Origin: a bacterium YEK0313
GTDB taxonomy: Bacteria; Pseudomonadota; Alphaproteobacteria; Rhizobiales; Phreatobacteraceae
Length of the DNA stretch: 32,000 nt
Direction: 5' to 3'
Assembly (NCBI GenBank): GCA_000751295.2
Contig: CCMO02000002.1
Span: 1,187,806 to 1,219,805 of the forward strand
The notes below the pieces were generated by a model. It was not told where the DNA came from. It saw only the letters and a list, made by a program, of their open reading frames with translations, and made no database searches. This document shows positions 1 through 32,000 of this stretch, piece after piece. Both the position numbers and the translations under genes were made by a program. Positions within the stretch are counted from its first letter, which is position 1. Each line of letters starts with the position of its first letter.

Positions 1-170
1 AGTTCCCGGGCATGGCGGATGAACGTCAGCCGCCGAATATCCTCTGCTCCATAGAGGCGTCGTCCACTGTCGGTCCGGGGCGCCGGGGGTATCAGCCTGA
101 TCCGTTCATAATAGCGGATCGTCTCGATATTGACGCCCGTGCGTTTGGACAAGGTTCCGATAGTGATCAT
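1..170 (-). CDS. MerR-family (CadR/PbrR/ZntR-like) metal-responsive transcriptional regulator, N-terminal part only (continues beyond window start)
   Basis: Reverse complement of 1-170 starts with ATG (168-170) and reads MITIGTLSKRTGVNIETIRYYERIRLIPPAPRTDSGRRLYGAEDIRRLTFIRHAREL. This is the canonical MerR winged-HTH N-terminus (ETIRYYE, RxY, RLxFI). It is absent from the ORF track because the window edge truncates it. It is divergent from the MerR-type promoter at 178-208. Confidence 0.85.
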   Translation of the reverse strand, partial: MITIGTLSKRTGVNIETIRYYERIRLIPPAPRTDSGRRLYGAEDIRRLTFIRHARE

Positions 171-177
171 CGCGGGG

Positions 178-208
178 TTGATTCTGTAGTGGCTACAGCA
201 TGTAGGTA
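178..208 (+). promoter_or_regulatory. MerR-type metal-responsive promoter/operator between the MerR gene and the ANL-enzyme operon
   Basis: TTGATT (178-183), a 19-bp spacer, then TAGGTA (203-208). The spacer holds a perfect dyad, CTGTAG-TGG-CTACAG (184-198). An over-long spacer carrying a dyad is the MerR-family hallmark. A near-identical copy lies at 6683-6713. Confidence 0.7.
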
Positions 209-228
209 TAGCGACTCGCTGGAGGTGT

Positions 229-1425
229 GTGAACCCGAGAACGATTATGACCGAGCATGTCGTAGGCCTGATCTGGGACGCCTGGCGAGCTAAGCGTCAG
301 GGGCGCGAGGCGCTCGCGGCTTGCCAGACGAGCCGCCTCGTCGACATGGTGGCCTATGCGCGGGCTCGCTCGCCCTTCTATGGTGAGCGCTATCACGATC
401 TCCCGGACCGCATTGAGGACCCGCGCCAATTGCCGGTTACCGACAAGAAGCTGCTCATGGAGCGCTTCGACGAATGGTGCACCGATCGCGCCGTCACGCT
501 CCAGGCTGCAGAAGCGCTCGTCGACGATCCCAGCCGGATCGGAGAGTGGTTCCTCGGAAAATATACCGTGATGACCACCTCCGGCACGACCGGCCGCCGC
601 GGCATCTTCGTGGTCGACGATCGCACGATGGCGGTCGTGACTGCAATGATGCTCCGCTGGGTTGGTGACTGGCTCAGTCCCAGTGACTATCTCAAGATCG
701 TCGCCCGCCGTGGGCGGATGGCGATGGTGATGGCGACCGGCGGCCATTTCGCGTCGGCTGTTGCCGCGGCGCGTCTGAAGAAGCGGCGCGGAAAACACGT
801 CGAGGTGCTTTCGGCGCACATGCCGATGACAGAGCTTGTGGCTCGCCTGAACCGTTTCCAGCCGGCGATACTTGCCCCTTATGCCAGCATGGCCGCTCTG
901 CTCGCCGACGAGCAGGAGGCCGGCCGGCTCGACATCCATTACCGCCCGGTCGCTCCAGGCGAGCAGTCGCACACGGTGCTGATCAGCAATCTCGCCAATC
1001 GTGTGCAGCCGATCCTGCGATACGATCTTGGCGACAGCGTGCTGCAGCGGCCCGATCCATGCCCCTGCTGCAATCCGTTGCCCGCGATCCGCGTCCAGGG
1101 CCGTTCCGCAGACGTCCTCACTTTTCGCGCTTCGACGGGCGAGGTCAGGCTTCCTCCGCTGGCGCTCACCCAGCGCATCGAGGCCGTTCGGGGCATCACG
1201 CTCTTTCAACTCGCGCAGACGGCGCCCGCGGCACTTGAGATGCATCTGCAACTCGCGCCGACGGCTAATGCAGAAACCGTCTGGCGCGAGGCCGAAGCAG
1301 GTTTGCGGAAGGTGCTTGCCGAGCACGGACTTGAACACGTCGTCGTTGAGCGCGGCGATCACCCTGGCGGCGCGGTCCTCGGCGGGAAGTTCCGAGAGGT
1401 CATTCCCCTGTCGACATCAGGCTGA
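229..1425 (+). CDS. PaaK (phenylacetate-CoA ligase) / coenzyme F390 synthetase-like adenylate-forming enzyme, short paralog missing the central core segment
   Basis: 398-aa ORF. It shares with the downstream paralog the P-loop-like MTTSGTTGRRGIF, PVTDKK, NLANRVQPILRYDLGD, CPCCNPLPAIRVQGRSADVL and C-terminal GGKFREVIPL. The track start at 229 is a GTG only 3 nt after GGAGG (221-225); ATG 247 is an alternative start. Confidence 0.75.
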   Translation: MNPRTIMTEHVVGLIWDAWRAKRQGREALAACQTSRLVDMVAYARARSPFYGERYHDLPDRIEDPRQLPVTDKKLLMERFDEWCTDRAVTLQAAEALVDDPSRIGEWFLGKYTVMTTSGTTGRRGIFVVDDRTMAVVTAMMLRWVGDWLSPSDYLKIVARRGRMAMVMATGGHFASAVAAARLKKRRGKHVEVLSAHMPMTELVARLNRFQPAILAPYASMAALLADEQEAGRLDIHYRPVAPGEQSHTVLISNLANRVQPILRYDLGDSVLQRPDPCPCCNPLPAIRVQGRSADVLTFRASTGEVRLPPLALTQRIEAVRGITLFQLAQTAPAALEMHLQLAPTANAETVWREAEAGLRKVLAEHGLEHVVVERGDHPGGAVLGGKFREVIPLSTSG

Positions 1426-1579
1426 ACAGGTCCGGCCGAACGCGAAAGAAGGTGGCGTGCGCTTCGGCGAGAAACAGCATCGGATCATTCTGTGGAGCGT
1501 GGCCGCCACCGCGGTTGCCATTGCCGTGGCCGGCGCAGGTCTTGGACGCGGTCTGGCCCGGGAAAGAAGGAGAAGGCTC

Positions 1580-2947
1580 GTGAGCCAGCGTCCCCTGTGG
1601 CTATCTGCTTCCCGAAATCCGGAGAAAGTGAAGGAGAGGCTTGCCGAGATCGTGGCCTTTGCCCGGGCCAACTCTCCCTACTACCGCGATCTGTACAAGA
1701 ATCTGCCCGCGAGGGTCGAGGACTCCCGCCTGCTGCCCGTCACCGACAAGAAGACGCTCATGGCGAACTTCGATCGTTGGGTGACGGATCGCGAGGTCAC
1801 GATTGAGCGCGTGCGTAAGTTTATCGAAGATCCGAGCCTCGTCGGCGAAATGCTCCTCGGGAAATATCTGGTCGCCACGACCGCCGGCACGACGGGCAAA
1901 CCGGGCATCTTCATATTGGATGACAATCACATGCGAGGCGGGACATCCGGCCTCCGAGAAGCGTTCAGAACCTGGCTGTCGCTCGGGGACGTTGTACGGA
2001 TTGTTCTGCGCGGAGCGCGATTTGCGGCCCTGCACGCCACCGGCGGTCATTTCGTTTCGGTTACGGGTTTCACTCGGGCGCGGCGCTCCAGCCGGGTTTT
2101 GGCGAAACTCACTCGCGATTTCTCGGTGCACGCGCCGATAAGGGAACTCGTCAACGGCCTCAATGAGTTCCGTCCAGCCGTTGTCCTTGGCTACGCCTCT
2201 ACCGCCTCTCTGCTGGCTCGCGAGCAGGAACTTGGACGGCTGCGCATCAAGCCGGTGTTGTTGGTGGTTACGGCCGAGGGCCTTGCGGAAGAAGAGTACG
2301 GGCGGATCGCCAAGGCGTTCGGCGCGAAGGTCCGCAACACATGGGGCTCAACCGAGATCGGTGGCCCGACCTACAGCTGCACCGAGGGATGGCTCCACGT
2401 CGTCGGCGACTGGATCATCCTCGAGCCGGTGGATGCCGATTTCCGCCCCGTTTCGCCGGGCGAGGAGTCGGACACGGTGCTGGTGACCAATCTCGCCAAT
2501 CGCGTGCAGCCGATCCTGCGTTACGATCTCGGCGACCGCATCCTGCAGAGGCCGGACCCTTGTCCCTGCGGCAATCCCCTGCCGGCGATCCGCGTCCAGG
2601 GTCGCTCCGCCGAGGTTCTCCGCTTTCCGACCCAAGCCGGCAAAGACGTCTCGATACCGCCGCTCGCGTTCGAGATCGACCACGTGCCGGGAGTCGATCT
2701 GTCGCAAGTCGTGCAGACTGCGCCGACCAACTTGCGCGTACGCCTGCGCCTCGAGTCTGGTGCGGATCCGGACCAAGTCTGGAGGACGGTGCACGGCGAA
2801 TTGAAGCATTTGCTCGACAGCCACGAACTCCACGAGGTGACGATCGAGCGCGCCGAGGAGCCGCCGGAACAGTCGAGGGGCGGCAAGGTCAGGCAGGTCA
2901 TTCCGCTGGCTCAAGCAGAACCGCCGGCCGATCGAAAACAAGACTGA
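1580..2947 (+). CDS. PaaK / F390 synthetase-like adenylate-forming enzyme (ANL superfamily), full-length paralog
   Basis: 455 aa from GTG 1580 (AAGGAG at 1567-1572, 7-nt spacer). Motifs: ATTAGTTGKPGIF, WGSTEIGG, CPCGNPLPAIRVQGRSAEVL, GGKVRQVIPL. In-frame GTG 1457 would add a hydrophobic N-terminal segment (ILWSVAATAVAIAVAGAGLG). The track ORF start at 1001 overlaps the upstream gene and is not credible. Confidence 0.8.
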   Translation: MSQRPLWLSASRNPEKVKERLAEIVAFARANSPYYRDLYKNLPARVEDSRLLPVTDKKTLMANFDRWVTDREVTIERVRKFIEDPSLVGEMLLGKYLVATTAGTTGKPGIFILDDNHMRGGTSGLREAFRTWLSLGDVVRIVLRGARFAALHATGGHFVSVTGFTRARRSSRVLAKLTRDFSVHAPIRELVNGLNEFRPAVVLGYASTASLLAREQELGRLRIKPVLLVVTAEGLAEEEYGRIAKAFGAKVRNTWGSTEIGGPTYSCTEGWLHVVGDWIILEPVDADFRPVSPGEESDTVLVTNLANRVQPILRYDLGDRILQRPDPCPCGNPLPAIRVQGRSAEVLRFPTQAGKDVSIPPLAFEIDHVPGVDLSQVVQTAPTNLRVRLRLESGADPDQVWRTVHGELKHLLDSHELHEVTIERAEEPPEQSRGGKVRQVIPLAQAEPPADRKQD

Positions 2948-2960
2948 AAGGAGCGTGGTC

Positions 2961-3152
2961 ATGAAGGAAGTCGCCAAGTTCCTCGCTGGATTTGCCGGAA
3001 ATCAGCTCCTGACGCATGGGGTTTTGGCGATCAGCGGCACCCGGTTCAGTGTCTTCGGGATCGATTACACCCCTAAATTGAACACGACCGCCGCGATCGT
3101 CTGGGGCGTGCTCATGCTGCTACTGATTTACTATGCCTGGGTCAGGAGATGA
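2961..3152 (+). CDS. Small (63 aa) membrane protein, no recognisable family
   Basis: ATG 2961 lies 7 nt after AGGAG (2949-2953) and 13 nt after the stop of the upstream gene. It has a C-terminal hydrophobic helix, AAIVWGVLMLLLIYYAWV. It contains no Cys and a single His, so it is not an obvious metal binder. Confidence 0.5.
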   Translation: MKEVAKFLAGFAGNQLLTHGVLAISGTRFSVFGIDYTPKLNTTAAIVWGVLMLLLIYYAWVRR

Positions 3153-3196
3153 CGAGCACGATTCAGTACACGTCCATAGAAAGCCGGACATGAAAC

Positions 3197-3823
3197 ATGC
3201 CAGGTGACGAAGAGACCGAGATACGCCTCGATGCCCGTAATGTCGACGAACGACGCACGCTGCGCTGGGTACTCGGGATTAACTTCACGCAGGTCTTGGT
3301 AGCCGGTGCCGTCGGCATCCTGGCGGATTCCACGGGCCTGCTCGGTGCCGCACTCGACAATCTGGGGGACGCCGCAGTTTATGCGGTCAGTCTCTATGCG
3401 GTCGGCCGCACGGTCATTACCAAGGCACGCGCCGCAAACCTGTCCGGCATTCTTCTGATCCTCCTTGCCTTCGGTTTGCTTGTAGAAGTCTTGCGTCGGT
3501 TTTTCGCGGGAGCCGAGCCGATCGGGCTCGCGATGATCATCACGGCGCTCGCGAACGCGGCTACCAATTTGCTCTGCCTTCGCCTTTTGCGAGCGCATCG
3601 TGCGCATGGTGTGCACTTCAAGGCGTCGTGGATTTTTACAACGAACGACATGCTGGCCAATGCGGGCATCGTCCTTTCCGGTCTCTTGGTGATGTTTCTG
3701 AAGTCTCCGGTCCCCGATCTCGTGATCGGGGTTCTGATCGTCGGAATCGTCCTCAAAGGAGGGTGGGAGATTCTCAAAGAGGCGCGTGAAGCCCGCGATT
3801 CTGCACAGGGAAACAGAGGATGA
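3197..3823 (+). CDS. Cation diffusion facilitator (CDF)-type cation efflux protein, membrane domain only
   Basis: 208 aa with six hydrophobic helices. It has a CDF-like TM2, ADSTGLLGAALDNLGDAAVY (DxxxD), and a TM5, SWIFTTNDMLANAGIV. The protein ends soon after TM6, so it has no cytoplasmic C-terminal domain. Confidence 0.8.
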   Translation: MPGDEETEIRLDARNVDERRTLRWVLGINFTQVLVAGAVGILADSTGLLGAALDNLGDAAVYAVSLYAVGRTVITKARAANLSGILLILLAFGLLVEVLRRFFAGAEPIGLAMIITALANAATNLLCLRLLRAHRAHGVHFKASWIFTTNDMLANAGIVLSGLLVMFLKSPVPDLVIGVLIVGIVLKGGWEILKEAREARDSAQGNRG

Positions 3824-3907
3824 CCAAACGTCTCCTGTGGACCCATAACCAGGCGTTTGCCTCCAGGAGGCCGGAAGATCTCGCCGAACGGGATTTGGAG
3901 AGCCGCA

Positions 3908-5155
3908 ATGCCCCGGATTCCACGTGACAGAAGTCTGGACTCGACGATCGCCCTGATGGGTGATCCCTATAGATTTATCTGGAATCGAAGTCGGCGCTAT
4001 CGATCGGACCTGTTTGAAACGCGGCTTCTGCTGCGGAAGACCATCTGTATGACGGGCCCGGAAGCGGCCCAGCTGTTCTACGATCCGAGCCGCTTCGTAC
4101 GCACCGGTGCGATGCCTAAGGCGATCCAGAAGACGTTGCTCGGCGTAGGTGGCGTGCAGGGCCTCGACGACGACGCCCACCGGCATCGCAAGCAAATGTT
4201 CATGTCGCTGATGACACCCGAGCGGATCGAGCAGCTCATCCAGCTGACCGCGGCCGAGTGGCAGATCCGAGTGCTCAAGTGGGGATCGATGGACGAGGTC
4301 GTGCTCTATTCAGAGCTCCACTTGCTTCTGACACGCGCGGCCTGTGCCTGGGCCGGTGTGCCGCTCGCGGATTCAGAGGTCGACGCGCGGACCAAGGAGA
4401 TTGCCGCGTTGTTCGACCATGCGGGTTCGGTCGGACTTAGACACCTGTGGTCGCGGTGGGCCCGAAAACGGGCTGATCGTTGGATGGCGGATATCATCGA
4501 TCAGATCCGCGGTGGCCGTATCCGGCCGCCCGAACAGTCGGCTGCCCACATCATTGCGTGGCATCGGGATCTCAATGGTGAGCTGCTCACGCCTCAGATC
4601 GCCGCTGTCGAACTGATCAATGTGATCAGGCCGACGGTTGCCGTCTCGGTTTACATGATTTTCGTCGCCCACGCATTGCACGCGCATCCCAAAATTCGAG
4701 AGAGGCTTCAGGCCGACGACGACAGCTACTCCCGCTGTTTCGTCCAGGAGGTTCGCCGGTACTATCCTTTTTTCCCGGCAGTCGCTGCGCGAACGCGGCA
4801 GGCATTCGATTGGAACGGATACCAATTCCCCGCAGGTCGACGCGTTCTCCTCGATCTATACGGCACCAACCAGGACCCCCGAACTTGGGAGAGACCGGAG
4901 GAGTTCGAGCCCGAGCGATTCCGCCGGTGGAACGAGAGCCCATTCAATTTCATCCCGCAGGGCGGCGGAGACCACTACGCTAATCATCGCTGTCCTGGCG
5001 AATGGATTGCAATCGAGCTCATGAAGCTGACTGCGGATTTCCTCACGCGCTCCATGAGCTACGAGGTGCCGCAGCAAGACCTGGGCATTGACTGGTCGCG
5101 GCTGCCCGCATTGCCGCGTAGCCGGTTCGTGATCAGCAACGTCGGGGAACGCTGA
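3908..5155 (+). CDS. CYP152-family cytochrome P450 fatty-acid peroxygenase (P450 BSbeta / SPalpha / OleT family)
   Basis: It aligns along its whole length, from memory, with P450 BSbeta: PRDRSLDST...DPYRFI, HRHRKQMFMSLMTPE, VELINVIRPTVAVS (the Arg-Pro carboxylate anchor), FVQEVRRYYPFFP, LLDLYGTNQDPRTW and the heme ligand HRCPGEW. ATG 3908 follows GGAGAG (3896-3901). The track start at 3857 adds 17 unsupported residues. Confidence 0.9.
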   Translation: MPRIPRDRSLDSTIALMGDPYRFIWNRSRRYRSDLFETRLLLRKTICMTGPEAAQLFYDPSRFVRTGAMPKAIQKTLLGVGGVQGLDDDAHRHRKQMFMSLMTPERIEQLIQLTAAEWQIRVLKWGSMDEVVLYSELHLLLTRAACAWAGVPLADSEVDARTKEIAALFDHAGSVGLRHLWSRWARKRADRWMADIIDQIRGGRIRPPEQSAAHIIAWHRDLNGELLTPQIAAVELINVIRPTVAVSVYMIFVAHALHAHPKIRERLQADDDSYSRCFVQEVRRYYPFFPAVAARTRQAFDWNGYQFPAGRRVLLDLYGTNQDPRTWERPEEFEPERFRRWNESPFNFIPQGGGDHYANHRCPGEWIAIELMKLTADFLTRSMSYEVPQQDLGIDWSRLPALPRSRFVISNVGER

Positions 5156-5229
5156 AATGTCCCTGCATATGCGCCGGCAAGCTGAAGCACCAAAGTCCTG
5201 GCAGTCAAGCGACGGCAAGGAGAACCCGA

Positions 5230-5799
5230 ATGAGTAAACCTCCGATACCGAAAGACCTGCCTGCCGAGCTGGCACGCGTCCGCCGTCAGGCTGCGCTGTC
5301 TTTCTTGTTTTGCGCGCCCGTTCTTGGGGCGGCCGTCTGGTGGCTGCCACAGCAGTTCAACTTTCCGGCAGAAGTGGGCGAGCGGCTGGCGTTCGCCGCG
5401 CGGTCGAGCCTGCTCATCATGCTTTGGGTCTTGATTGGGGTCGGAATCATTGCGAGGCTCCGGCGCAAGTCAGCGCACGACACTGCGGGCTCTGCCTACG
5501 GCCCGCCGAGCGAGCGGCTAAGAGTTCCGCTGGCGTTCCTGCAAAACACGCTTGAGCAGGCGACGCTGGCGGCCTTTGCCGTCATGGCGCTCGCCACGGT
5601 CGAGGGCGAGGCGCCGCTCGCTTTCATAGTGGGAATGGTCGTGCTGTTCGGGATCGGGCGAATCACCTTCTTTCGTGGCTATCCTCATGGTTCGCCTGGC
5701 AGGGCGTTCGGCGTGGTGACGACTGCGTTGCCGATCATGGGCGCGTTTGCCTGGGTGATCTTCGACATAGGCGAGAGGCTGATCCGCGGCGTCGCCTAG
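5230..5799 (+). CDS. MAPEG-family membrane protein (glutathione transferase / eicosanoid-metabolism-like fold)
   Basis: 189 aa with four hydrophobic helices and MAPEG-like motifs FLQNTLEQ and RITFFRGY. The RBS AAGGAG sits just upstream of ATG 5230. Confidence 0.65.
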   Translation: MSKPPIPKDLPAELARVRRQAALSFLFCAPVLGAAVWWLPQQFNFPAEVGERLAFAARSSLLIMLWVLIGVGIIARLRRKSAHDTAGSAYGPPSERLRVPLAFLQNTLEQATLAAFAVMALATVEGEAPLAFIVGMVVLFGIGRITFFRGYPHGSPGRAFGVVTTALPIMGAFAWVIFDIGERLIRGVA

Positions 5800-5816
5800 T
5801 CGCCCGGCGTCGTCCC

Positions 5817-6587
5817 ATGAGCGCTTCTCTCTACGAGCCGATCAGCATTTACAAGGCCGTCGCGGCGAACATCGGCATCGTCGATGGACCATTCGAATAT
5901 CTGACGGTCGGTGGCGCAAGGTTGCCGCTTCCGTTCACTACTCGAATGACAGTCGTGCGCCTCGCGAACGGCGACCTCTTCCTCCACTCGCCGACTAAGT
6001 TTGACGATCGTCTAGCGGCGGAGTTGCAACAGTTGGGAGCACCTCGCCATCTCGTATCGCCCAACCAGTTCCACTACGCGCACATCGGCGAGTGGCAGAA
6101 GGCGTTTCCCGACGCGATTGCATGGGCGTCCCCGCGAGTTCGTCAAAGGGCCGCAGCGCGCGGAATATCAATCAACTTTTCGAGAGACCTGGAGGCAGTT
6201 CCGCCGGGAGAATGGCGAGGGGAAATCGACCAGACGCTTTTCCCCGGCGGCTATTTCAAGGAATTCATTTTCTTCCACGAGGCGTCCAAGACGCTGATCC
6301 TCACCGATACGATCATCAACATCGAGTTGGACAAGATCGGAGAGCCCTGGCGGACGGTCACGCGGCTCACCGGTATGTACCACCCGTACGGTCAGATCTT
6401 CTTTGGCATGCGGCTTCCACTTCTCCTGCAGCGGAGAAAGAGGGACGCGGCGCTGGCCAAGATCCGCTCGTGGCAGCCGCATCGAATCATTCTCAGCCAC
6501 GGACGCTGCTTTGAGGCACATGGAGGCGAGGTTATTCGACGGATATTCGGCAGTGCAGGCGCCAGCGGATGGCGATCGAGCTCATAA
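5817..6587 (+). CDS. DUF4336 domain protein (uncharacterised, metallo-beta-lactamase-like fold)
   Basis: 256 aa. The blocks MTVVRLANGDLFLHSP, RHLVSPNQFHYAHIGEW, FPDAIAWASP and FIFFHEASKTLILTDTIINIE match my recollection of DUF4336 conserved blocks. The start is 17 nt after the MAPEG stop. Confidence 0.65.
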   Translation: MSASLYEPISIYKAVAANIGIVDGPFEYLTVGGARLPLPFTTRMTVVRLANGDLFLHSPTKFDDRLAAELQQLGAPRHLVSPNQFHYAHIGEWQKAFPDAIAWASPRVRQRAAARGISINFSRDLEAVPPGEWRGEIDQTLFPGGYFKEFIFFHEASKTLILTDTIINIELDKIGEPWRTVTRLTGMYHPYGQIFFGMRLPLLLQRRKRDAALAKIRSWQPHRIILSHGRCFEAHGGEVIRRIFGSAGASGWRSSS

Positions 6588-6682
6588 GGTCGCCGGATGT
6601 ATTACCTTGCTACTGTGACACCGGCTCTTGCAAGCCACAATTCTGGCCGCGAACAGCGCCGCTCTTCCGGCACAGGGCCCGC

Positions 6683-6713
6683 TTGATTCTGTAGCGGCTA
6701 CAGAATGTAGGAT
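6683..6713 (+). promoter_or_regulatory. Second MerR-type metal-responsive promoter/operator, upstream of the P1B ATPase
   Basis: TTGATT (6683-6688), a 19-bp spacer, then TAGGAT (6708-6713). The dyad TTCTGTAG-CGG-CTACAGAA (6687-6705) lies in the spacer. It is almost identical to the site at 178-208. Confidence 0.7.
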
Positions 6714-6750
6714 CCCTAGTCAAGCCAGCGAGAATGTTGGGCAGTCAAGC

Positions 6751-9700
6751 ATGAACGGACGGCGATTCGAAGGATACATGATGAAGGTTGACACCATGAG
6801 GAGCACTGCGCGCCCGCTCCGCTTCAAAGTCGCCGGCTTGGATTGCCAGAATGAAATCCGCGCGCTTCGTGGGGCGGTGGGACCAATCGTCGGAGGCGAC
6901 GACAAGCTGTCCTTCGACACCAAGGCGGGCCTGATGGAGGTAGCGGTCGGGGATCCTACCCTGGTTATTGAAATAACCCGGGCGGTTGATGCCACGGGAA
7001 TGCGAGCGGACCTTCTGCCAGAGCGAACGCCGCAGTCTACATCGGCGCTGCTTTTTCAGATCGACGGGCTCGACTACAAGAACGAAGTCGCCGTGCTCAA
7101 ACGTGAGATCGGTCCGCTTGTAGGGGGCGAGGATCGGCTGGCATTCGATACCGCGAGACGGTTGATGACGGTCGCGCCGCAAAGCCAAGCGACGATCCAA
7201 GACATCGTTCGAGCCGTTGCGCCGACCGGCATGCGTGCCTCGCTTGTTGGAGATGGCGTGGACGAGGCGGTGCTCTACCGTGTGCACGGACTCGACTGCA
7301 AGAACGAGGTGGCGGCCCTGACGCGGGAGCTGGCACCGCTCGTCGGAGAGGACAATCTCGCGTTTGACACAGAACGCGGCATGATGACGGTGGGGCCTCA
7401 GAAGCGGGTCGTCTCTGATGTGATCAAGGAGGCCGTGGCTCGAGCGGGTATGCGCGCGGAACCATGGGCGCCGGAAACCGTGTCGTCTGCTTTCGCCAAC
7501 CCCACCTCCCAGCAGGAAGACTTGGCCTGCGGCTGTGGCGCAGAGGTGCAGGAGGTCTTCAGTCCGCCGATCCCGACCCACTTACCCGGTCAGGTCGTGT
7601 TTCGCATTCATGGCATGGATTGCGCCGACGAGATCGCGGCCTTGAAGCGCGAGGTCGGTCCGCTCGTCGGGGAAGACAAGCTCGCCTTTGATCTCCTCAA
7701 CGGCCGCATGTCGATCGACGTGACACCGGATTCCGTGCTCGAAGCAAGTATCGAGAAGGCGGTGGCTCGCGCCGGCCTGCGCGCGGAGCCGTGGATCGAA
7801 GGCGGCATTAGCGACGCCGCACAGATCGAAGAGCGCCGGAAGCGGGTGCAGTCGTGGCTCACAACCGCAAGCGGCGTGCTCACCGCGCTGGGCTTCGCGG
7901 TCCACGCTTGGCTCGGGGGCGGCGTCATAGCCGCTTTCGAGGCAGGCGAACATGCCAGGGGCACAACCCCGTTGCCGAGCATGGTTCTCTACGCGGTCGC
8001 CGTGCTCTGTGCCGCGCGCTACGTCGCGCCCAAGGCTTGGCTCGCGGCCAAGCGACTTCGCCCCGACATGAATCTGCTGATGATGGTTGCGGTCGCGGGC
8101 GCGATCGGTATCGGCGCCTGGTTCGAGGCCGCCACCGTTTCGTTCTTTTTTGCATTGGCGCTGGCGCTCGAGGCCTGGAGTCTTGGTCGCGCGCGCCGCG
8201 CGGTTGCCGCCCTCATGGAACTCGCCCCGCCGACAGCGCGCGTCAAGCTCGAAGACGGCTCCGAGCGCGACGTGGCGGCGGCCGAGGTGCGAGTCGGCGC
8301 GAGGATCATAATCCGGCCGGGAGACAAGGTGCCGCTCGACGGCCGGGTCGTCGCTGGCGAGAGCGAGGTCAACCAGGCACCGATCACCGGTGAAAGCGTC
8401 CCCGTGTTCAAGGCGGAAGGGGACGACGTATTTGCCGGGACCATCAACGGTGAGGGCGCAATTGAGGTCGTGACCACCAAAGCGGCGAATGACACGACGC
8501 TCGCCCAGATCATCCGCATGGTCGGTTCGGCGCAGAGCCGGCGCGCACCCAGTGAGCAATGGGTTGAGAAGTTCGCACGTGTCTACACGCCGGTCGTAAT
8601 GGTACTCGCCATTGCGATTTTTCTCGCTCCGCCCTTGCTTATGGGCGGCGCTTGGGACGTCTGGTTCTATCGGGCTCTCGTACTCCTCGTGATCGCTTGC
8701 CCCTGCGCTCTCGTGATTTCGACCCCGGTGACGATCGTGGCGGCCCTGGCCGGCGCGGCAAAGCAGGGGGTCCTGGTCAAGGGCGGCACCTATCTCGAGA
8801 CGCCTGCGCACCTCAAGGCGATTGCCTTGGACAAGACGGGCACGCTCACCGAAGGACGGCCGCAGGTTGTCGAGATCGTGCCGCTTGGAGGTCGCAGCGA
8901 AACTGAGCTCCTCGGTCTGGCCGCGGCCCTGGAGGCGCGCAGCGGGCATCCGATCGCTCGCGCCATCCTGGCGAAAGCCGCCGAGCTGAAGATCGCCGCC
9001 GAGCCTGCCGAGGCTGTCCAAGCCATCACTGGCCGAGGCGTCATCGGGCGAGTGGCCGGCCGCGAAATGTGGCTCGGCTCGCGCCGCTACCTTGAGGAGC
9101 GCGGCGTCAATTCTGCTGAGGTTCTGCAGCGGGCGGATGCGCTTTCGAGCGCCGGTCGCACCATCGTTGCGGTCGGCGATGGTCAGGACGTCTGGGGGCT
9201 CGTTGCTGTCGCCGATGCTGTCAGGCCGGAGGCCAAGGACATTGTCACGGCGCTGCACCGCGCCGGGATCGAACACGTTGTGATGCTCACCGGAGACAAT
9301 CGCGCGACAGCCGAGGCGATTGCGAAGCAGACAGGCATCGACGAGGTCCAGGCAGAACTGCTGCCGGGCGACAAGGTGGCGGCGGTCGAGGATTTGGTGC
9401 GGCGCTACGGATCGGTGGCGATGGTCGGCGACGGAGTCAATGACGCTCCCGCGATGGGGCGTGCCAATCTCGGCATCGCCATGGGTGCCATGGGCAGCGA
9501 CGCCGCCATTGAAACGGCCGATGTTGCGCTCATGTCGGACGATCTGTCGAAACTTCCTTGGCTTGTGCGCCATTCGCGGGCGACGCTCGCCGTCATCCGA
9601 CAGAACGTTGCCTTCTCGATCGCCGTGAAGTTCTTGTTCACAGGGCTGACAGTGATTGGTCTCGCATCGCTCTGGGGTGCTATCGCAGCGGACGTCGGCG

Positions 9701-9843
9701 CGTCTCTGCTGGTCGTTCTCAATGGCCTGCGCCTGCTCAATCGTGGTCAGACCAGCGGTCAAAAGGGTGGCCCATCCAGCGGTCTTGGCGTTTCGACGCA
9801 GCAGCGTCGTGCCCCGACCATCGCCGAAACGGTCCCGGCGTAG
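6751..9843 (+). CDS. Heavy-metal translocating P1B-2-type ATPase (Zn/Cd/Pb class; ZntA/CadA/PbrA-like) with four N-terminal HMA-like domains
   Basis: Motifs: PITGESVP (TGES), ACPCALVISTP (CPC), DKTGTLT, SGHPIA, GDGVNDAPA. A Lys in SIAVK and ADVGASLLVVLN (DxGx7N) give the P1B-2 transmembrane signature. The start is uncertain: in-frame ATGs lie at 6751, 6778, 6781 and 6796. The track start at 6628 lies upstream of the promoter, so it is rejected. Confidence 0.95.
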   Translation: MNGRRFEGYMMKVDTMRSTARPLRFKVAGLDCQNEIRALRGAVGPIVGGDDKLSFDTKAGLMEVAVGDPTLVIEITRAVDATGMRADLLPERTPQSTSALLFQIDGLDYKNEVAVLKREIGPLVGGEDRLAFDTARRLMTVAPQSQATIQDIVRAVAPTGMRASLVGDGVDEAVLYRVHGLDCKNEVAALTRELAPLVGEDNLAFDTERGMMTVGPQKRVVSDVIKEAVARAGMRAEPWAPETVSSAFANPTSQQEDLACGCGAEVQEVFSPPIPTHLPGQVVFRIHGMDCADEIAALKREVGPLVGEDKLAFDLLNGRMSIDVTPDSVLEASIEKAVARAGLRAEPWIEGGISDAAQIEERRKRVQSWLTTASGVLTALGFAVHAWLGGGVIAAFEAGEHARGTTPLPSMVLYAVAVLCAARYVAPKAWLAAKRLRPDMNLLMMVAVAGAIGIGAWFEAATVSFFFALALALEAWSLGRARRAVAALMELAPPTARVKLEDGSERDVAAAEVRVGARIIIRPGDKVPLDGRVVAGESEVNQAPITGESVPVFKAEGDDVFAGTINGEGAIEVVTTKAANDTTLAQIIRMVGSAQSRRAPSEQWVEKFARVYTPVVMVLAIAIFLAPPLLMGGAWDVWFYRALVLLVIACPCALVISTPVTIVAALAGAAKQGVLVKGGTYLETPAHLKAIALDKTGTLTEGRPQVVEIVPLGGRSETELLGLAAALEARSGHPIARAILAKAAELKIAAEPAEAVQAITGRGVIGRVAGREMWLGSRRYLEERGVNSAEVLQRADALSSAGRTIVAVGDGQDVWGLVAVADAVRPEAKDIVTALHRAGIEHVVMLTGDNRATAEAIAKQTGIDEVQAELLPGDKVAAVEDLVRRYGSVAMVGDGVNDAPAMGRANLGIAMGAMGSDAAIETADVALMSDDLSKLPWLVRHSRATLAVIRQNVAFSIAVKFLFTGLTVIGLASLWGAIAADVGASLLVVLNGLRLLNRGQTSGQKGGPSSGLGVSTQQRRAPTIAETVPA
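6817..7794 (+). repeat. Four tandem HMA-like domain repeats inside the ATPase N-terminus (protein-level repeat)
   Basis: Repeat units lie at nt 6817-7017, 7048-7248, 7270-7467 and 7594-7794. Each has the pattern (F/Y)x(V/I)xG(L/M)D(C/Y)xxE(I/V)xxL...GPLVG(G)ED(K/R/N)L(A/S)FD...GMRA. A CGCG motif at 7528-7539 sits in the linker before repeat 4. Confidence 0.8.
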
Positions 9844-9916
9844 ATCGAGGTTGCGTCAGCGCAACCCAACCCAAGCACACCGGTCGCGGAGAATGGCCGA
9901 AAAAGAAAGGACTTGA

Positions 9917-10447
9917 TTGAGCGTGGCGTATCCGAGGCTGATCCGACGAGCTACATTGGCATGTGGTGCTTTAGCTGCCGCCCTTGCGGTCGATTTTGTT
10001 ACGAAATGGCTGATCCTCAACGTCGTAATGGTGCCGCCGCGGACGATCGAGATCGCGCCATTTTTCAACCTGACCCTCGGTTTCAATACGGGTGTCAGTT
10101 TCGGAATGTTCCGTGAGCTCTTCCTCGATCGCCCATTGATGCTCGCCGGAATCAAGATGTTGATCGTCGCCGGCCTTCTCCTCTGGGCCATGAGAACGCC
10201 AAAGCCATTGGAGACGGTTGGTCTCGGCCTGATCGCCGGCGGTGCGATGGGCAATATTGTGGACCGGATAAGTCAAGGTGCCGTGACCGATTTCCTCGAT
10301 TTCCATGTCGGAAGATGGCACTGGCCGGCCTTCAACATGGCGGACACGATGATAACGATCGGCGTCGTCTTGCTGATCGCCGGCTCCTTTTGGCCGGTGA
10401 GGTCGATGACTCCCGTTCAGAAGCGGCCGAGCGCCGCGGAGCACTGA
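9917..10447 (+). CDS. lspA: Lipoprotein signal peptidase (signal peptidase II)
   Basis: 176 aa with four TM helices. LspA blocks are present: FNLTLGFNTGVSFG, GGAMGNIVDR, VTDFLDF and the catalytic-Asp block WPAFNMADTMITIG. The start is TTG 9917, with GTG 9923 as an alternative. Confidence 0.9.
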   Translation: MSVAYPRLIRRATLACGALAAALAVDFVTKWLILNVVMVPPRTIEIAPFFNLTLGFNTGVSFGMFRELFLDRPLMLAGIKMLIVAGLLLWAMRTPKPLETVGLGLIAGGAMGNIVDRISQGAVTDFLDFHVGRWHWPAFNMADTMITIGVVLLIAGSFWPVRSMTPVQKRPSAAEH

Positions 10448-10472
10448 CGATGGCGCTCATCAATGTTTTTTT
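10429..10472 (+). terminator. Weak candidate intrinsic terminator after lspA
   Basis: GAGCGCC (10429-10435) pairs with GGCGCTC (10452-10458), followed by a run of seven T (10466-10472). A T run is conspicuous in this GC-rich DNA. However, the loop is long (16 nt) and the stem is 7 nt away from the T run. Confidence 0.25.
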
Positions 10473-10557
10473 GCTCTCACCCTGCGGGCTGCCGCTCGTT
10501 CGGGCTACCTATCCTACGGCTTGTGCATACGGAGCAACTCGCCCGTTGGCCCTCGTA

Positions 10558-10757
10558 ATGCATGATCAGCAAGCCAAGAAGCGCGCACTACTGTTCTTGA
10601 ATCGGCGAAGCGGCAACGGTGGTGATCGCGCGCCGGATGCCGCTGTCCAGCAACTTGAGGCCGGCGGATTGTTTTGATGCGCGGGTCATGCATTCAAGCA
10701 GAAGATGTCACCCGCGAGATCAAACGCCATGCGCACGTGGTGTGGCACTCCGGCTGA
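10558..10757 (+). pseudogene. Decayed N-terminal fragment of a diacylglycerol-kinase-family (YegS-like) lipid kinase
   Basis: ATG 10558 reads MHDQQAKKRALLFLNRRSGNGGDRAPDAAVQQLEAGGLF then a stop (10675-10677). The +2 frame continues MRGSCIQAEDVTREIKRHAHVVWHSG then a stop (10755-10757). The KRALLxxNxxSGxG...L(E/x)AGG pattern is the start of DAGK-type lipid kinases. The fragment is frameshifted and truncated before the GGDGT motif. Confidence 0.4.
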
Positions 10758-11008
10758 TATACGTCCATTTCGGACGAAATATATGCAAACGCGTTGCAAT
10801 AGCATCTTAACATGAACTGACTACAGTCCTGTCAACAGTGCTGCCGATCCGAGTCGGGCTGCGCCTAGGAACCACGAAAATCCCAGCGCGCAGTTCCCAT
10901 ATTGGTTGAGGCGGTTGCCGCTTGGCCGGGGCATGCATTCCGGGAGTGCCACGGCTGCAGTTCACCGGAATCACAGAGGAGTTCCGGCCGCTGGAGGCGC
11001 AAATTGAG

Positions 11009-11908
11009 TTGAGGCACCTGCGCTATGCCGTCGCCGCCGCGCACTATGGGAGCTTCCGGCGGGCGGCGGAGGCGCTCGGGGTCAAGCAATCCACGCTGAG
11101 CCGCTGCATATCGCAATTGGAAATTCGTCTGGGTGTCGTGTTGTTCGAGCGAACCAGCGGGGGAGTTCGACTGACCACGGCGGGGGCTGAAATATTGCGC
11201 ACGTCCCGGCACTTGGTCGAAACCGTCGACCATATGGCCGCGACAGCCAAGGAAATGGGTAGGGGCGAGGCCGGCCGTCTCACCGTCGGATTCTACACCT
11301 CGCTTTCGGCCGGAAATCTTCGGGCCAGCCTGATCGAGTATGCATCGCGGTTCCCCAAGGTCGAGATCCGGACATATGAGGGCGCACGCGCTTGCCTCTT
11401 CGCCGGCGTCGACGCCGGGCGGCTCGACGTTGCCATCGTTACCGGTGATCCGGTTCCTGGCGAGGGGAAGGTGATGGGGCTCTGGAGCGAACGCATCATG
11501 GTCGCGCTGCCAGAGGGCCACCGGCTCGCCGCCAACAACATCGTCTATTGGACGGACCTCAAGGACGAGACGTTCCTGTTCAGCCAGCACGATCCCGGTC
11601 CTGAGATCCAGGACATCCTTCTGGCGAAGCTTGCGGCGCCGGGCGAGCGGCCAAAGGTCATCAGCCACGATGTCAGCCGCGAGAACATCAAGAGCCTGGT
11701 CGGGGCTGGCTTTGGCGTCAGCCTGATGTGCGAAGCCTGCGTTGGGGCTGCGTACACAGGCGTGGTCTATCGCGAGGCGCGCGACGGCAACGGGCCGAGC
11801 AGGATCAGCTATGCCGCCTATTGGCAGCCCAACAACGACAATCCAGCGCTGGCGGGTTTCATCAGCCTGCTTCAAGAGCGCTATCCCGCGCTGCCGGCAG
11901 GTGATTGA
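11009..11908 (+). CDS. LysR-family transcriptional regulator
   Basis: The N-terminal HTH is LRHLRYAVAAAHYGSFRRAAEALGVKQSTLSRCISQLEIRLGVVLFERTSGGVRLT, followed by a LysR substrate-binding domain. I chose TTG 11009 (giving MRHLRY...; GGAGG at 10993-10997) as the start. The track start at 10922 is also TTG, so the true start is uncertain. Confidence 0.85.
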   Translation: MRHLRYAVAAAHYGSFRRAAEALGVKQSTLSRCISQLEIRLGVVLFERTSGGVRLTTAGAEILRTSRHLVETVDHMAATAKEMGRGEAGRLTVGFYTSLSAGNLRASLIEYASRFPKVEIRTYEGARACLFAGVDAGRLDVAIVTGDPVPGEGKVMGLWSERIMVALPEGHRLAANNIVYWTDLKDETFLFSQHDPGPEIQDILLAKLAAPGERPKVISHDVSRENIKSLVGAGFGVSLMCEACVGAAYTGVVYREARDGNGPSRISYAAYWQPNNDNPALAGFISLLQERYPALPAGD

Positions 11909-12123
11909 CGCTGCCGTCGCGCCTTCGCAAAGCCCCGATCGGTCGCCATGAAACGCTCGACCATGGGCACGATCAGCTTGGCCGGATCGGCTGCCGGATG
12001 TCCCGTTTCCCGAGCCAGGATCTCGGCATAAGCGACCAAATCCCGATGCACGGCGGCAGGAAGCTCGATCGTCAGCTTGACCGGCTTGTCGTCTGCGATG
12101 GCTCCCAGCTTCAGCTTCGCCAT
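11881..12123 (-). CDS. DUF2274 domain protein (conserved gene downstream of trbI in this ICE family)
   Basis: The 80-aa MAKLKLGAIADDKPVKLTIELPAAVHRDLVAYAEILARETG... matches the DUF2274 pattern I recall. ATG 12123 lies next to the trbI stop (12125-12127). Confidence 0.8.
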   Translation of the reverse strand: MAKLKLGAIADDKPVKLTIELPAAVHRDLVAYAEILARETGHPAADPAKLIVPMVERFMATDRGFAKARRQRQSPAGSAG

Positions 12124-12124
12124 A

Positions 12125-13339
12125 TCAGCCTCCGTAGGGCTCGAGGACGAGGTCGCGGGTGACGATGACGCGAACCGGAAAGCCGGGCCGGATGGTCAGC
12201 GTCGGCGCGACGTTCAACTGGCGGCGGACGATCTGCTGGCCGGCGTCGTTGATCGTGTCCTGACCGCCATTGCGGATAGCCTGGATCAGCCGATCGTCGT
12301 CGTTGGTGGCAAGCTCGGCGCCGATGCTCAGCAGCGTGGAAAGACCCGCCGCCTTGGCGAGATCCCACCAGTGATAGTCGACACCGTCCTGGAGACCGGC
12401 ATAGCCCTCGGCGTCAGCGCCGAGCTGGCGCTCGAGGACGATCGAGCGGCCATTGGGGAAGATCAGGCGGTTCCAGACCAGCAGCACGCGGCTCTGGCCG
12501 AACTGAACATTGTTGTCGTACTGGCCGATGATGCGCGTGCCTTGGGGTACGAGCAGGATGCGCCCCGTCGGGCTGTCATAGATATTCTCCGTCACCTGCG
12601 CGGTGATCTGGCCCGGAAGGTCGGATCGGATGCCGGTGATCAGCGCGGCAGAGATGACGGCGCCGGCTTGCAGAATGTTGGGCGATGCCGGCGCCGCTAT
12701 GCGGTCTGGCGCGACGGTGCGCCGATCGGCAGCGGCGTTGAGGAAGGCGAGCTGCCGATCCTGCGCGGATGGCGTGGCGGGCTGCGGAGCCAGGCCCAGA
12801 CTCGCCAGGTCAGGTGTGGGCTGCGGCGCAACCGCCGCCGAGCCGGGGCTCGGCGATGACATCGGGCGATTTTCCGTGCCGGCGAAGAGCCTGGCTGTGC
12901 GCGCGGCCTCGATCTCCTGCAGCCGTCGCTGCTCCTCGGCGCTGAGGCTGGGATTGGGTGCCGCGACGCCAGGGGGCACGGGCTGTCCGCGGTTCTGCGC
13001 GCCAAGGATCGGCCGCCCAAGATCGCCGGGTAGTGGCGGACCGAGCTGGGGAATGCCGCTGTAGTCGCGCGGTAACCCCGCGAGACCGTCGGCGGTCGAG
13101 CGGTTCTCGGTCGAATAGAGTTCCTCAGCGGGCCTGCCCCCGTCGCGGGTCTGGAGCGCGTAGATCAACGCACCGCCCAATCCCACGCTTGCGACGAGAC
13201 CGATGCCGGCGAGCGCCTTGCGCGAGAGCCGCGTGACACGCGGCGGTTCGGCGCGGAGCCGCATCGGGGCGGCCGCGTCGGCGGCTGCTCCGGTCAGCGG
13301 CGCGTCTTCTTCTTTTTGTTCGCTTGCGGGCTCGCTCAC
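12125..13339 (-). CDS. trbI: Conjugal transfer protein TrbI (VirB10 homolog)
   Basis: GTG 13339 overlaps the trbG stop (a GTGA overlap). Features: an N-terminal TM helix (LAGIGLVASVGLGGALIY), a Pro-rich linker and a conserved C-terminal VirB10 domain (GAVISAALITGIRSDLPGQITAQV...LLVWNRLIFPNG...PTLTIRPGFPVRVIV). The longer track ORF (to 13591) runs through trbG. Confidence 0.9.
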   Translation of the reverse strand: MSEPASEQKEEDAPLTGAAADAAAPMRLRAEPPRVTRLSRKALAGIGLVASVGLGGALIYALQTRDGGRPAEELYSTENRSTADGLAGLPRDYSGIPQLGPPLPGDLGRPILGAQNRGQPVPPGVAAPNPSLSAEEQRRLQEIEAARTARLFAGTENRPMSSPSPGSAAVAPQPTPDLASLGLAPQPATPSAQDRQLAFLNAAADRRTVAPDRIAAPASPNILQAGAVISAALITGIRSDLPGQITAQVTENIYDSPTGRILLVPQGTRIIGQYDNNVQFGQSRVLLVWNRLIFPNGRSIVLERQLGADAEGYAGLQDGVDYHWWDLAKAAGLSTLLSIGAELATNDDDRLIQAIRNGGQDTINDAGQQIVRRQLNVAPTLTIRPGFPVRVIVTRDLVLEPYGG

Positions 13340-14361
13340 GACGTCGGCCTCCCATCGGTGCGGGTGATCCGGACGCGCTTCTGGCGGTCGCCAGCGCCGA
13401 AGCGCAGTTCGGCGGCCGCAAACAGACGGTCGACGACCATGTAGTTGCCACGGACTCGGTAGTTGACCAGTTCGGAGGTGTTGCCTTCGGGTCCGACCAC
13501 GAACAGGGGTGGCATCTCGCCCTGGCCGATGCCGCGCGGGAATTCGATGAACACCTGCCGTCCGTCGTCGTAGGCGCGGAGCGGCCGCCACGGCGCGCGA
13601 TCGCCCTCGATCGCATAGCGGAAGTTGATGTTGGCGAGGTCGACACCGGTCGCGACCGGGCGTGCGGCTTCGGCCTGCGCGTTCTGCCGCCGAAGCGCGA
13701 TGAGCTGGTCCTGCGGATATTGCCAGGAAACCGAGGCCATATAGGTGCGCTCGGTCGAGCGCAGCTCCATGTGATAGGTGCGCAGGTTCGTGTTGATGAC
13801 GAGGTTGGTCATCAGATCGGACCGCGTCGGCTTCACCAGGATGTGGACCTGCGTGCTTGTCCCGGAGCCGCTTTGCGTGTCGCCGATGATCCAGCGGACG
13901 GTATCGCCGGCTGCGACCGGACCGGAGCCGACGAGCTGCTCGCCTGGCTGCAGGGCGATGTCGGTGATCTGACCGACGGCGGTATAGACCTGATAGAGTG
14001 CGCCGGCCGTGAAGGGATAGACTTGCATGGCGTTGATGAAGCCGTCCCGAACGGGCTGGACCCGAGCGGCGGCGTTGGCCTGGTTGACGCGGGCGGCCGG
14101 GTCGGTGGGCTCGGGCGTGCGATGCGACGGCTCGACAGGCTTCATCTGTCCGGGTAGCGGCAAGGGGCGCGGCAGCTCGACGACCTGCACCGGCGCCGGC
14201 GGATCGGCCTGGAGCGTTGCCGGCGCGGCATCGTCGTAGGAGATTTCAGGGGGTCTCTGCGTCGTGGCGCAGCCCGCCAAGGCGCTCGCTGAAATCAGCA
14301 AAGCCGCAAATGTGGAAGTGCGAGAAGCCGGATTTCCGGCTTTACGGAAAGACGGCTTCAT
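13336..14361 (-). CDS. trbG: P-type conjugative transfer protein TrbG (VirB9 homolog), lipoprotein
   Basis: 341 aa. The signal peptide has a lipobox, SALAGC. VirB9/TrbG blocks are present (QVYPFTAGALYQVYT, VRWIIGDT, NLRTYHMEL, VNYRVRGNYMVVDRLF). ATG 14361 overlaps the trbF stop. Confidence 0.95.
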   Translation of the reverse strand: MKPSFRKAGNPASRTSTFAALLISASALAGCATTQRPPEISYDDAAPATLQADPPAPVQVVELPRPLPLPGQMKPVEPSHRTPEPTDPAARVNQANAAARVQPVRDGFINAMQVYPFTAGALYQVYTAVGQITDIALQPGEQLVGSGPVAAGDTVRWIIGDTQSGSGTSTQVHILVKPTRSDLMTNLVINTNLRTYHMELRSTERTYMASVSWQYPQDQLIALRRQNAQAEAARPVATGVDLANINFRYAIEGDRAPWRPLRAYDDGRQVFIEFPRGIGQGEMPPLFVVGPEGNTSELVNYRVRGNYMVVDRLFAAAELRFGAGDRQKRVRITRTDGRPTS

Positions 14362-15041
14362 TGCCCAAGCTCCCGTGACCAGTTGATGGCGTTGACGTAG
14401 ATGCCGAGCGGGTTGGCGCGGAGCCGGTCGGGGTTGCGCGGCACCTGCACGACGATGGTGAGAATGGCGGTCCAGCGGGTCGTCTCGGCGAGCTGGCCGT
14501 TCTCGTAGCGCCGCTCTGTCCAGGCGACGCGGAAACTGTCGGGAGAAGCGCGGATTACGCTAGAGACGTCGATCGCGACCTGCTGGCGGCCGACCTTAGT
14601 GAAAGGGTCGTTCGACCGCGCATAGTCGTTGAGCGCGGCCGCGCCGCGATCGGTGGTGAAGTCGTAGGCGCGCAGCCAATTCTGGCGGACGATGATGGCG
14701 TCGGCGGGGATCGATCGCACCTGCTCGATGAAGCGCGCGAGATGGAATGCGATCTGAGGATCGGTCGGACGATAGTCGGCGACGGCGGGCGCGACGGCTT
14801 GCGCCTGGCCGAGCCTATCGACCTGCACCACCCAGGGCACGATCGTTCCGCGAGCCGATTGCCAGACAAGTGCGGCGGCGAAACCGGCTGACAGGATCAG
14901 CGATCCGAACGCCATCAGTCGCCAGTTCTTCGCCTGAACGCGGGCGGCGCCGATGCGATCGTCCCAGACCTGGGCGGCGCGCTGATAGGGCGTTTCGGGC
15001 TCGGGGGTCTTGCCGTAATGGGTCGAAGGTCGTTTGAACAT
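14358..15041 (-). CDS. trbF: Conjugal transfer protein TrbF (VirB8 homolog)
   Basis: 227 aa from ATG 15041 (MFKRPSTHYGKTPEPETPYQRAAQVWDDRIG...), with one TM helix and a VirB8-like domain. The start shares 1 nt with the trbL stop (TGATG). Confidence 0.93.
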   Translation of the reverse strand: MFKRPSTHYGKTPEPETPYQRAAQVWDDRIGAARVQAKNWRLMAFGSLILSAGFAAALVWQSARGTIVPWVVQVDRLGQAQAVAPAVADYRPTDPQIAFHLARFIEQVRSIPADAIIVRQNWLRAYDFTTDRGAAALNDYARSNDPFTKVGRQQVAIDVSSVIRASPDSFRVAWTERRYENGQLAETTRWTAILTIVVQVPRNPDRLRANPLGIYVNAINWSRELGQ

Positions 15042-16363
15042 CAGCGGTCGCTTTCGGAAAGATTGACGGAAGAGCCGCCGCCATGGGCGTCGCCGGAGCG
15101 GACGGCGTGCGCGGTGGCCTGGACAGCGTGGGTCGTGCGCTGGGACTGGCGCATGCGCCTGACCCAATCGGGAGGACTGCTGGCGACGGGCGCTGCAGTC
15201 GCCTCCGCTGTCGCGTTGCCGCCGGTGAGAACGGACTTCCCACCAGCGTTGAAGCTCGATTGCATGCTGTCGGCGGCACGAGAGGCGGCGCGGCGCAGCG
15301 GCGATGTCGCGGCAGTGCCGGCGGCCCGCGCAACACCACCCAGTCCCGACGCCACACCTTGGAGACCGGAATGGCCGGCCGCGCGCGTGCGGTAGGCGGT
15401 GGCAGCACCACCGGCGAGCGCTGCGCCGCCCCGCGCGGCGGCAGCGGTGCCGGACAGGGCGGCGGCCCCGCCTCGCGCGGCGAGTCCGCCGGCTGCGCCG
15501 GCCGCGATCACTGTGCCGCCCGCCGCGAGCCCGGCGCCGACGGCGGCGCCGGCGCCGAGTTGCGGGCCGCCCGAGACGAGGCCGTTGGCGATCCCGGGTC
15601 CGAAGATGCCGAGTCCGAGGAGCGACAGCGCCGCGAGGACGATCGCCATCGCCTCGTCGATCGTCGGTGTCGTGCCGCCGAAGCCCGCTGTGAACTCGGA
15701 GAAGAGTGTGGAGCCGATGCCGATGATGACGGCGAGCACCAGCACCTTGATGCCCGACGAGATGACGTTGCCCAGCACCCGCTCGGCCATGAAGGCGCTC
15801 TTGCCGAAGAGGCCGAAGGGGATGAGCACGAAGCCGGCGAGCGTGGTCAGCTTGAACTCGATCAGCGTGACGAAGAGCTGGATGGCGAGGATGAAGAACG
15901 CGAGCAGCACCAGCGCCCAGGCGAGGAACATGCAGGCGATCTGGATGAAGTTCTCGAAGAACGACCAGTAGCCCATCAGGTCGGAGATGGAGTCGAGCAG
16001 CGGTCGCCCGGCATCGAGGCCGGTCTGCGCAACCTTGCCCGGACGCAGCAGATCCGCCGTCGAGAAGCCGGTGCCCGAGGCTTTGAGGCCGAGGCCGGCG
16101 AAGCTCTCGAAGACGATGCGGGCGAGATTGTTCCAGTTGCCGATGATGTAGGCGAAGACACCGACGAACAGGGTCTTCTTGATGAGGCGCGCCAAGATGT
16201 CGTCATCGGCGCCCCAGGTCCAGAATAGCGCGGCGAGCGTGACGTCGATGACGATCAGCGTGGTCGCGATGAAGGCGACCTCGCCGGAAAGCAGTCCGAA
16301 GCCGCTGTCGATGTAGCGGGTGAAGACCTCCAGGAAATGGTCGATGACGCCGGTGCCGCCCAT
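15041..16363 (-). CDS. trbL: P-type conjugative transfer protein TrbL (VirB6 homolog)
   Basis: 440 aa from ATG 16363 (MGGTGVIDHFLEVFTRYIDSGFGLLSGEV...). It has a polytopic membrane core followed by a Gly/Ala-rich low-complexity tail typical of TrbL. Confidence 0.93.
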   Translation of the reverse strand: MGGTGVIDHFLEVFTRYIDSGFGLLSGEVAFIATTLIVIDVTLAALFWTWGADDDILARLIKKTLFVGVFAYIIGNWNNLARIVFESFAGLGLKASGTGFSTADLLRPGKVAQTGLDAGRPLLDSISDLMGYWSFFENFIQIACMFLAWALVLLAFFILAIQLFVTLIEFKLTTLAGFVLIPFGLFGKSAFMAERVLGNVISSGIKVLVLAVIIGIGSTLFSEFTAGFGGTTPTIDEAMAIVLAALSLLGLGIFGPGIANGLVSGGPQLGAGAAVGAGLAAGGTVIAAGAAGGLAARGGAAALSGTAAAARGGAALAGGAATAYRTRAAGHSGLQGVASGLGGVARAAGTAATSPLRRAASRAADSMQSSFNAGGKSVLTGGNATAEATAAPVASSPPDWVRRMRQSQRTTHAVQATAHAVRSGDAHGGGSSVNLSESDR

Positions 16364-16367
16364 GTTG

Positions 16368-16736
16368 CTATTGCTCTTCCTCAGGCACGGGCGCGCTTTC
16401 CTTGCGGAGCGGATCGCCTGCGGGGTCCTCAATGGATGTGTCGGGCGCGGCCAGTGGATCGGGAACACGCTCCGCCGGCCGCACACCGGAGGTGAGGAAC
16501 CGCTCGCGACTCTCGGCCCAGGCGCGCAGACAGGCCGGGTCGCGAGGCCCGGCCTCGCCGAGACCCTGGCAACGGGTCAGCTCGGCGCGAAGCGGATCGG
16601 CGGGCGTTACCCCCACAGGCTCGCTGGCCCGGCTGGACGGCTCGTCCTCCTTCCGGGTCATCTCGATCGCGGTCGCGGTGACGGCGAACGCGACGAACAC
16701 CACGGCGCCGACGCGGGCCAGCAGCTTTCCGTCCAT
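16368..16736 (-). CDS. trbK: Putative entry-exclusion protein TrbK-alt
   Basis: 122 aa. The N-terminus MDGKLLARVGAVVFVAFAVTATAIEMTRKE, and the position between trbJ and trbL, match the TrbK-alt family as I recall it. Confidence 0.7.
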   Translation of the reverse strand: MDGKLLARVGAVVFVAFAVTATAIEMTRKEDEPSSRASEPVGVTPADPLRAELTRCQGLGEAGPRDPACLRAWAESRERFLTSGVRPAERVPDPLAAPDTSIEDPAGDPLRKESAPVPEEEQ

Positions 16737-16746
16737 GCTGCCGCCC

Positions 16747-17502
16747 TCAGTTGCCGCTGTAGAACATCTTGGCGTTGCCGGGCTGGTAGCCCGAGCCGGG
16801 TGTCAGGAAACGCCGACGCTGCTCGCGGCCCTGTTCGGCTGCGGCCGCCCGCTCGGCCTGCGACAGCGCGTCGGCGCGGCCGTTGGCGGCGACGACGGCG
16901 GTGAGATCGGCGAGCTGCTGCGCTTGGAGGGCGAGAAGCTGGTTGCCGGCCTGCGTCGCTTGCAGGGCGCCCGTGGCGCCCTGGCTCTGGCCGATGGGCG
17001 CGGACATTTCCGCGCGGTTGGTGTCGATGTTGCCGACGACTGTCGCCTGCACGCGCATGGCGTCCTGCAGGCCACCGACCGTGTTCTGCCAGCGCGTGCG
17101 TGCGTCTGCGACGAGCTGCTGATCGGACGCCGAGAGCGAGGCATTGCCGTAAGTCGTCTGGAAGGCGCGATCGATCTGCTGGACGTCGAAGGCGATGTTC
17201 TGCGCCTGAGCGAGGAGCTGCTGGGTCCGCTGCACCGACTGCTGGAGCCGCTGAAGCGACGAGTAGGGCAGGCTTGCAAGATTGCGCGCCTGGTTGATCA
17301 GCATCTGCGCTTCGTTCTGCAGCGAGGTGATCTGATTGGTGATCTGCTCGAGTGCGCGCGCGGCCTGCAGCACGTTCTGGGCATAGTTGGTGGGATCGTA
17401 GACGATGATCGCGTGCGCCGGCGTGACGAACACGGGCGAGACGGTTGCGGTGAGCGAAAGGAACGCAGCGGCGATGGCCGCGCGCGAGCGACGGTATTTC
17501 AT
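16747..17502 (-). CDS. trbJ: P-type conjugative transfer protein TrbJ (VirB5-like)
   Basis: 251 aa. A signal peptide ends in PAHA, followed by IIVYDPTNYAQNVLQAARALEQITNQITSLQNEAQML and coiled-coil Q-rich repeats. ATG 17502 overlaps the trbE stop. Confidence 0.9.
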   Translation of the reverse strand: MKYRRSRAAIAAAFLSLTATVSPVFVTPAHAIIVYDPTNYAQNVLQAARALEQITNQITSLQNEAQMLINQARNLASLPYSSLQRLQQSVQRTQQLLAQAQNIAFDVQQIDRAFQTTYGNASLSASDQQLVADARTRWQNTVGGLQDAMRVQATVVGNIDTNRAEMSAPIGQSQGATGALQATQAGNQLLALQAQQLADLTAVVAANGRADALSQAERAAAAEQGREQRRRFLTPGSGYQPGNAKMFYSGN

Positions 17503-19937
17503 GGCAAGGTCTCCAGGTTGGTGAGGTCAGGAATGAGGTCGGCGGCCCAGTCGACGCCGCGATGGCGCAGCCAAGCACCAAGAAATCCGTCGCGGCCGTG
17601 CTCGGCGACGACGCGGTCGATCGCGGCCTGGTCGGTTTTCGACGCCGCCGCGCAGAGCGCGAGCGCCACATCAGAGAGACCGAGCTCGAAGAGCCGGTTG
17701 CCGCGCCGCGATTGGCAGTAGTAGTCGCGCTTGGGCATCGCGCGGGCTAGGATTTCGATCTGGCGGTCGTTGAGGCCGAAGCGGCGATAGATCGCGGTGA
17801 TCTGCGGTTCGATCGCGCGTTCGTTGGGAAGCAATAGGCGGGTCTGGCAGCTCTCGATGATCGCCGGTGCGATTGCTGAGCCGTCGATGTCAGAGAGCGA
17901 TTGGGTGGCGAATACGACCGACGCGTTCTTCTTGCGCAGTGTCTTCAGCCATTCGCGGAGCTGGCCGGCGAATCCCTCGTCATCGAGGGCCAACCAGCCT
18001 TCGTCCACGATCAGCAGCGTAGGGCTGCCGTCGAGGCGATCCTCGATCCGATGGAAGAGGTAGGCGAGCACGGCCGCTGCCGCGCCCGTGCCGATCAGCC
18101 CCTCGGTCTCGAACGCCTGCACCGCGGCGGACCCGAGATGTTCCGATTCAGCGTCGAGCAGCCGGCCGTAGGCACCACCGACGCAATAGGGCCTGAGCGC
18201 CTGCTTGAGATCGTTGGACTGAAGGAGGACGGCAAGGCCGGTTATGGTGCGCTCGGGAATCGGGGCGGTGGCGAGCGAGGTCAGCGCTGTCCAGACATGC
18301 TCCTTCACCTCGGGCGTGATGGCGACGCCCTCGCGGACAAGGATCGCGACGATCCAGTCAGCCGCCCAGGCGCGTTCGGGAACGTCGTGGATGCCGCTGA
18401 GCGGTTGCAGCGACACGCTATGGTCCGCGCCGTCCGTCAACCCGCCGCCGAGATCGTGCCAGTCGCCGCCGCAGGCGAGCGCCGCGGCGCGGATCGAACC
18501 GCCGAAATCGAAGGCGAAGACCTGGGACTTCGGATAGCGCCGAAACTGGAGCGCCATCAGCGCCAGCAGCACGGACTTGCCTGCGCCGGTCGGACCGACG
18601 ACGAGCGTGTGGCCTACGTCGCCGACATGAAGGGAAAACCGGAACGGGGTGCTTCCCTCGGTCTTGCCGTAGAGCAAGGGGGGCGACCCGAAGTGCTCAT
18701 CCCGTTCCGGCCCCGCCCATACCGCCGAAACCGGCATCATATGGGCGAGATTGAGCGTGGAGATCGGCGGTTGCCGGACATTGGCGTAGACATGGCCGGG
18801 GAGCGAACCCAGCCAGGCATCGACGGCGTTGATCGTCTCGGGCATGGCGGTGAAATCGCGGCCCTGAACGACCTTTTCGACGAGGCGAAGCTTCTCGGCC
18901 GCACTGCGTGGATCGGCGTCCCAGACCGTGATGGTCGCGGTGACATAGGCCTGGCCGGCGTAGTCGGCGCCCAGTTCCTGCAGGGCGAGATCGGCGTCGG
19001 CCGCCTTGTTCGCCGCGTCGGTGTCGACCAACACGGAGGCTTCGTTGGTCATCACCTCTTTGAGGATCGCGGCGATCGACTTGCGCTTGGCGAACCACTG
19101 CCGCCGGATCTTCGTCAGCAGCCTGGTCGCGTCGGTCTTGTCGAGCAGGATCGCGCGCGTCGACCAGCGATATGCGAAGGCGAGCCGGTTGAGTTCATCG
19201 AGCAGACCCGGCGTCGTTGCGCTCGGAAAACCGACGATGGTGAGGATGCGCAGATGCGCGTCACCGAGGCGCGGCTCAAGGCCGCCGGTGAGCGGCTGAT
19301 CGGCCAGCAGCGCGTCGAGATACATCGGCGTCTCGGGGACGCGCACGCGATGACGCTTGGCTGAGACCGTGGAATGGAGATAGGTCAGCGTCTCGGCATC
19401 ATCGAGCCAGCCGCATTCCGGCATGAAGCTCTCGACAAGCTGCAGGACGCGGTTGGTGCGATCGATGAAGCCGCGCAGCGCTTCATGAGGGTCGACGCGC
19501 TTGTCCGACTTGCCCTCATAGAGCCAGCTTTCTGCGCGCGCAGCGTCTTCGGCGGGCGGCAGATAGGTGAAGGTCAGGAAGTAGCTCGACTCGAAATGCG
19601 AGGACTCTTCCTCGAATTCAGCCTTGCGCTCGGCATCGACGAGGGCGGACGCAGCTTCGGGAAAAAGGCTCGATGGATAGGCCGCAACGCCATGCCGCTG
19701 CGCCTCGACGAAGATCGCCCAGCCGGAGCCCAGGCGGCGGAAGGCGTTGTTGAGGCGGCCGGCGACTGCGACCAGTTCGGCCGGTACGGCTGAGTCGAGA
19801 TCGGGGCCGCGAAAGCGGGCGGTGCGCTGGAAGCTCCCGTCCTTGTTGAGGACGACGCCTTCGCCGACGAGCGCGGCCCAGGGCAGGAAGTCCGCGAGGC
19901 GGGTCGAGGTCCGGCGATATTCGGCGAGGCTCATCAT
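17499..19937 (-). CDS. trbE: Conjugal transfer ATPase TrbE (VirB4 homolog)
   Basis: 812 aa with a Walker A motif, VVGPTGAGKS, and conserved VirB4/TrbE blocks (LLIVDEGWLALDD, ATQSLSDI). Confidence 0.97.
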   Translation of the reverse strand: MMSLAEYRRTSTRLADFLPWAALVGEGVVLNKDGSFQRTARFRGPDLDSAVPAELVAVAGRLNNAFRRLGSGWAIFVEAQRHGVAAYPSSLFPEAASALVDAERKAEFEEESSHFESSYFLTFTYLPPAEDAARAESWLYEGKSDKRVDPHEALRGFIDRTNRVLQLVESFMPECGWLDDAETLTYLHSTVSAKRHRVRVPETPMYLDALLADQPLTGGLEPRLGDAHLRILTIVGFPSATTPGLLDELNRLAFAYRWSTRAILLDKTDATRLLTKIRRQWFAKRKSIAAILKEVMTNEASVLVDTDAANKAADADLALQELGADYAGQAYVTATITVWDADPRSAAEKLRLVEKVVQGRDFTAMPETINAVDAWLGSLPGHVYANVRQPPISTLNLAHMMPVSAVWAGPERDEHFGSPPLLYGKTEGSTPFRFSLHVGDVGHTLVVGPTGAGKSVLLALMALQFRRYPKSQVFAFDFGGSIRAAALACGGDWHDLGGGLTDGADHSVSLQPLSGIHDVPERAWAADWIVAILVREGVAITPEVKEHVWTALTSLATAPIPERTITGLAVLLQSNDLKQALRPYCVGGAYGRLLDAESEHLGSAAVQAFETEGLIGTGAAAAVLAYLFHRIEDRLDGSPTLLIVDEGWLALDDEGFAGQLREWLKTLRKKNASVVFATQSLSDIDGSAIAPAIIESCQTRLLLPNERAIEPQITAIYRRFGLNDRQIEILARAMPKRDYYCQSRRGNRLFELGLSDVALALCAAASKTDQAAIDRVVAEHGRDGFLGAWLRHRGVDWAADLIPDLTNLETLP

Positions 19938-19949
19938 GGGGGCGGCGCC

Positions 19950-20231
19950 TCAAACCGAAAGGTGGCCGGGGATGCGCAGATGGCGGCGCACCACATCGAC
20001 GAATTGCGGATCGCGCCTGGCTGCCCAGACGGCGGCGAGGTGTCCGATGACCCAGAGACCGATGCCGACCAGCCAGAGTCGCAGGCCGAGTCCGAGCGCG
20101 GCGGCCAGCGTGCCGTTGAGGATGGCGATCGAACGCGGAGCGCCGCCGAGCAGGATGTGCTCGGTCAGCGCCCGGTGGACCGGCACGGTGAAGCCCGGAA
20201 CTTCGCCGGCGCTGTCGGCCACGCCCGTCAT
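19950..20231 (-). CDS. trbD: Conjugal transfer protein TrbD (VirB3 homolog)
   Basis: 93 aa from ATG 20231 (MTGVADSAGEVPGFTVPVHRALTEHILLGGAPRSIAILNGT...) with two hydrophobic helices. The start shares 1 nt with the trbC stop. Confidence 0.88.
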   Translation of the reverse strand: MTGVADSAGEVPGFTVPVHRALTEHILLGGAPRSIAILNGTLAAALGLGLRLWLVGIGLWVIGHLAAVWAARRDPQFVDVVRRHLRIPGHLSV

Positions 20232-20563
20232 CAGACGAGCGCTCCGCCGCCGAAGGAGAAGAAGGAGAGGAAGAAGCTCGAAGCGGCGAAGGCGATCGAC
20301 AGGCCGAAGACGATCTGGATCAGCCTGCGGAAGCCGCCCGAGGTATCGCCAAAGGCGAGCGTCAGGCCGGTCACGATGATGATGATCACCGCGATGATCT
20401 TGGCCACCGGGCCTTCGATCGATTCGAGGATCGACTGAAGGGGCGCTTCCCATGGCATGGACGAGCCGGAGGCATGGGCAGCGGGCGCGAGCGCCAGGCT
20501 GAGAAAGGCGGCGGTTGCCGCCGCCGAGATATGGCGGCCGAGGCGTGGGCGATGACGCATCAT
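20231..20563 (-). CDS. trbC: TrbC/VirB2-family conjugative pilin precursor
   Basis: 110 aa with a long signal peptide (cleavage near AHA) and two hydrophobic helices typical of VirB2 pilins. ATG 20563 overlaps the trbB stop. Confidence 0.88.
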   Translation of the reverse strand: MMRHRPRLGRHISAAATAAFLSLALAPAAHASGSSMPWEAPLQSILESIEGPVAKIIAVIIIIVTGLTLAFGDTSGGFRRLIQIVFGLSIAFAASSFFLSFFSFGGGALV

Positions 20564-21543
20564 GAGTGGTCTCCTGTCAGGGGGTGTGTTGCGGGGGTGA
20601 TGCGGTAGTCGCCCTCGGCCCCGAGACCATCAACGCGGGCGAGCTCGGCAAGGCGGCGGTTTGAGCCACGGCCACTCAGCACTGCGACAAGATTGATGGT
20701 CTCGGCGATCAGCGCGCGCGGAACGGTGATGACGGCTTCCTGGATGAGCTGCTCGAGGCGGCGCAGCGCGCCAAGGGCGGTGCCGGCGTGGATCGTTCCG
20801 ATGCCTCCGGGATGTCCGGTGCCCCACGCTTTCAGGAGATCGAGAGCCTCCGCCCCGCGCACTTCGCCAATGGGAATCCGGTCGGGACGCAGACGAAGCG
20901 AGGAGCGGACGAGTTCGGAGAGAGTGGCGACGCCATCCTTGGTGCGCATCGCCACCAGGTTGGGGGCGGAGCATTGCAGCTCGCGGGTGTCCTCGATCAG
21001 AACAACGCGGTCTTCAGTCTTGGCGACTTCGGCCAGCAGCGCATTGGTGAGTGTCGTCTTGCCGGTCGAGGTGCCGCCGGCGACGAGGATGTTGCGCCGC
21101 TCGGCCACAGCCTGGCGCAGGATCGCGGCCTGGTCGGCCGACATGATCGCGGTTGCGACATAGTCCTCCAGCGTGAAGACGGCGACGGCCGGCTTGCGGA
21201 TCGCGAAGGCGGGCGCCGCCACGACCGGCGGAAGGAGGCCCTCGAACCGCTCCCCCGTCCCGGGCAGCTCGGCCGAGACGCGCGGCCTACCGGCGTGGAC
21301 CTCGGCGCCGACATGATGCGCGACGAGCCGCACGATGCGTTCGCCATCGGCCGGCAACAGCCGCTCCCCCGTATCGGCGAGGCCCTCGGACAGCCGATCG
21401 ATCCAGAGTCGCCCGTCCGGGTTCAGCATCACCTCGACGATTGCGGGGTCTTCCAGGAATCGGGCGATCGCCGGCCCAAGGGCCGTGCGCAGCATGCGCG
21501 CGCCGCGCGCGTTCGCCTCTGATTGCTGGTGAGTGGCCGCCAT
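20560..21543 (-). CDS. trbB: P-type conjugative transfer ATPase TrbB (VirB11 homolog)
   Basis: 327 aa with a Walker A motif, GGTSTGKTT, and VirB11 blocks ([32 protein letters not shown]). Confidence 0.97.
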
Positions 21544-21790
21544 GTCGTCCCCGTTCTCTGGTGGGCCTTCGCGACGCGCGGCCCTGGATCGGGGATGAGT
21601 AGAAGAGGCAGAAGTTTGGCCACTGCAACAAGGCCGTGGGCGTAGTAGCGATGTAGCGTAGAAAGACAGGGAAACGGCGAGAGCGCTTGCTGCAACAGGT
21701 GAGCACGCCGGCTCCGTTCACGATGGAAAGTGAAGGCCCGCGCGTCGCCGATTCCAGCGACGTCAGTTCCGAAAGCCTATGGCGGTCTAT

Positions 21791-22336
21791 TCAGTTGCTG
21801 TCCGGAAGGAAGCCCAAGGTGCGTGCTTGGGCGAGTGCCTGTTTGTTGCTCGCCGGGATCCACCAGAGCCTCTCCGCCGGCGACCAGCGAGCGCCGAGTT
21901 TCTTGGCCTCCTCCTTGCGGGAGAAGGGGACCGAAAGAAGGATGCGCTCTTCCACCTTCTGTTCATCGCGAGGTGCCTTGTGGCGTTTTCGATCAAGGGA
22001 TTGAAGAGCGGCACTGATGGCGGGATCGTCGAGCGATCGCAAGTCGACATGCCCCGCCCATGAAGGCGCAAGAATTCTCCGCCAGGTCTTGTAAGTGCCG
22101 GGGACCGATACTTGCGCCAGGTTCTCCCTCAACTCTCCGGCCAAGCTATAGACGTCCATCAGAACGGAAGGATTGCCGAAATACGGACCAGGCTTCGTCA
22201 TCGCGCCGACACCGACAACGCGCGCGCAGGTCGCTCCCCACGTCGTTCGACGGATCCAGAAGCCGGGACCTCCATTGGCTACACACATCTCAAAGATGTT
22301 TTGATCGCCGCTATCTCGCCAGTCGTCGCCGCCCAT
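21791..22336 (-). CDS. Hypothetical protein: unassigned N-terminal domain fused to a C-terminal DUF5710-like domain
   Basis: 181-aa ORF. The C-terminus LSVPFSRKEEAKKLGARWSPAERLWWIPASNKQALAQ matches the (V/I)PFxEKDEAKxLGARWDxxxKxWxxP pattern I associate with DUF5710 on plasmid/ICE proteins. The N-terminal ~120 aa are not recognised. The RBS at ATG 22336 is poor, and internal ATGs (MCVANGG, MTKPGPY) are alternative starts. Confidence 0.55.
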   Translation of the reverse strand: MGGDDWRDSGDQNIFEMCVANGGPGFWIRRTTWGATCARVVGVGAMTKPGPYFGNPSVLMDVYSLAGELRENLAQVSVPGTYKTWRRILAPSWAGHVDLRSLDDPAISAALQSLDRKRHKAPRDEQKVEERILLSVPFSRKEEAKKLGARWSPAERLWWIPASNKQALAQARTLGFLPDSN

Positions 22337-22421
22337 ATCGTCAAGTCTTCGTCATGCCCGGTAGGGTTCTTGGTTTGAATTTCCGCTTCCGACTATACAG
22401 GTCAGGTGCGCACGGAGAACA

Positions 22422-22856
22422 ATGATGGAAACCAGCGTAAGGAAGTTCTTCGAGCGGTACGAGAGCGTCTTCAACCACTGTCTCGGCGGCGACATGGAGA
22501 TGGATGAGGCCGCAGCGCTCTATGCTCCCGAGTTCATAGCGGCCTCGCCTGCAGGGGTGACGACCGGAAAGAACGATGAAAAGCTCACGCAGGTCATGGC
22601 GCAAGGCGATGCACGCTATCGGGCGATGGGGACGAAGGAAATGCGGATACGCGACATCCACCTCTCCCCCATAGACGACCGCCATTGCGTCGCCCATGTC
22701 GCCTGGACGGCCACCTATGCCCGCAATGACCAGCCGGACGTGGCGATCGATTTCGACGTTCACTACTTCGTCCAGCAGCTGGACCGGGAGCCGAAAGTGT
22801 TCGGCTGGGTGTCGGGCGACGAGGAGGCGCTGCTCCGGAAGCACGGCATTATCTGA
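22422..22856 (+). CDS. SnoaL / NTF2-like (DUF4440-like) small protein
   Basis: 144 aa. It begins VRKFFERYESVFN..., with an overall alpha+beta-barrel-like pattern (HLSPIDDRHCVAHVAWTATYA...FDVHYFV) typical of NTF2-fold proteins. The RBS is ACGGAG. It is on the opposite strand to the surrounding transfer genes. Confidence 0.65.
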   Translation: MMETSVRKFFERYESVFNHCLGGDMEMDEAAALYAPEFIAASPAGVTTGKNDEKLTQVMAQGDARYRAMGTKEMRIRDIHLSPIDDRHCVAHVAWTATYARNDQPDVAIDFDVHYFVQQLDREPKVFGWVSGDEEALLRKHGII

Positions 22857-22888
22857 GGTCCGCGTTGGCTGAAATTCAAACTGAGACA

Positions 22889-23314
22889 CTATTCCGTGTC
22901 TTCGACCGTGCCGCCAGCAACATCGTCAGGTATCTCTTTGAGGAAGCTCTGACCTTTCTGGAGTCGGCGGCCGAGCGTCTCGATGAAGCCTTCATAGCGC
23001 TCGCGCCCCTTGATCTGCGCAGCTCCCTGTCCGTCGTTCGGCAGCGGGGGCGTAACGGTGAGCCAGAAGCGGACGAACAGCGCGAGCGTTTCCGCGGTGA
23101 CGCCGAGGTCGCGTTCGAGCCGCTGGACCTGGCGCGAAAGGCGGTCGAGGCGGCGCGCGAACGCCGCTTCGCGCTTGTCCGCGCCATCGGGTGACAGGAA
23201 GGAGGCGACCGCCGCTTCGACGATCGCCGAGCGCGAGAGCTTCTTGCGGTCGGCGAGGTCGGCGATCTGGCGCAGCATCTCCGGCGGGAAATAGACGTTC
23301 ATCCGGTCGCGCAT
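22889..23314 (-). CDS. CopG/ribbon-helix-helix family transcriptional regulator (conserved gene following traG in this ICE family)
   Basis: 141 aa from ATG 23314 (MRDRMNVYFPPEMLRQIADLADRKKLSRSAIVEAAVASFL = RHH motif). It starts 8 nt downstream of the traG stop. ATG 23302 is an alternative start. The longer track ORF (to 23527) overlaps traG. Confidence 0.8.
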   Translation of the reverse strand: MRDRMNVYFPPEMLRQIADLADRKKLSRSAIVEAAVASFLSPDGADKREAAFARRLDRLSRQVQRLERDLGVTAETLALFVRFWLTVTPPLPNDGQGAAQIKGRERYEGFIETLGRRLQKGQSFLKEIPDDVAGGTVEDTE

Positions 23315-23321
23315 GGCCGCC

Positions 23322-25310
23322 TCACATGTCGATGCCGTCATTGGGATCGAGCGCGACTTGCCGGGCGACGCCGCGCATCTGCTGGCGCAGGATCTGGCGC
23401 TGGCGCGCCGCGTCTTCCGGTGCGTCGTCGAGAACGATGGCGAACTCCTCCGCCGGTTTCTGCTCGGTGGTCTCCTTGGCGATGGCGACATGATCGGGAA
23501 GCTCGGGCTCACGCCGCAAGCCGCCATTGGCGGCGTCTTCGGCCTTCTCGACCTCGGCGAGCAGCACGGCGTCGGGCCGCCGCGGCTTCAGGTCGGACCA
23601 TCCATCCTTGCGCGTCGACCGGCCGCATTTCGCCGGATCGGGCGATGGGAGGACACGCTCGGTGAAACGGCGATCCTCGTAGTAGCGCGCCTTCTTTGCC
23701 CGGATCGGATGGACGCCGGCGGCCATGACGATTTCGTCGGTCGGCGGAAGCTGCATCACTTCGCCAGGGGTGAGCAGGGGCCGGGCTGTTTCCGAGCGCG
23801 ACACCATCAGGTGGCCGAGCCAGGGGCTGAGCCGGTGGCCGGCATAGTTGCGCATCGCCTTCATCTCGGTGGCGGTGCCGAGCGCGTCGCTCACCCGCTT
23901 CGCGGTCCTCTCATCGTTGGTCGCGAAGCTCACGCGGACATGGCAATTGTCGAGGATGGAGTTGTTCGGACCATAGGCCTTCTCGATCTGGTTCAACGAC
24001 TGCGCGATCAGGAACGATTTGAGGCCATAGCCCGCCATGAAGGCGAGCGCGCTCTCGAAGAAGTCGAGTCTTCCGAGCGCAGGGAATTCATCGAGCATCA
24101 TCAGCACGCGATGGCGCCGGTCCTTCGCGTGCAGGTCCTCGGTCAGGCGCCGGCCGATCTGGTTGAGCACGAGGCGGATCAACGGTTTCGTCCGCGAGAT
24201 GTCGGACGGCGGCACCACGAGGTAGAGCGTCGCCGGTTTAGGATCCGCGATCAGGTCGGCGATCCGCCAGTCGCAGCGGCGCGTTACCTCGGCGACGACG
24301 GGATCGCGGTACAAGCCCAGGAACGACATGGCGGTGGACAGAACGCCGGAGCGCTCGTTGTCGCTCTTGTTGAGCAGCTCGCGGGCCGTCGAAGCGACGA
24401 CGGGATGCGGGCCAGCCTTGCCGAGGTGCGGCGTCGTCATCATCGCCTTCAGCGTCGATTCGATCGGTCGGCGCGGGTCGGAGAGGAAGGCGGCGACGCC
24501 GGCGAGGGTCTTTTCTTCCTCCGCATAGAGGACATGCAGGATCGCGCCGACGAGGAGCGAATGGCTGGTCTTCTCCCAGTGATTGCGCTTGTCGAGCGAG
24601 CCTTCAGGGTCGACGAGCACGTCCGCGACGTTCTGCACATCGCGCACTTCCCACTCGCCGCGTCGAACCTCGAGGAGCGGATTGTAGGCGGCCGACTTAG
24701 GGTTGGTCGGATCGAAGAGCAGCACTCGACCGTGCTTCGCGCGAAAGCCGGCGGTGAGTTGCCAGTTCTCCCCCTTGATGTCGTGGACGATGGCGGAGCC
24801 CGGCCAAGTCAGGAGCGAGGGCACGACGAGGCCGACGCCTTTGCCGGATCTGGTCGGTGCGAAGCAGAGGATGTGCTCGGGTCCGTCATGGCGAAGATAG
24901 GCATCGCCGAGCTTGCCGAGGACGACGCCGTCCGGTCCGAGCAGGCCCGCCGCCTTCACCTCCCGCAACTCCGCCCAGCGGGCGGAGCCGTAGGTCTCGA
25001 CGTTCTTCGCTTCGCGGGCGCGCCATACCGACATGAGAATCGCGACAGCGATGGAGATGAAGCCGCCCGAGGCCGCGATATAGGCGCCTTCCACGAAGAT
25101 CGGCGGCGCATAGGCGTCGTAGAAGTACCACCACCAGAAGAAGGCCGGCGGATAATATATTGGCCAGCCCGCCAGCTCGAACCAGGGTTGTCCCAGTTGA
25201 GGCTGGAAGCCGAGCCGCCAGGCCGTCCACTGCGTCGCCGCCCAGGTCGTGAACAGCACGATCAGGAACACGGTGGTGATCTGGCCCCAGAGGATTTTCG
25301 TCGCGGACAT
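23322..25310 (-). CDS. traG: Conjugal transfer coupling protein TraG (VirD4-family T4CP)
   Basis: 662 aa from ATG 25310 (MSATKILWGQITTVFLIV...; the RBS AAGGAAG is upstream). It has two N-terminal TM helices, a Walker A motif (FAPTRSGKGVGLVVPS) and a Walker B-like motif (VLMMLDEFPALG). Confidence 0.95.
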   Translation of the reverse strand: MSATKILWGQITTVFLIVLFTTWAATQWTAWRLGFQPQLGQPWFELAGWPIYYPPAFFWWWYFYDAYAPPIFVEGAYIAASGGFISIAVAILMSVWRAREAKNVETYGSARWAELREVKAAGLLGPDGVVLGKLGDAYLRHDGPEHILCFAPTRSGKGVGLVVPSLLTWPGSAIVHDIKGENWQLTAGFRAKHGRVLLFDPTNPKSAAYNPLLEVRRGEWEVRDVQNVADVLVDPEGSLDKRNHWEKTSHSLLVGAILHVLYAEEEKTLAGVAAFLSDPRRPIESTLKAMMTTPHLGKAGPHPVVASTARELLNKSDNERSGVLSTAMSFLGLYRDPVVAEVTRRCDWRIADLIADPKPATLYLVVPPSDISRTKPLIRLVLNQIGRRLTEDLHAKDRRHRVLMMLDEFPALGRLDFFESALAFMAGYGLKSFLIAQSLNQIEKAYGPNNSILDNCHVRVSFATNDERTAKRVSDALGTATEMKAMRNYAGHRLSPWLGHLMVSRSETARPLLTPGEVMQLPPTDEIVMAAGVHPIRAKKARYYEDRRFTERVLPSPDPAKCGRSTRKDGWSDLKPRRPDAVLLAEVEKAEDAANGGLRREPELPDHVAIAKETTEQKPAEEFAIVLDDAPEDAARQRQILRQQMRGVARQVALDPNDGIDM

Positions 25311-25336
25311 GAGCGGCTTCCTTTCTTGTTTGTCGG

Positions 25337-27100
25337 TTACAGGCCGAGCCCCCGTTTGCGGCCAAGACTCCATTCGATGCCGCCGCCGTCCTTCGCGACA
25401 CCGGCGATATGCTGGCCGAGCTTGCGCTCGATCTCGCGAGACCAGGGCACGAGCTGGAAGCCGAGCCCGTTGTCGATCATCGCGAAGCGGCCGGAAGAGA
25501 GCATCAGCCGCTGGCGATAGACTCCCGCGACATGCTCGCCGGCGGCGGCCTTCATGTGCGCGAGGCCGGTTTCCGCCGAGAGCTTCGCGCCGACAGCATC
25601 GAGCTCGCGCCGGCGCAGGGTGTTCAGGAGATCGCGTTGCAGGATGATGCGCTGCCCCTGGCGTCTGGCGAGGCCTTCGTCGGCGAGATGCTCGGCTCGT
25701 GCCTGCATGGCGTCGCGCACCTCGTGCCCGAAGCCGCCCATGGAGAGCGGCATGGGCTCGCGCTCGACGATACGATGATCGAGCCAGGTGGCGCCCGGCG
25801 CCGTGATCTGCCGGTTGAGATCGAGATCGGATCGGTTGGCGAGCACCAGGGTCGGCCGCTGCTCGTCCGGCCCGCCGAAGCGCCGCACTTCGACGATACC
25901 GCCGATCGCCGGCGCATGCTCGAATGCGTCGATTCCCCGGAAGCAGACATGATGGGCGCGACCGTCGGTGCCGTCGATCACCGCATAGGCTTCGCCGGTC
26001 AGCTCGTCGTGCAAGCCGCGGTCGACCAGCCGGCCAATGATCGGTGCCTGGGCCGCGCCTCCCTCAATCACATAGTCGGCGACGCCGCGCTCCTGGCCGC
26101 GTTCGGCGAAGGCGCGATGCATGGTCTTGATGATATCGCCCCGCATGCCGAGGTCGCGCAGATGCCGTTCGGCGTCGAGCCCCACGATCCACTCGCCAGG
26201 GCTGGCGGCTGTCGCGAGGCCCATTTTCTCCAGATGCTGGAGCCGGCCGATCATCAGGCGGCGTGTCTGAGGATCGGAGGCGCCGGGTTGCTCGGGCCGC
26301 AGGTCGATGTAGCCTGTCTCCTCGGCGGCGATGCGGATCTCGACGTCGAGGCGCGTCCAGCGCTCCGCCGTGATCTCCCGTTCCAGCGCATGGCGGATCT
26401 CGTGCTCGGGCTTCGGGCCAAGCTCGATGGAGACGAGATCCTCGGCGCGCGAGCGCAGGCCGCGGCTGATATAGTCGCGCGATATGACGAGGTCGGCCCC
26501 TTGCTCGTCGACACCGCGCACCAGCAGATGGACGTGCGGATTGTCGGTGTTCCAGTGATCGACCGCGACCCAATCGAGCCTGGTGCCGAGATCGGCTTCC
26601 ATCTGGCTCGCGAGGTCGCGGGTGAAGGCGCGAAGGTCGGTCATGTCGCCGGCGTCCTCGGGCGAGATGATGAAGCGAAAGTGATGCCGGTCATCCTTGG
26701 CTCGCGCCGCGAAGCCTGCGTCGTCGGCGCGGTCGCTGTCGGTGTCGAACATCACCGCCTTCTCGCCATCGCGTGTGACGCCGTCGCGCTTGAGATAGGA
26801 GAGATGGGCGGCAAGCGGCGCTGAGCGGAACGCTCGGCCCTGATGGCGCGCTATTCGGGCTTTCACCACGACGCGGCGCGAAGGGCTGAACAGACGCGCG
26901 CGGCTGAAGCTGATGCGTCCGCGTCCGAAGGTCGAGCGCCCATAGCTGGACGCCCTGCGGCCCGGCGCGCCATGAGCGGAGACATGGCCGGCGCGTTTGG
27001 CGGCGCGCAGAACCTGGTTGATGAAGCTCTTTGGCTTCGGCGCACGCGTGGAGCGGATGCGGCCGGGCCGGATGCGGAAGTCGCTGTCGCCCTCGCTCAT
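25337..27100 (-). CDS. Relaxase/mobilisation nuclease with a DUF3363-type C-terminal domain (VirD2/TraI-like, MOB-P-like histidine triad)
   Basis: 587 aa from ATG 27100 (MSEGDSDFRIRPGRIRS...). It has a histidine triad, HWNTDNPHVHLLV (HxDxxxPHxH), and a candidate catalytic Tyr in AAHLSYLKRDG. The longer track ORF adds 46 unsupported residues. Confidence 0.9.
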   Translation of the reverse strand: MSEGDSDFRIRPGRIRSTRAPKPKSFINQVLRAAKRAGHVSAHGAPGRRASSYGRSTFGRGRISFSRARLFSPSRRVVVKARIARHQGRAFRSAPLAAHLSYLKRDGVTRDGEKAVMFDTDSDRADDAGFAARAKDDRHHFRFIISPEDAGDMTDLRAFTRDLASQMEADLGTRLDWVAVDHWNTDNPHVHLLVRGVDEQGADLVISRDYISRGLRSRAEDLVSIELGPKPEHEIRHALEREITAERWTRLDVEIRIAAEETGYIDLRPEQPGASDPQTRRLMIGRLQHLEKMGLATAASPGEWIVGLDAERHLRDLGMRGDIIKTMHRAFAERGQERGVADYVIEGGAAQAPIIGRLVDRGLHDELTGEAYAVIDGTDGRAHHVCFRGIDAFEHAPAIGGIVEVRRFGGPDEQRPTLVLANRSDLDLNRQITAPGATWLDHRIVEREPMPLSMGGFGHEVRDAMQARAEHLADEGLARRQGQRIILQRDLLNTLRRRELDAVGAKLSAETGLAHMKAAAGEHVAGVYRQRLMLSSGRFAMIDNGLGFQLVPWSREIERKLGQHIAGVAKDGGGIEWSLGRKRGLGL

Positions 27101-27347
27101 GGCCGGGCTCCAGCGGGTGTCCGGCGAGACGGTGCCGAAAACATCTCTGAAATTGTTGGCGAAAGTCCAAGGCGCGGCACCGCCCCCGACCGACCGGCAC
27201 GCGAAAAGCCGTGCGAAAGCAATGGCTTGCGCCAGCATAGCGAGCCGCTTTTATCTCGCCGTCGGTTGGTCGTGTTGACCTCTCTCCGGCCGCTTCCCGC
27301 TTCTCCTTCCCGGGAGCCCGCCAGAGCGCGCCAGAATGCGAACGCGG
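27101..27347. other. Candidate oriT region (largest intergenic gap in the transfer module, directly upstream of the relaxase gene)
   Basis: The assignment is positional, plus two adjacent short imperfect hairpins at 27197-27232 (GCACG-N8-CGTGC; GCGAAAGC-AATG-GCTTGCGC with one mismatch) and an A/T-richer patch, CGCTTTTATCTCG, around 27250. I did not find an RP4-type nic consensus (ATCCTG). Confidence 0.3.
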
Positions 27348-28112
27348 TCATCGCGGGCCTCCGCCGTTGGATCGCGCGACGAAGAGACGGCCGGTCGTCT
27401 GCTCGGCAGCACCGTCAGAGTCGCTTGGGGTTGCAGCGCGATCACCACTGACTTGACGCTCGTTCAGCGCCGGATCGGCAGCGTCGCCGCTGTAAGAGCG
27501 CGCAACGAACAGCGGCGCGCGCGTCCATTCGAGCGGATTGGCAGCGGCTACAACGATACCTCGGGCGAGCGGTTCGCTGCCGACCAGCGGCGCGAGGGCG
27601 GCGACATAGGCGACCGTTTCGGCGGGCAGTGGACGGCCGGACGCGACATAATCGTCGTAGCGGCCGGGTCCCGCATTGTAGGCCGCGAGGAAGCCGGGCG
27701 CGCCGTAACGGTCGTGCATCTCGCGCAGATAGGCCGCACCCGCCAGAATGTTATTGCGTGGGTCGTAGGGATCGGCGCCAAGGCCGTAGCGCGCACGCAA
27801 TTCGGCCCAGGTGTCGGGCATGATCTGCATCAGGCCCATCGCGCCTTTGGGAGAGACCGCGCGAACGCGGCCGCGGCTTTCGACACGCATGACGGCCCAG
27901 ATCCAGCGCTCGGGGATGTCGAAGCGCCGCGCCGCCTCGGCGACGAATCCGGCATAGGGCGAGACATCGCGTGAAGCCTCGGGCGGTCCCGCCTGGGCGG
28001 CCGGAACCAATGGCGTCGCTCCAGCGCAGATGAGGCCGGAAAGGAGAAGAAGGGTCAGATGTCGCGCGGGGCGTGAACGCCCGGCGGCGAACTGGCGGCG
28101 CGGCGCGGACAT
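27348..28112 (-). CDS. Lytic transglycosylase (SLT domain; VirB1-like)
   Basis: 254 aa with a signal peptide and an SLT catalytic block, AVMRVESRGRVRAVSPKGAMGLMQIMPDTW...AGAAYLREM...AAYNAGPGRY. Confidence 0.9.
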   Translation of the reverse strand: MSAPRRQFAAGRSRPARHLTLLLLSGLICAGATPLVPAAQAGPPEASRDVSPYAGFVAEAARRFDIPERWIWAVMRVESRGRVRAVSPKGAMGLMQIMPDTWAELRARYGLGADPYDPRNNILAGAAYLREMHDRYGAPGFLAAYNAGPGRYDDYVASGRPLPAETVAYVAALAPLVGSEPLARGIVVAAANPLEWTRAPLFVARSYSGDAADPALNERQVSGDRAATPSDSDGAAEQTTGRLFVARSNGGGPR

Positions 28113-28115
28113 CGG

Positions 28116-28454
28116 TCAGTCCCGCTCGCCACGCTTGGGCGGGCGGTTCCAATGCAGTCCCCAGGCGGACTTGTCGTCGGCCGATTGGAAGAGGTTGGCT
28201 CGGACCGGCTGTCCGAAGGTCGGATCGTCGATCTGCAGCGAGACATACTCGCCCGCCTTCTCGCCAGTGCGCTTCCAGCCCGCACCGATCTCCGGTCCGT
28301 CGGCGTCGCTGCCGAGATGAATGCGATAGTCGGGCGCGTTCTCGGCGTCGGAATGCTCCGCCGGCACGAGCACCAGCTCGGCATCGAGACCAAGCGTGCG
28401 AATACGTCCGGCATAGCCGTTTCTGGTGCGCGTGAAATGACCGATCAGGGACAT
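28116..28454 (-). CDS. DUF736 domain protein
   Basis: 112 aa from ATG 28454 (MSLIGHFTRTRNGYAGRIRTLGLDAELVLVP...APDYRIHLG...EIGAGWKRTGEKAGEYVSLQIDDPTFGQPVRANLF), matching the DUF736 pattern. GGAGA lies 5 nt upstream. Confidence 0.85.
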   Translation of the reverse strand: MSLIGHFTRTRNGYAGRIRTLGLDAELVLVPAEHSDAENAPDYRIHLGSDADGPEIGAGWKRTGEKAGEYVSLQIDDPTFGQPVRANLFQSADDKSAWGLHWNRPPKRGERD

Positions 28455-28499
28455 GACAATCTCCATGGCTGCGCGGTGAGGTTGCTCATGGGCGCGCCG

Positions 28500-29045
28500 T
28501 CACCGCGTCGGCGCGCGCCAGACGAAGCGGCCATCGCCGTCTTCGTCGGTGTAGAGAGGGGTGGCTCGGCCGATGACCGAGGCGGCGGGAAGCGGCCCGA
28601 AATAGCGGCCGTCGAGGCTGTCGCGGACCTGCCAATTCATGAGGAACAGCTCGGTTGGCGCGACGGCGCGGCAGCCCTGCCACACCGGCAGGGGTCGGCC
28701 CAGGCGATCGCGTGCGAGCGCCTCGCCGATAACGATTCCATCAACGGTGACGCTCGCGCCAGATCGGCAGACGCGCTGTCCGGGAAGCGCGGCGACACGC
28801 TTCATCAGCGGCACGCCACGCGGCAGATAGCCGCGAACCGACAGGAAGGTCGCGAGGGGTCCGGGCGCGTCGACCGCGACGAGGTCCGTGACCTCGAGCG
28901 GTGTCGAAGCGCCGATGGCGTAGAGCCCGAGGGGCGCGCTGGCCGAGGCGTTCCAGACGAGTCGGGGCGCGACGTGGACCAGCGACAGCGCGCCGACCAG
29001 CAGCACGGCGACAGATGTCGTCATGACATAGCCGAAGCGCGTCAC
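28500..29045 (-). CDS. traF: S26-family conjugative-transfer signal peptidase (TraF-like)
   Basis: 181 aa. An N-terminal TM helix is followed by WNASASAPLGLY (the catalytic Ser region), LMKRVAALPGQRV and NWQVRDSLDGRYFGPL. GTG 29045 overlaps the stop of the upstream gene. Confidence 0.85.
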   Translation of the reverse strand: MTRFGYVMTTSVAVLLVGALSLVHVAPRLVWNASASAPLGLYAIGASTPLEVTDLVAVDAPGPLATFLSVRGYLPRGVPLMKRVAALPGQRVCRSGASVTVDGIVIGEALARDRLGRPLPVWQGCRAVAPTELFLMNWQVRDSLDGRYFGPLPAASVIGRATPLYTDEDGDGRFVWRAPTR

Positions 29046-29557
29046 GGCTCGGCCCTCCGCCGCAGGAGCCAGGCGCGGTGCTGTTCGCGGCTGTAGGCGC
29101 GCGGCGTATCGCCGGCGGTCAGCCGGTTGTGGACATGACGCCAGTAGTCGGGCGCCGCGTCGGCGGGATCGATGCCAAGCGCTTCGATGGCGTCGATCAG
29201 GATCAGCACCCGTTCGACGATCGGCCAGCCGCCCAGCTTCAGCAGGATGTCGCCGCCCGGACGCACGAAGGGCAGCGTCTGATAGGGCTCACACGCGGCC
29301 ACCGCGCGCACGATGTCGATGCGCGAGACAACAGTGCCATAGTCGTTGGAAGCCCAGCGGACGAAGGCGAAGACCGTGTCGGCCGGAAAGGAGAGGATGC
29401 GGCGCCGACGGTCGAGAATTTGCTCCTGGACCTCGCGGCCGAAACGAATCCAGTGCTCGATCTGTTTCTCGCGCCAGATCAGCTCGACATGCGTGAGGCC
29501 CGCCGGTCCTGTCGATGGTTGAATGGGCCGCGCGCCGGATGTTGGCGATCCGGTCAT
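29042..29557 (-). CDS. DUF2840 domain protein
   Basis: 171 aa from ATG 29557. LTHVELIWREKQIEHWIRFGR...ILSFPADTVFAFVRWASNDYGTVVSRIDIVRAV...YQTLPFVRPGGDILLKLGGWP matches DUF2840 as I recall it. The start overlaps the stop of the upstream RHH gene (ATGA). The track ORF extension to 29911 overlaps parA. Confidence 0.8.
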   Translation of the reverse strand: MTGSPTSGARPIQPSTGPAGLTHVELIWREKQIEHWIRFGREVQEQILDRRRRILSFPADTVFAFVRWASNDYGTVVSRIDIVRAVAACEPYQTLPFVRPGGDILLKLGGWPIVERVLILIDAIEALGIDPADAAPDYWRHVHNRLTAGDTPRAYSREQHRAWLLRRRAEP

Positions 29558-29796
29558 CGCGCGTCTCCGCCAGCGGCGGGAAACTCGCGCGCGAGAAGGT
29601 CGCGCAGCATGTCGGCGACGGTCTGCCCGCGCTGGAACGCGGCGACCTTGATCCGGCCACGAAGTTCGGGCGTGACGTCGATCGTCAGGCGGGCGGTGTA
29701 GGCAGAAGCGTTGGGCTCGCGGTCGCGTCGCCCATCGGCCGCCTTGATCCAGCTCTCGGCATCGCCAGGACGCATAGCGAAGCTGCGCTTGCTCAT
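29554..29796 (-). CDS. Small ribbon-helix-helix protein coupled to ParA (ParG/CopG-like partition adaptor or repressor)
   Basis: 80 aa. Its ATG overlaps the parA stop (ATGA). The C-terminal RLTIDVTPELRGRIKVAAFQRGQTVADMLRDLL is an RHH (beta-strand plus two helices) pattern. Confidence 0.65.
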   Translation of the reverse strand: MSKRSFAMRPGDAESWIKAADGRRDREPNASAYTARLTIDVTPELRGRIKVAAFQRGQTVADMLRDLLAREFPAAGGDAR

Positions 29797-30431
29797 GGCG
29801 CGAGCCTCCGAACCTCGGCCGCGAGCGCGGCGATTTCAGCCGAGGCCGGGCTGTCGGCAGTTGCCTCGGAGACGAGCCGGCCGGATTGGGCGGCGTCTGC
29901 AAAGGCGACACGCTGGCCGATCGTGGCGGTGAGCACGGGCGGATCGTGATCGACGAGCGTCTGGGCTGTTTCGCGCGCGATGATGGTCCGCGCGCCGCAG
30001 CGGTTCAGAACGAACCGCGCGATGAGCTGCGGACGATAAAGGCGCGCTTCTCGAAGCAGCGCCAGCATTTCGGCCGAAGCCCATCCATCGAACGGGGACG
30101 GCTGGACGGGGATGAGCACGAGGTCGGCGGCGAGCAGTGCCGAACGCATGAGGCCGGCGACGCGCGGAGGTCCGTCGATGACAACGTGATCGGCATCGCG
30201 GGCGAGCTCCGGCGCTTCGCGATGCAGCGTGTCGCGTGCCAGGCCGACGACACCGAAGAGGCGCGGCAGGCCCTCGCGGGCGCGCTGCTGCGACCAATCG
30301 AGGGCCGAGCCTTGCGGGTCCGCGTCGATGAGGATGACGCGCTTTCCTTGGCCGGCCCATTCGCCGGCGAGATGCAGCGCGAGCGTCGTCTTGCCGACGC
30401 CGCCCTTCTGGTTGAGCAGCGCGACGATCAT
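29793..30431 (-). CDS. parA: ParA-family partition ATPase
   Basis: 212 aa with a deviant Walker A motif, LNQKGGVGKTT, plus ILIDADPQGS and VVIDGPP. Confidence 0.95.
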   Translation of the reverse strand: MIVALLNQKGGVGKTTLALHLAGEWAGQGKRVILIDADPQGSALDWSQQRAREGLPRLFGVVGLARDTLHREAPELARDADHVVIDGPPRVAGLMRSALLAADLVLIPVQPSPFDGWASAEMLALLREARLYRPQLIARFVLNRCGARTIIARETAQTLVDHDPPVLTATIGQRVAFADAAQSGRLVSEATADSPASAEIAALAAEVRRLAP

Positions 30432-30495
30432 GGCGCGCTCCTCGGCGCTCGCGGACAGTTATCCGCAGGCGTGCAAAAGCGCGTGTCCGTTAGAA

Positions 30496-30512
30496 AGATT
30501 CCGAAGGAATCT
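30496..30512. promoter_or_regulatory. Perfect palindrome upstream of parA (candidate operator)
   Basis: AGATTCC-GAA-GGAATCT, a 7-bp inverted repeat with a 3-nt spacer, lies 65-81 nt upstream of the parA start. It is flanked by the direct repeat GTTAGA(A/G)A. Confidence 0.45.
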
Positions 30513-30570
30513 GGGTTAGAGAAGTTACGGGGCCTGCAAGCTGCTGATTCAGCTCGGCGATTCGACGATT

Positions 30571-30636
30571 CCGGTCCCCGATAGCACGAGAGTCCGGTCC
30601 CCGATGGCACGATAGTGCCGGTCCCTGATAGCACGA
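30571..30636. repeat. Three tandem 19-bp direct repeats (iteron-like or centromere-like) between repA and parA
   Basis: CCGGTCCCCGATAGCACGA (30571-30589), CCGGTCCCCGATGGCACGA (30594-30612) and CCGGTCCCTGATAGCACGA (30618-30636). The period is 23-24 bp. The array is bracketed by GGCGATTC (30556-30563 and 30637-30644). Confidence 0.75.
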
Positions 30637-30642
30637 GGCGAT

Positions 30643-31527
30643 TCACAGCTTATCCCCAGGGCGTGACGTTGCGCGACGACGTCGGCGCGGTGTTCCGAAG
30701 GACGCGGGATCGATCGGCGCGAAGCAGAGGACTTCCGGGCCGCCCACGCATGGCTCGATGGTCAGGCGATAGCCGGGGAGCGGTTGGCGGCGGACGATGT
30801 CGCGCAGGTCGTAGGCGAAATGCTTGAGCGGTGAGAGGCTGCCGGACTTGGCGTGGAGATGCGCGAAGTCGAAGCTCCAGCCGAACTCCTGCCGTCCGCC
30901 ATGCTTGCGCACCAGGCGATAGAGCCAGCGCTCGAGTCCGCCGGTGAGTTCGAAGTAGGCCCGGTCGATGGTGAGCACGAGCGCGTCGTCGAGAACGGCG
31001 GCGTAGAACCAGTCGGGCAGGATCAGTTCGAGGCCGAGCGGCCGGCCGCGGTGATCGGCCCGCTCTTTCCATTCATTGATCCAGGAGAAGCGGTGCATCC
31101 GCCGCTCGGTCGGCTGGCGGATGGAGGTTGCCACCGTGGTCGACTGAAGCCGATCCAGCGCGGCCTTGAGGCGGTCGTAGTCGCGCAGACTGACGCCGCG
31201 GCCGATGAAGGTGAGGATTTCGTAGGGGGTCGTCGCCATCAGGCGCGATGGACGCAGGCCAATGTCGCGCGCCTCGACGATCTGGGAGGCCGCCCAGATC
31301 AGCACGTCCGCATCCCAGATGGTCGCCATTCCATGCTCGGGCACCGCCTCGACGCGGATGACGATCGAACCCGCCTTGAAATCGATCGGGGCGAGACGCT
31401 TGGACTTGGCGAGCGAGAAGAACGGATAGGCCATGAGGTCCTGGGCATCTCGCGGCGCGAGCTCGCCGGGCAGCGCTCGAAAGAGGTCGAGTTGCTCGCG
31501 TTCATGGCCAGGATGGCGGGACGACAT
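30643..31527 (-). CDS. repA: Replication initiator protein A (RepA/RPA family)
   Basis: 294 aa. The blocks LMAYPFFSLAKSKRLAPIDF, ATIWDADVLIWAASQIVEA, TPYEILTFIGR and YFELTGGLERWLYRLVRKHGG are characteristic of the replication initiator A family found in these ICEs. Confidence 0.9.
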   Translation of the reverse strand: MSSRHPGHEREQLDLFRALPGELAPRDAQDLMAYPFFSLAKSKRLAPIDFKAGSIVIRVEAVPEHGMATIWDADVLIWAASQIVEARDIGLRPSRLMATTPYEILTFIGRGVSLRDYDRLKAALDRLQSTTVATSIRQPTERRMHRFSWINEWKERADHRGRPLGLELILPDWFYAAVLDDALVLTIDRAYFELTGGLERWLYRLVRKHGGRQEFGWSFDFAHLHAKSGSLSPLKHFAYDLRDIVRRQPLPGYRLTIEPCVGGPEVLCFAPIDPASFGTPRRRRRATSRPGDKL

Positions 31528-31536
31528 GCCGGCGCC

Positions 31537-31818
31537 TCAGCGGGCGTGGCGGCCGGCGTGGACCGGCATTGTCGATTCATGGCGCTTGGCGGGTAGGACG
31601 GTGCCGCGCGGGTCCGACGTGGAGGTGACGGCGCCCCGATCTGCCCAGGCCTGCAGGTCGTCGATGGAGTAGACGACCCGGCCGCCGAGCTTGCGATACG
31701 CAGGGCCAGTTCCGTAGGTCCGGTGCTTTTCGAGGGTGCGGCCCGAAAGACCGAGGAATCGGGCAGCTTCGGGCGTGCGAAGAAAGCGCGGCGGCAAGCC
31801 GGCGGGATTGGCGGACAT
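31537..31818 (-). CDS. Helix-turn-helix DNA-binding protein (MerR/AlpA-excisionase-like HTH_17)
   Basis: 93 aa. RFLRTPEAARFLGLSGRTLEKHRTYGTGPAYRKLGGRVVYSIDDLQAWA is the excisionase-type HTH pattern. The RBS GGAGG precedes ATG 31818. Confidence 0.85.
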   Translation of the reverse strand: MSANPAGLPPRFLRTPEAARFLGLSGRTLEKHRTYGTGPAYRKLGGRVVYSIDDLQAWADRGAVTSTSDPRGTVLPAKRHESTMPVHAGRHAR

Positions 31819-31828
31819 AAGCGGACCT

Positions 31829-31879
31829 CCGTGGCGTTCGTTGAGGCCGCCGGCGAACGGCGGCGAACGAAGGCCACGG
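31829..31879 (-). promoter_or_regulatory. Long imperfect hairpin immediately upstream of the HTH gene, abutting its RBS
   Basis: The arm CCGTGGC-G-TTCGTT-GAG-GCCGCC, a GGCGAAC loop, and the arm GGCGGC-G-AACGAA-G-GCCACGG give 19 paired positions in three blocks. On the minus strand the last GG of the stem forms part of the GGAGG RBS. Confidence 0.4.
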
Positions 31880-31953
31880 TGGCGGAGAGCTGCCGGCTGG
31901 GGGGATGGTGAAGATAGGGGATGCTATTTCGCACCCCCCTGATACCTGCTCCG

Positions 31954-32000
31954 TCAGCGCCGGCGGCGCCGACGCAGCAGGTCGCGATAGCCGCCATTCA
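31954..32000 (-). CDS. 3' end of an unidentified minus-strand gene that starts beyond the window end
   Basis: The reverse complement reads ...NGGYRDLLRRRRRR followed by TGA (31954-31956). It is too short to identify. It is inferred only from the open frame at the window edge and the usual gene density of the ICE backbone. Confidence 0.25.
   Translation of the reverse strand, partial: NGGYRDLLRRRRRR

Follow-up and report, generated by a model that had tools for sequence, protein, structure and literature searches.

An uncharacterised PaaK-type adenylate-forming enzyme in a mobile heavy-metal island and the genomic link of its family to metal pumps

Genes and promoters of the island

We analysed a stretch of 32,000 nucleotides of contig CCMO02000002.1 from the alphaproteobacterium YEK0313, hereafter the window. 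The following features make up the locus:

1..170, reverse strand: 5' part of a MerR-family metal-sensor gene, putatively CadR/PbrR-like (Pfam MerR, 59 bits), continuing beyond the window edge
178..208, forward strand: promoter-operator P1 (sequence, dyad statistics, 29-nt repeat shared with P2, cassette upstream of ANL orthologues elsewhere)
247..1425 (alternative start GTG 229), forward strand: ANL1, PaaK-like adenylate-forming paralogue (44% identity to ANL2)
1580..2947, forward strand: ANL2, PaaK/F390-synthetase-like adenylate-forming enzyme (conserved motifs, homologue-matched start)
2961..3152, forward strand: conserved 63-aa membrane hairpin protein with no family name (conservation and AF2 model)
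3197..3823, forward strand: 208-aa CDF without the cytoplasmic C-terminal domain, CdfX-like architecture (Pfam PF01545, 55 bits)
3908..5155, forward strand: CYP152-type fatty-acid peroxygenase P450 (NCBIfam CypC, 592.7 bits against a cut-off of 600)
5230..5799, forward strand: MAPEG-family membrane protein (Pfam PF01124, 40.7 bits)
5817..6587, forward strand: DUF4336 protein, final gene of the first transcription unit (Pfam PF14234, 45.5 bits)
6683..6713, forward strand: promoter-operator P2 (TTGATT, 19-nt spacer with CTGTAG-CGG-CTACAG, TAGGAT), preceding the P-type ATPase
6781..9843, forward strand: Zn/Cd/Pb-type P1B ATPase (TIGR01512, 509 bits, above the cut-off of 313; start as on contig L097)
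9917..10447, forward strand: LspA (signal peptidase II), PbrC/CadC-like (Pfam Peptidase_A8, 120 bits)

A first-pass annotation had described the divergent MerR gene, the TTGATT-19 bp-TAGGTA promoter and seven same-strand genes, all of which we found in place. It had confined the system to positions 171-3823; the genes are there, but the true core, the P1B ATPase and LspA with a second promoter, lies just outside. Because this second, near-identical promoter precedes the Zn/Cd/Pb pump and LspA, the locus is an extended cadR-cadA-lspA or pbr-type heavy-metal island. It is carried as cargo by a Tn4371-like ICE and shares block-wise identity with other contigs, as a mosaic and mobile element.

The MerR reading frame starts with ATG at 170 on the reverse strand of 1-170 and reads MITIGTLSKRTGVNIETIRYYER... 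Contig L097, which is 100% identical to positions 1-12544 of the window, holds the complete protein of 154 aa with Cys78, Cys113 and Cys122. Its orthologues score best with the NCBIfam CadR-PbrR model (106-108 bits, near-tied with the MerR and CueR models), by which the sensor would be classed as CadR/PbrR-like, although below the equivalog cut-off of 151.

P1 consists of a -35 element TTGATT (178-183), a 19-nt spacer (184-202) and a -10 element TAGGTA (203-208), and the spacer holds a perfect dyad, CTGTAG-TGG-CTACAG, at 184-198. Exactly two such dyads occur in the 32 kb, against 0.23 expected even with two mismatches tolerated. A scan for generic sigma-70 promoters, set to spacings of 16-18 nt, gave no match in the P1 region, as a 19-nt spacer would lead one to expect. 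P1 and P2 share a 29-nt direct repeat with 93% identity; the earlier reading, with a single promoter, had missed the copy at P2. A P2-equivalent site also precedes the ATPase gene in loci L002, L005, L008, L013, L033, L039, L047, L050 and L078, and related islands carry 2-5 copies of the cassette per locus, placed ahead of genes for ANL, ATPase, methyltransferase, CDF and MAPEG/NaCaEx proteins. Its assignment as a MerR-type (CadR/PbrR-like) promoter-operator is borne out elsewhere: in a Burkholderiales MAG and in Chelativorans, Ancylobacter, Reyranella and Stappia, five further distinct loci, the conserved cassette lies directly 5' of the orthologous ANL gene. The MerR/PbrR promoter architecture, a 19-bp spacer with a dyad, has been defined by experiment (PMC3431237, PMC1526738), and from this architecture we infer that the P1 unit is metal-induced.

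The 63-aa protein had been taken for a single helix, but its AF2 model (pLDDT 95) gives a helix at 2-25, a beta hairpin and a second helix at 38-61. It has 21 invariant positions across 19 homologues and a dN/dS of 0.12-0.30, and occurs in MerR-controlled loci with or without ANL. The short CDF covers positions 5-193 of 198 of Pfam Cation_efflux but only 2-195 of 285 of TIGR01297, so the cytoplasmic tail is indeed absent, as first proposed. Among its 937 relatives the 120 best listed are all about 199-233 aa long, and the architecture is not new: CdfX, a Zn/Cd-regulated CDF without the cytoplasmic domain, is encoded on genomic island CMGI-1 of Cupriavidus metallidurans CH34 (PMC11580412). The CYP152 translation contains the Arg-Pro (IRP) and HRCPGEW motifs. 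The MAPEG gene recurs in related islands, often adjoining the gene for the 63-aa protein, while the DUF4336 gene was not found in the 80 related ANL loci (the best 80 of 549 relatives). The ATPase has a CPC motif in its translation and begins with four HMA-like repeats (G-[LM]-D-[CY]-x-x-E), three of which were recovered as direct repeat D2.

The island resembles the cadR-cadA-cadC(lspA) region with cdfX on CMGI-1 (PMC11580412) in its divergent MerR-type regulator, a P1B2 ATPase that has four HMA-type motifs at its start, a signal peptidase for pro-lipoproteins encoded downstream, a tail-less CDF close by and horizontal acquisition; the likeness between the two CDFs is one of architecture and neighbourhood. 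Descriptions of the CMGI-1 cad region include no adenylate-forming enzyme, CYP152, MAPEG or hairpin protein, whereas the window has a seven-gene unit with its own promoter copy between regulator and pump. With the pbrTRABCD lead-resistance operon of pMOL30 (PMC3431237, PMC1526738) the island shares a MerR-family activator in which Cys79/114/123-type positions are conserved, a promoter whose 19-bp spacer holds a dyad, and a P-type ATPase with signal peptidase II. Related ANL loci extend this likeness with PbrT-like FTR1-cytochrome c proteins and an undecaprenyl-PP phosphatase (BacA) as PbrB analogue. The window itself lacks PbrB, PbrD and PbrT, and its regulator falls under the CadR-PbrR equivalog cut-off; the pbr operon, in turn, lacks ANL and the other accessory enzymes.

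Two adenylate-forming paralogues

The annotated start of ANL2 agrees with the N-terminus of its homologues (MSQRPLW), and the protein keeps the P-loop, the A5, A7 and A8 motifs and the A10 lysine. With these conserved motifs and a dN/dS of 0.15-0.23, indicating purifying selection, ANL2 looks functional. Its best structural and sequence matches are members of the PaaK family (PaaK1/2, BT_0428, NatL2, AjiA1, ClxA and 2-hydroxyisobutyryl-CoA ligase), which also provides the nearest solved structures; the ANL2 model is moderately confident (pLDDT 66). Like these enzymes, ANL2 has about 450 aa, the ANL core motifs and a C-x-C-G motif before the hinge. Unlike them, it lies in a metal-efflux context without paa or benzoxazole pathway genes, and it shares only about 17-21% identity with them, with all NCBIfam matches far below the equivalog cut-offs. 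Judged by its sequence, ANL2 is a member of an uncharacterised PaaK-type subfamily. Identity with the phenylacetate-catabolic PaaK is ruled out, as its profile scores of 20-44 bits fall far short of the cut-offs (646-700) and the neighbourhood has no paa genes.

The first proposal, of two tandem ANL enzymes, holds for the genes but not for the activity of both. ANL1 aligns to ANL2 with 44% identity and a 66-residue gap: an in-frame deletion of about 64 aa takes out the catalytic core, including the A5 'STE' motif, and only ANL2 looks active. Full-length ANL1 orthologues are 75-80% identical, and the deleted segment is kept in all other homologues. In a neighbour-joining tree, non-actinobacterial ANL leaves are mostly pump-linked, and ANL1 and ANL2 fall into two different pump-linked clades. 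ANL1 is a paralogue from the second of these clades and has lost its catalytic core. Could it be retained as a non-catalytic subunit pairing with ANL2 rather than as a dead remnant? The frame is open across 392 codons, and dN/dS on the window branch (about 0.16-0.25) shows no clear rise over the sister branch (0.13-0.18). Tandem pairs also occur in L002, L013, L018, L032 and L095, and in one relative two ANLs are naturally fused, the second of them with a degenerate P-loop. We nonetheless regard such a role as rather unlikely. Of more than 80 loci, none outside this element shows the deletion. In sister elements ANL1 is frameshifted (L095), ANL2 is frameshifted (Chelativorans intermedius) or one copy is absent (L096), a pattern that speaks for redundant tandem ANLs in decay.

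Genomic neighbours of the ANL family

We surveyed synteny in the best 80 loci of 549 ANL relatives. A P1B ATPase lies within 8 kb in 35 of these 80, on the same strand in 34, and within 1.5 kb on the same strand in 25. Start and stop codons of the ATPase and ANL genes overlap by 4 nt in Methanosarcina/Methanolobus-type contigs, by 1 nt in a Chloroflexota operon (ArsR-LspA-ATPase-ANL) and by 14 nt in Pirellulales (Planctomycetes). The adjacency spans more than 10 phyla of bacteria and archaea and three regulator contexts (MerR, ArsR/SmtB and unregulated overlaps). LspA is often a neighbour, and a SAM methyltransferase gene frequently overlaps the ANL gene.

On actinobacterial plasmids, ANL is placed in ArsR-controlled Cd operons. 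On plasmids 1-3 of Arthrobacter sp. FB24 a member of the same family (about 49% identity) ends a Cd-type efflux operon, in the annotated order ArsR-ATPase-LspA-CcdA-CadD-'F390 synthetase', and a CYP152-like P450 adjoins, as in the window. These clusters differ in having an ArsR/SmtB repressor instead of a MerR activator, and CadD and CcdA in place of the CDF, MAPEG and hairpin proteins; our literature search found no functional study of their 'coenzyme F390 synthetase', which is annotated only. Pseudonocardia has ArsR divergent from MTase-ANL, with CadD, LspA, P450 and ATPase close by, and Rubrobacter has clusters of the orders ArsR-ATPase-MTase-ICMT-ANL-LspA-ZIP and ArsR-CDF-MTase-ANL. Mycolicibacterium and Haloarcula provide further annotated plasmid examples.

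ANL also occurs without metal genes, in about 40 loci of actinomycetes (Streptomyces, Nonomuraea and others) and on a Bradyrhizobium plasmid; the family is therefore not exclusively metal-linked. The suspected tie to metal stress is strong and widespread with regard to Zn/Cd/Pb efflux genes, but it involves no fixed gene set. The ANL pair, microprotein and short CDF do not form the conserved module once envisaged, as every gene is also found without the others. The four shuffle in an accessory pool that also holds SAM methyltransferases, ICMT, CYP152, MAPEG and BacA. The view that no such system had been described agrees with our literature search, which found no paper linking the ANL family to metal-efflux genes.

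Possible roles of ANL2

Taken together, we consider it likely that the locus is a pbr-type island in which one MerR switches two units and ANL2 is the pump-partnered, acid-activating enzyme. The single sensor, with a Cys78/113/122 triad as in PbrR and MerR, should bind both 19-bp-spacer promoters. P1 would drive ANL1, ANL2, the hairpin protein, the short CDF, CYP152, MAPEG and DUF4336, and P2 the ATPase and LspA, so that metal would switch on both units together. ANL2, as the intact copy, would be a PaaK-type enzyme of the cytosol that uses ATP to activate a carboxylic acid, and it belongs to a subfamily whose usual genomic partner appears to be a P1B-type metal pump.

As to the acid, we tentatively favour a hydrophobic free carboxylate, which ANL2 might turn into an acyl-adenylate or thioester; possible substrates are a free fatty acid, what CYP152 makes of it, or an acid of the S-lipidated cysteine type. 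In that case ANL2 would act alongside CYP152, MAPEG and carboxyl/SAM methyltransferases, as one arm of a response that protects the membrane. The idea draws on the CYP152 gene in the same operon, found again in 10 of the 80 loci and on two plasmids of actinobacteria, on a Rubrobacter ICMT gene (273 bits against a cut-off of 160) that overlaps ANL by 4 nt, and on the SCP2 lipid-binding domain to which a distant member of the family (30% identity) is fused. Methanogen and haloarchaeal membranes consist of isoprenoid ethers, and the ANL-pump pairing in these archaea argues against a fatty acid. So does the preference of most characterised PaaK-type enzymes for aryl or small acids. Moreover, CYP152, ICMT and MAPEG are each present in a minority of loci only, and the SCP2 fusion belongs to a remote relative.

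Somewhat less probable is a role in making or tailoring a small metal ligand, for example a thiol- or hydroxy-aryl acid in amide or ester form, or in passing a metal-ligand complex to the ATPase; ANL2 would then be a biosynthetic partner of the pump instead of a lipid-repair enzyme. This would suit the tight, often translationally coupled ATPase-ANL pairing in bacteria and archaea, which is independent of lipid-type genes, and the SAM methyltransferase-ANL overlap, which resembles a short tailoring pathway. Among the closest solved relatives, NatL2, AjiA1 and ClxA ligate hydroxy- or amino-benzoates into benzoxazole precursors, but identity to them is only about 20%, and no dedicated precursor-supply genes, carrier protein or non-ion-pump exporter are conserved with ANL.

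We think it improbable that the ANL genes are passengers, ordinary acid-CoA ligases of an unrelated catabolism that hitch-hiked behind the MerR promoter. The island is mosaic and mobile, one tandem copy decays in several lineages, and many actinomycete members have no metal context. Hitch-hiking, however, leaves the adjacency across phyla and regulator contexts unexplained; ANL has its own metal-promoter copy in several genera, is under purifying selection and has no catabolic partner genes present. Even more doubtful is that ANL regulates efflux by adenylylating or acylating a protein (the ATPase, an LspA-processed lipoprotein or the 63-aa hairpin protein): F390 synthetase is a precedent for PaaK-like enzymes passing nucleotides to non-carboxylate acceptors, the ANL-ATPase overlaps suggest stoichiometric co-production and LspA is a frequent neighbour, but the hairpin protein is missing from most ANL loci and also occurs without ANL, and no ANL-ATPase fusion exists among the 150 best family representatives.

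Overall, an acid-activating enzyme of an uncharacterised kind sits behind its own copy of a metal-sensor promoter in a resistance island. We infer that the ANL locus contributes to metal tolerance. As ANL relatives lie beside heavy-metal export pumps in more than 10 phyla, ANL2 probably assists metal resistance in a role not recognised so far.

The metal island and its regulator

The seven-gene unit is read on one strand, divergently from a MerR-family gene, and is followed by genes for a P1B ATPase and LspA. The divergent regulator, the dyad-bearing promoter with its 19-nt spacer and the seven same-strand genes, all proposed in the first-pass annotation, were confirmed at window coordinates.

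Features of the metal island (window positions, strand, description)
1-170, minus, N-terminal part of the MerR-family gene (ATG at 170; Pfam MerR match)
178-208, plus, promoter-operator P1: TTGATT (178-183), 19-nt spacer (184-202) with the perfect dyad CTGTAG-TGG-CTACAG, TAGGTA (203-208)
247 (or GTG 229) to 1425, plus, ANL1, core-deleted paralogue of the PaaK/F390-synthetase-like adenylate-forming enzymes
1580-2947, plus, ANL2, intact enzyme of the same family
2961-3152, plus, hairpin protein, 63 aa
3197-3823, plus, CDF, 208 aa, membrane domain only
3908-5155, plus, CYP152-type P450 (NCBIfam CypC, 592.7 bits, just below the equivalog cut-off of 600)
5230-5799, plus, MAPEG
5817-6587, plus, DUF4336
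6683-6713, plus, promoter-operator P2: TTGATT, 19-nt spacer with CTGTAG-CGG-CTACAG, TAGGAT; directly upstream of the P1B ATPase
6781-9843, plus, P1B ATPase, Zn/Cd/Pb type (TIGR01512, 509 bits versus a cut-off of 313.5; TIGR01525, 596 versus 346)
9917-10447, plus, LspA, following the ATPase

The winged-helix DNA-binding domain of the regulator was recognized by PF00376 (59.2 bits) and PF13411 (58.7 bits) at positions 3-170. Window positions 1-12544 are 100% identical to the metagenome contig L097, from which we read the complete regulator. It contains C78, C113 and C122, plus C83; the spacing of the first three is that in PbrR and MerR, with metal-binding cysteines at about positions 79, 114 and 123 (PMC3431237). 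Orthologues of the regulator, 88-90% identical over the shared part, scored 106-108 bits against the NCBIfam model CadR-PbrR, below its equivalog cut-off of 151.45. This was their best-scoring model, with those for MerR and CueR nearly tied, and we therefore infer the inducing metal from the type of pump.

The TTGATT of P1 begins eight bases past the merR ATG. P1 and P2 form a 29-nt direct repeat (93% identity), each has a 19-nt spacer with a perfect 6+3+6 dyad, and both match the experimentally defined architecture of MerR/PbrR promoters (PMC3431237, PMC1526738). The dyad occurs exactly twice in the 32 kb, whereas even with two mismatches tolerated the expected number is 0.23; L097 has a further copy with one mismatch (3556-3570), in the DNA that precedes the window. 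A terminator scan, which performed at chance level, gave no above-chance terminator-like site between the seven genes, and an Rfam scan of 1-12 kb found no RNA element. Related alpha- and betaproteobacterial islands contain two to five copies of the TTGATYCTGTAG-N3-CTACAG cassette per locus. It precedes the ANL gene in a Burkholderiales metagenome-assembled genome (MAG), Chelativorans, Ancylobacter, Reyranella and Stappia, and in related islands also genes for the ATPase, a class I SAM methyltransferase, the short CDF or a MAPEG/Na-Ca exchanger pair. The presence of copies in front of differing cargo genes suggests a modular regulon in which each cargo unit has its own sensor promoter, and the cassette looks like a portable regulatory unit. 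Among the islands with two to five copies (L002, L005, L008, L033, L039, L047 and L053), the cargo behind the cassette also includes a TRAP transporter. Searching a plasmid collection at the DNA level, we found no close copy of the operon and only the MerR-promoter piece, on Sphingobium plasmids. There, the same regulator and promoter lead to an ATPase-lspA pair and the seven-gene unit is absent, so the unit appears to have been inserted, with a promoter that it either carried along or duplicated.

The ATPase contains a CPC motif (ACPCALV) and scored below the cut-offs of ZntA-specific models. Its likely start is the ATG at 6781; the mechanical ORF call at 6628 runs through P2 and is an overcall. 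The N-terminus (6820-7700) has four tandem HMA-like repeats in which G-[LM]-D-[CY]-x-x-E takes the place of the customary C-x-x-C metal-binding motif; a repeat search picked up three of the four as 83-nt direct repeats. The remainder of the window (10922-32000) encodes LysR, TrbI, TrbG/CagX, TrbF (VirB8), TrbL, TrbE, VirB3-like and T2SSE ATPase proteins, a TraG coupling protein (T4SS-DNA_transf), Relaxase/DUF3363, SLT, DUF2840 and RepA (RPA). This gene content identifies it as a Tn4371-like conjugative backbone, with the metal island as cargo beside the trb end. Upstream of merR, L097 1-5750 encodes a truncated second LspA (128 aa), DUF302, SHOCT, a 156-aa unknown protein and a Lactamase_B/ArsR/rhodanese/TauE sulfur-type cluster.

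By its gene complement, the whole locus varies the known cad/pbr theme. A cadR-cadA-cadC region with cdfX is present in Cupriavidus metallidurans on island CMGI-1, where CadA starts with four HMA motifs (PMC11580412); the likeness extends to the regulator, ATPase, LspA, short CDF and four N-terminal ATPase repeats of the window. The CDF had been read as a membrane domain, which agrees with the profile matches: PF01545 spans positions 5-193 of 198 and TIGR01297 only 2-195 of 285, indicating that the C-terminal cytoplasmic domain is absent. This architecture is shared with CdfX (Rmet_2299), an experimentally studied Zn exporter without the cytoplasmic domain (PMC11580412); by analogy with this precedent, the short CDF is not new. 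The 120 best CDF matches, of about 199-233 aa, include no Cupriavidus entry.

The 63-aa protein had been described as a single helix and is instead predicted to form a helix (2-25), a short beta hairpin and a second helix (38-61; pLDDT 95). It belongs to a conserved family (21 invariant positions among 19 sequences), and a fold search returned no significant match, the top one being the GldL transmembrane hairpin (E 0.3). The P450 translation contains the IRP (distal Arg-Pro) and HRCPGEW (Cys-ligand) motifs. Values of dN/dS between 0.07 and 0.30 show purifying selection on ANL2, on the hairpin protein and on the CDF.

The adenylate-forming enzymes ANL1 and ANL2

The two tandem enzymes had been called PaaK-like. 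In a family alignment, ANL2 retains the P-loop (A3), A5 T-E, A7 Y-x-x-G-D, A8 G-R and the A10 lysine. We placed its start at 1580 because the resulting MSQRPLW matches the N-terminus of its homologues. Starting at 1457 instead would give the protein an extra, hydrophobic N-terminal stretch; we rejected this alternative on account of the same match and because the DNA shows no conservation upstream of 1547. Foldseek with the ANL2 model gave E values of 4e-20 to BT_0428, ClxA, NatL2 and PaaK1, with TM scores of only 0.43-0.49 and a model pLDDT of 66, and hmmsearch matched ANL2 to ClxA with E 1.5e-18. By fold comparison and motifs ANL2 is PaaK-like, with about 20% identity to solved structures. 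Pfam assigned no significant family to ANL1, ANL2 or the hairpin protein, and all NCBIfam matches remained below their thresholds. An identity as PaaK was rejected (TIGR02155, 20.2 bits versus a cut-off of 646; NF041878, 44.5 versus 700), and we found no paa genes, either across the window or in those related loci that we inspected. Coenzyme F390 synthetase was likewise rejected: TIGR03335 gave only 28.7 bits against a cut-off of 458.7, and the public name 'F390 synthetase' of relatives is thus a family-level label only. The family is large, with more than 2100 relatives of about 450 aa in a search of 5.8 billion proteins and 740 clusters at E<=1e-30 in an exhaustive representative search. One distant member, P0332 (1081 aa), is a fusion in which two ANL copies, the second with a degenerate P-loop, are joined to an SCP2 lipid-transfer domain.

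ANL1 is of the same family (44% identical to ANL2) and lacks about 64-66 core residues. The missing segment, which includes the A5 'STE' motif and its flanking strands, is present in all of the more than 80 homologous loci, and comparison with the nearest full-length orthologues at the DNA level (Reyranella, 80%; Phenylobacterium, 76%; Chelativorans, 75%) revealed a clean in-frame deletion. A 189-nt stretch starting exactly at the deletion junction (938-1126) is 82% identical to ANL2 2439-2627; we do not claim gene conversion, because this stretch encodes the most conserved protein segment. The ANL1 frame has remained open with no clear relaxation of selection on its branch in a relative-rate dN/dS test, and in one naturally occurring fusion of two ANLs the second has a degenerate P-loop; these observations are consistent with ANL1 as a retained non-catalytic partner. 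We consider this role rather unlikely, since tandem copies are frameshifted or absent elsewhere: L095, whose ANL2 is 94% identical and which is the closest relative, has a frameshift in its ANL1 orthologue, L096 has no ANL1, and in Chelativorans intermedius the frameshifted copy is ANL2. Such varying loss of one tandem copy suggests redundancy. In sister elements, frameshifts or remnants were seen at L095 3-1233, L013 8001-9332 and L096 3970-4157, the decaying copy varying by lineage.

ANL genes beside metal pumps

We surveyed the neighbourhoods of ANL genes in a scan of one genome per species, which yielded at least 549 relatives, and counted neighbours in the best 80 loci. A P1B ATPase gene lies within 8 kb in 35 of the 80, sharing the strand of the ANL in 34 of them, and in 25 loci a same-strand ATPase gene is no more than 1.5 kb away. 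P1B-type pumps number only a handful in any genome, so we estimate the enrichment beside the ANL to be more than hundredfold. Pump-linked loci occur in Alpha-, Beta- and Deltaproteobacteria, Chloroflexota, Planctomycetota, Acidobacteriota, Bacteroidota, Nitrospirota, Caldisericota and Gemmatimonadota, and among archaea in Methanosarcina and Methanolobus; in a neighbour-joining tree they make up most non-actinobacterial leaves, with ANL1 and ANL2 in two separate pump-linked clades. ATPase stop and ANL start share 4 nt in Methanosarcina/Methanolobus-type contigs, a Chloroflexota operon (ArsR-LspA-ATPase-ANL) has a 1-nt overlap, and in Pirellulales a 14-nt ANL/ATPase overlap lies inside a czc cluster. 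In close relatives, MerR is divergent from DUF6639-ANL-ANL-hairpin-ATPase-LspA-CDF (a Rhodospirillales MAG), from ANL-hairpin-CDF-P450 ... ATPase-LspA (the Burkholderiales MAG) or from ANL-hairpin-ATPase-LspA (a JGI contig). Plasmids provide further cases; in Arthrobacter FB24, all three carry an ANL, and the neighbourhood was viewed on plasmid 3.

ANL neighbourhoods on plasmids
Arthrobacter FB24 plasmid 3: P450, ArsR-ATPase-LspA-CcdA-CadD-'F390 synthetase'
Pseudonocardia alni: CadD, LspA, P450, ATPase, ArsR divergent from MTase-ANL
Rubrobacter tropicus: ArsR-ATPase-MTase-ICMT-ANL-LspA-ZIP
Rubrobacter marinus: ArsR-short CDF-MTase-ANL
Mycolicibacterium crocinum: ATPase-ArsR divergent from MTase-ICMT-cyclase-ANL
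Haloarcula marina: DMT-VIT1-ANL, convergent with ATPase

The exceptions are about 40 actinomycete chromosomal loci and one Bradyrhizobium plasmid, which carry an ANL without metal genes. Crude ORF clustering of the actinomycete loci gave no informative conserved neighbour, only TetR and, in Micromonospora, a TauD-like protein. Gene neighbourhoods thus tie the ANL to metal genes far beyond the element in the window, and the suspected link to metal transport extends across genomes. The candidate module of the first-pass annotation (ANL pair, microprotein and short CDF) did not hold up as a fixed set in the comparison, as the genes shuffle, the ANL pair is unstable and the hairpin protein is also encoded at loci that lack an ANL. 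One such locus has MerR divergent from hairpin-NaCaEx-MAPEG-two methyltransferases, and a second, pbr-like one has it divergent from PbrT-like-BacA-hairpin-MAPEG-methyltransferase-LspA-(ATPase). Judged by these arrangements, the 'module' is a shuffled accessory pool.

Accessory genes in the best 80 ANL loci
Class I SAM methyltransferase: 22
CYP152: 10
CcdA: 8
ICMT: 6
BacA: 6
DUF302: 6

At loci of Actinomycetota and Cytobacillus with ArsR/SmtB regulators (L104 3195-6320, L105 5237-7290, L106 5288-7338, L101 4186-6344, L103 2568-6293), the gene immediately preceding the ANL encodes a class I SAM methyltransferase, and the two genes frequently overlap by 4 nt; two of these loci also encode an isoprenylcysteine carboxyl methyltransferase (ICMT), and the Rubrobacter ICMT passes its equivalog cut-off (273 versus 160 bits). 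The MTase-ANL combination may be the more basic pair. Other loci (L110 2040-9649, L002, L008) encode a PbrT-like FTR1-cytochrome c, BacA (an analogue of the PbrB-type phosphatase), MgtC, DUF6639 and a YegS-type lipid kinase, a gene set that by its composition is a fuller pbr-like lead resistance than that of the window.

We found no described link of PaaK/F390-like enzymes to cad, pbr, zntA, lspA or Arthrobacter in the searchable literature and nothing on DVU_1553/1556, and a Mesorhizobium Zn/Cd transcriptome paper mentions no ligase of the ANL kind. The composition had been put forward as undescribed. This applies to the partnership of ANL and P1B ATPase, on which no literature was found, and not to the locus as a cad/pbr variant or to the short CDF with its CdfX precedent. 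What appears new from the genome comparison is the conserved partnership of the ANL subfamily and its companion enzymes with P1B pumps.

A possible carboxylate chemistry in metal tolerance

What the sequences show directly is the anatomy of the island, the conservation of its promoter cassettes, the synteny and an unbroken set of catalytic motifs. We propose that binding of Cd, Zn or Pb by the MerR protein would activate P1 and P2 together; ANL2 would then adenylate a carboxylic acid, and the pump, the short CDF and LspA would handle the ion and the envelope. Our preferred guess for the substrate, a doubtful one, is a hydrophobic carboxylate, because a putative fatty-acid-type peroxygenase is encoded in the same operon and recurs elsewhere, genes for ICMT or methyltransferases (acting on carboxylate or lipophilic acceptors) often overlap the ANL gene, MAPEG proteins act on lipophilic substrates, and one distant ANL relative bears an SCP2 lipid-binding domain. 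However, the ANL-pump pairing is also present in archaea, which have ether lipids, and the known substrates of PaaK-type enzymes are mostly aryl or small acids. Alternatively, ANL2 could serve the biosynthesis of a ligand for the pump, which we consider unlikely. That the ANL genes hitch-hike in these islands is improbable, and a role of the ANL in protein modification even more so.

On this evidence, we tentatively suggest that the ANL subfamily is a widespread and hitherto unrecognized enzymatic partner of Zn/Cd/Pb P1B ATPases in bacteria and archaea, and that ATP-dependent carboxylate chemistry, on a membrane-associated acid or a metal ligand, may aid tolerance. The usual view of a heavy-metal resistance island is that of a set of pumps with their regulators. 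If the suggestion is correct, an enzymatic arm would be added to a resistance so far attributed to pumps, binding proteins and phosphatases, and the annotation of such islands would change, where these genes are currently labelled 'phenylacetate-CoA ligase' or 'F390 synthetase'. It would also provide a handle on equally unexplained companions, namely the class I SAM methyltransferases, bacterial ICMT, CYP152, MAPEG and the 63-aa hairpin protein. Across more than ten phyla, an adenylating family of unassigned function appears to be co-regulated with the pump, and often coupled to it in translation, which would indicate that Cd/Zn/Pb tolerance includes a biochemical step as yet unexplored.

Follow-up and report, generated by a model that had tools for sequence, protein, structure and literature searches.

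A probable recently inactivated allele of a PaaK-like ligase, with an in-frame 189-nt deletion, in a metal-resistance island

The first of two adjacent PaaK-like adenylate-forming (ANL) ligase genes in the window (the whole 32,000-nt stretch of DNA that was analysed) lacks 63 codons of its catalytic core. Compared with its intact orthologues this is a disabling lesion of the kind that defines a pseudogene, and no relative carries it. We consider it likely that this gene, hereafter copy 1, is a PaaK-like adenylate-forming ligase allele that was inactivated recently, which in practice makes it a young pseudogene with a reading frame that is still open. Its neighbour, copy 2, is intact.

Results

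Copy 1 has lost a single internal segment

The features that define the lesion are:

247-1425, + strand: copy 1, PaaK-like ANL gene with an in-frame deletion; 392 aa, start ATG 247
937-942, + strand: deletion junction CAT/TAC (His231/Tyr232); 189 nt, or 63 codons, gone between 939 and 940
1580-2947, + strand: copy 2, intact PaaK-like ANL gene; 455 aa, GTG start, all core motifs
2252-2440, + strand: copy 2 counterpart of the lost 63 codons (PVLLVV...EPVDAD), with the A5 motif WGSTE at 2342-2356

The orthologues of copy 1 open with MTEHV, matching the start at ATG 247, and over aligned columns copy 1 is 90% identical to an orthologue of 459 aa (P0004). BLASTP of the copy 1 and copy 2 ORFs gave E = 1e-113 and 44% identity over 429 columns, with a single large gap. 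MAFFT alignments of DNA and protein placed this gap between His231 (CAT, 937-939) and Tyr232 (TAC, 940-942), and the missing piece measured exactly 189 nt in 11 of 11 orthologous genes; it corresponds to codons 232-294 in full-length numbering. The sequence flanking the junction is copy 1-type on either side, and a near-repeat, CCGG(C)TCGAC, ends 6 nt before each deletion endpoint. The junction peptide of the short protein reads ...GRLDIHYRPVAPGEQ... The preliminary description of this DNA had proposed a clean in-frame loss of about 63 codons, and the count proved to be exactly 63 against copy 2 and every orthologue examined. It had given the absent segment as 2249-2440 of copy 2; this is correct for 2252-2440, but the first codon is aligned in copy 1 (K against H).

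The near-identity of 987-1036 and 2488-2537, also pointed out earlier, was confirmed (46 of 50 positions identical). Gene conversion between the paralogues was rejected as its source, since copy 1-type genes from genomes without copy 2 match copy 2 equally well there (44-47 of 50). The similarity thus reflects constraint on an invariant NLANRVQPILRYDLGD motif.

The deletion removes the A5 motif and disrupts the predicted fold

Several further features of copy 1 bear on its catalytic motifs:

574-603, + strand: A3 P-loop TTSGTTGRRG, kept in copy 1 (by alignment; motif definition from PMC8388817)
1069-1071, + strand: TGC (Cys) replacing the Gly of PCPCGNP, which is Gly in at least 97% of homologues
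1357-1380, + strand: 24-nt patch encoding DHPGGAVL instead of G/E-E/K-PPEQGR, unique to copy 1 and directly preceding the A10 lysine
1387-1389, + strand: A10 catalytic lysine codon (GGKFREV), kept in copy 1 (by alignment)

As originally described, copy 1 keeps its P-loop (TTAGTTGKPG in copy 2), its C-terminal lid and an intact frame, open through 1425; A7 (RYDLGD), the A8 hinge (QGRSADV) and A10 (GGKFREV) are all retained. The patterns sought were (S/T)(S/T/G)G(S/T)TGxPK-like for the A3 P-loop, an (S/T)GD type for A7 and Px4GK for A10. The A5 motif, aromatic-(G/W)-x-(A/T)-E, is missing. This motif is WGSTE in copy 2 and takes the variant form YAASE in the orthologues of copy 1. Mutating A5, which binds Mg2+ and positions ATP, cuts activity 50- to 100-fold (PMC8388817). 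From the N-terminal core the deletion takes away, A5 included, a strand-helix-strand unit and four more strands (by another count one helix and five strands, six elements in all).

We modelled the full-length and short forms with AF2, using one 61-row sequence set aligned once per protein as query. The full-length orthologue gave a predicted model with the two-domain ANL fold and the PaaK-type N-terminal microdomain (pLDDT 86.5, pTM 0.86), in which the part deleted from copy 1 scored 88-97. The short form reached only pLDDT 72.3 and pTM 0.64: its N-terminal helices remained at 82-92, while the model broke down after residue 232, around the A7 and A8 motifs, with residues 233-288 (about 55 after the junction) below 50. 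Foldseek searches against PaaK-family structures gave E = 5e-23 and TM 0.55-0.64 for the orthologue, and E = 4e-7 and TM 0.33 for the short form. Since what remains of copy 1 is predicted to be unfolded around A7 and A8, it should not adenylate. The same expectation had been voiced for any copy without the A5 block, and the reported role of A5, the absent core elements and the collapse of the model all support it.

Two other departures, the Gly-to-Cys change and the 24-nt patch, had escaped the preliminary description. The PPEQGR region replaced by the patch is conserved at the nucleotide level in the 11 orthologues and in copy 2. A small inversion or a compensated frameshift does not account for the patch, as its reverse complement aligned no better than shuffled sequences (1165 of 2000 scored as well), and a search of the rest of the genome found no donor. 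Copy 1 violates 3 of the columns conserved at 97% or more (median 1, maximum 7) and is no outlier in this respect.

Copy 2 starts at GTG 1580

1426-1579, + strand: non-coding intergenic spacer, with the Shine-Dalgarno sequence AAGGAG at 1567-1572

Copy 2 had been suggested to start at GTG 1457 and to carry an N-terminal membrane anchor. Comparison with the syntenic metagenome contig L001 overturned this idea. The L001 orthologue, 95% identical to copy 2 with a dN/dS of 0.21, is called at 455 aa from the position of GTG 1580; similarity between the two loci begins only at the Shine-Dalgarno sequence, the L001 spacer being unrelated and 377 nt long, and the upstream frame in L001 encodes nothing alike. 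With its start at GTG 1580 rather than 1457, copy 2 has no membrane anchor.

The short form is confined to a single genome

The short protein (P0003) formed a one-member cluster from one contig. None of 113 full-length homologues has a gap of more than 10 residues in the deleted region, and 53 of 53 relatives on genome contigs span about 1350 nt. The short form was absent among 5.8 billion protein clusters, and two metagenome scans found the junction in no contig. Among the best 150 representatives the short architecture was likewise missing, apart from independent deletions that are differently placed. A conserved short subfamily was therefore rejected: of the remaining short relatives, P0039 and P0046 are truncated at the N terminus, P0047 and P0045 are frameshifted, and P0136, P0148 and P0223 have deletions elsewhere in the gene. 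The homologue alignment that had been proposed as a check for such a subfamily came out negative, with all close and distant relatives full length. In the literature we found nothing relevant on ANL pseudoenzymes or on ligases of this type within metal or MerR islands.

The ligase pair is cargo of a metal-resistance island

The two ligases are flanked by the following features:

1-170, - strand: 5' part of a divergent MerR-family regulator gene, of which the N-terminal 56 residues lie in the window (Pfam MerR / MerR_1, E = 3e-16)
178-208, + strand: putative MerR-type operator-promoter (TTGATT, a 19-nt spacer with the dyad CTGTAG-N3-CTACAG, then TAGGTA)
2961-3152, + strand: conserved small hydrophobic protein, 63 aa, following copy 2 in the operon; 97% identity in L001, with counterparts in L020, L023 and L029
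3197-3823, + strand: short CDF (Cation_efflux) transporter, following the small protein in the operon

The same regulator gene is found upstream of copy 1 in L001, L004, L020 and L021. The operator pattern occurs at 178-198 and again at 6683-6703, with 0 occurrences expected by chance, and the predicted promoter would drive copy 1 as the first gene. In L001 the order is the same as in the window: MerR, full-length copy 1, copy 2, the small ORF, CDF, P450, MAPEG, DUF4336 and an ATPase. A Trb-type integrative conjugative element, foreign to its host genome, carries the gene pair as part of its metal-resistance cargo, along with MerR, CDF, a P-type ATPase and signal peptidase II. The GC content of this cargo is 62.1%, against 68.3% for the genome; the ligase pair was not found in the 20 genomes of the same genus that were searched, and the genome holds no other copy 1-type gene. 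In a plasmid collection the only near-identical DNA was one 106-nt match to window positions 182-287 (query 12-117), taking in the promoter region and the opening codons of copy 1.

Either ligase can be lost

Copy 1-type genes are mostly solitary. Among 49 loci with a downstream flank, about 45 carry no copy 2 beside them, so the two genes do not obligately co-occur, and the tandem pair is seen in four only (the window, L001, L020 and L023). In L029 a copy 1-type gene sits directly 5' of the small ORF, CDF and P450, and L001 retains a 20-codon 5' remnant of MAPEG between its two ligases. Chelativorans intermedius (L020) shows the reverse of the window: its copy 1 is intact, and its copy 2 carries a +1 frameshift, a -1 frameshift and a TGG-to-TAG change in A5. 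The tandem pairs, with loss of either copy, fit a history in which redundancy led to reciprocal loss.

In a distant homologue (L073 compared with L074) an independent event removed 71 codons of the same region, between direct repeats. One copy of this 71-codon-deleted lineage has since been frameshifted, and there was no ANL gene among the 11 genes called in its 11.6-kb locus.

Substitution patterns in copy 1

We computed dN/dS pairwise and polarised by outgroup, with and without the 24-nt patch. Along the window branch, 27 synonymous and 25 non-synonymous changes fall in copy 1 (23 and 17 without the patch). The resulting dN/dS, which does not separate the post-deletion period because no relative has the deletion, is about 0.3 and no higher than that of the intact copy 2 on the same branch (5 and 4 changes) or that of the L001 branch. 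This ratio had been put forward as a check on copy 1; it shows neither neutrality nor selection after the deletion, and fits a very recent deletion as well as continued constraint. Neither a frameshift nor a stop codon has arisen in copy 1 after the deletion. Measured gene by gene against L001, dS varies between 0 and 0.215, which indicates that the island is a recombination mosaic in which branch lengths are not comparable between genes; the protein tree has a terminal branch of 0.078 leading to copy 1 and one of 0.005 leading to copy 2, but synonymous changes scale alike.

Relationship to known ligases

We compared the window ligases with PaaK1/PaaK2 of Burkholderia cenocepacia (2Y27, 2Y4N, 2Y4O), BT_0428 (4R1L/4RVN), AjiA1 (6WUQ), NatL2 (6SIW/6TM4), ClxA (9S3L) and HCL (6HDW). 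Like these PaaK-family ANL enzymes, copy 2 and the full-length orthologue of copy 1 are about 455 aa long and have an N-terminal helical microdomain, P-loop, A5, A7 YDLGD, CxCG, A8 hinge and A10 GK; phmmer matched AjiA1 at E = 3e-15 and NatL2 at 4.5e-12. In contrast, identity is only 16-23%, scores fall far under the curated cut-offs of every named subfamily, and the setting is a MerR-controlled metal-resistance island rather than aromatic catabolism or benzoxazole biosynthesis. Copy 1 differs further in being without A5 and its surroundings. The top-scoring named family for both copies was TIGR02304, 'F390 synthetase-related protein' (an NCBIfam equivalog; E = 2e-24 and 2e-23), but the matches are partial and their scores, 86 and 83 bits, stay below the cut-off of 251.9, so that neither copy belongs to this family. 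TIGR02155 (PaaK) scored 20 bits against a cut-off of 646. PF00501 did not match copy 1 and gave 16.1 bits for copy 2, below its cut-off of 29.9.

Discussion

Copy 1-type ligases are as a rule single genes behind a putative MerR promoter. In our model copy 2, about 50% identical, joined copy 1 in a few variants of the island, bringing along the genes for the small protein, CDF and P450, probably through recombination between two such variants. With two ligases present, one would have become dispensable, assuming redundancy at this level of identity. A single 189-nt deletion would then have removed codons 232-294 of copy 1; the short imperfect direct repeat just before the endpoints suggests slippage or illegitimate recombination. 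The intact copy 2 presumably carries the function. By chance, one deletion in three leaves the frame open. The truncated protein is probably still made, given that its gene comes first behind a promoter predicted to be metal-inducible.

Among known systems, copy 1 resembles the young in-frame-deletion pseudogenes of redundant paralogues on mobile elements: the lesion is lineage-specific, the orthologues and the neighbouring paralogue are intact, the DNA is accessory and horizontally acquired, and a sister locus shows reciprocal loss. It departs from them in having no stop or frameshift and no measurable rise in dN/dS. Copy 1 also resembles pseudoenzymes, which are catalytically dead paralogues that persist as partners or regulators: it has lost a catalytic motif, keeps an open frame and lies beside a live paralogue. 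Pseudoenzymes, however, are defined by a dead form that is conserved across lineages, and the dead form of copy 1 is a singleton.

The preliminary description had preferred this second likeness, seeing in copy 1 a retained non-catalytic partner of copy 2 rather than a dying pseudogene. Such a pseudoenzyme, expressed from the MerR promoter, would dimerise with copy 2 or regulate it, pairing by way of the N-terminal microdomain with which PaaK-family enzymes form dimers. The open frame, the retained P-loop, N-terminal helices and C-terminal lid, the predicted first place in an inducible operon and a branch dN/dS of about 0.3 rather than 1 would all agree with it; PaaK-type ligases are obligate dimers through their N-terminal domain (PMC8388817), and nearly the same segment was lost in a second lineage. 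We nevertheless regard it as unlikely. A short form seen in one genome leaves retention undemonstrated, the L001 copy 1 is intact, copy 1-type ligases have no partner in most islands, and in C. intermedius it is the other paralogue that is broken. In the second short lineage, where one copy is frameshifted, none of the 11 genes called over 11.6 kb is an ANL gene. AF2 loses the conserved A7/A8 region, the conserved residues before the A10 lysine are scrambled, and the low dN/dS is explained if the deletion postdates most of the branch. A particular version seems to us quite improbable. In it the truncated protein, expressed under MerR control and still equipped with its P-loop and dimerisation microdomain, would join copy 2 in dead heterodimers and so tune the metal-induced ligase or inhibit it in a dominant-negative manner.

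That the short gene still encodes an active enzyme on a smaller core, such as one of altered substrate or chemistry, would be suggested by the remaining P-loop, A7 YDLGD, A8 hinge and A10 lysine. With A5 and six core secondary-structure elements gone, model confidence collapsing, an architecture common to no relative, and the deleted part missing from none of the ANL enzymes examined, solved or predicted, this is extremely improbable. An error of assembly or sequencing that hides a gene of full length is also very unlikely. Near-identical stretches of the paralogues could confuse an assembler, but collapsed repeats yield chimeras rather than internal in-frame deletions, and here the flanks on either side of the junction are of the copy 1 type and form no chimera with copy 2. 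A unique gene has cleanly lost 189 nt from its interior, in a near-complete assembly of 5 contigs with 100% completeness.

In annotation, what is now entered as an ordinary protein of 392 aa merits a flag as a probably inactive deletion allele, and the start of copy 2 belongs at GTG 1580. If the dead-heterodimer reading were true, the independent loss of nearly the same segment would make what is left a stable module that can be reused. As to the role of a PaaK-like ligase behind a MerR promoter in Pb/Zn/Cd-type islands, the deletion adds only a hint that one ligase suffices. On our preferred reading of copy 1 as a young pseudogene, the locus would be a small, clean case of reciprocal ligase decay after metal-island variants merged, affecting copy 1 here and copy 2 in Chelativorans intermedius.

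Copy 1 has lost a segment holding a core motif

Two adjoining PaaK-like ANL genes, of which copy 1 is the short one, lie near the start of the window in the following setting.

1-170, minus strand: 5' end of a MerR-family gene (Pfam MerR, E = 3e-16)
178-198: MerR-type operator-promoter, TTGATT followed by a 19-nt spacer with the dyad CTGTAG-N3-CTACAG
247-1425, same strand as copy 2: copy 1, 392 aa (its orthologues start MTEHV at ATG 247)
Within the long ORF ending at 2947, same strand as copy 1: copy 2
Within 12000-25400, minus strand: conjugation module genes for TrbI, CagX/TrbG, VirB8/TrbF, TrbL, TrbE, a VirB3-like protein, TrbB and TraG

The operator-promoter has a twin at 6683-6703, and chance alone would give no occurrence of the pattern. 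One of these MerR-type operators (TTGATTCTGTAG-N3-CTACAG) stands ahead of the ligase operon and the other ahead of the P-type ATPase gene.

The two ligases match each other with a single large gap (BLASTP, E = 1e-113). Each belongs to the ANL superfamily and is PaaK-like, but scores well under every curated subfamily threshold: TIGR02304 gives 86 and 83 bits for the two copies (cut-off 251.9), and Pfam AMP-binding matches copy 2 alone, at 16 bits. In alignments of both DNA and protein, the gap in copy 1 falls between CAT 937-939 and TAC 940-942, codons whose equivalents are separated by exactly 189 nt in 11 orthologous genes. The copy 2 counterpart of the missing part (2252-2440) holds the A5 motif WGSTE (2342-2356), which confirms the in-frame loss of a core motif reported in the preliminary description. 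Since the sequence on both sides of the junction is of copy 1 type, the gene is not a chimera of the two copies. Slippage or illegitimate recombination is a plausible origin, because a near-repeat, CCGG(C)TCGAC, lies 6 nt before each endpoint and microhomology at the junction itself is 2 nt at most.

Copy 1 carries further changes. Cys at 1069-1071 replaces the nearly invariant Gly of PCPCG, and at 1357-1380 a 24-nt patch peculiar to this gene disrupts the conserved PPEQGR that immediately precedes the lysine of the A10 core motif. Only 9 of the 24 patch positions agree with a consensus that 11 orthologues keep and that even copy 2 follows, with flanks about 91% identical. An inversion was ruled out for this patch, and a search across the genome found no donor.

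The intact tandem arrangement and its origin

A syntenic metagenome contig, L001, has the gene order of the window (MerR, copy 1, copy 2, a 63-aa protein, CDF, P450, MAPEG, DUF4336 and P-type ATPase), with common genes 91-99% identical and copy 1 at full length (459 aa). This contig also bears on the start of copy 2. Similarity to the window begins only at the Shine-Dalgarno sequence AAGGAG (1567-1572), 7 nt before GTG 1580; the remaining spacer is unrelated (154 nt in the window versus 377 nt in L001), the upstream L001 frame is not hydrophobic, and the orthologue is called as 455 aa from the GTG equivalent to 1580. The membrane anchor once proposed from GTG 1457 is therefore not supported.

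Genes of copy 1 type are usually found alone; among loci with downstream flank, copy 2 adjoins only in the window, L001, L020 and L023. MAPEG directly follows copy 1 in L002, L003 and L021, and the small ORF, CDF and P450 directly follow a copy 1-type gene in L029. Twenty codons left over from the 5' end of MAPEG (L001:5585-5644, 85% identical) lie between the ligases of L001, in the place taken by the unrelated 154 nt in the window. This remnant suggests that a copy 2-small ORF-CDF-P450 block inserted at the MAPEG start of an island once ordered copy 1-MAPEG. Together with the arrangements in L002, L003, L021 and L029, it makes the tandem look like a merger of two island variants with one ligase each.

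A protein tree unites copy 1 of the window with its counterparts in L001 and L020 at 99% support. L020 (Chelativorans intermedius LMG 28482, NZ_JAODNW010000022.1) is reciprocal to the window: copy 1 is intact and the adjoining copy 2 (5535-6866) is a pseudogene, in which one base is inserted at the AEG|L codons (+1), another is lost 147 codons further on (-1), and the Trp codon of NTWGSTE in A5 reads TAG instead of TGG. Of the four tandem loci, two thus have a disabled paralogue, copy 1 in the window and copy 2 in L020, as redundancy would predict.

The metal cargo (1-11000) has a GC content of 62.1%, versus 68.3% for the genome, and adjoins a minus-strand Trb-type conjugation module (trbI-G-F-L-E-B plus traG of a conjugative element). 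The replicon is 1.24 Mb long, and the window is close to its end. This genome has no further gene of copy 1 type, and a search of 20 genomes of the same genus did not turn up the ligase pair. Synonymous divergence (dS) from L001 is 0.17 for merR, 0.21 for copy 1, 0.11 for copy 2, 0.02 for the small ORF, 0.215 for CDF, 0.08 for P450, 0.00 for MAPEG and 0.016 for DUF4336. As neighbouring genes range from 0 to 0.215, recombination has made the island a fine-scale mosaic.

Predicted structure of the shortened protein

We modelled the full-length orthologue and short copy 1 with AlphaFold2, using the same 61-row homologue set. The orthologue reached pLDDT 86.5 and pTM 0.86, and its deleted part comprises a strand (234-238), a helix (244-254), the strand holding A5 (257-264) and further strands (267-273, 279-281 and 286-291), every element at pLDDT 88-97. 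Short copy 1 reached pLDDT 72.3 and pTM 0.64; residues 233-288, below 50, take in the greater part of the stretch that the family conserves best, NLANRVQPILRYDLGD...QGR, with motifs A7 and A8. Foldseek matched the orthologue to PDB structures at E = 5e-23 and TM 0.55-0.64 (PaaK1/2, BT_0428, AjiA1, NatL2), and short copy 1 only at E = 4e-7 and TM 0.33.

Separately, residues ~300-375 of the copy 1 model (the ANL C-terminal lid) weakly match CDF cytoplasmic C-terminal domains (MamM, ZnT1/3/7; E = 0.02-0.1, probability 0.7-0.97, target TM ~0.4-0.46 over ~70 residues), and NCBIfam gives a marginal CDF match at residues 314-374 (E = 0.1). The neighbouring CDF (3197-3823, 208 aa) matches the membrane part of the family profile only. 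The likeness may be a generic alpha/beta resemblance.

Decay or a retained partner

The short form is not a family. In a search of 5.8 billion protein clusters, the copy 1 product forms a one-member, one-contig cluster; its nearest relatives (455-460 aa, 82-90% identical over aligned columns) retain the segment, and none of 113 full-length homologues has a gap of more than 10 residues there. All matches covering the region in 53 named-genome loci (Chelativorans, Stappia, Reyranella, Xanthobacter, Phenylobacterium, Afipia, Myxococcota and others) span the full ~1350 nt, and two degenerate scans of metagenome contigs gave no match to the junction. In an exhaustive phmmer search of 1.84 billion representatives, the best 150 hits are mostly proteins of ~440-535 aa whose matches fall into two segments, interrupted at query residue ~231; those few that are short owe this to truncation, a frameshift or a deletion located elsewhere.

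The exception is a distant PaaK-like homologue (35-37% identical), whose three sequences form a single 90% cluster. An independent in-frame deletion flanked by the direct repeats CA(A)GCCCTC(G/T)GCAA has cost it 71 codons (213 nt) from almost the same part of the core. We compared L073:4429-5580 with the closest relative, which is full-length and syntenic (L074:3671-5071; 466 aa, 92% identical, 93% at the nucleotide level). The L073 copy (protein P0253) has an extra -1 frameshift. None of the 11 genes called in the 11.6-kb locus of this homologue is an ANL gene. Given the close full-length relative and the later frameshift on one contig, this too is a lineage-specific loss heading for decay.

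We consider it likely that a recent in-frame deletion knocked out one ligase gene of a redundant pair carried as cargo by a mobile metal-resistance element. The preliminary description had instead suggested that short copy 1 is a retained non-catalytic partner or regulatory subunit of copy 2. PaaK-family enzymes dimerise via their N-terminal domain, which makes that role mechanistically possible, but no comparative evidence backs it, and we consider it improbable. An assembly artefact is very unlikely. That copy 1 is a still-active minimal enzyme is hardly credible; according to a review (PMC8388817), A5 serves to position ATP and to bind Mg2+, and activity falls 100-fold when its Thr is mutated and 50-fold when its Glu is.

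In pairwise comparison with L001, dN/dS comes to 0.28 for copy 1 (0.22 upstream of the junction and 0.36 downstream of it) and to 0.21 for copy 2; the rest of the operon gives 0.05 to 0.15, aside from two genes with too few changes for an estimate, the 65-codon small ORF (0.64, on 3 changes) and MAPEG (a single change). On the outgroup-polarised window branch, copy 1 shows 27 synonymous changes against 25 non-synonymous ones (23 and 17 without the patch), and copy 2 shows 5 against 4, the same ratio in a different amount. Neither the pairwise nor the polarised dN/dS suggested that copy 1 is drifting neutrally. The result is compatible with either a deletion recent relative to a branch of dS ~0.1-0.2 or continued constraint, and since dN/dS does not separate the two, it lowers our confidence in decay. 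On the reading that we favour, a recent inactivating deletion, copy 1 would be a case of ordinary gene decay.

Follow-up and report, generated by a model that had tools for sequence, protein, structure and literature searches.

Fatty-acid peroxygenases of the CYP152 family use H2O2 as their sole oxidant, and an Arg-Pro pair in the I helix, which serves as a carboxylate anchor, replaces the acid-alcohol pair (PMC5818669). A residue that is Gln84 in P450 SPalpha and Gln85 in P450 BSbeta is His85 in OleT (PMC5818669), and a paper that deals with 2-hydroxylated sphingolipids names SPalpha as the fatty-acid 2-hydroxylase of Sphingomonas (PMC10002949). Despite the heavy use of CYP152 peroxygenases as biocatalysts their physiological role is not settled, and for SPalpha a function in sphingolipid synthesis is usually assumed.

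Determinants of lead, cadmium and zinc resistance include PbrR-PbrA-PbrB/C for the pbr type and, in CMGI-1 of Cupriavidus metallidurans CH34, cadR-cadA-cadC(lspA) together with cdfX. To our knowledge no P450, MAPEG or DUF4336 protein has been described in pbr/cad-type determinants, and a literature search found no paper tying any of the three to them. Here we analyse a 32,000-nucleotide stretch of the genome of bacterium YEK0313 (the window), in which genes for all three proteins accompany features of a pbr/cad/znt-type operon: a divergent MerR-family gene with two operators, a P1B-2 ATPase and an accessory signal peptidase II.

The left edge of the window holds the 5′ part of a CadR/PbrR-like MerR-family regulator gene on the minus strand (1–170), the rest of which lies beyond the window start; the full gene (154 aa) corresponds to positions 9706–10170 of locus L085 (Pfam MerR_1, 2.6e-20; MerR-DNA-bind, 4.9e-17). 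A predicted MerR-type operator/promoter with TTGATT, the dyad CTGTAG-N3-CTACAG and a long spacer (178–208, plus strand) heads the P450-containing unit, and a second one (6683–6713, plus strand) heads the ATPase and LspA genes. The operator pattern TTGAYTCTRTAGNNNCTAYAG occurs 2 times in the window vs. 0 expected. Operator 1 is also kept in L006, L008, L011 and L108–L110, and in L108 an operator directly heads a small membrane ORF followed by CDF, P450, MAPEG and DUF4336 genes.

The genes described next all lie on the plus strand. Two F390-synthetase/PaaK-like adenylate-forming enzymes come first (229–1425, NCBIfam TIGR02304 at 2e-24, under its cut-off; 1457–2947, same family at 2.7e-23); the start of the second is uncertain, the earliest in-frame candidate downstream of copy 1 being GTG 1457. 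They are followed by a small predicted membrane ORF of 63 aa read from the sequence (2962–3152), a homologue of which, 65 aa long, precedes the CDF in L108 and L109, and by a short CDF of 208 aa that lacks the C-terminal cytoplasmic domain (3197–3823; Pfam Cation_efflux, 8.2e-15, residues 26–196). This short CDF also lies directly 5′ of the P450 in L005, L006, L008, L010, L011, L108 and L130. The P450 (415 aa; 3908–5155) has its start at ATG 3908, preceded by GGAGAG, within an ORF given as 3857/3908–5155; the MAPEG protein (189 aa; 5230–5799; Pfam, 3e-10) and the DUF4336 protein (256 aa; 5817–6587; Pfam, 7.5e-12) come next. Intergenic gaps are 84 nt between CDF and P450, 74 nt between P450 and MAPEG, and 17 nt between MAPEG and DUF4336. 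Beyond operator 2 lies a P1B ATPase of the Zn/Cd/Pb type that carries HMA-like repeats at its N terminus (6751–9843; TIGR01525, 6.9e-179; TIGR01512, 1e-152). As TTG 6628 is upstream of promoter 2, translation of the ATPase probably begins at ATG 6751 or further downstream. The island copy of LspA, a lipoprotein signal peptidase, follows (9917–10447; Pfam Peptidase_A8, 1.1e-34). The genome has two further lspA copies, an intact one on contig 1 and a broken one immediately upstream of the MerR gene.

A consensus scan detected no sigma-70-like promoter in 2800–10600 and no plus-strand terminator-like site in 3100–7467, and the intergenic folds were no more stable than those of shuffled sequences. 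These results agree with an earlier note on this DNA, which had reported neither element among the three genes or toward the CDF; its ORFs, motifs and 74- and 17-nt gaps were likewise confirmed. The note had also placed the genes inside a metal-controlled operon. A MerR-headed unit shared with the CDF is retained, but the ATPase and LspA genes have their own MerR-type promoter, so the P450, MAPEG and DUF4336 genes belong to an upstream unit and not to one operon spanning the whole locus. From operator and gap anatomy, MerR promoter 1 would read all three, which would thus be made under Cd/Zn/Pb-type metal excess.

The P450 matched Pfam p450 (PF00067, E 4.4e-17) and scored 592.7 bits against the NCBIfam CYP152 CypC equivalog, just below the cut-off of 600. 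Among solved structures the nearest to it is that of P450 SPalpha (3AWM, E 4.4e-164, residues 1–412), ahead of the other solved CYP152 matches 1IZO (2.8e-132) and 4L40 (2.3e-94). It carries ELINVIRPTVAV with the Arg-Pro pair, HRCPGEW with the Cys ligand, and GVGGVQGLDDDAH, which align to SPalpha R241-P242, C361 and Q84, respectively. The Cys aligned to Cys361 is invariant in 75 distinct sequences, and Q84, R241, P242, A245, F287, F288 and C361 are invariant among 40 distinct members of the branch to which the protein belongs. With residue roles drawn from the mutant entries 3AWQ (L78F) and 3VTJ (A245H), from 3AWP and from PMC5818669, the alpha-selectivity residues F169, A245 and F288 are conserved throughout this CYP152B-like branch, as is L78 in most members, the window P450 among them. 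Every copy is intact, and dN/dS of 0.12–0.22 indicates purifying selection. Judged by its sequence, which retains every catalytic and alpha-selectivity residue, the protein is predicted to be a working SPalpha-type CYP152 and an H2O2-dependent fatty-acid alpha-hydroxylase. The earlier note's reading of a Gln-type CYP152, for which hydroxylation is expected, is supported; its choice of BSbeta as reference was right about the Gln at the Gln85 position, but the nearest characterised enzyme is the alpha-hydroxylase SPalpha. Formation of terminal alkenes, as by OleT, is hardly to be expected: the two enzymes share a family (5M0O/4L40, E about 1e-94), but SPalpha is far closer (E 4e-164), and since the window P450 has Gln where OleT has His85, it should hydroxylate rather than decarboxylate.

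The MAPEG assignment rests on a Pfam match (PF01124) of 40.7 bits vs. a cut-off of 23.4 that covers profile positions 2–128 of 129. An AF2 model (pLDDT 93.7) has five helices, the MAPEG four-helix core plus one at the N terminus, and the best 38 Foldseek matches in the PDB are all mPGES-1, LTC4 synthase or MGST2, with TM(target) 0.63–0.79, probability 1.00 and weak E-values of 4e-3 to 0.09. Sequence comparison with solved MAPEG structures, profiles included, gave no match and no residue-level alignment. All 28 relatives compared keep R78, N106, E109, R144, Y151 and R158, candidate residues for glutathione binding and catalysis, and relatives in the same subfamily occur in metal islands that lack any P450, a linkage that extends down to 52% identity. 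By profile and predicted fold, then, this is a separate membrane enzyme of the glutathione-transferase/peroxidase fold, associated with islands independently of the P450. Some MAPEG enzymes are lipid-hydroperoxide peroxidases.

The DUF4336 protein scored 45.5 bits against PF14234 (cut-off 28.5), but over profile positions 19–166 of 321 only; 1662 relatives were found. An AF2 model of moderate quality (pLDDT 71.7) has IMP, GIM and VIM metallo-beta-lactamases as its top Foldseek matches (E 2e-8, TM 0.57–0.67), and the predicted fold is the metallo-beta-lactamase-type alpha-beta/beta-alpha sandwich. H57, H78, H86, H154, D164 and H228 are invariant. Assignment as a metallo-beta-lactamase-family hydrolase was considered and not adopted, because the HxHxDH motif expected for that family is degenerate and reads NQFHYAH. 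Close relatives (77–84% identity), found on metagenome contigs and a Sinorhizobium plasmid, have surroundings unrelated to metals, and the gene is a recent recruit from a chromosomal family. For the MAPEG and DUF4336 genes dN/dS is 0.15–0.24.

The earlier note had read the three genes as a trio; co-occurrence shows no conserved unit. Among 29 dereplicated P450 relatives DUF4336 accompanies the P450 in 1 and MAPEG in 4, and all three genes are found together in one island lineage only. In blastn comparisons with the closest P450 islands (L005 and L008), homology to the window stops at 5153–5156 and restarts at 6679–6682; the missing 1.5-kb MAPEG and DUF4336 segment (5157–6678, plus strand) occupies precisely the interval from the P450 stop codon to operator 2. 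L010 retains a deletion remnant of DUF4336. Synonymous divergence from L108 and L130 is 1.25–1.37 for the window P450 vs. 0.29–0.41 for MAPEG and DUF4336, marking the P450 allele as one of different origin. The unity of the trio is further contradicted by the chromosomal, non-metal contexts of DUF4336 relatives and by the P450-free metal islands that carry MAPEG relatives. The P450, MAPEG and DUF4336 genes are modular add-ons within one predicted transcription unit and no obligate trio.

Linkage of the P450 to metal export is much broader. When window proteins were compared by tblastn with 80 genome loci of P450 relatives, CDF, LspA and ATPase genes adjoined nearly all P450s that were at least 64% identical. 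In the P450 tree, 41 of 41 metal-linked rows fall inside one 48-row clade (SH-aLRT 97), and the linkage label requires 5 changes vs. 27 in shuffles, none of 500 of which was as low. In a census of 29 branch representatives, dereplicated at 90% identity and with neighbour families assigned by Pfam, CDF and LspA genes each lay within 6 kb of the P450 in 20 (LspA on the same strand in 18), followed by MerR (13), ATPase (12), ArsR (12), CcdA (9) and F390-like (7) genes. Seven or more gene orders occur, in which the genes mostly share one strand and have ArsR or MerR regulators; the gap from LspA to P450 is 16–160 nt in cluster types B, C, D and F. The commonest order is ArsR< >CDF-(CcdA)-LspA-P450 beside MerR< >P1B-ATPase, and that of the window lineage is MerR< >F390-like ligase-(small membrane ORF)-short CDF-P450-[MAPEG-[DUF4336]], then the second MerR promoter with ATPase-LspA. 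Annotated examples include Ancylobacter plasmid pC, Marinovum pMaD6 and the Sphingopyxis alaskensis chromosome. Within 6 kb of branch members L038, L046/47 and L069 tblastn found no such metal genes, and L064 has a single ArsR-like match about 4 kb away. These counts are not independent events, because the islands are mosaics that gather accessory genes and many loci have spread by transfer.

Redox and thiol genes (CcdA, SCO, thioredoxin-like proteins, MerA-like reductases) are common near these P450s, and carboxylate-handling genes recur beside them, namely those for the F390-like acid-activating enzyme and, in type E, for a TRAP DctQM permease.

An unbiased sample placed CYP152 in 7 of 400 alphaproteobacterial species. 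The sole CYP152B-like member (65% identity) has the order ArsR< >CDF-LspA-P450; the other six (≤54% identity) showed no CDF, LspA, P1B-ATPase, ArsR, MerR or CcdA gene by tblastn in the flanks examined, about 8 kb per side for five of them, and in the sampled Firmicute CYP152 loci (Paenibacillus) tblastn detected no member of the metal-gene set. SPalpha itself follows the pattern of the branch. A gene on an S. paucimobilis plasmid, identical to crystallised SPalpha at 411 of 411 positions, lies between CopA-CueR and MerR-MerT, near CDF and CzcCBA genes, in a copper/mercury/zinc island. Comparative sequence evidence thus indicates that members of the CYP152B-like branch, SPalpha included, are generally embedded in gene clusters for metal export. 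The tie of metal efflux to lipid and peroxide chemistry that the earlier note had proposed from a single locus is conserved widely beyond the window, in the 80 loci, the tree and the 29-member census, and it points to an undescribed connection between metal stress and membrane lipids.

Could the P450 instead provide sphingolipids, or constitutive lipids of another kind, with their 2-hydroxy acyl chains, its genomic position being irrelevant? The naming of SPalpha as the Sphingomonas 2-hydroxylase for sphingolipids (PMC10002949) favours such a housekeeping role, but the SPalpha gene is plasmid-borne within a metal island, and CYP152 is rare among the alphaproteobacterial species sampled. In the family of the Sphingomonas genome L043, 4 of 201 sampled species have any CYP152 and 2 have the SPalpha type. 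Takeuchi and Hiraishi reportedly described 2-hydroxy fatty acids as a general trait of the Sphingomonas group, which is difficult to reconcile with so sparse a distribution, and we regard constitutive supply as very improbable. Carriage of all three genes as cargo of metal-resistance islands, with no functional tie to metals, has more in its favour: the islands are visibly mosaic in the MAPEG and DUF4336 indel, the L010 remnant and the mismatched dS values, many loci are near-identical copies of one element across hosts, and DUF4336 has its close relatives in non-metal contexts. Against this, the P450 linkage outlasts synonymous-site saturation, reaching P450 identities of about 55%, recurs in diverse gene orders with two unrelated regulator families, usually on one strand with short gaps, and is missing from every other CYP152 branch sampled; P450 copies are all intact and under purifying selection, and the MAPEG subfamily keeps its own island linkage. 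Cargo is therefore an unlikely account of the three genes together, and for DUF4336 alone hitch-hiking is plausible, with the chances evenly balanced.

The explanation we favour, and hold to be somewhat probable as a whole, is that metal-induced, H2O2-driven fatty-acid 2-hydroxylation by an SPalpha-type P450 contributes to envelope protection. The enzyme would hold a free fatty acid through its Arg-Pro pair, use H2O2 directly and yield (S)-2-hydroxy fatty acids. Under metal stress this reaction would clear two membrane-damaging species and provide hydroxylated acyl chains for the envelope, with LspA, CcdA and MAPEG here, joined in relatives by UppP and a lipid kinase, as possible partners in envelope upkeep. 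Since only free acids are substrates of CYP152 enzymes, the products would have to be activated by a further enzyme before they could enter lipids. If the P450 were kept solely to consume H2O2 during metal-driven oxidative stress, fatty acids would be sacrificial and the hydroxy acid would have no role. Dependence on H2O2 as only oxidant (PMC5818669) and the thiol and redox neighbours fit such a sink, as would a peroxidase activity of MAPEG. Catalases and peroxiredoxins, however, remove peroxide far faster, and both the conserved alpha-selectivity residues and the recurrent carboxylate-handling neighbours suggest that product or substrate matters, so we consider a mere sink improbable. More speculative still is the idea that CYP152B enzymes, SPalpha included, are dedicated metal-stress enzymes kept for their product, (S)-2-hydroxy fatty acids, which would serve as alpha-hydroxy-carboxylate ligands anchored in the membrane or feed an undescribed lipid-based metal-handling pathway beside the efflux pumps. 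In that pathway the F390-like enzyme would activate the acid, MAPEG would join it to glutathione and DUF4336, with its metallo-beta-lactamase fold, would release it, hydrolysis of S-2-hydroxyacyl-glutathione by glyoxalase II being the proposed model for the last step.

Two results make the question of CYP152 function directly testable: the integration of one whole branch, the gene of SPalpha included, into metal-export clusters under ArsR or MerR control, and the absence of that branch from about 99% of sampled Sphingomonadaceae species. Both also add to an emerging picture of alphaproteobacterial metal islands equipped with lipid and envelope genes (LspA, CcdA, UppP, lipid kinase, MAPEG, F390-like ligase and CYP152). 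The locus shares with pbr/cad-type determinants a MerR-family sensor, a long-spacer promoter that contains a dyad operator, a CDF, a P1B-2 ATPase and an additional signal peptidase II, but lacks PbrB/UppP; of the lipid-kinase gene found ahead of UppP in relatives it retains only a remnant. Its MAPEG protein shares the Pfam family of mPGES-1, LTC4 synthase and MGST2 and a predicted four-helix core that superposes on them, but has an extra N-terminal helix and belongs to a subfamily tied to bacterial metal islands. With BSbeta (CYP152A1, CypC/YbdT, Bacillus subtilis) and OleT (CYP152L1) the P450 has family and peroxide-shunt chemistry in common, at greater distance (E 2.8e-132 and about 1e-94). 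SPalpha (CYP152B1, Sphingomonas paucimobilis, 3AWM) is a full-length homologue that shares the Arg-Pro pair, Cys ligand, Gln84, Leu78, Ala245 and Phe287/288, the branch-specific Phe169 and the tree branch. The two proteins differ in sequence, the window P450 being 58.7% identical (tblastn) to the plasmid gene encoding SPalpha, and in setting: the window gene follows a tail-less CDF in a Cd/Zn/Pb-type MerR unit, whereas that of SPalpha is flanked by CopA-CueR and MerR-MerT.

The first 10.5 kb of the window form a single plus-strand block with a G+C content of 0.58-0.64, followed by a Trb conjugation backbone of 0.66-0.70 G+C (TrbI at 12125-13591). At the left edge, a MerR-family gene on the minus strand (1-170) runs off the window start; the full gene is present in L085, the part of the same genome just upstream. 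The block itself contains, in order, two F390-synthetase/PaaK-like adenylating enzymes (ligases), a 63-aa membrane ORF, a tail-less cation diffusion facilitator (CDF, 3197-3823), a CYP152 peroxygenase (P450, 3908-5155), a MAPEG protein (5230-5799), a DUF4336 protein (5817-6587), a Zn/Cd/Pb-type P1B ATPase and a lipoprotein signal peptidase (LspA, 9917-10447), after which comes a LysR gene. The motifs, coordinates and gaps that an earlier note had described for the P450, MAPEG and DUF4336 genes were all correct.

Within the block, prediction gave no sigma-70-like promoter across 2800-10600 and, for the plus strand of 3100-7467, no terminator-like site. A search for internal terminators or structured RNA in three spacers gave folds that were not better than those of shuffled sequences (z = -0.22 for CDF-P450, +1.57 for P450-MAPEG and -0.02 for DUF4336-ATPase). 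The CadR/PbrR-style operator TTGATTCTGTAG-N3-CTACAG is present in two copies vs. 0 expected by chance, one ahead of the first ligase gene (178-198) and one ahead of the ATPase (6683-6703), and these remain the only copies in the window at up to 2 mismatches. The P450, MAPEG and DUF4336 genes therefore belong to the unit of the first promoter (178-208), while ATPase-LspA is separate from the P450 unit and has its own promoter. A single operon spanning the MerR gene to LspA is ruled out by the second operator/promoter at 6683-6713. In relatives, a third MerR operator copy follows CcdA and precedes the LysR gene (12492-12512 in locus L108, 17369-17389 in locus L011).

Several features flank this block. 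Shortly before the window start lies a second LspA copy of the island (L085 9272-9718; C2:1187155-1187560 of the genome), which is disrupted by a frameshift and adjoins the MerR gene; farther upstream are DUF302, a metallo-beta-lactamase-fold gene, rhodanese-YgaP, TauE and a full-length CDF. A housekeeping LspA is also encoded in the genome, besides the island copy. At the other end, window positions 10576-10741 are 78% identical to the region of a DAGK/YegS-like lipid-kinase gene located behind LspA in islands of the type found at locus L093, where BacA/UppP is next; a remnant is therefore all that the window retains of this pbrB-like tail.

Among solved structures, the P450 is closest to a fatty-acid alpha-hydroxylase, P450 SPalpha (3AWM, E 4.4e-164), with BSbeta (E 2.8e-132) and OleT (E about 1e-94) more distant. 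Its branch shows no variation at Q84, R241-P242, A245, F287-F288 and C361 (SPalpha numbering), and L78 is retained in the window P450. PMC5818669 describes what the Arg-Pro pair does, and likewise Gln84/Gln85 as opposed to His85. Because of this alignment and established knowledge of the CYP152 family, we expect the enzyme to 2-hydroxylate free fatty acids with H2O2 as the oxidant. OleT-like decarboxylation is rejected on the Gln residue and the distance from OleT. The gene is intact in all loci and under purifying selection (dN/dS 0.12-0.22).

Neighbouring ORFs of P450 loci were clustered and then assigned by Pfam. Besides the window's own gene order (type A), the recurrent architectures comprise ArsR< >CDF-CcdA(DsbD_TM)-LspA-P450 <MerR >P1B-ATPase-PCuAC-SCO (type B), variants of it with a Na_Ca_ex protein (types C and D), CDF-LspA-TRAP DctQM-P450 in Rhodobacterales (type E), CDF-LspA-P450 (type F), and CzcB-CzcA-x-P450-ligase in a planctomycete and a gammaproteobacterium (type G). 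In a maximum-likelihood tree of 83 sequences (quick search), 41 of 41 metal-linked P450s fell inside one clade of 48 rows (SH-aLRT 97), the metal label requiring 5 changes vs. about 27 in shuffles; no metal linkage was found outside the clade among cyanobacterial, Paenibacillus, Pseudomonas and Chloroflexi relatives. After dereplication at 90% identity, genes within 6 kb of the P450 were counted in 29 representatives. CDF and LspA were each found in 20/29 (18 on the P450 strand in both cases), MerR in 13/29 (2), the P1B ATPase in 12/29 (12), ArsR in 12/29 (2), CcdA in 9/29 (8), the F390-like ligase in 7/29 (7), MAPEG in 4/29 (3) and DUF4336 in 1/29 (1). In types B, C, D and F, most loci have LspA directly 5′ of the P450 with a gap of 16-160 nt.

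In an even sample of alphaproteobacteria, CYP152 enzymes occurred in only 7/400 species; the sole branch member among them (65% identity) again has the arrangement ArsR< >CDF-LspA-P450, and none of the metal genes searched for were found near the six more distant ones. Since related and mobile copies do not count as separate events, no p-value is given for the linkage; it nevertheless persists across saturated synonymous change, two unrelated sensor families and many gene orders. A search for literature connecting CYP152, fatty-acid alpha-hydroxylases or MAPEG with heavy metals, lspA, CDF or MerR found none, most subscription journals being outside its reach, so that absence is not proven. In the Rhodobacterales islands, the TRAP-type DctQ/DctM pair between LspA and the P450 (3989-5873 in locus L115; also L057, L073 and L075) is of a carboxylate transporter type, and no binding-protein gene was seen beside it. 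On the Sphingopyxis alaskensis RB2256 chromosome (L128 4343-6931), an 862-aa fusion of NAD-dependent epimerase/dehydratase and VKOR is encoded directly 5′ of the P450, in an island with Cus, MerR, CDF and MerT genes.

The linkage does not extend to the three genes as a set. The earlier note had regarded P450, MAPEG and DUF4336 as a functional trio, and this grouping proved not to be conserved. Among 80 fetched genome loci encoding P450 relatives, picked by similarity to the query and compared with the window's proteins, DUF4336 was beside the P450 in L011 alone, and MAPEG in just four loci: L009, L010, L011 and, on the opposite strand, L006. Five loci added through identity look-ups (L108-110, L130-131) belong to the same island lineage, which has the order CzcCBA-ligase-CDF-P450-MAPEG-DUF4336-ATPase-LspA-CcdA-LysR-Trb. 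In the closest islands, L005 and L008, whose P450s are 95% and 84% identical to the window's, blastn homology ends at the P450 stop codon and restarts at the second operator; MAPEG and DUF4336 thus constitute a 1.5-kb indel. A deletion in L010 leaves a 5′ remnant of DUF4336, and the widespread L093-type island has ligase-MAPEG-ATPase-LspA without CDF or P450. Compared with L108/L130, the P450 has a synonymous divergence of 1.25-1.37, against just 0.29-0.41 for MAPEG and DUF4336. This marks the unit in the window as a recombinant, the P450 allele having apparently been swapped with gene order retained. In a megablast of 2900-10500 against plasmids, no plasmid carried the trio; the hits were to ATPase-LspA (78-82% identity) and, singly, to the P450 and DUF4336.

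Pfam assigns the protein at 5230-5799 to the MAPEG family. PDB searches with single sequence and profile gave no sequence-level match to solved MAPEGs; the core of its confident model (pLDDT 93.7, five helices) resembles mPGES-1, LTC4 synthase and MGST2, with no other fold match of similar quality. The protein is rare, occurring, apart from the genome of the window, in 5/400 sampled species. Each of the relatives at 87, 62, 58, 53 and 52% identity lies among metal-efflux genes with no P450 in the neighbourhood; often a NadE-like gene comes before it, and LspA, CDF, Cus/Czc pumps or MerR are close by. MAPEG thus counts as an island accessory independently of the P450. No such neighbourhood surrounds a relative at 46% identity. 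Tandem and convergent pairings with the P450 recur only in the window's sub-branch; in Sphingopyxis alaskensis the P450 is convergent with MAPEG-MerR. At loci L100 and L104-L107, which represent two metal-island lineages, the large NadE-like gene (CN_hydrolase + NAD_synthase, 633-723 aa) is directly 5′ of MAPEG, and in a third lineage (L125) it is 274 nt 5′ of it; in L123/L124 it is about 5 kb off, and a methyltransferase is directly 5′ of MAPEG.

The possibility that these genes are hitch-hiking cargo on metal islands is credible mainly for DUF4336. Most of its 1662 relatives are 75-84% identical and come from soil Rhizobiales and metagenomes, the contexts inspected were non-metal, and the island version (about 90% identity) is found in one island lineage only. 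The gene is under purifying selection (dN/dS 0.15-0.18). A PDB sequence search returned nothing usable; its predicted structure (pLDDT 71.7) adopts a fold of the metallo-beta-lactamase type. Because NQFHYAH stands in place of HxHxDH, we reject an identity as beta-lactamase or glyoxalase II. We read DUF4336 as a recent recruit.

Gene identities, operators, synteny and selection are observed, and from them we infer a scheme for the P450. Metal excess would release MerR activation at the first promoter, CDF would export cations, and the P450 would convert free fatty acids and H2O2 to 2-hydroxy acids. This reaction might both clear membrane-damaging species and feed hydroxylated acyl chains to the envelope, perhaps together with the islands' other lipid or envelope genes (the extra LspA, CcdA and MAPEG) and, in relatives, with UppP and the lipid kinase. 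Two rival readings give the P450 another purpose. One is a pure peroxide sink, in which the hydroxylated products would have no role of their own; the other is housekeeping lipid synthesis, in which the enzyme would supply 2-hydroxy acyl chains.

In reviews, P450 SPalpha figures as the 2-hydroxylase of Sphingomonas where 2-hydroxylated sphingolipids are discussed (PMC10002949). Among 201 sampled species of the sphingomonad family of locus L043 (genomes G401-G600), any CYP152 was present in only 4 and the SPalpha type in only 2, and because of this the enzyme cannot be the general source of this family's 2-hydroxy fatty acids. In partial coverage of the literature, no mention of a metal context for SPalpha was found. 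Its gene is plasmid-borne in S. paucimobilis FDAARGOS_908 (L114 9001-10248; NZ_CP065669.1 296186-297433), with a product identical to the crystallised protein at 411/411 residues. On one side of it is the pair P-type (CopA-type) ATPase-CueR and on the other MerR-MerT, and copCD, paired CDF-FTR1 genes and CzcCBA are also close; the gene of the best-matching solved relative is itself inside a copper/mercury/zinc/cadmium resistance region.
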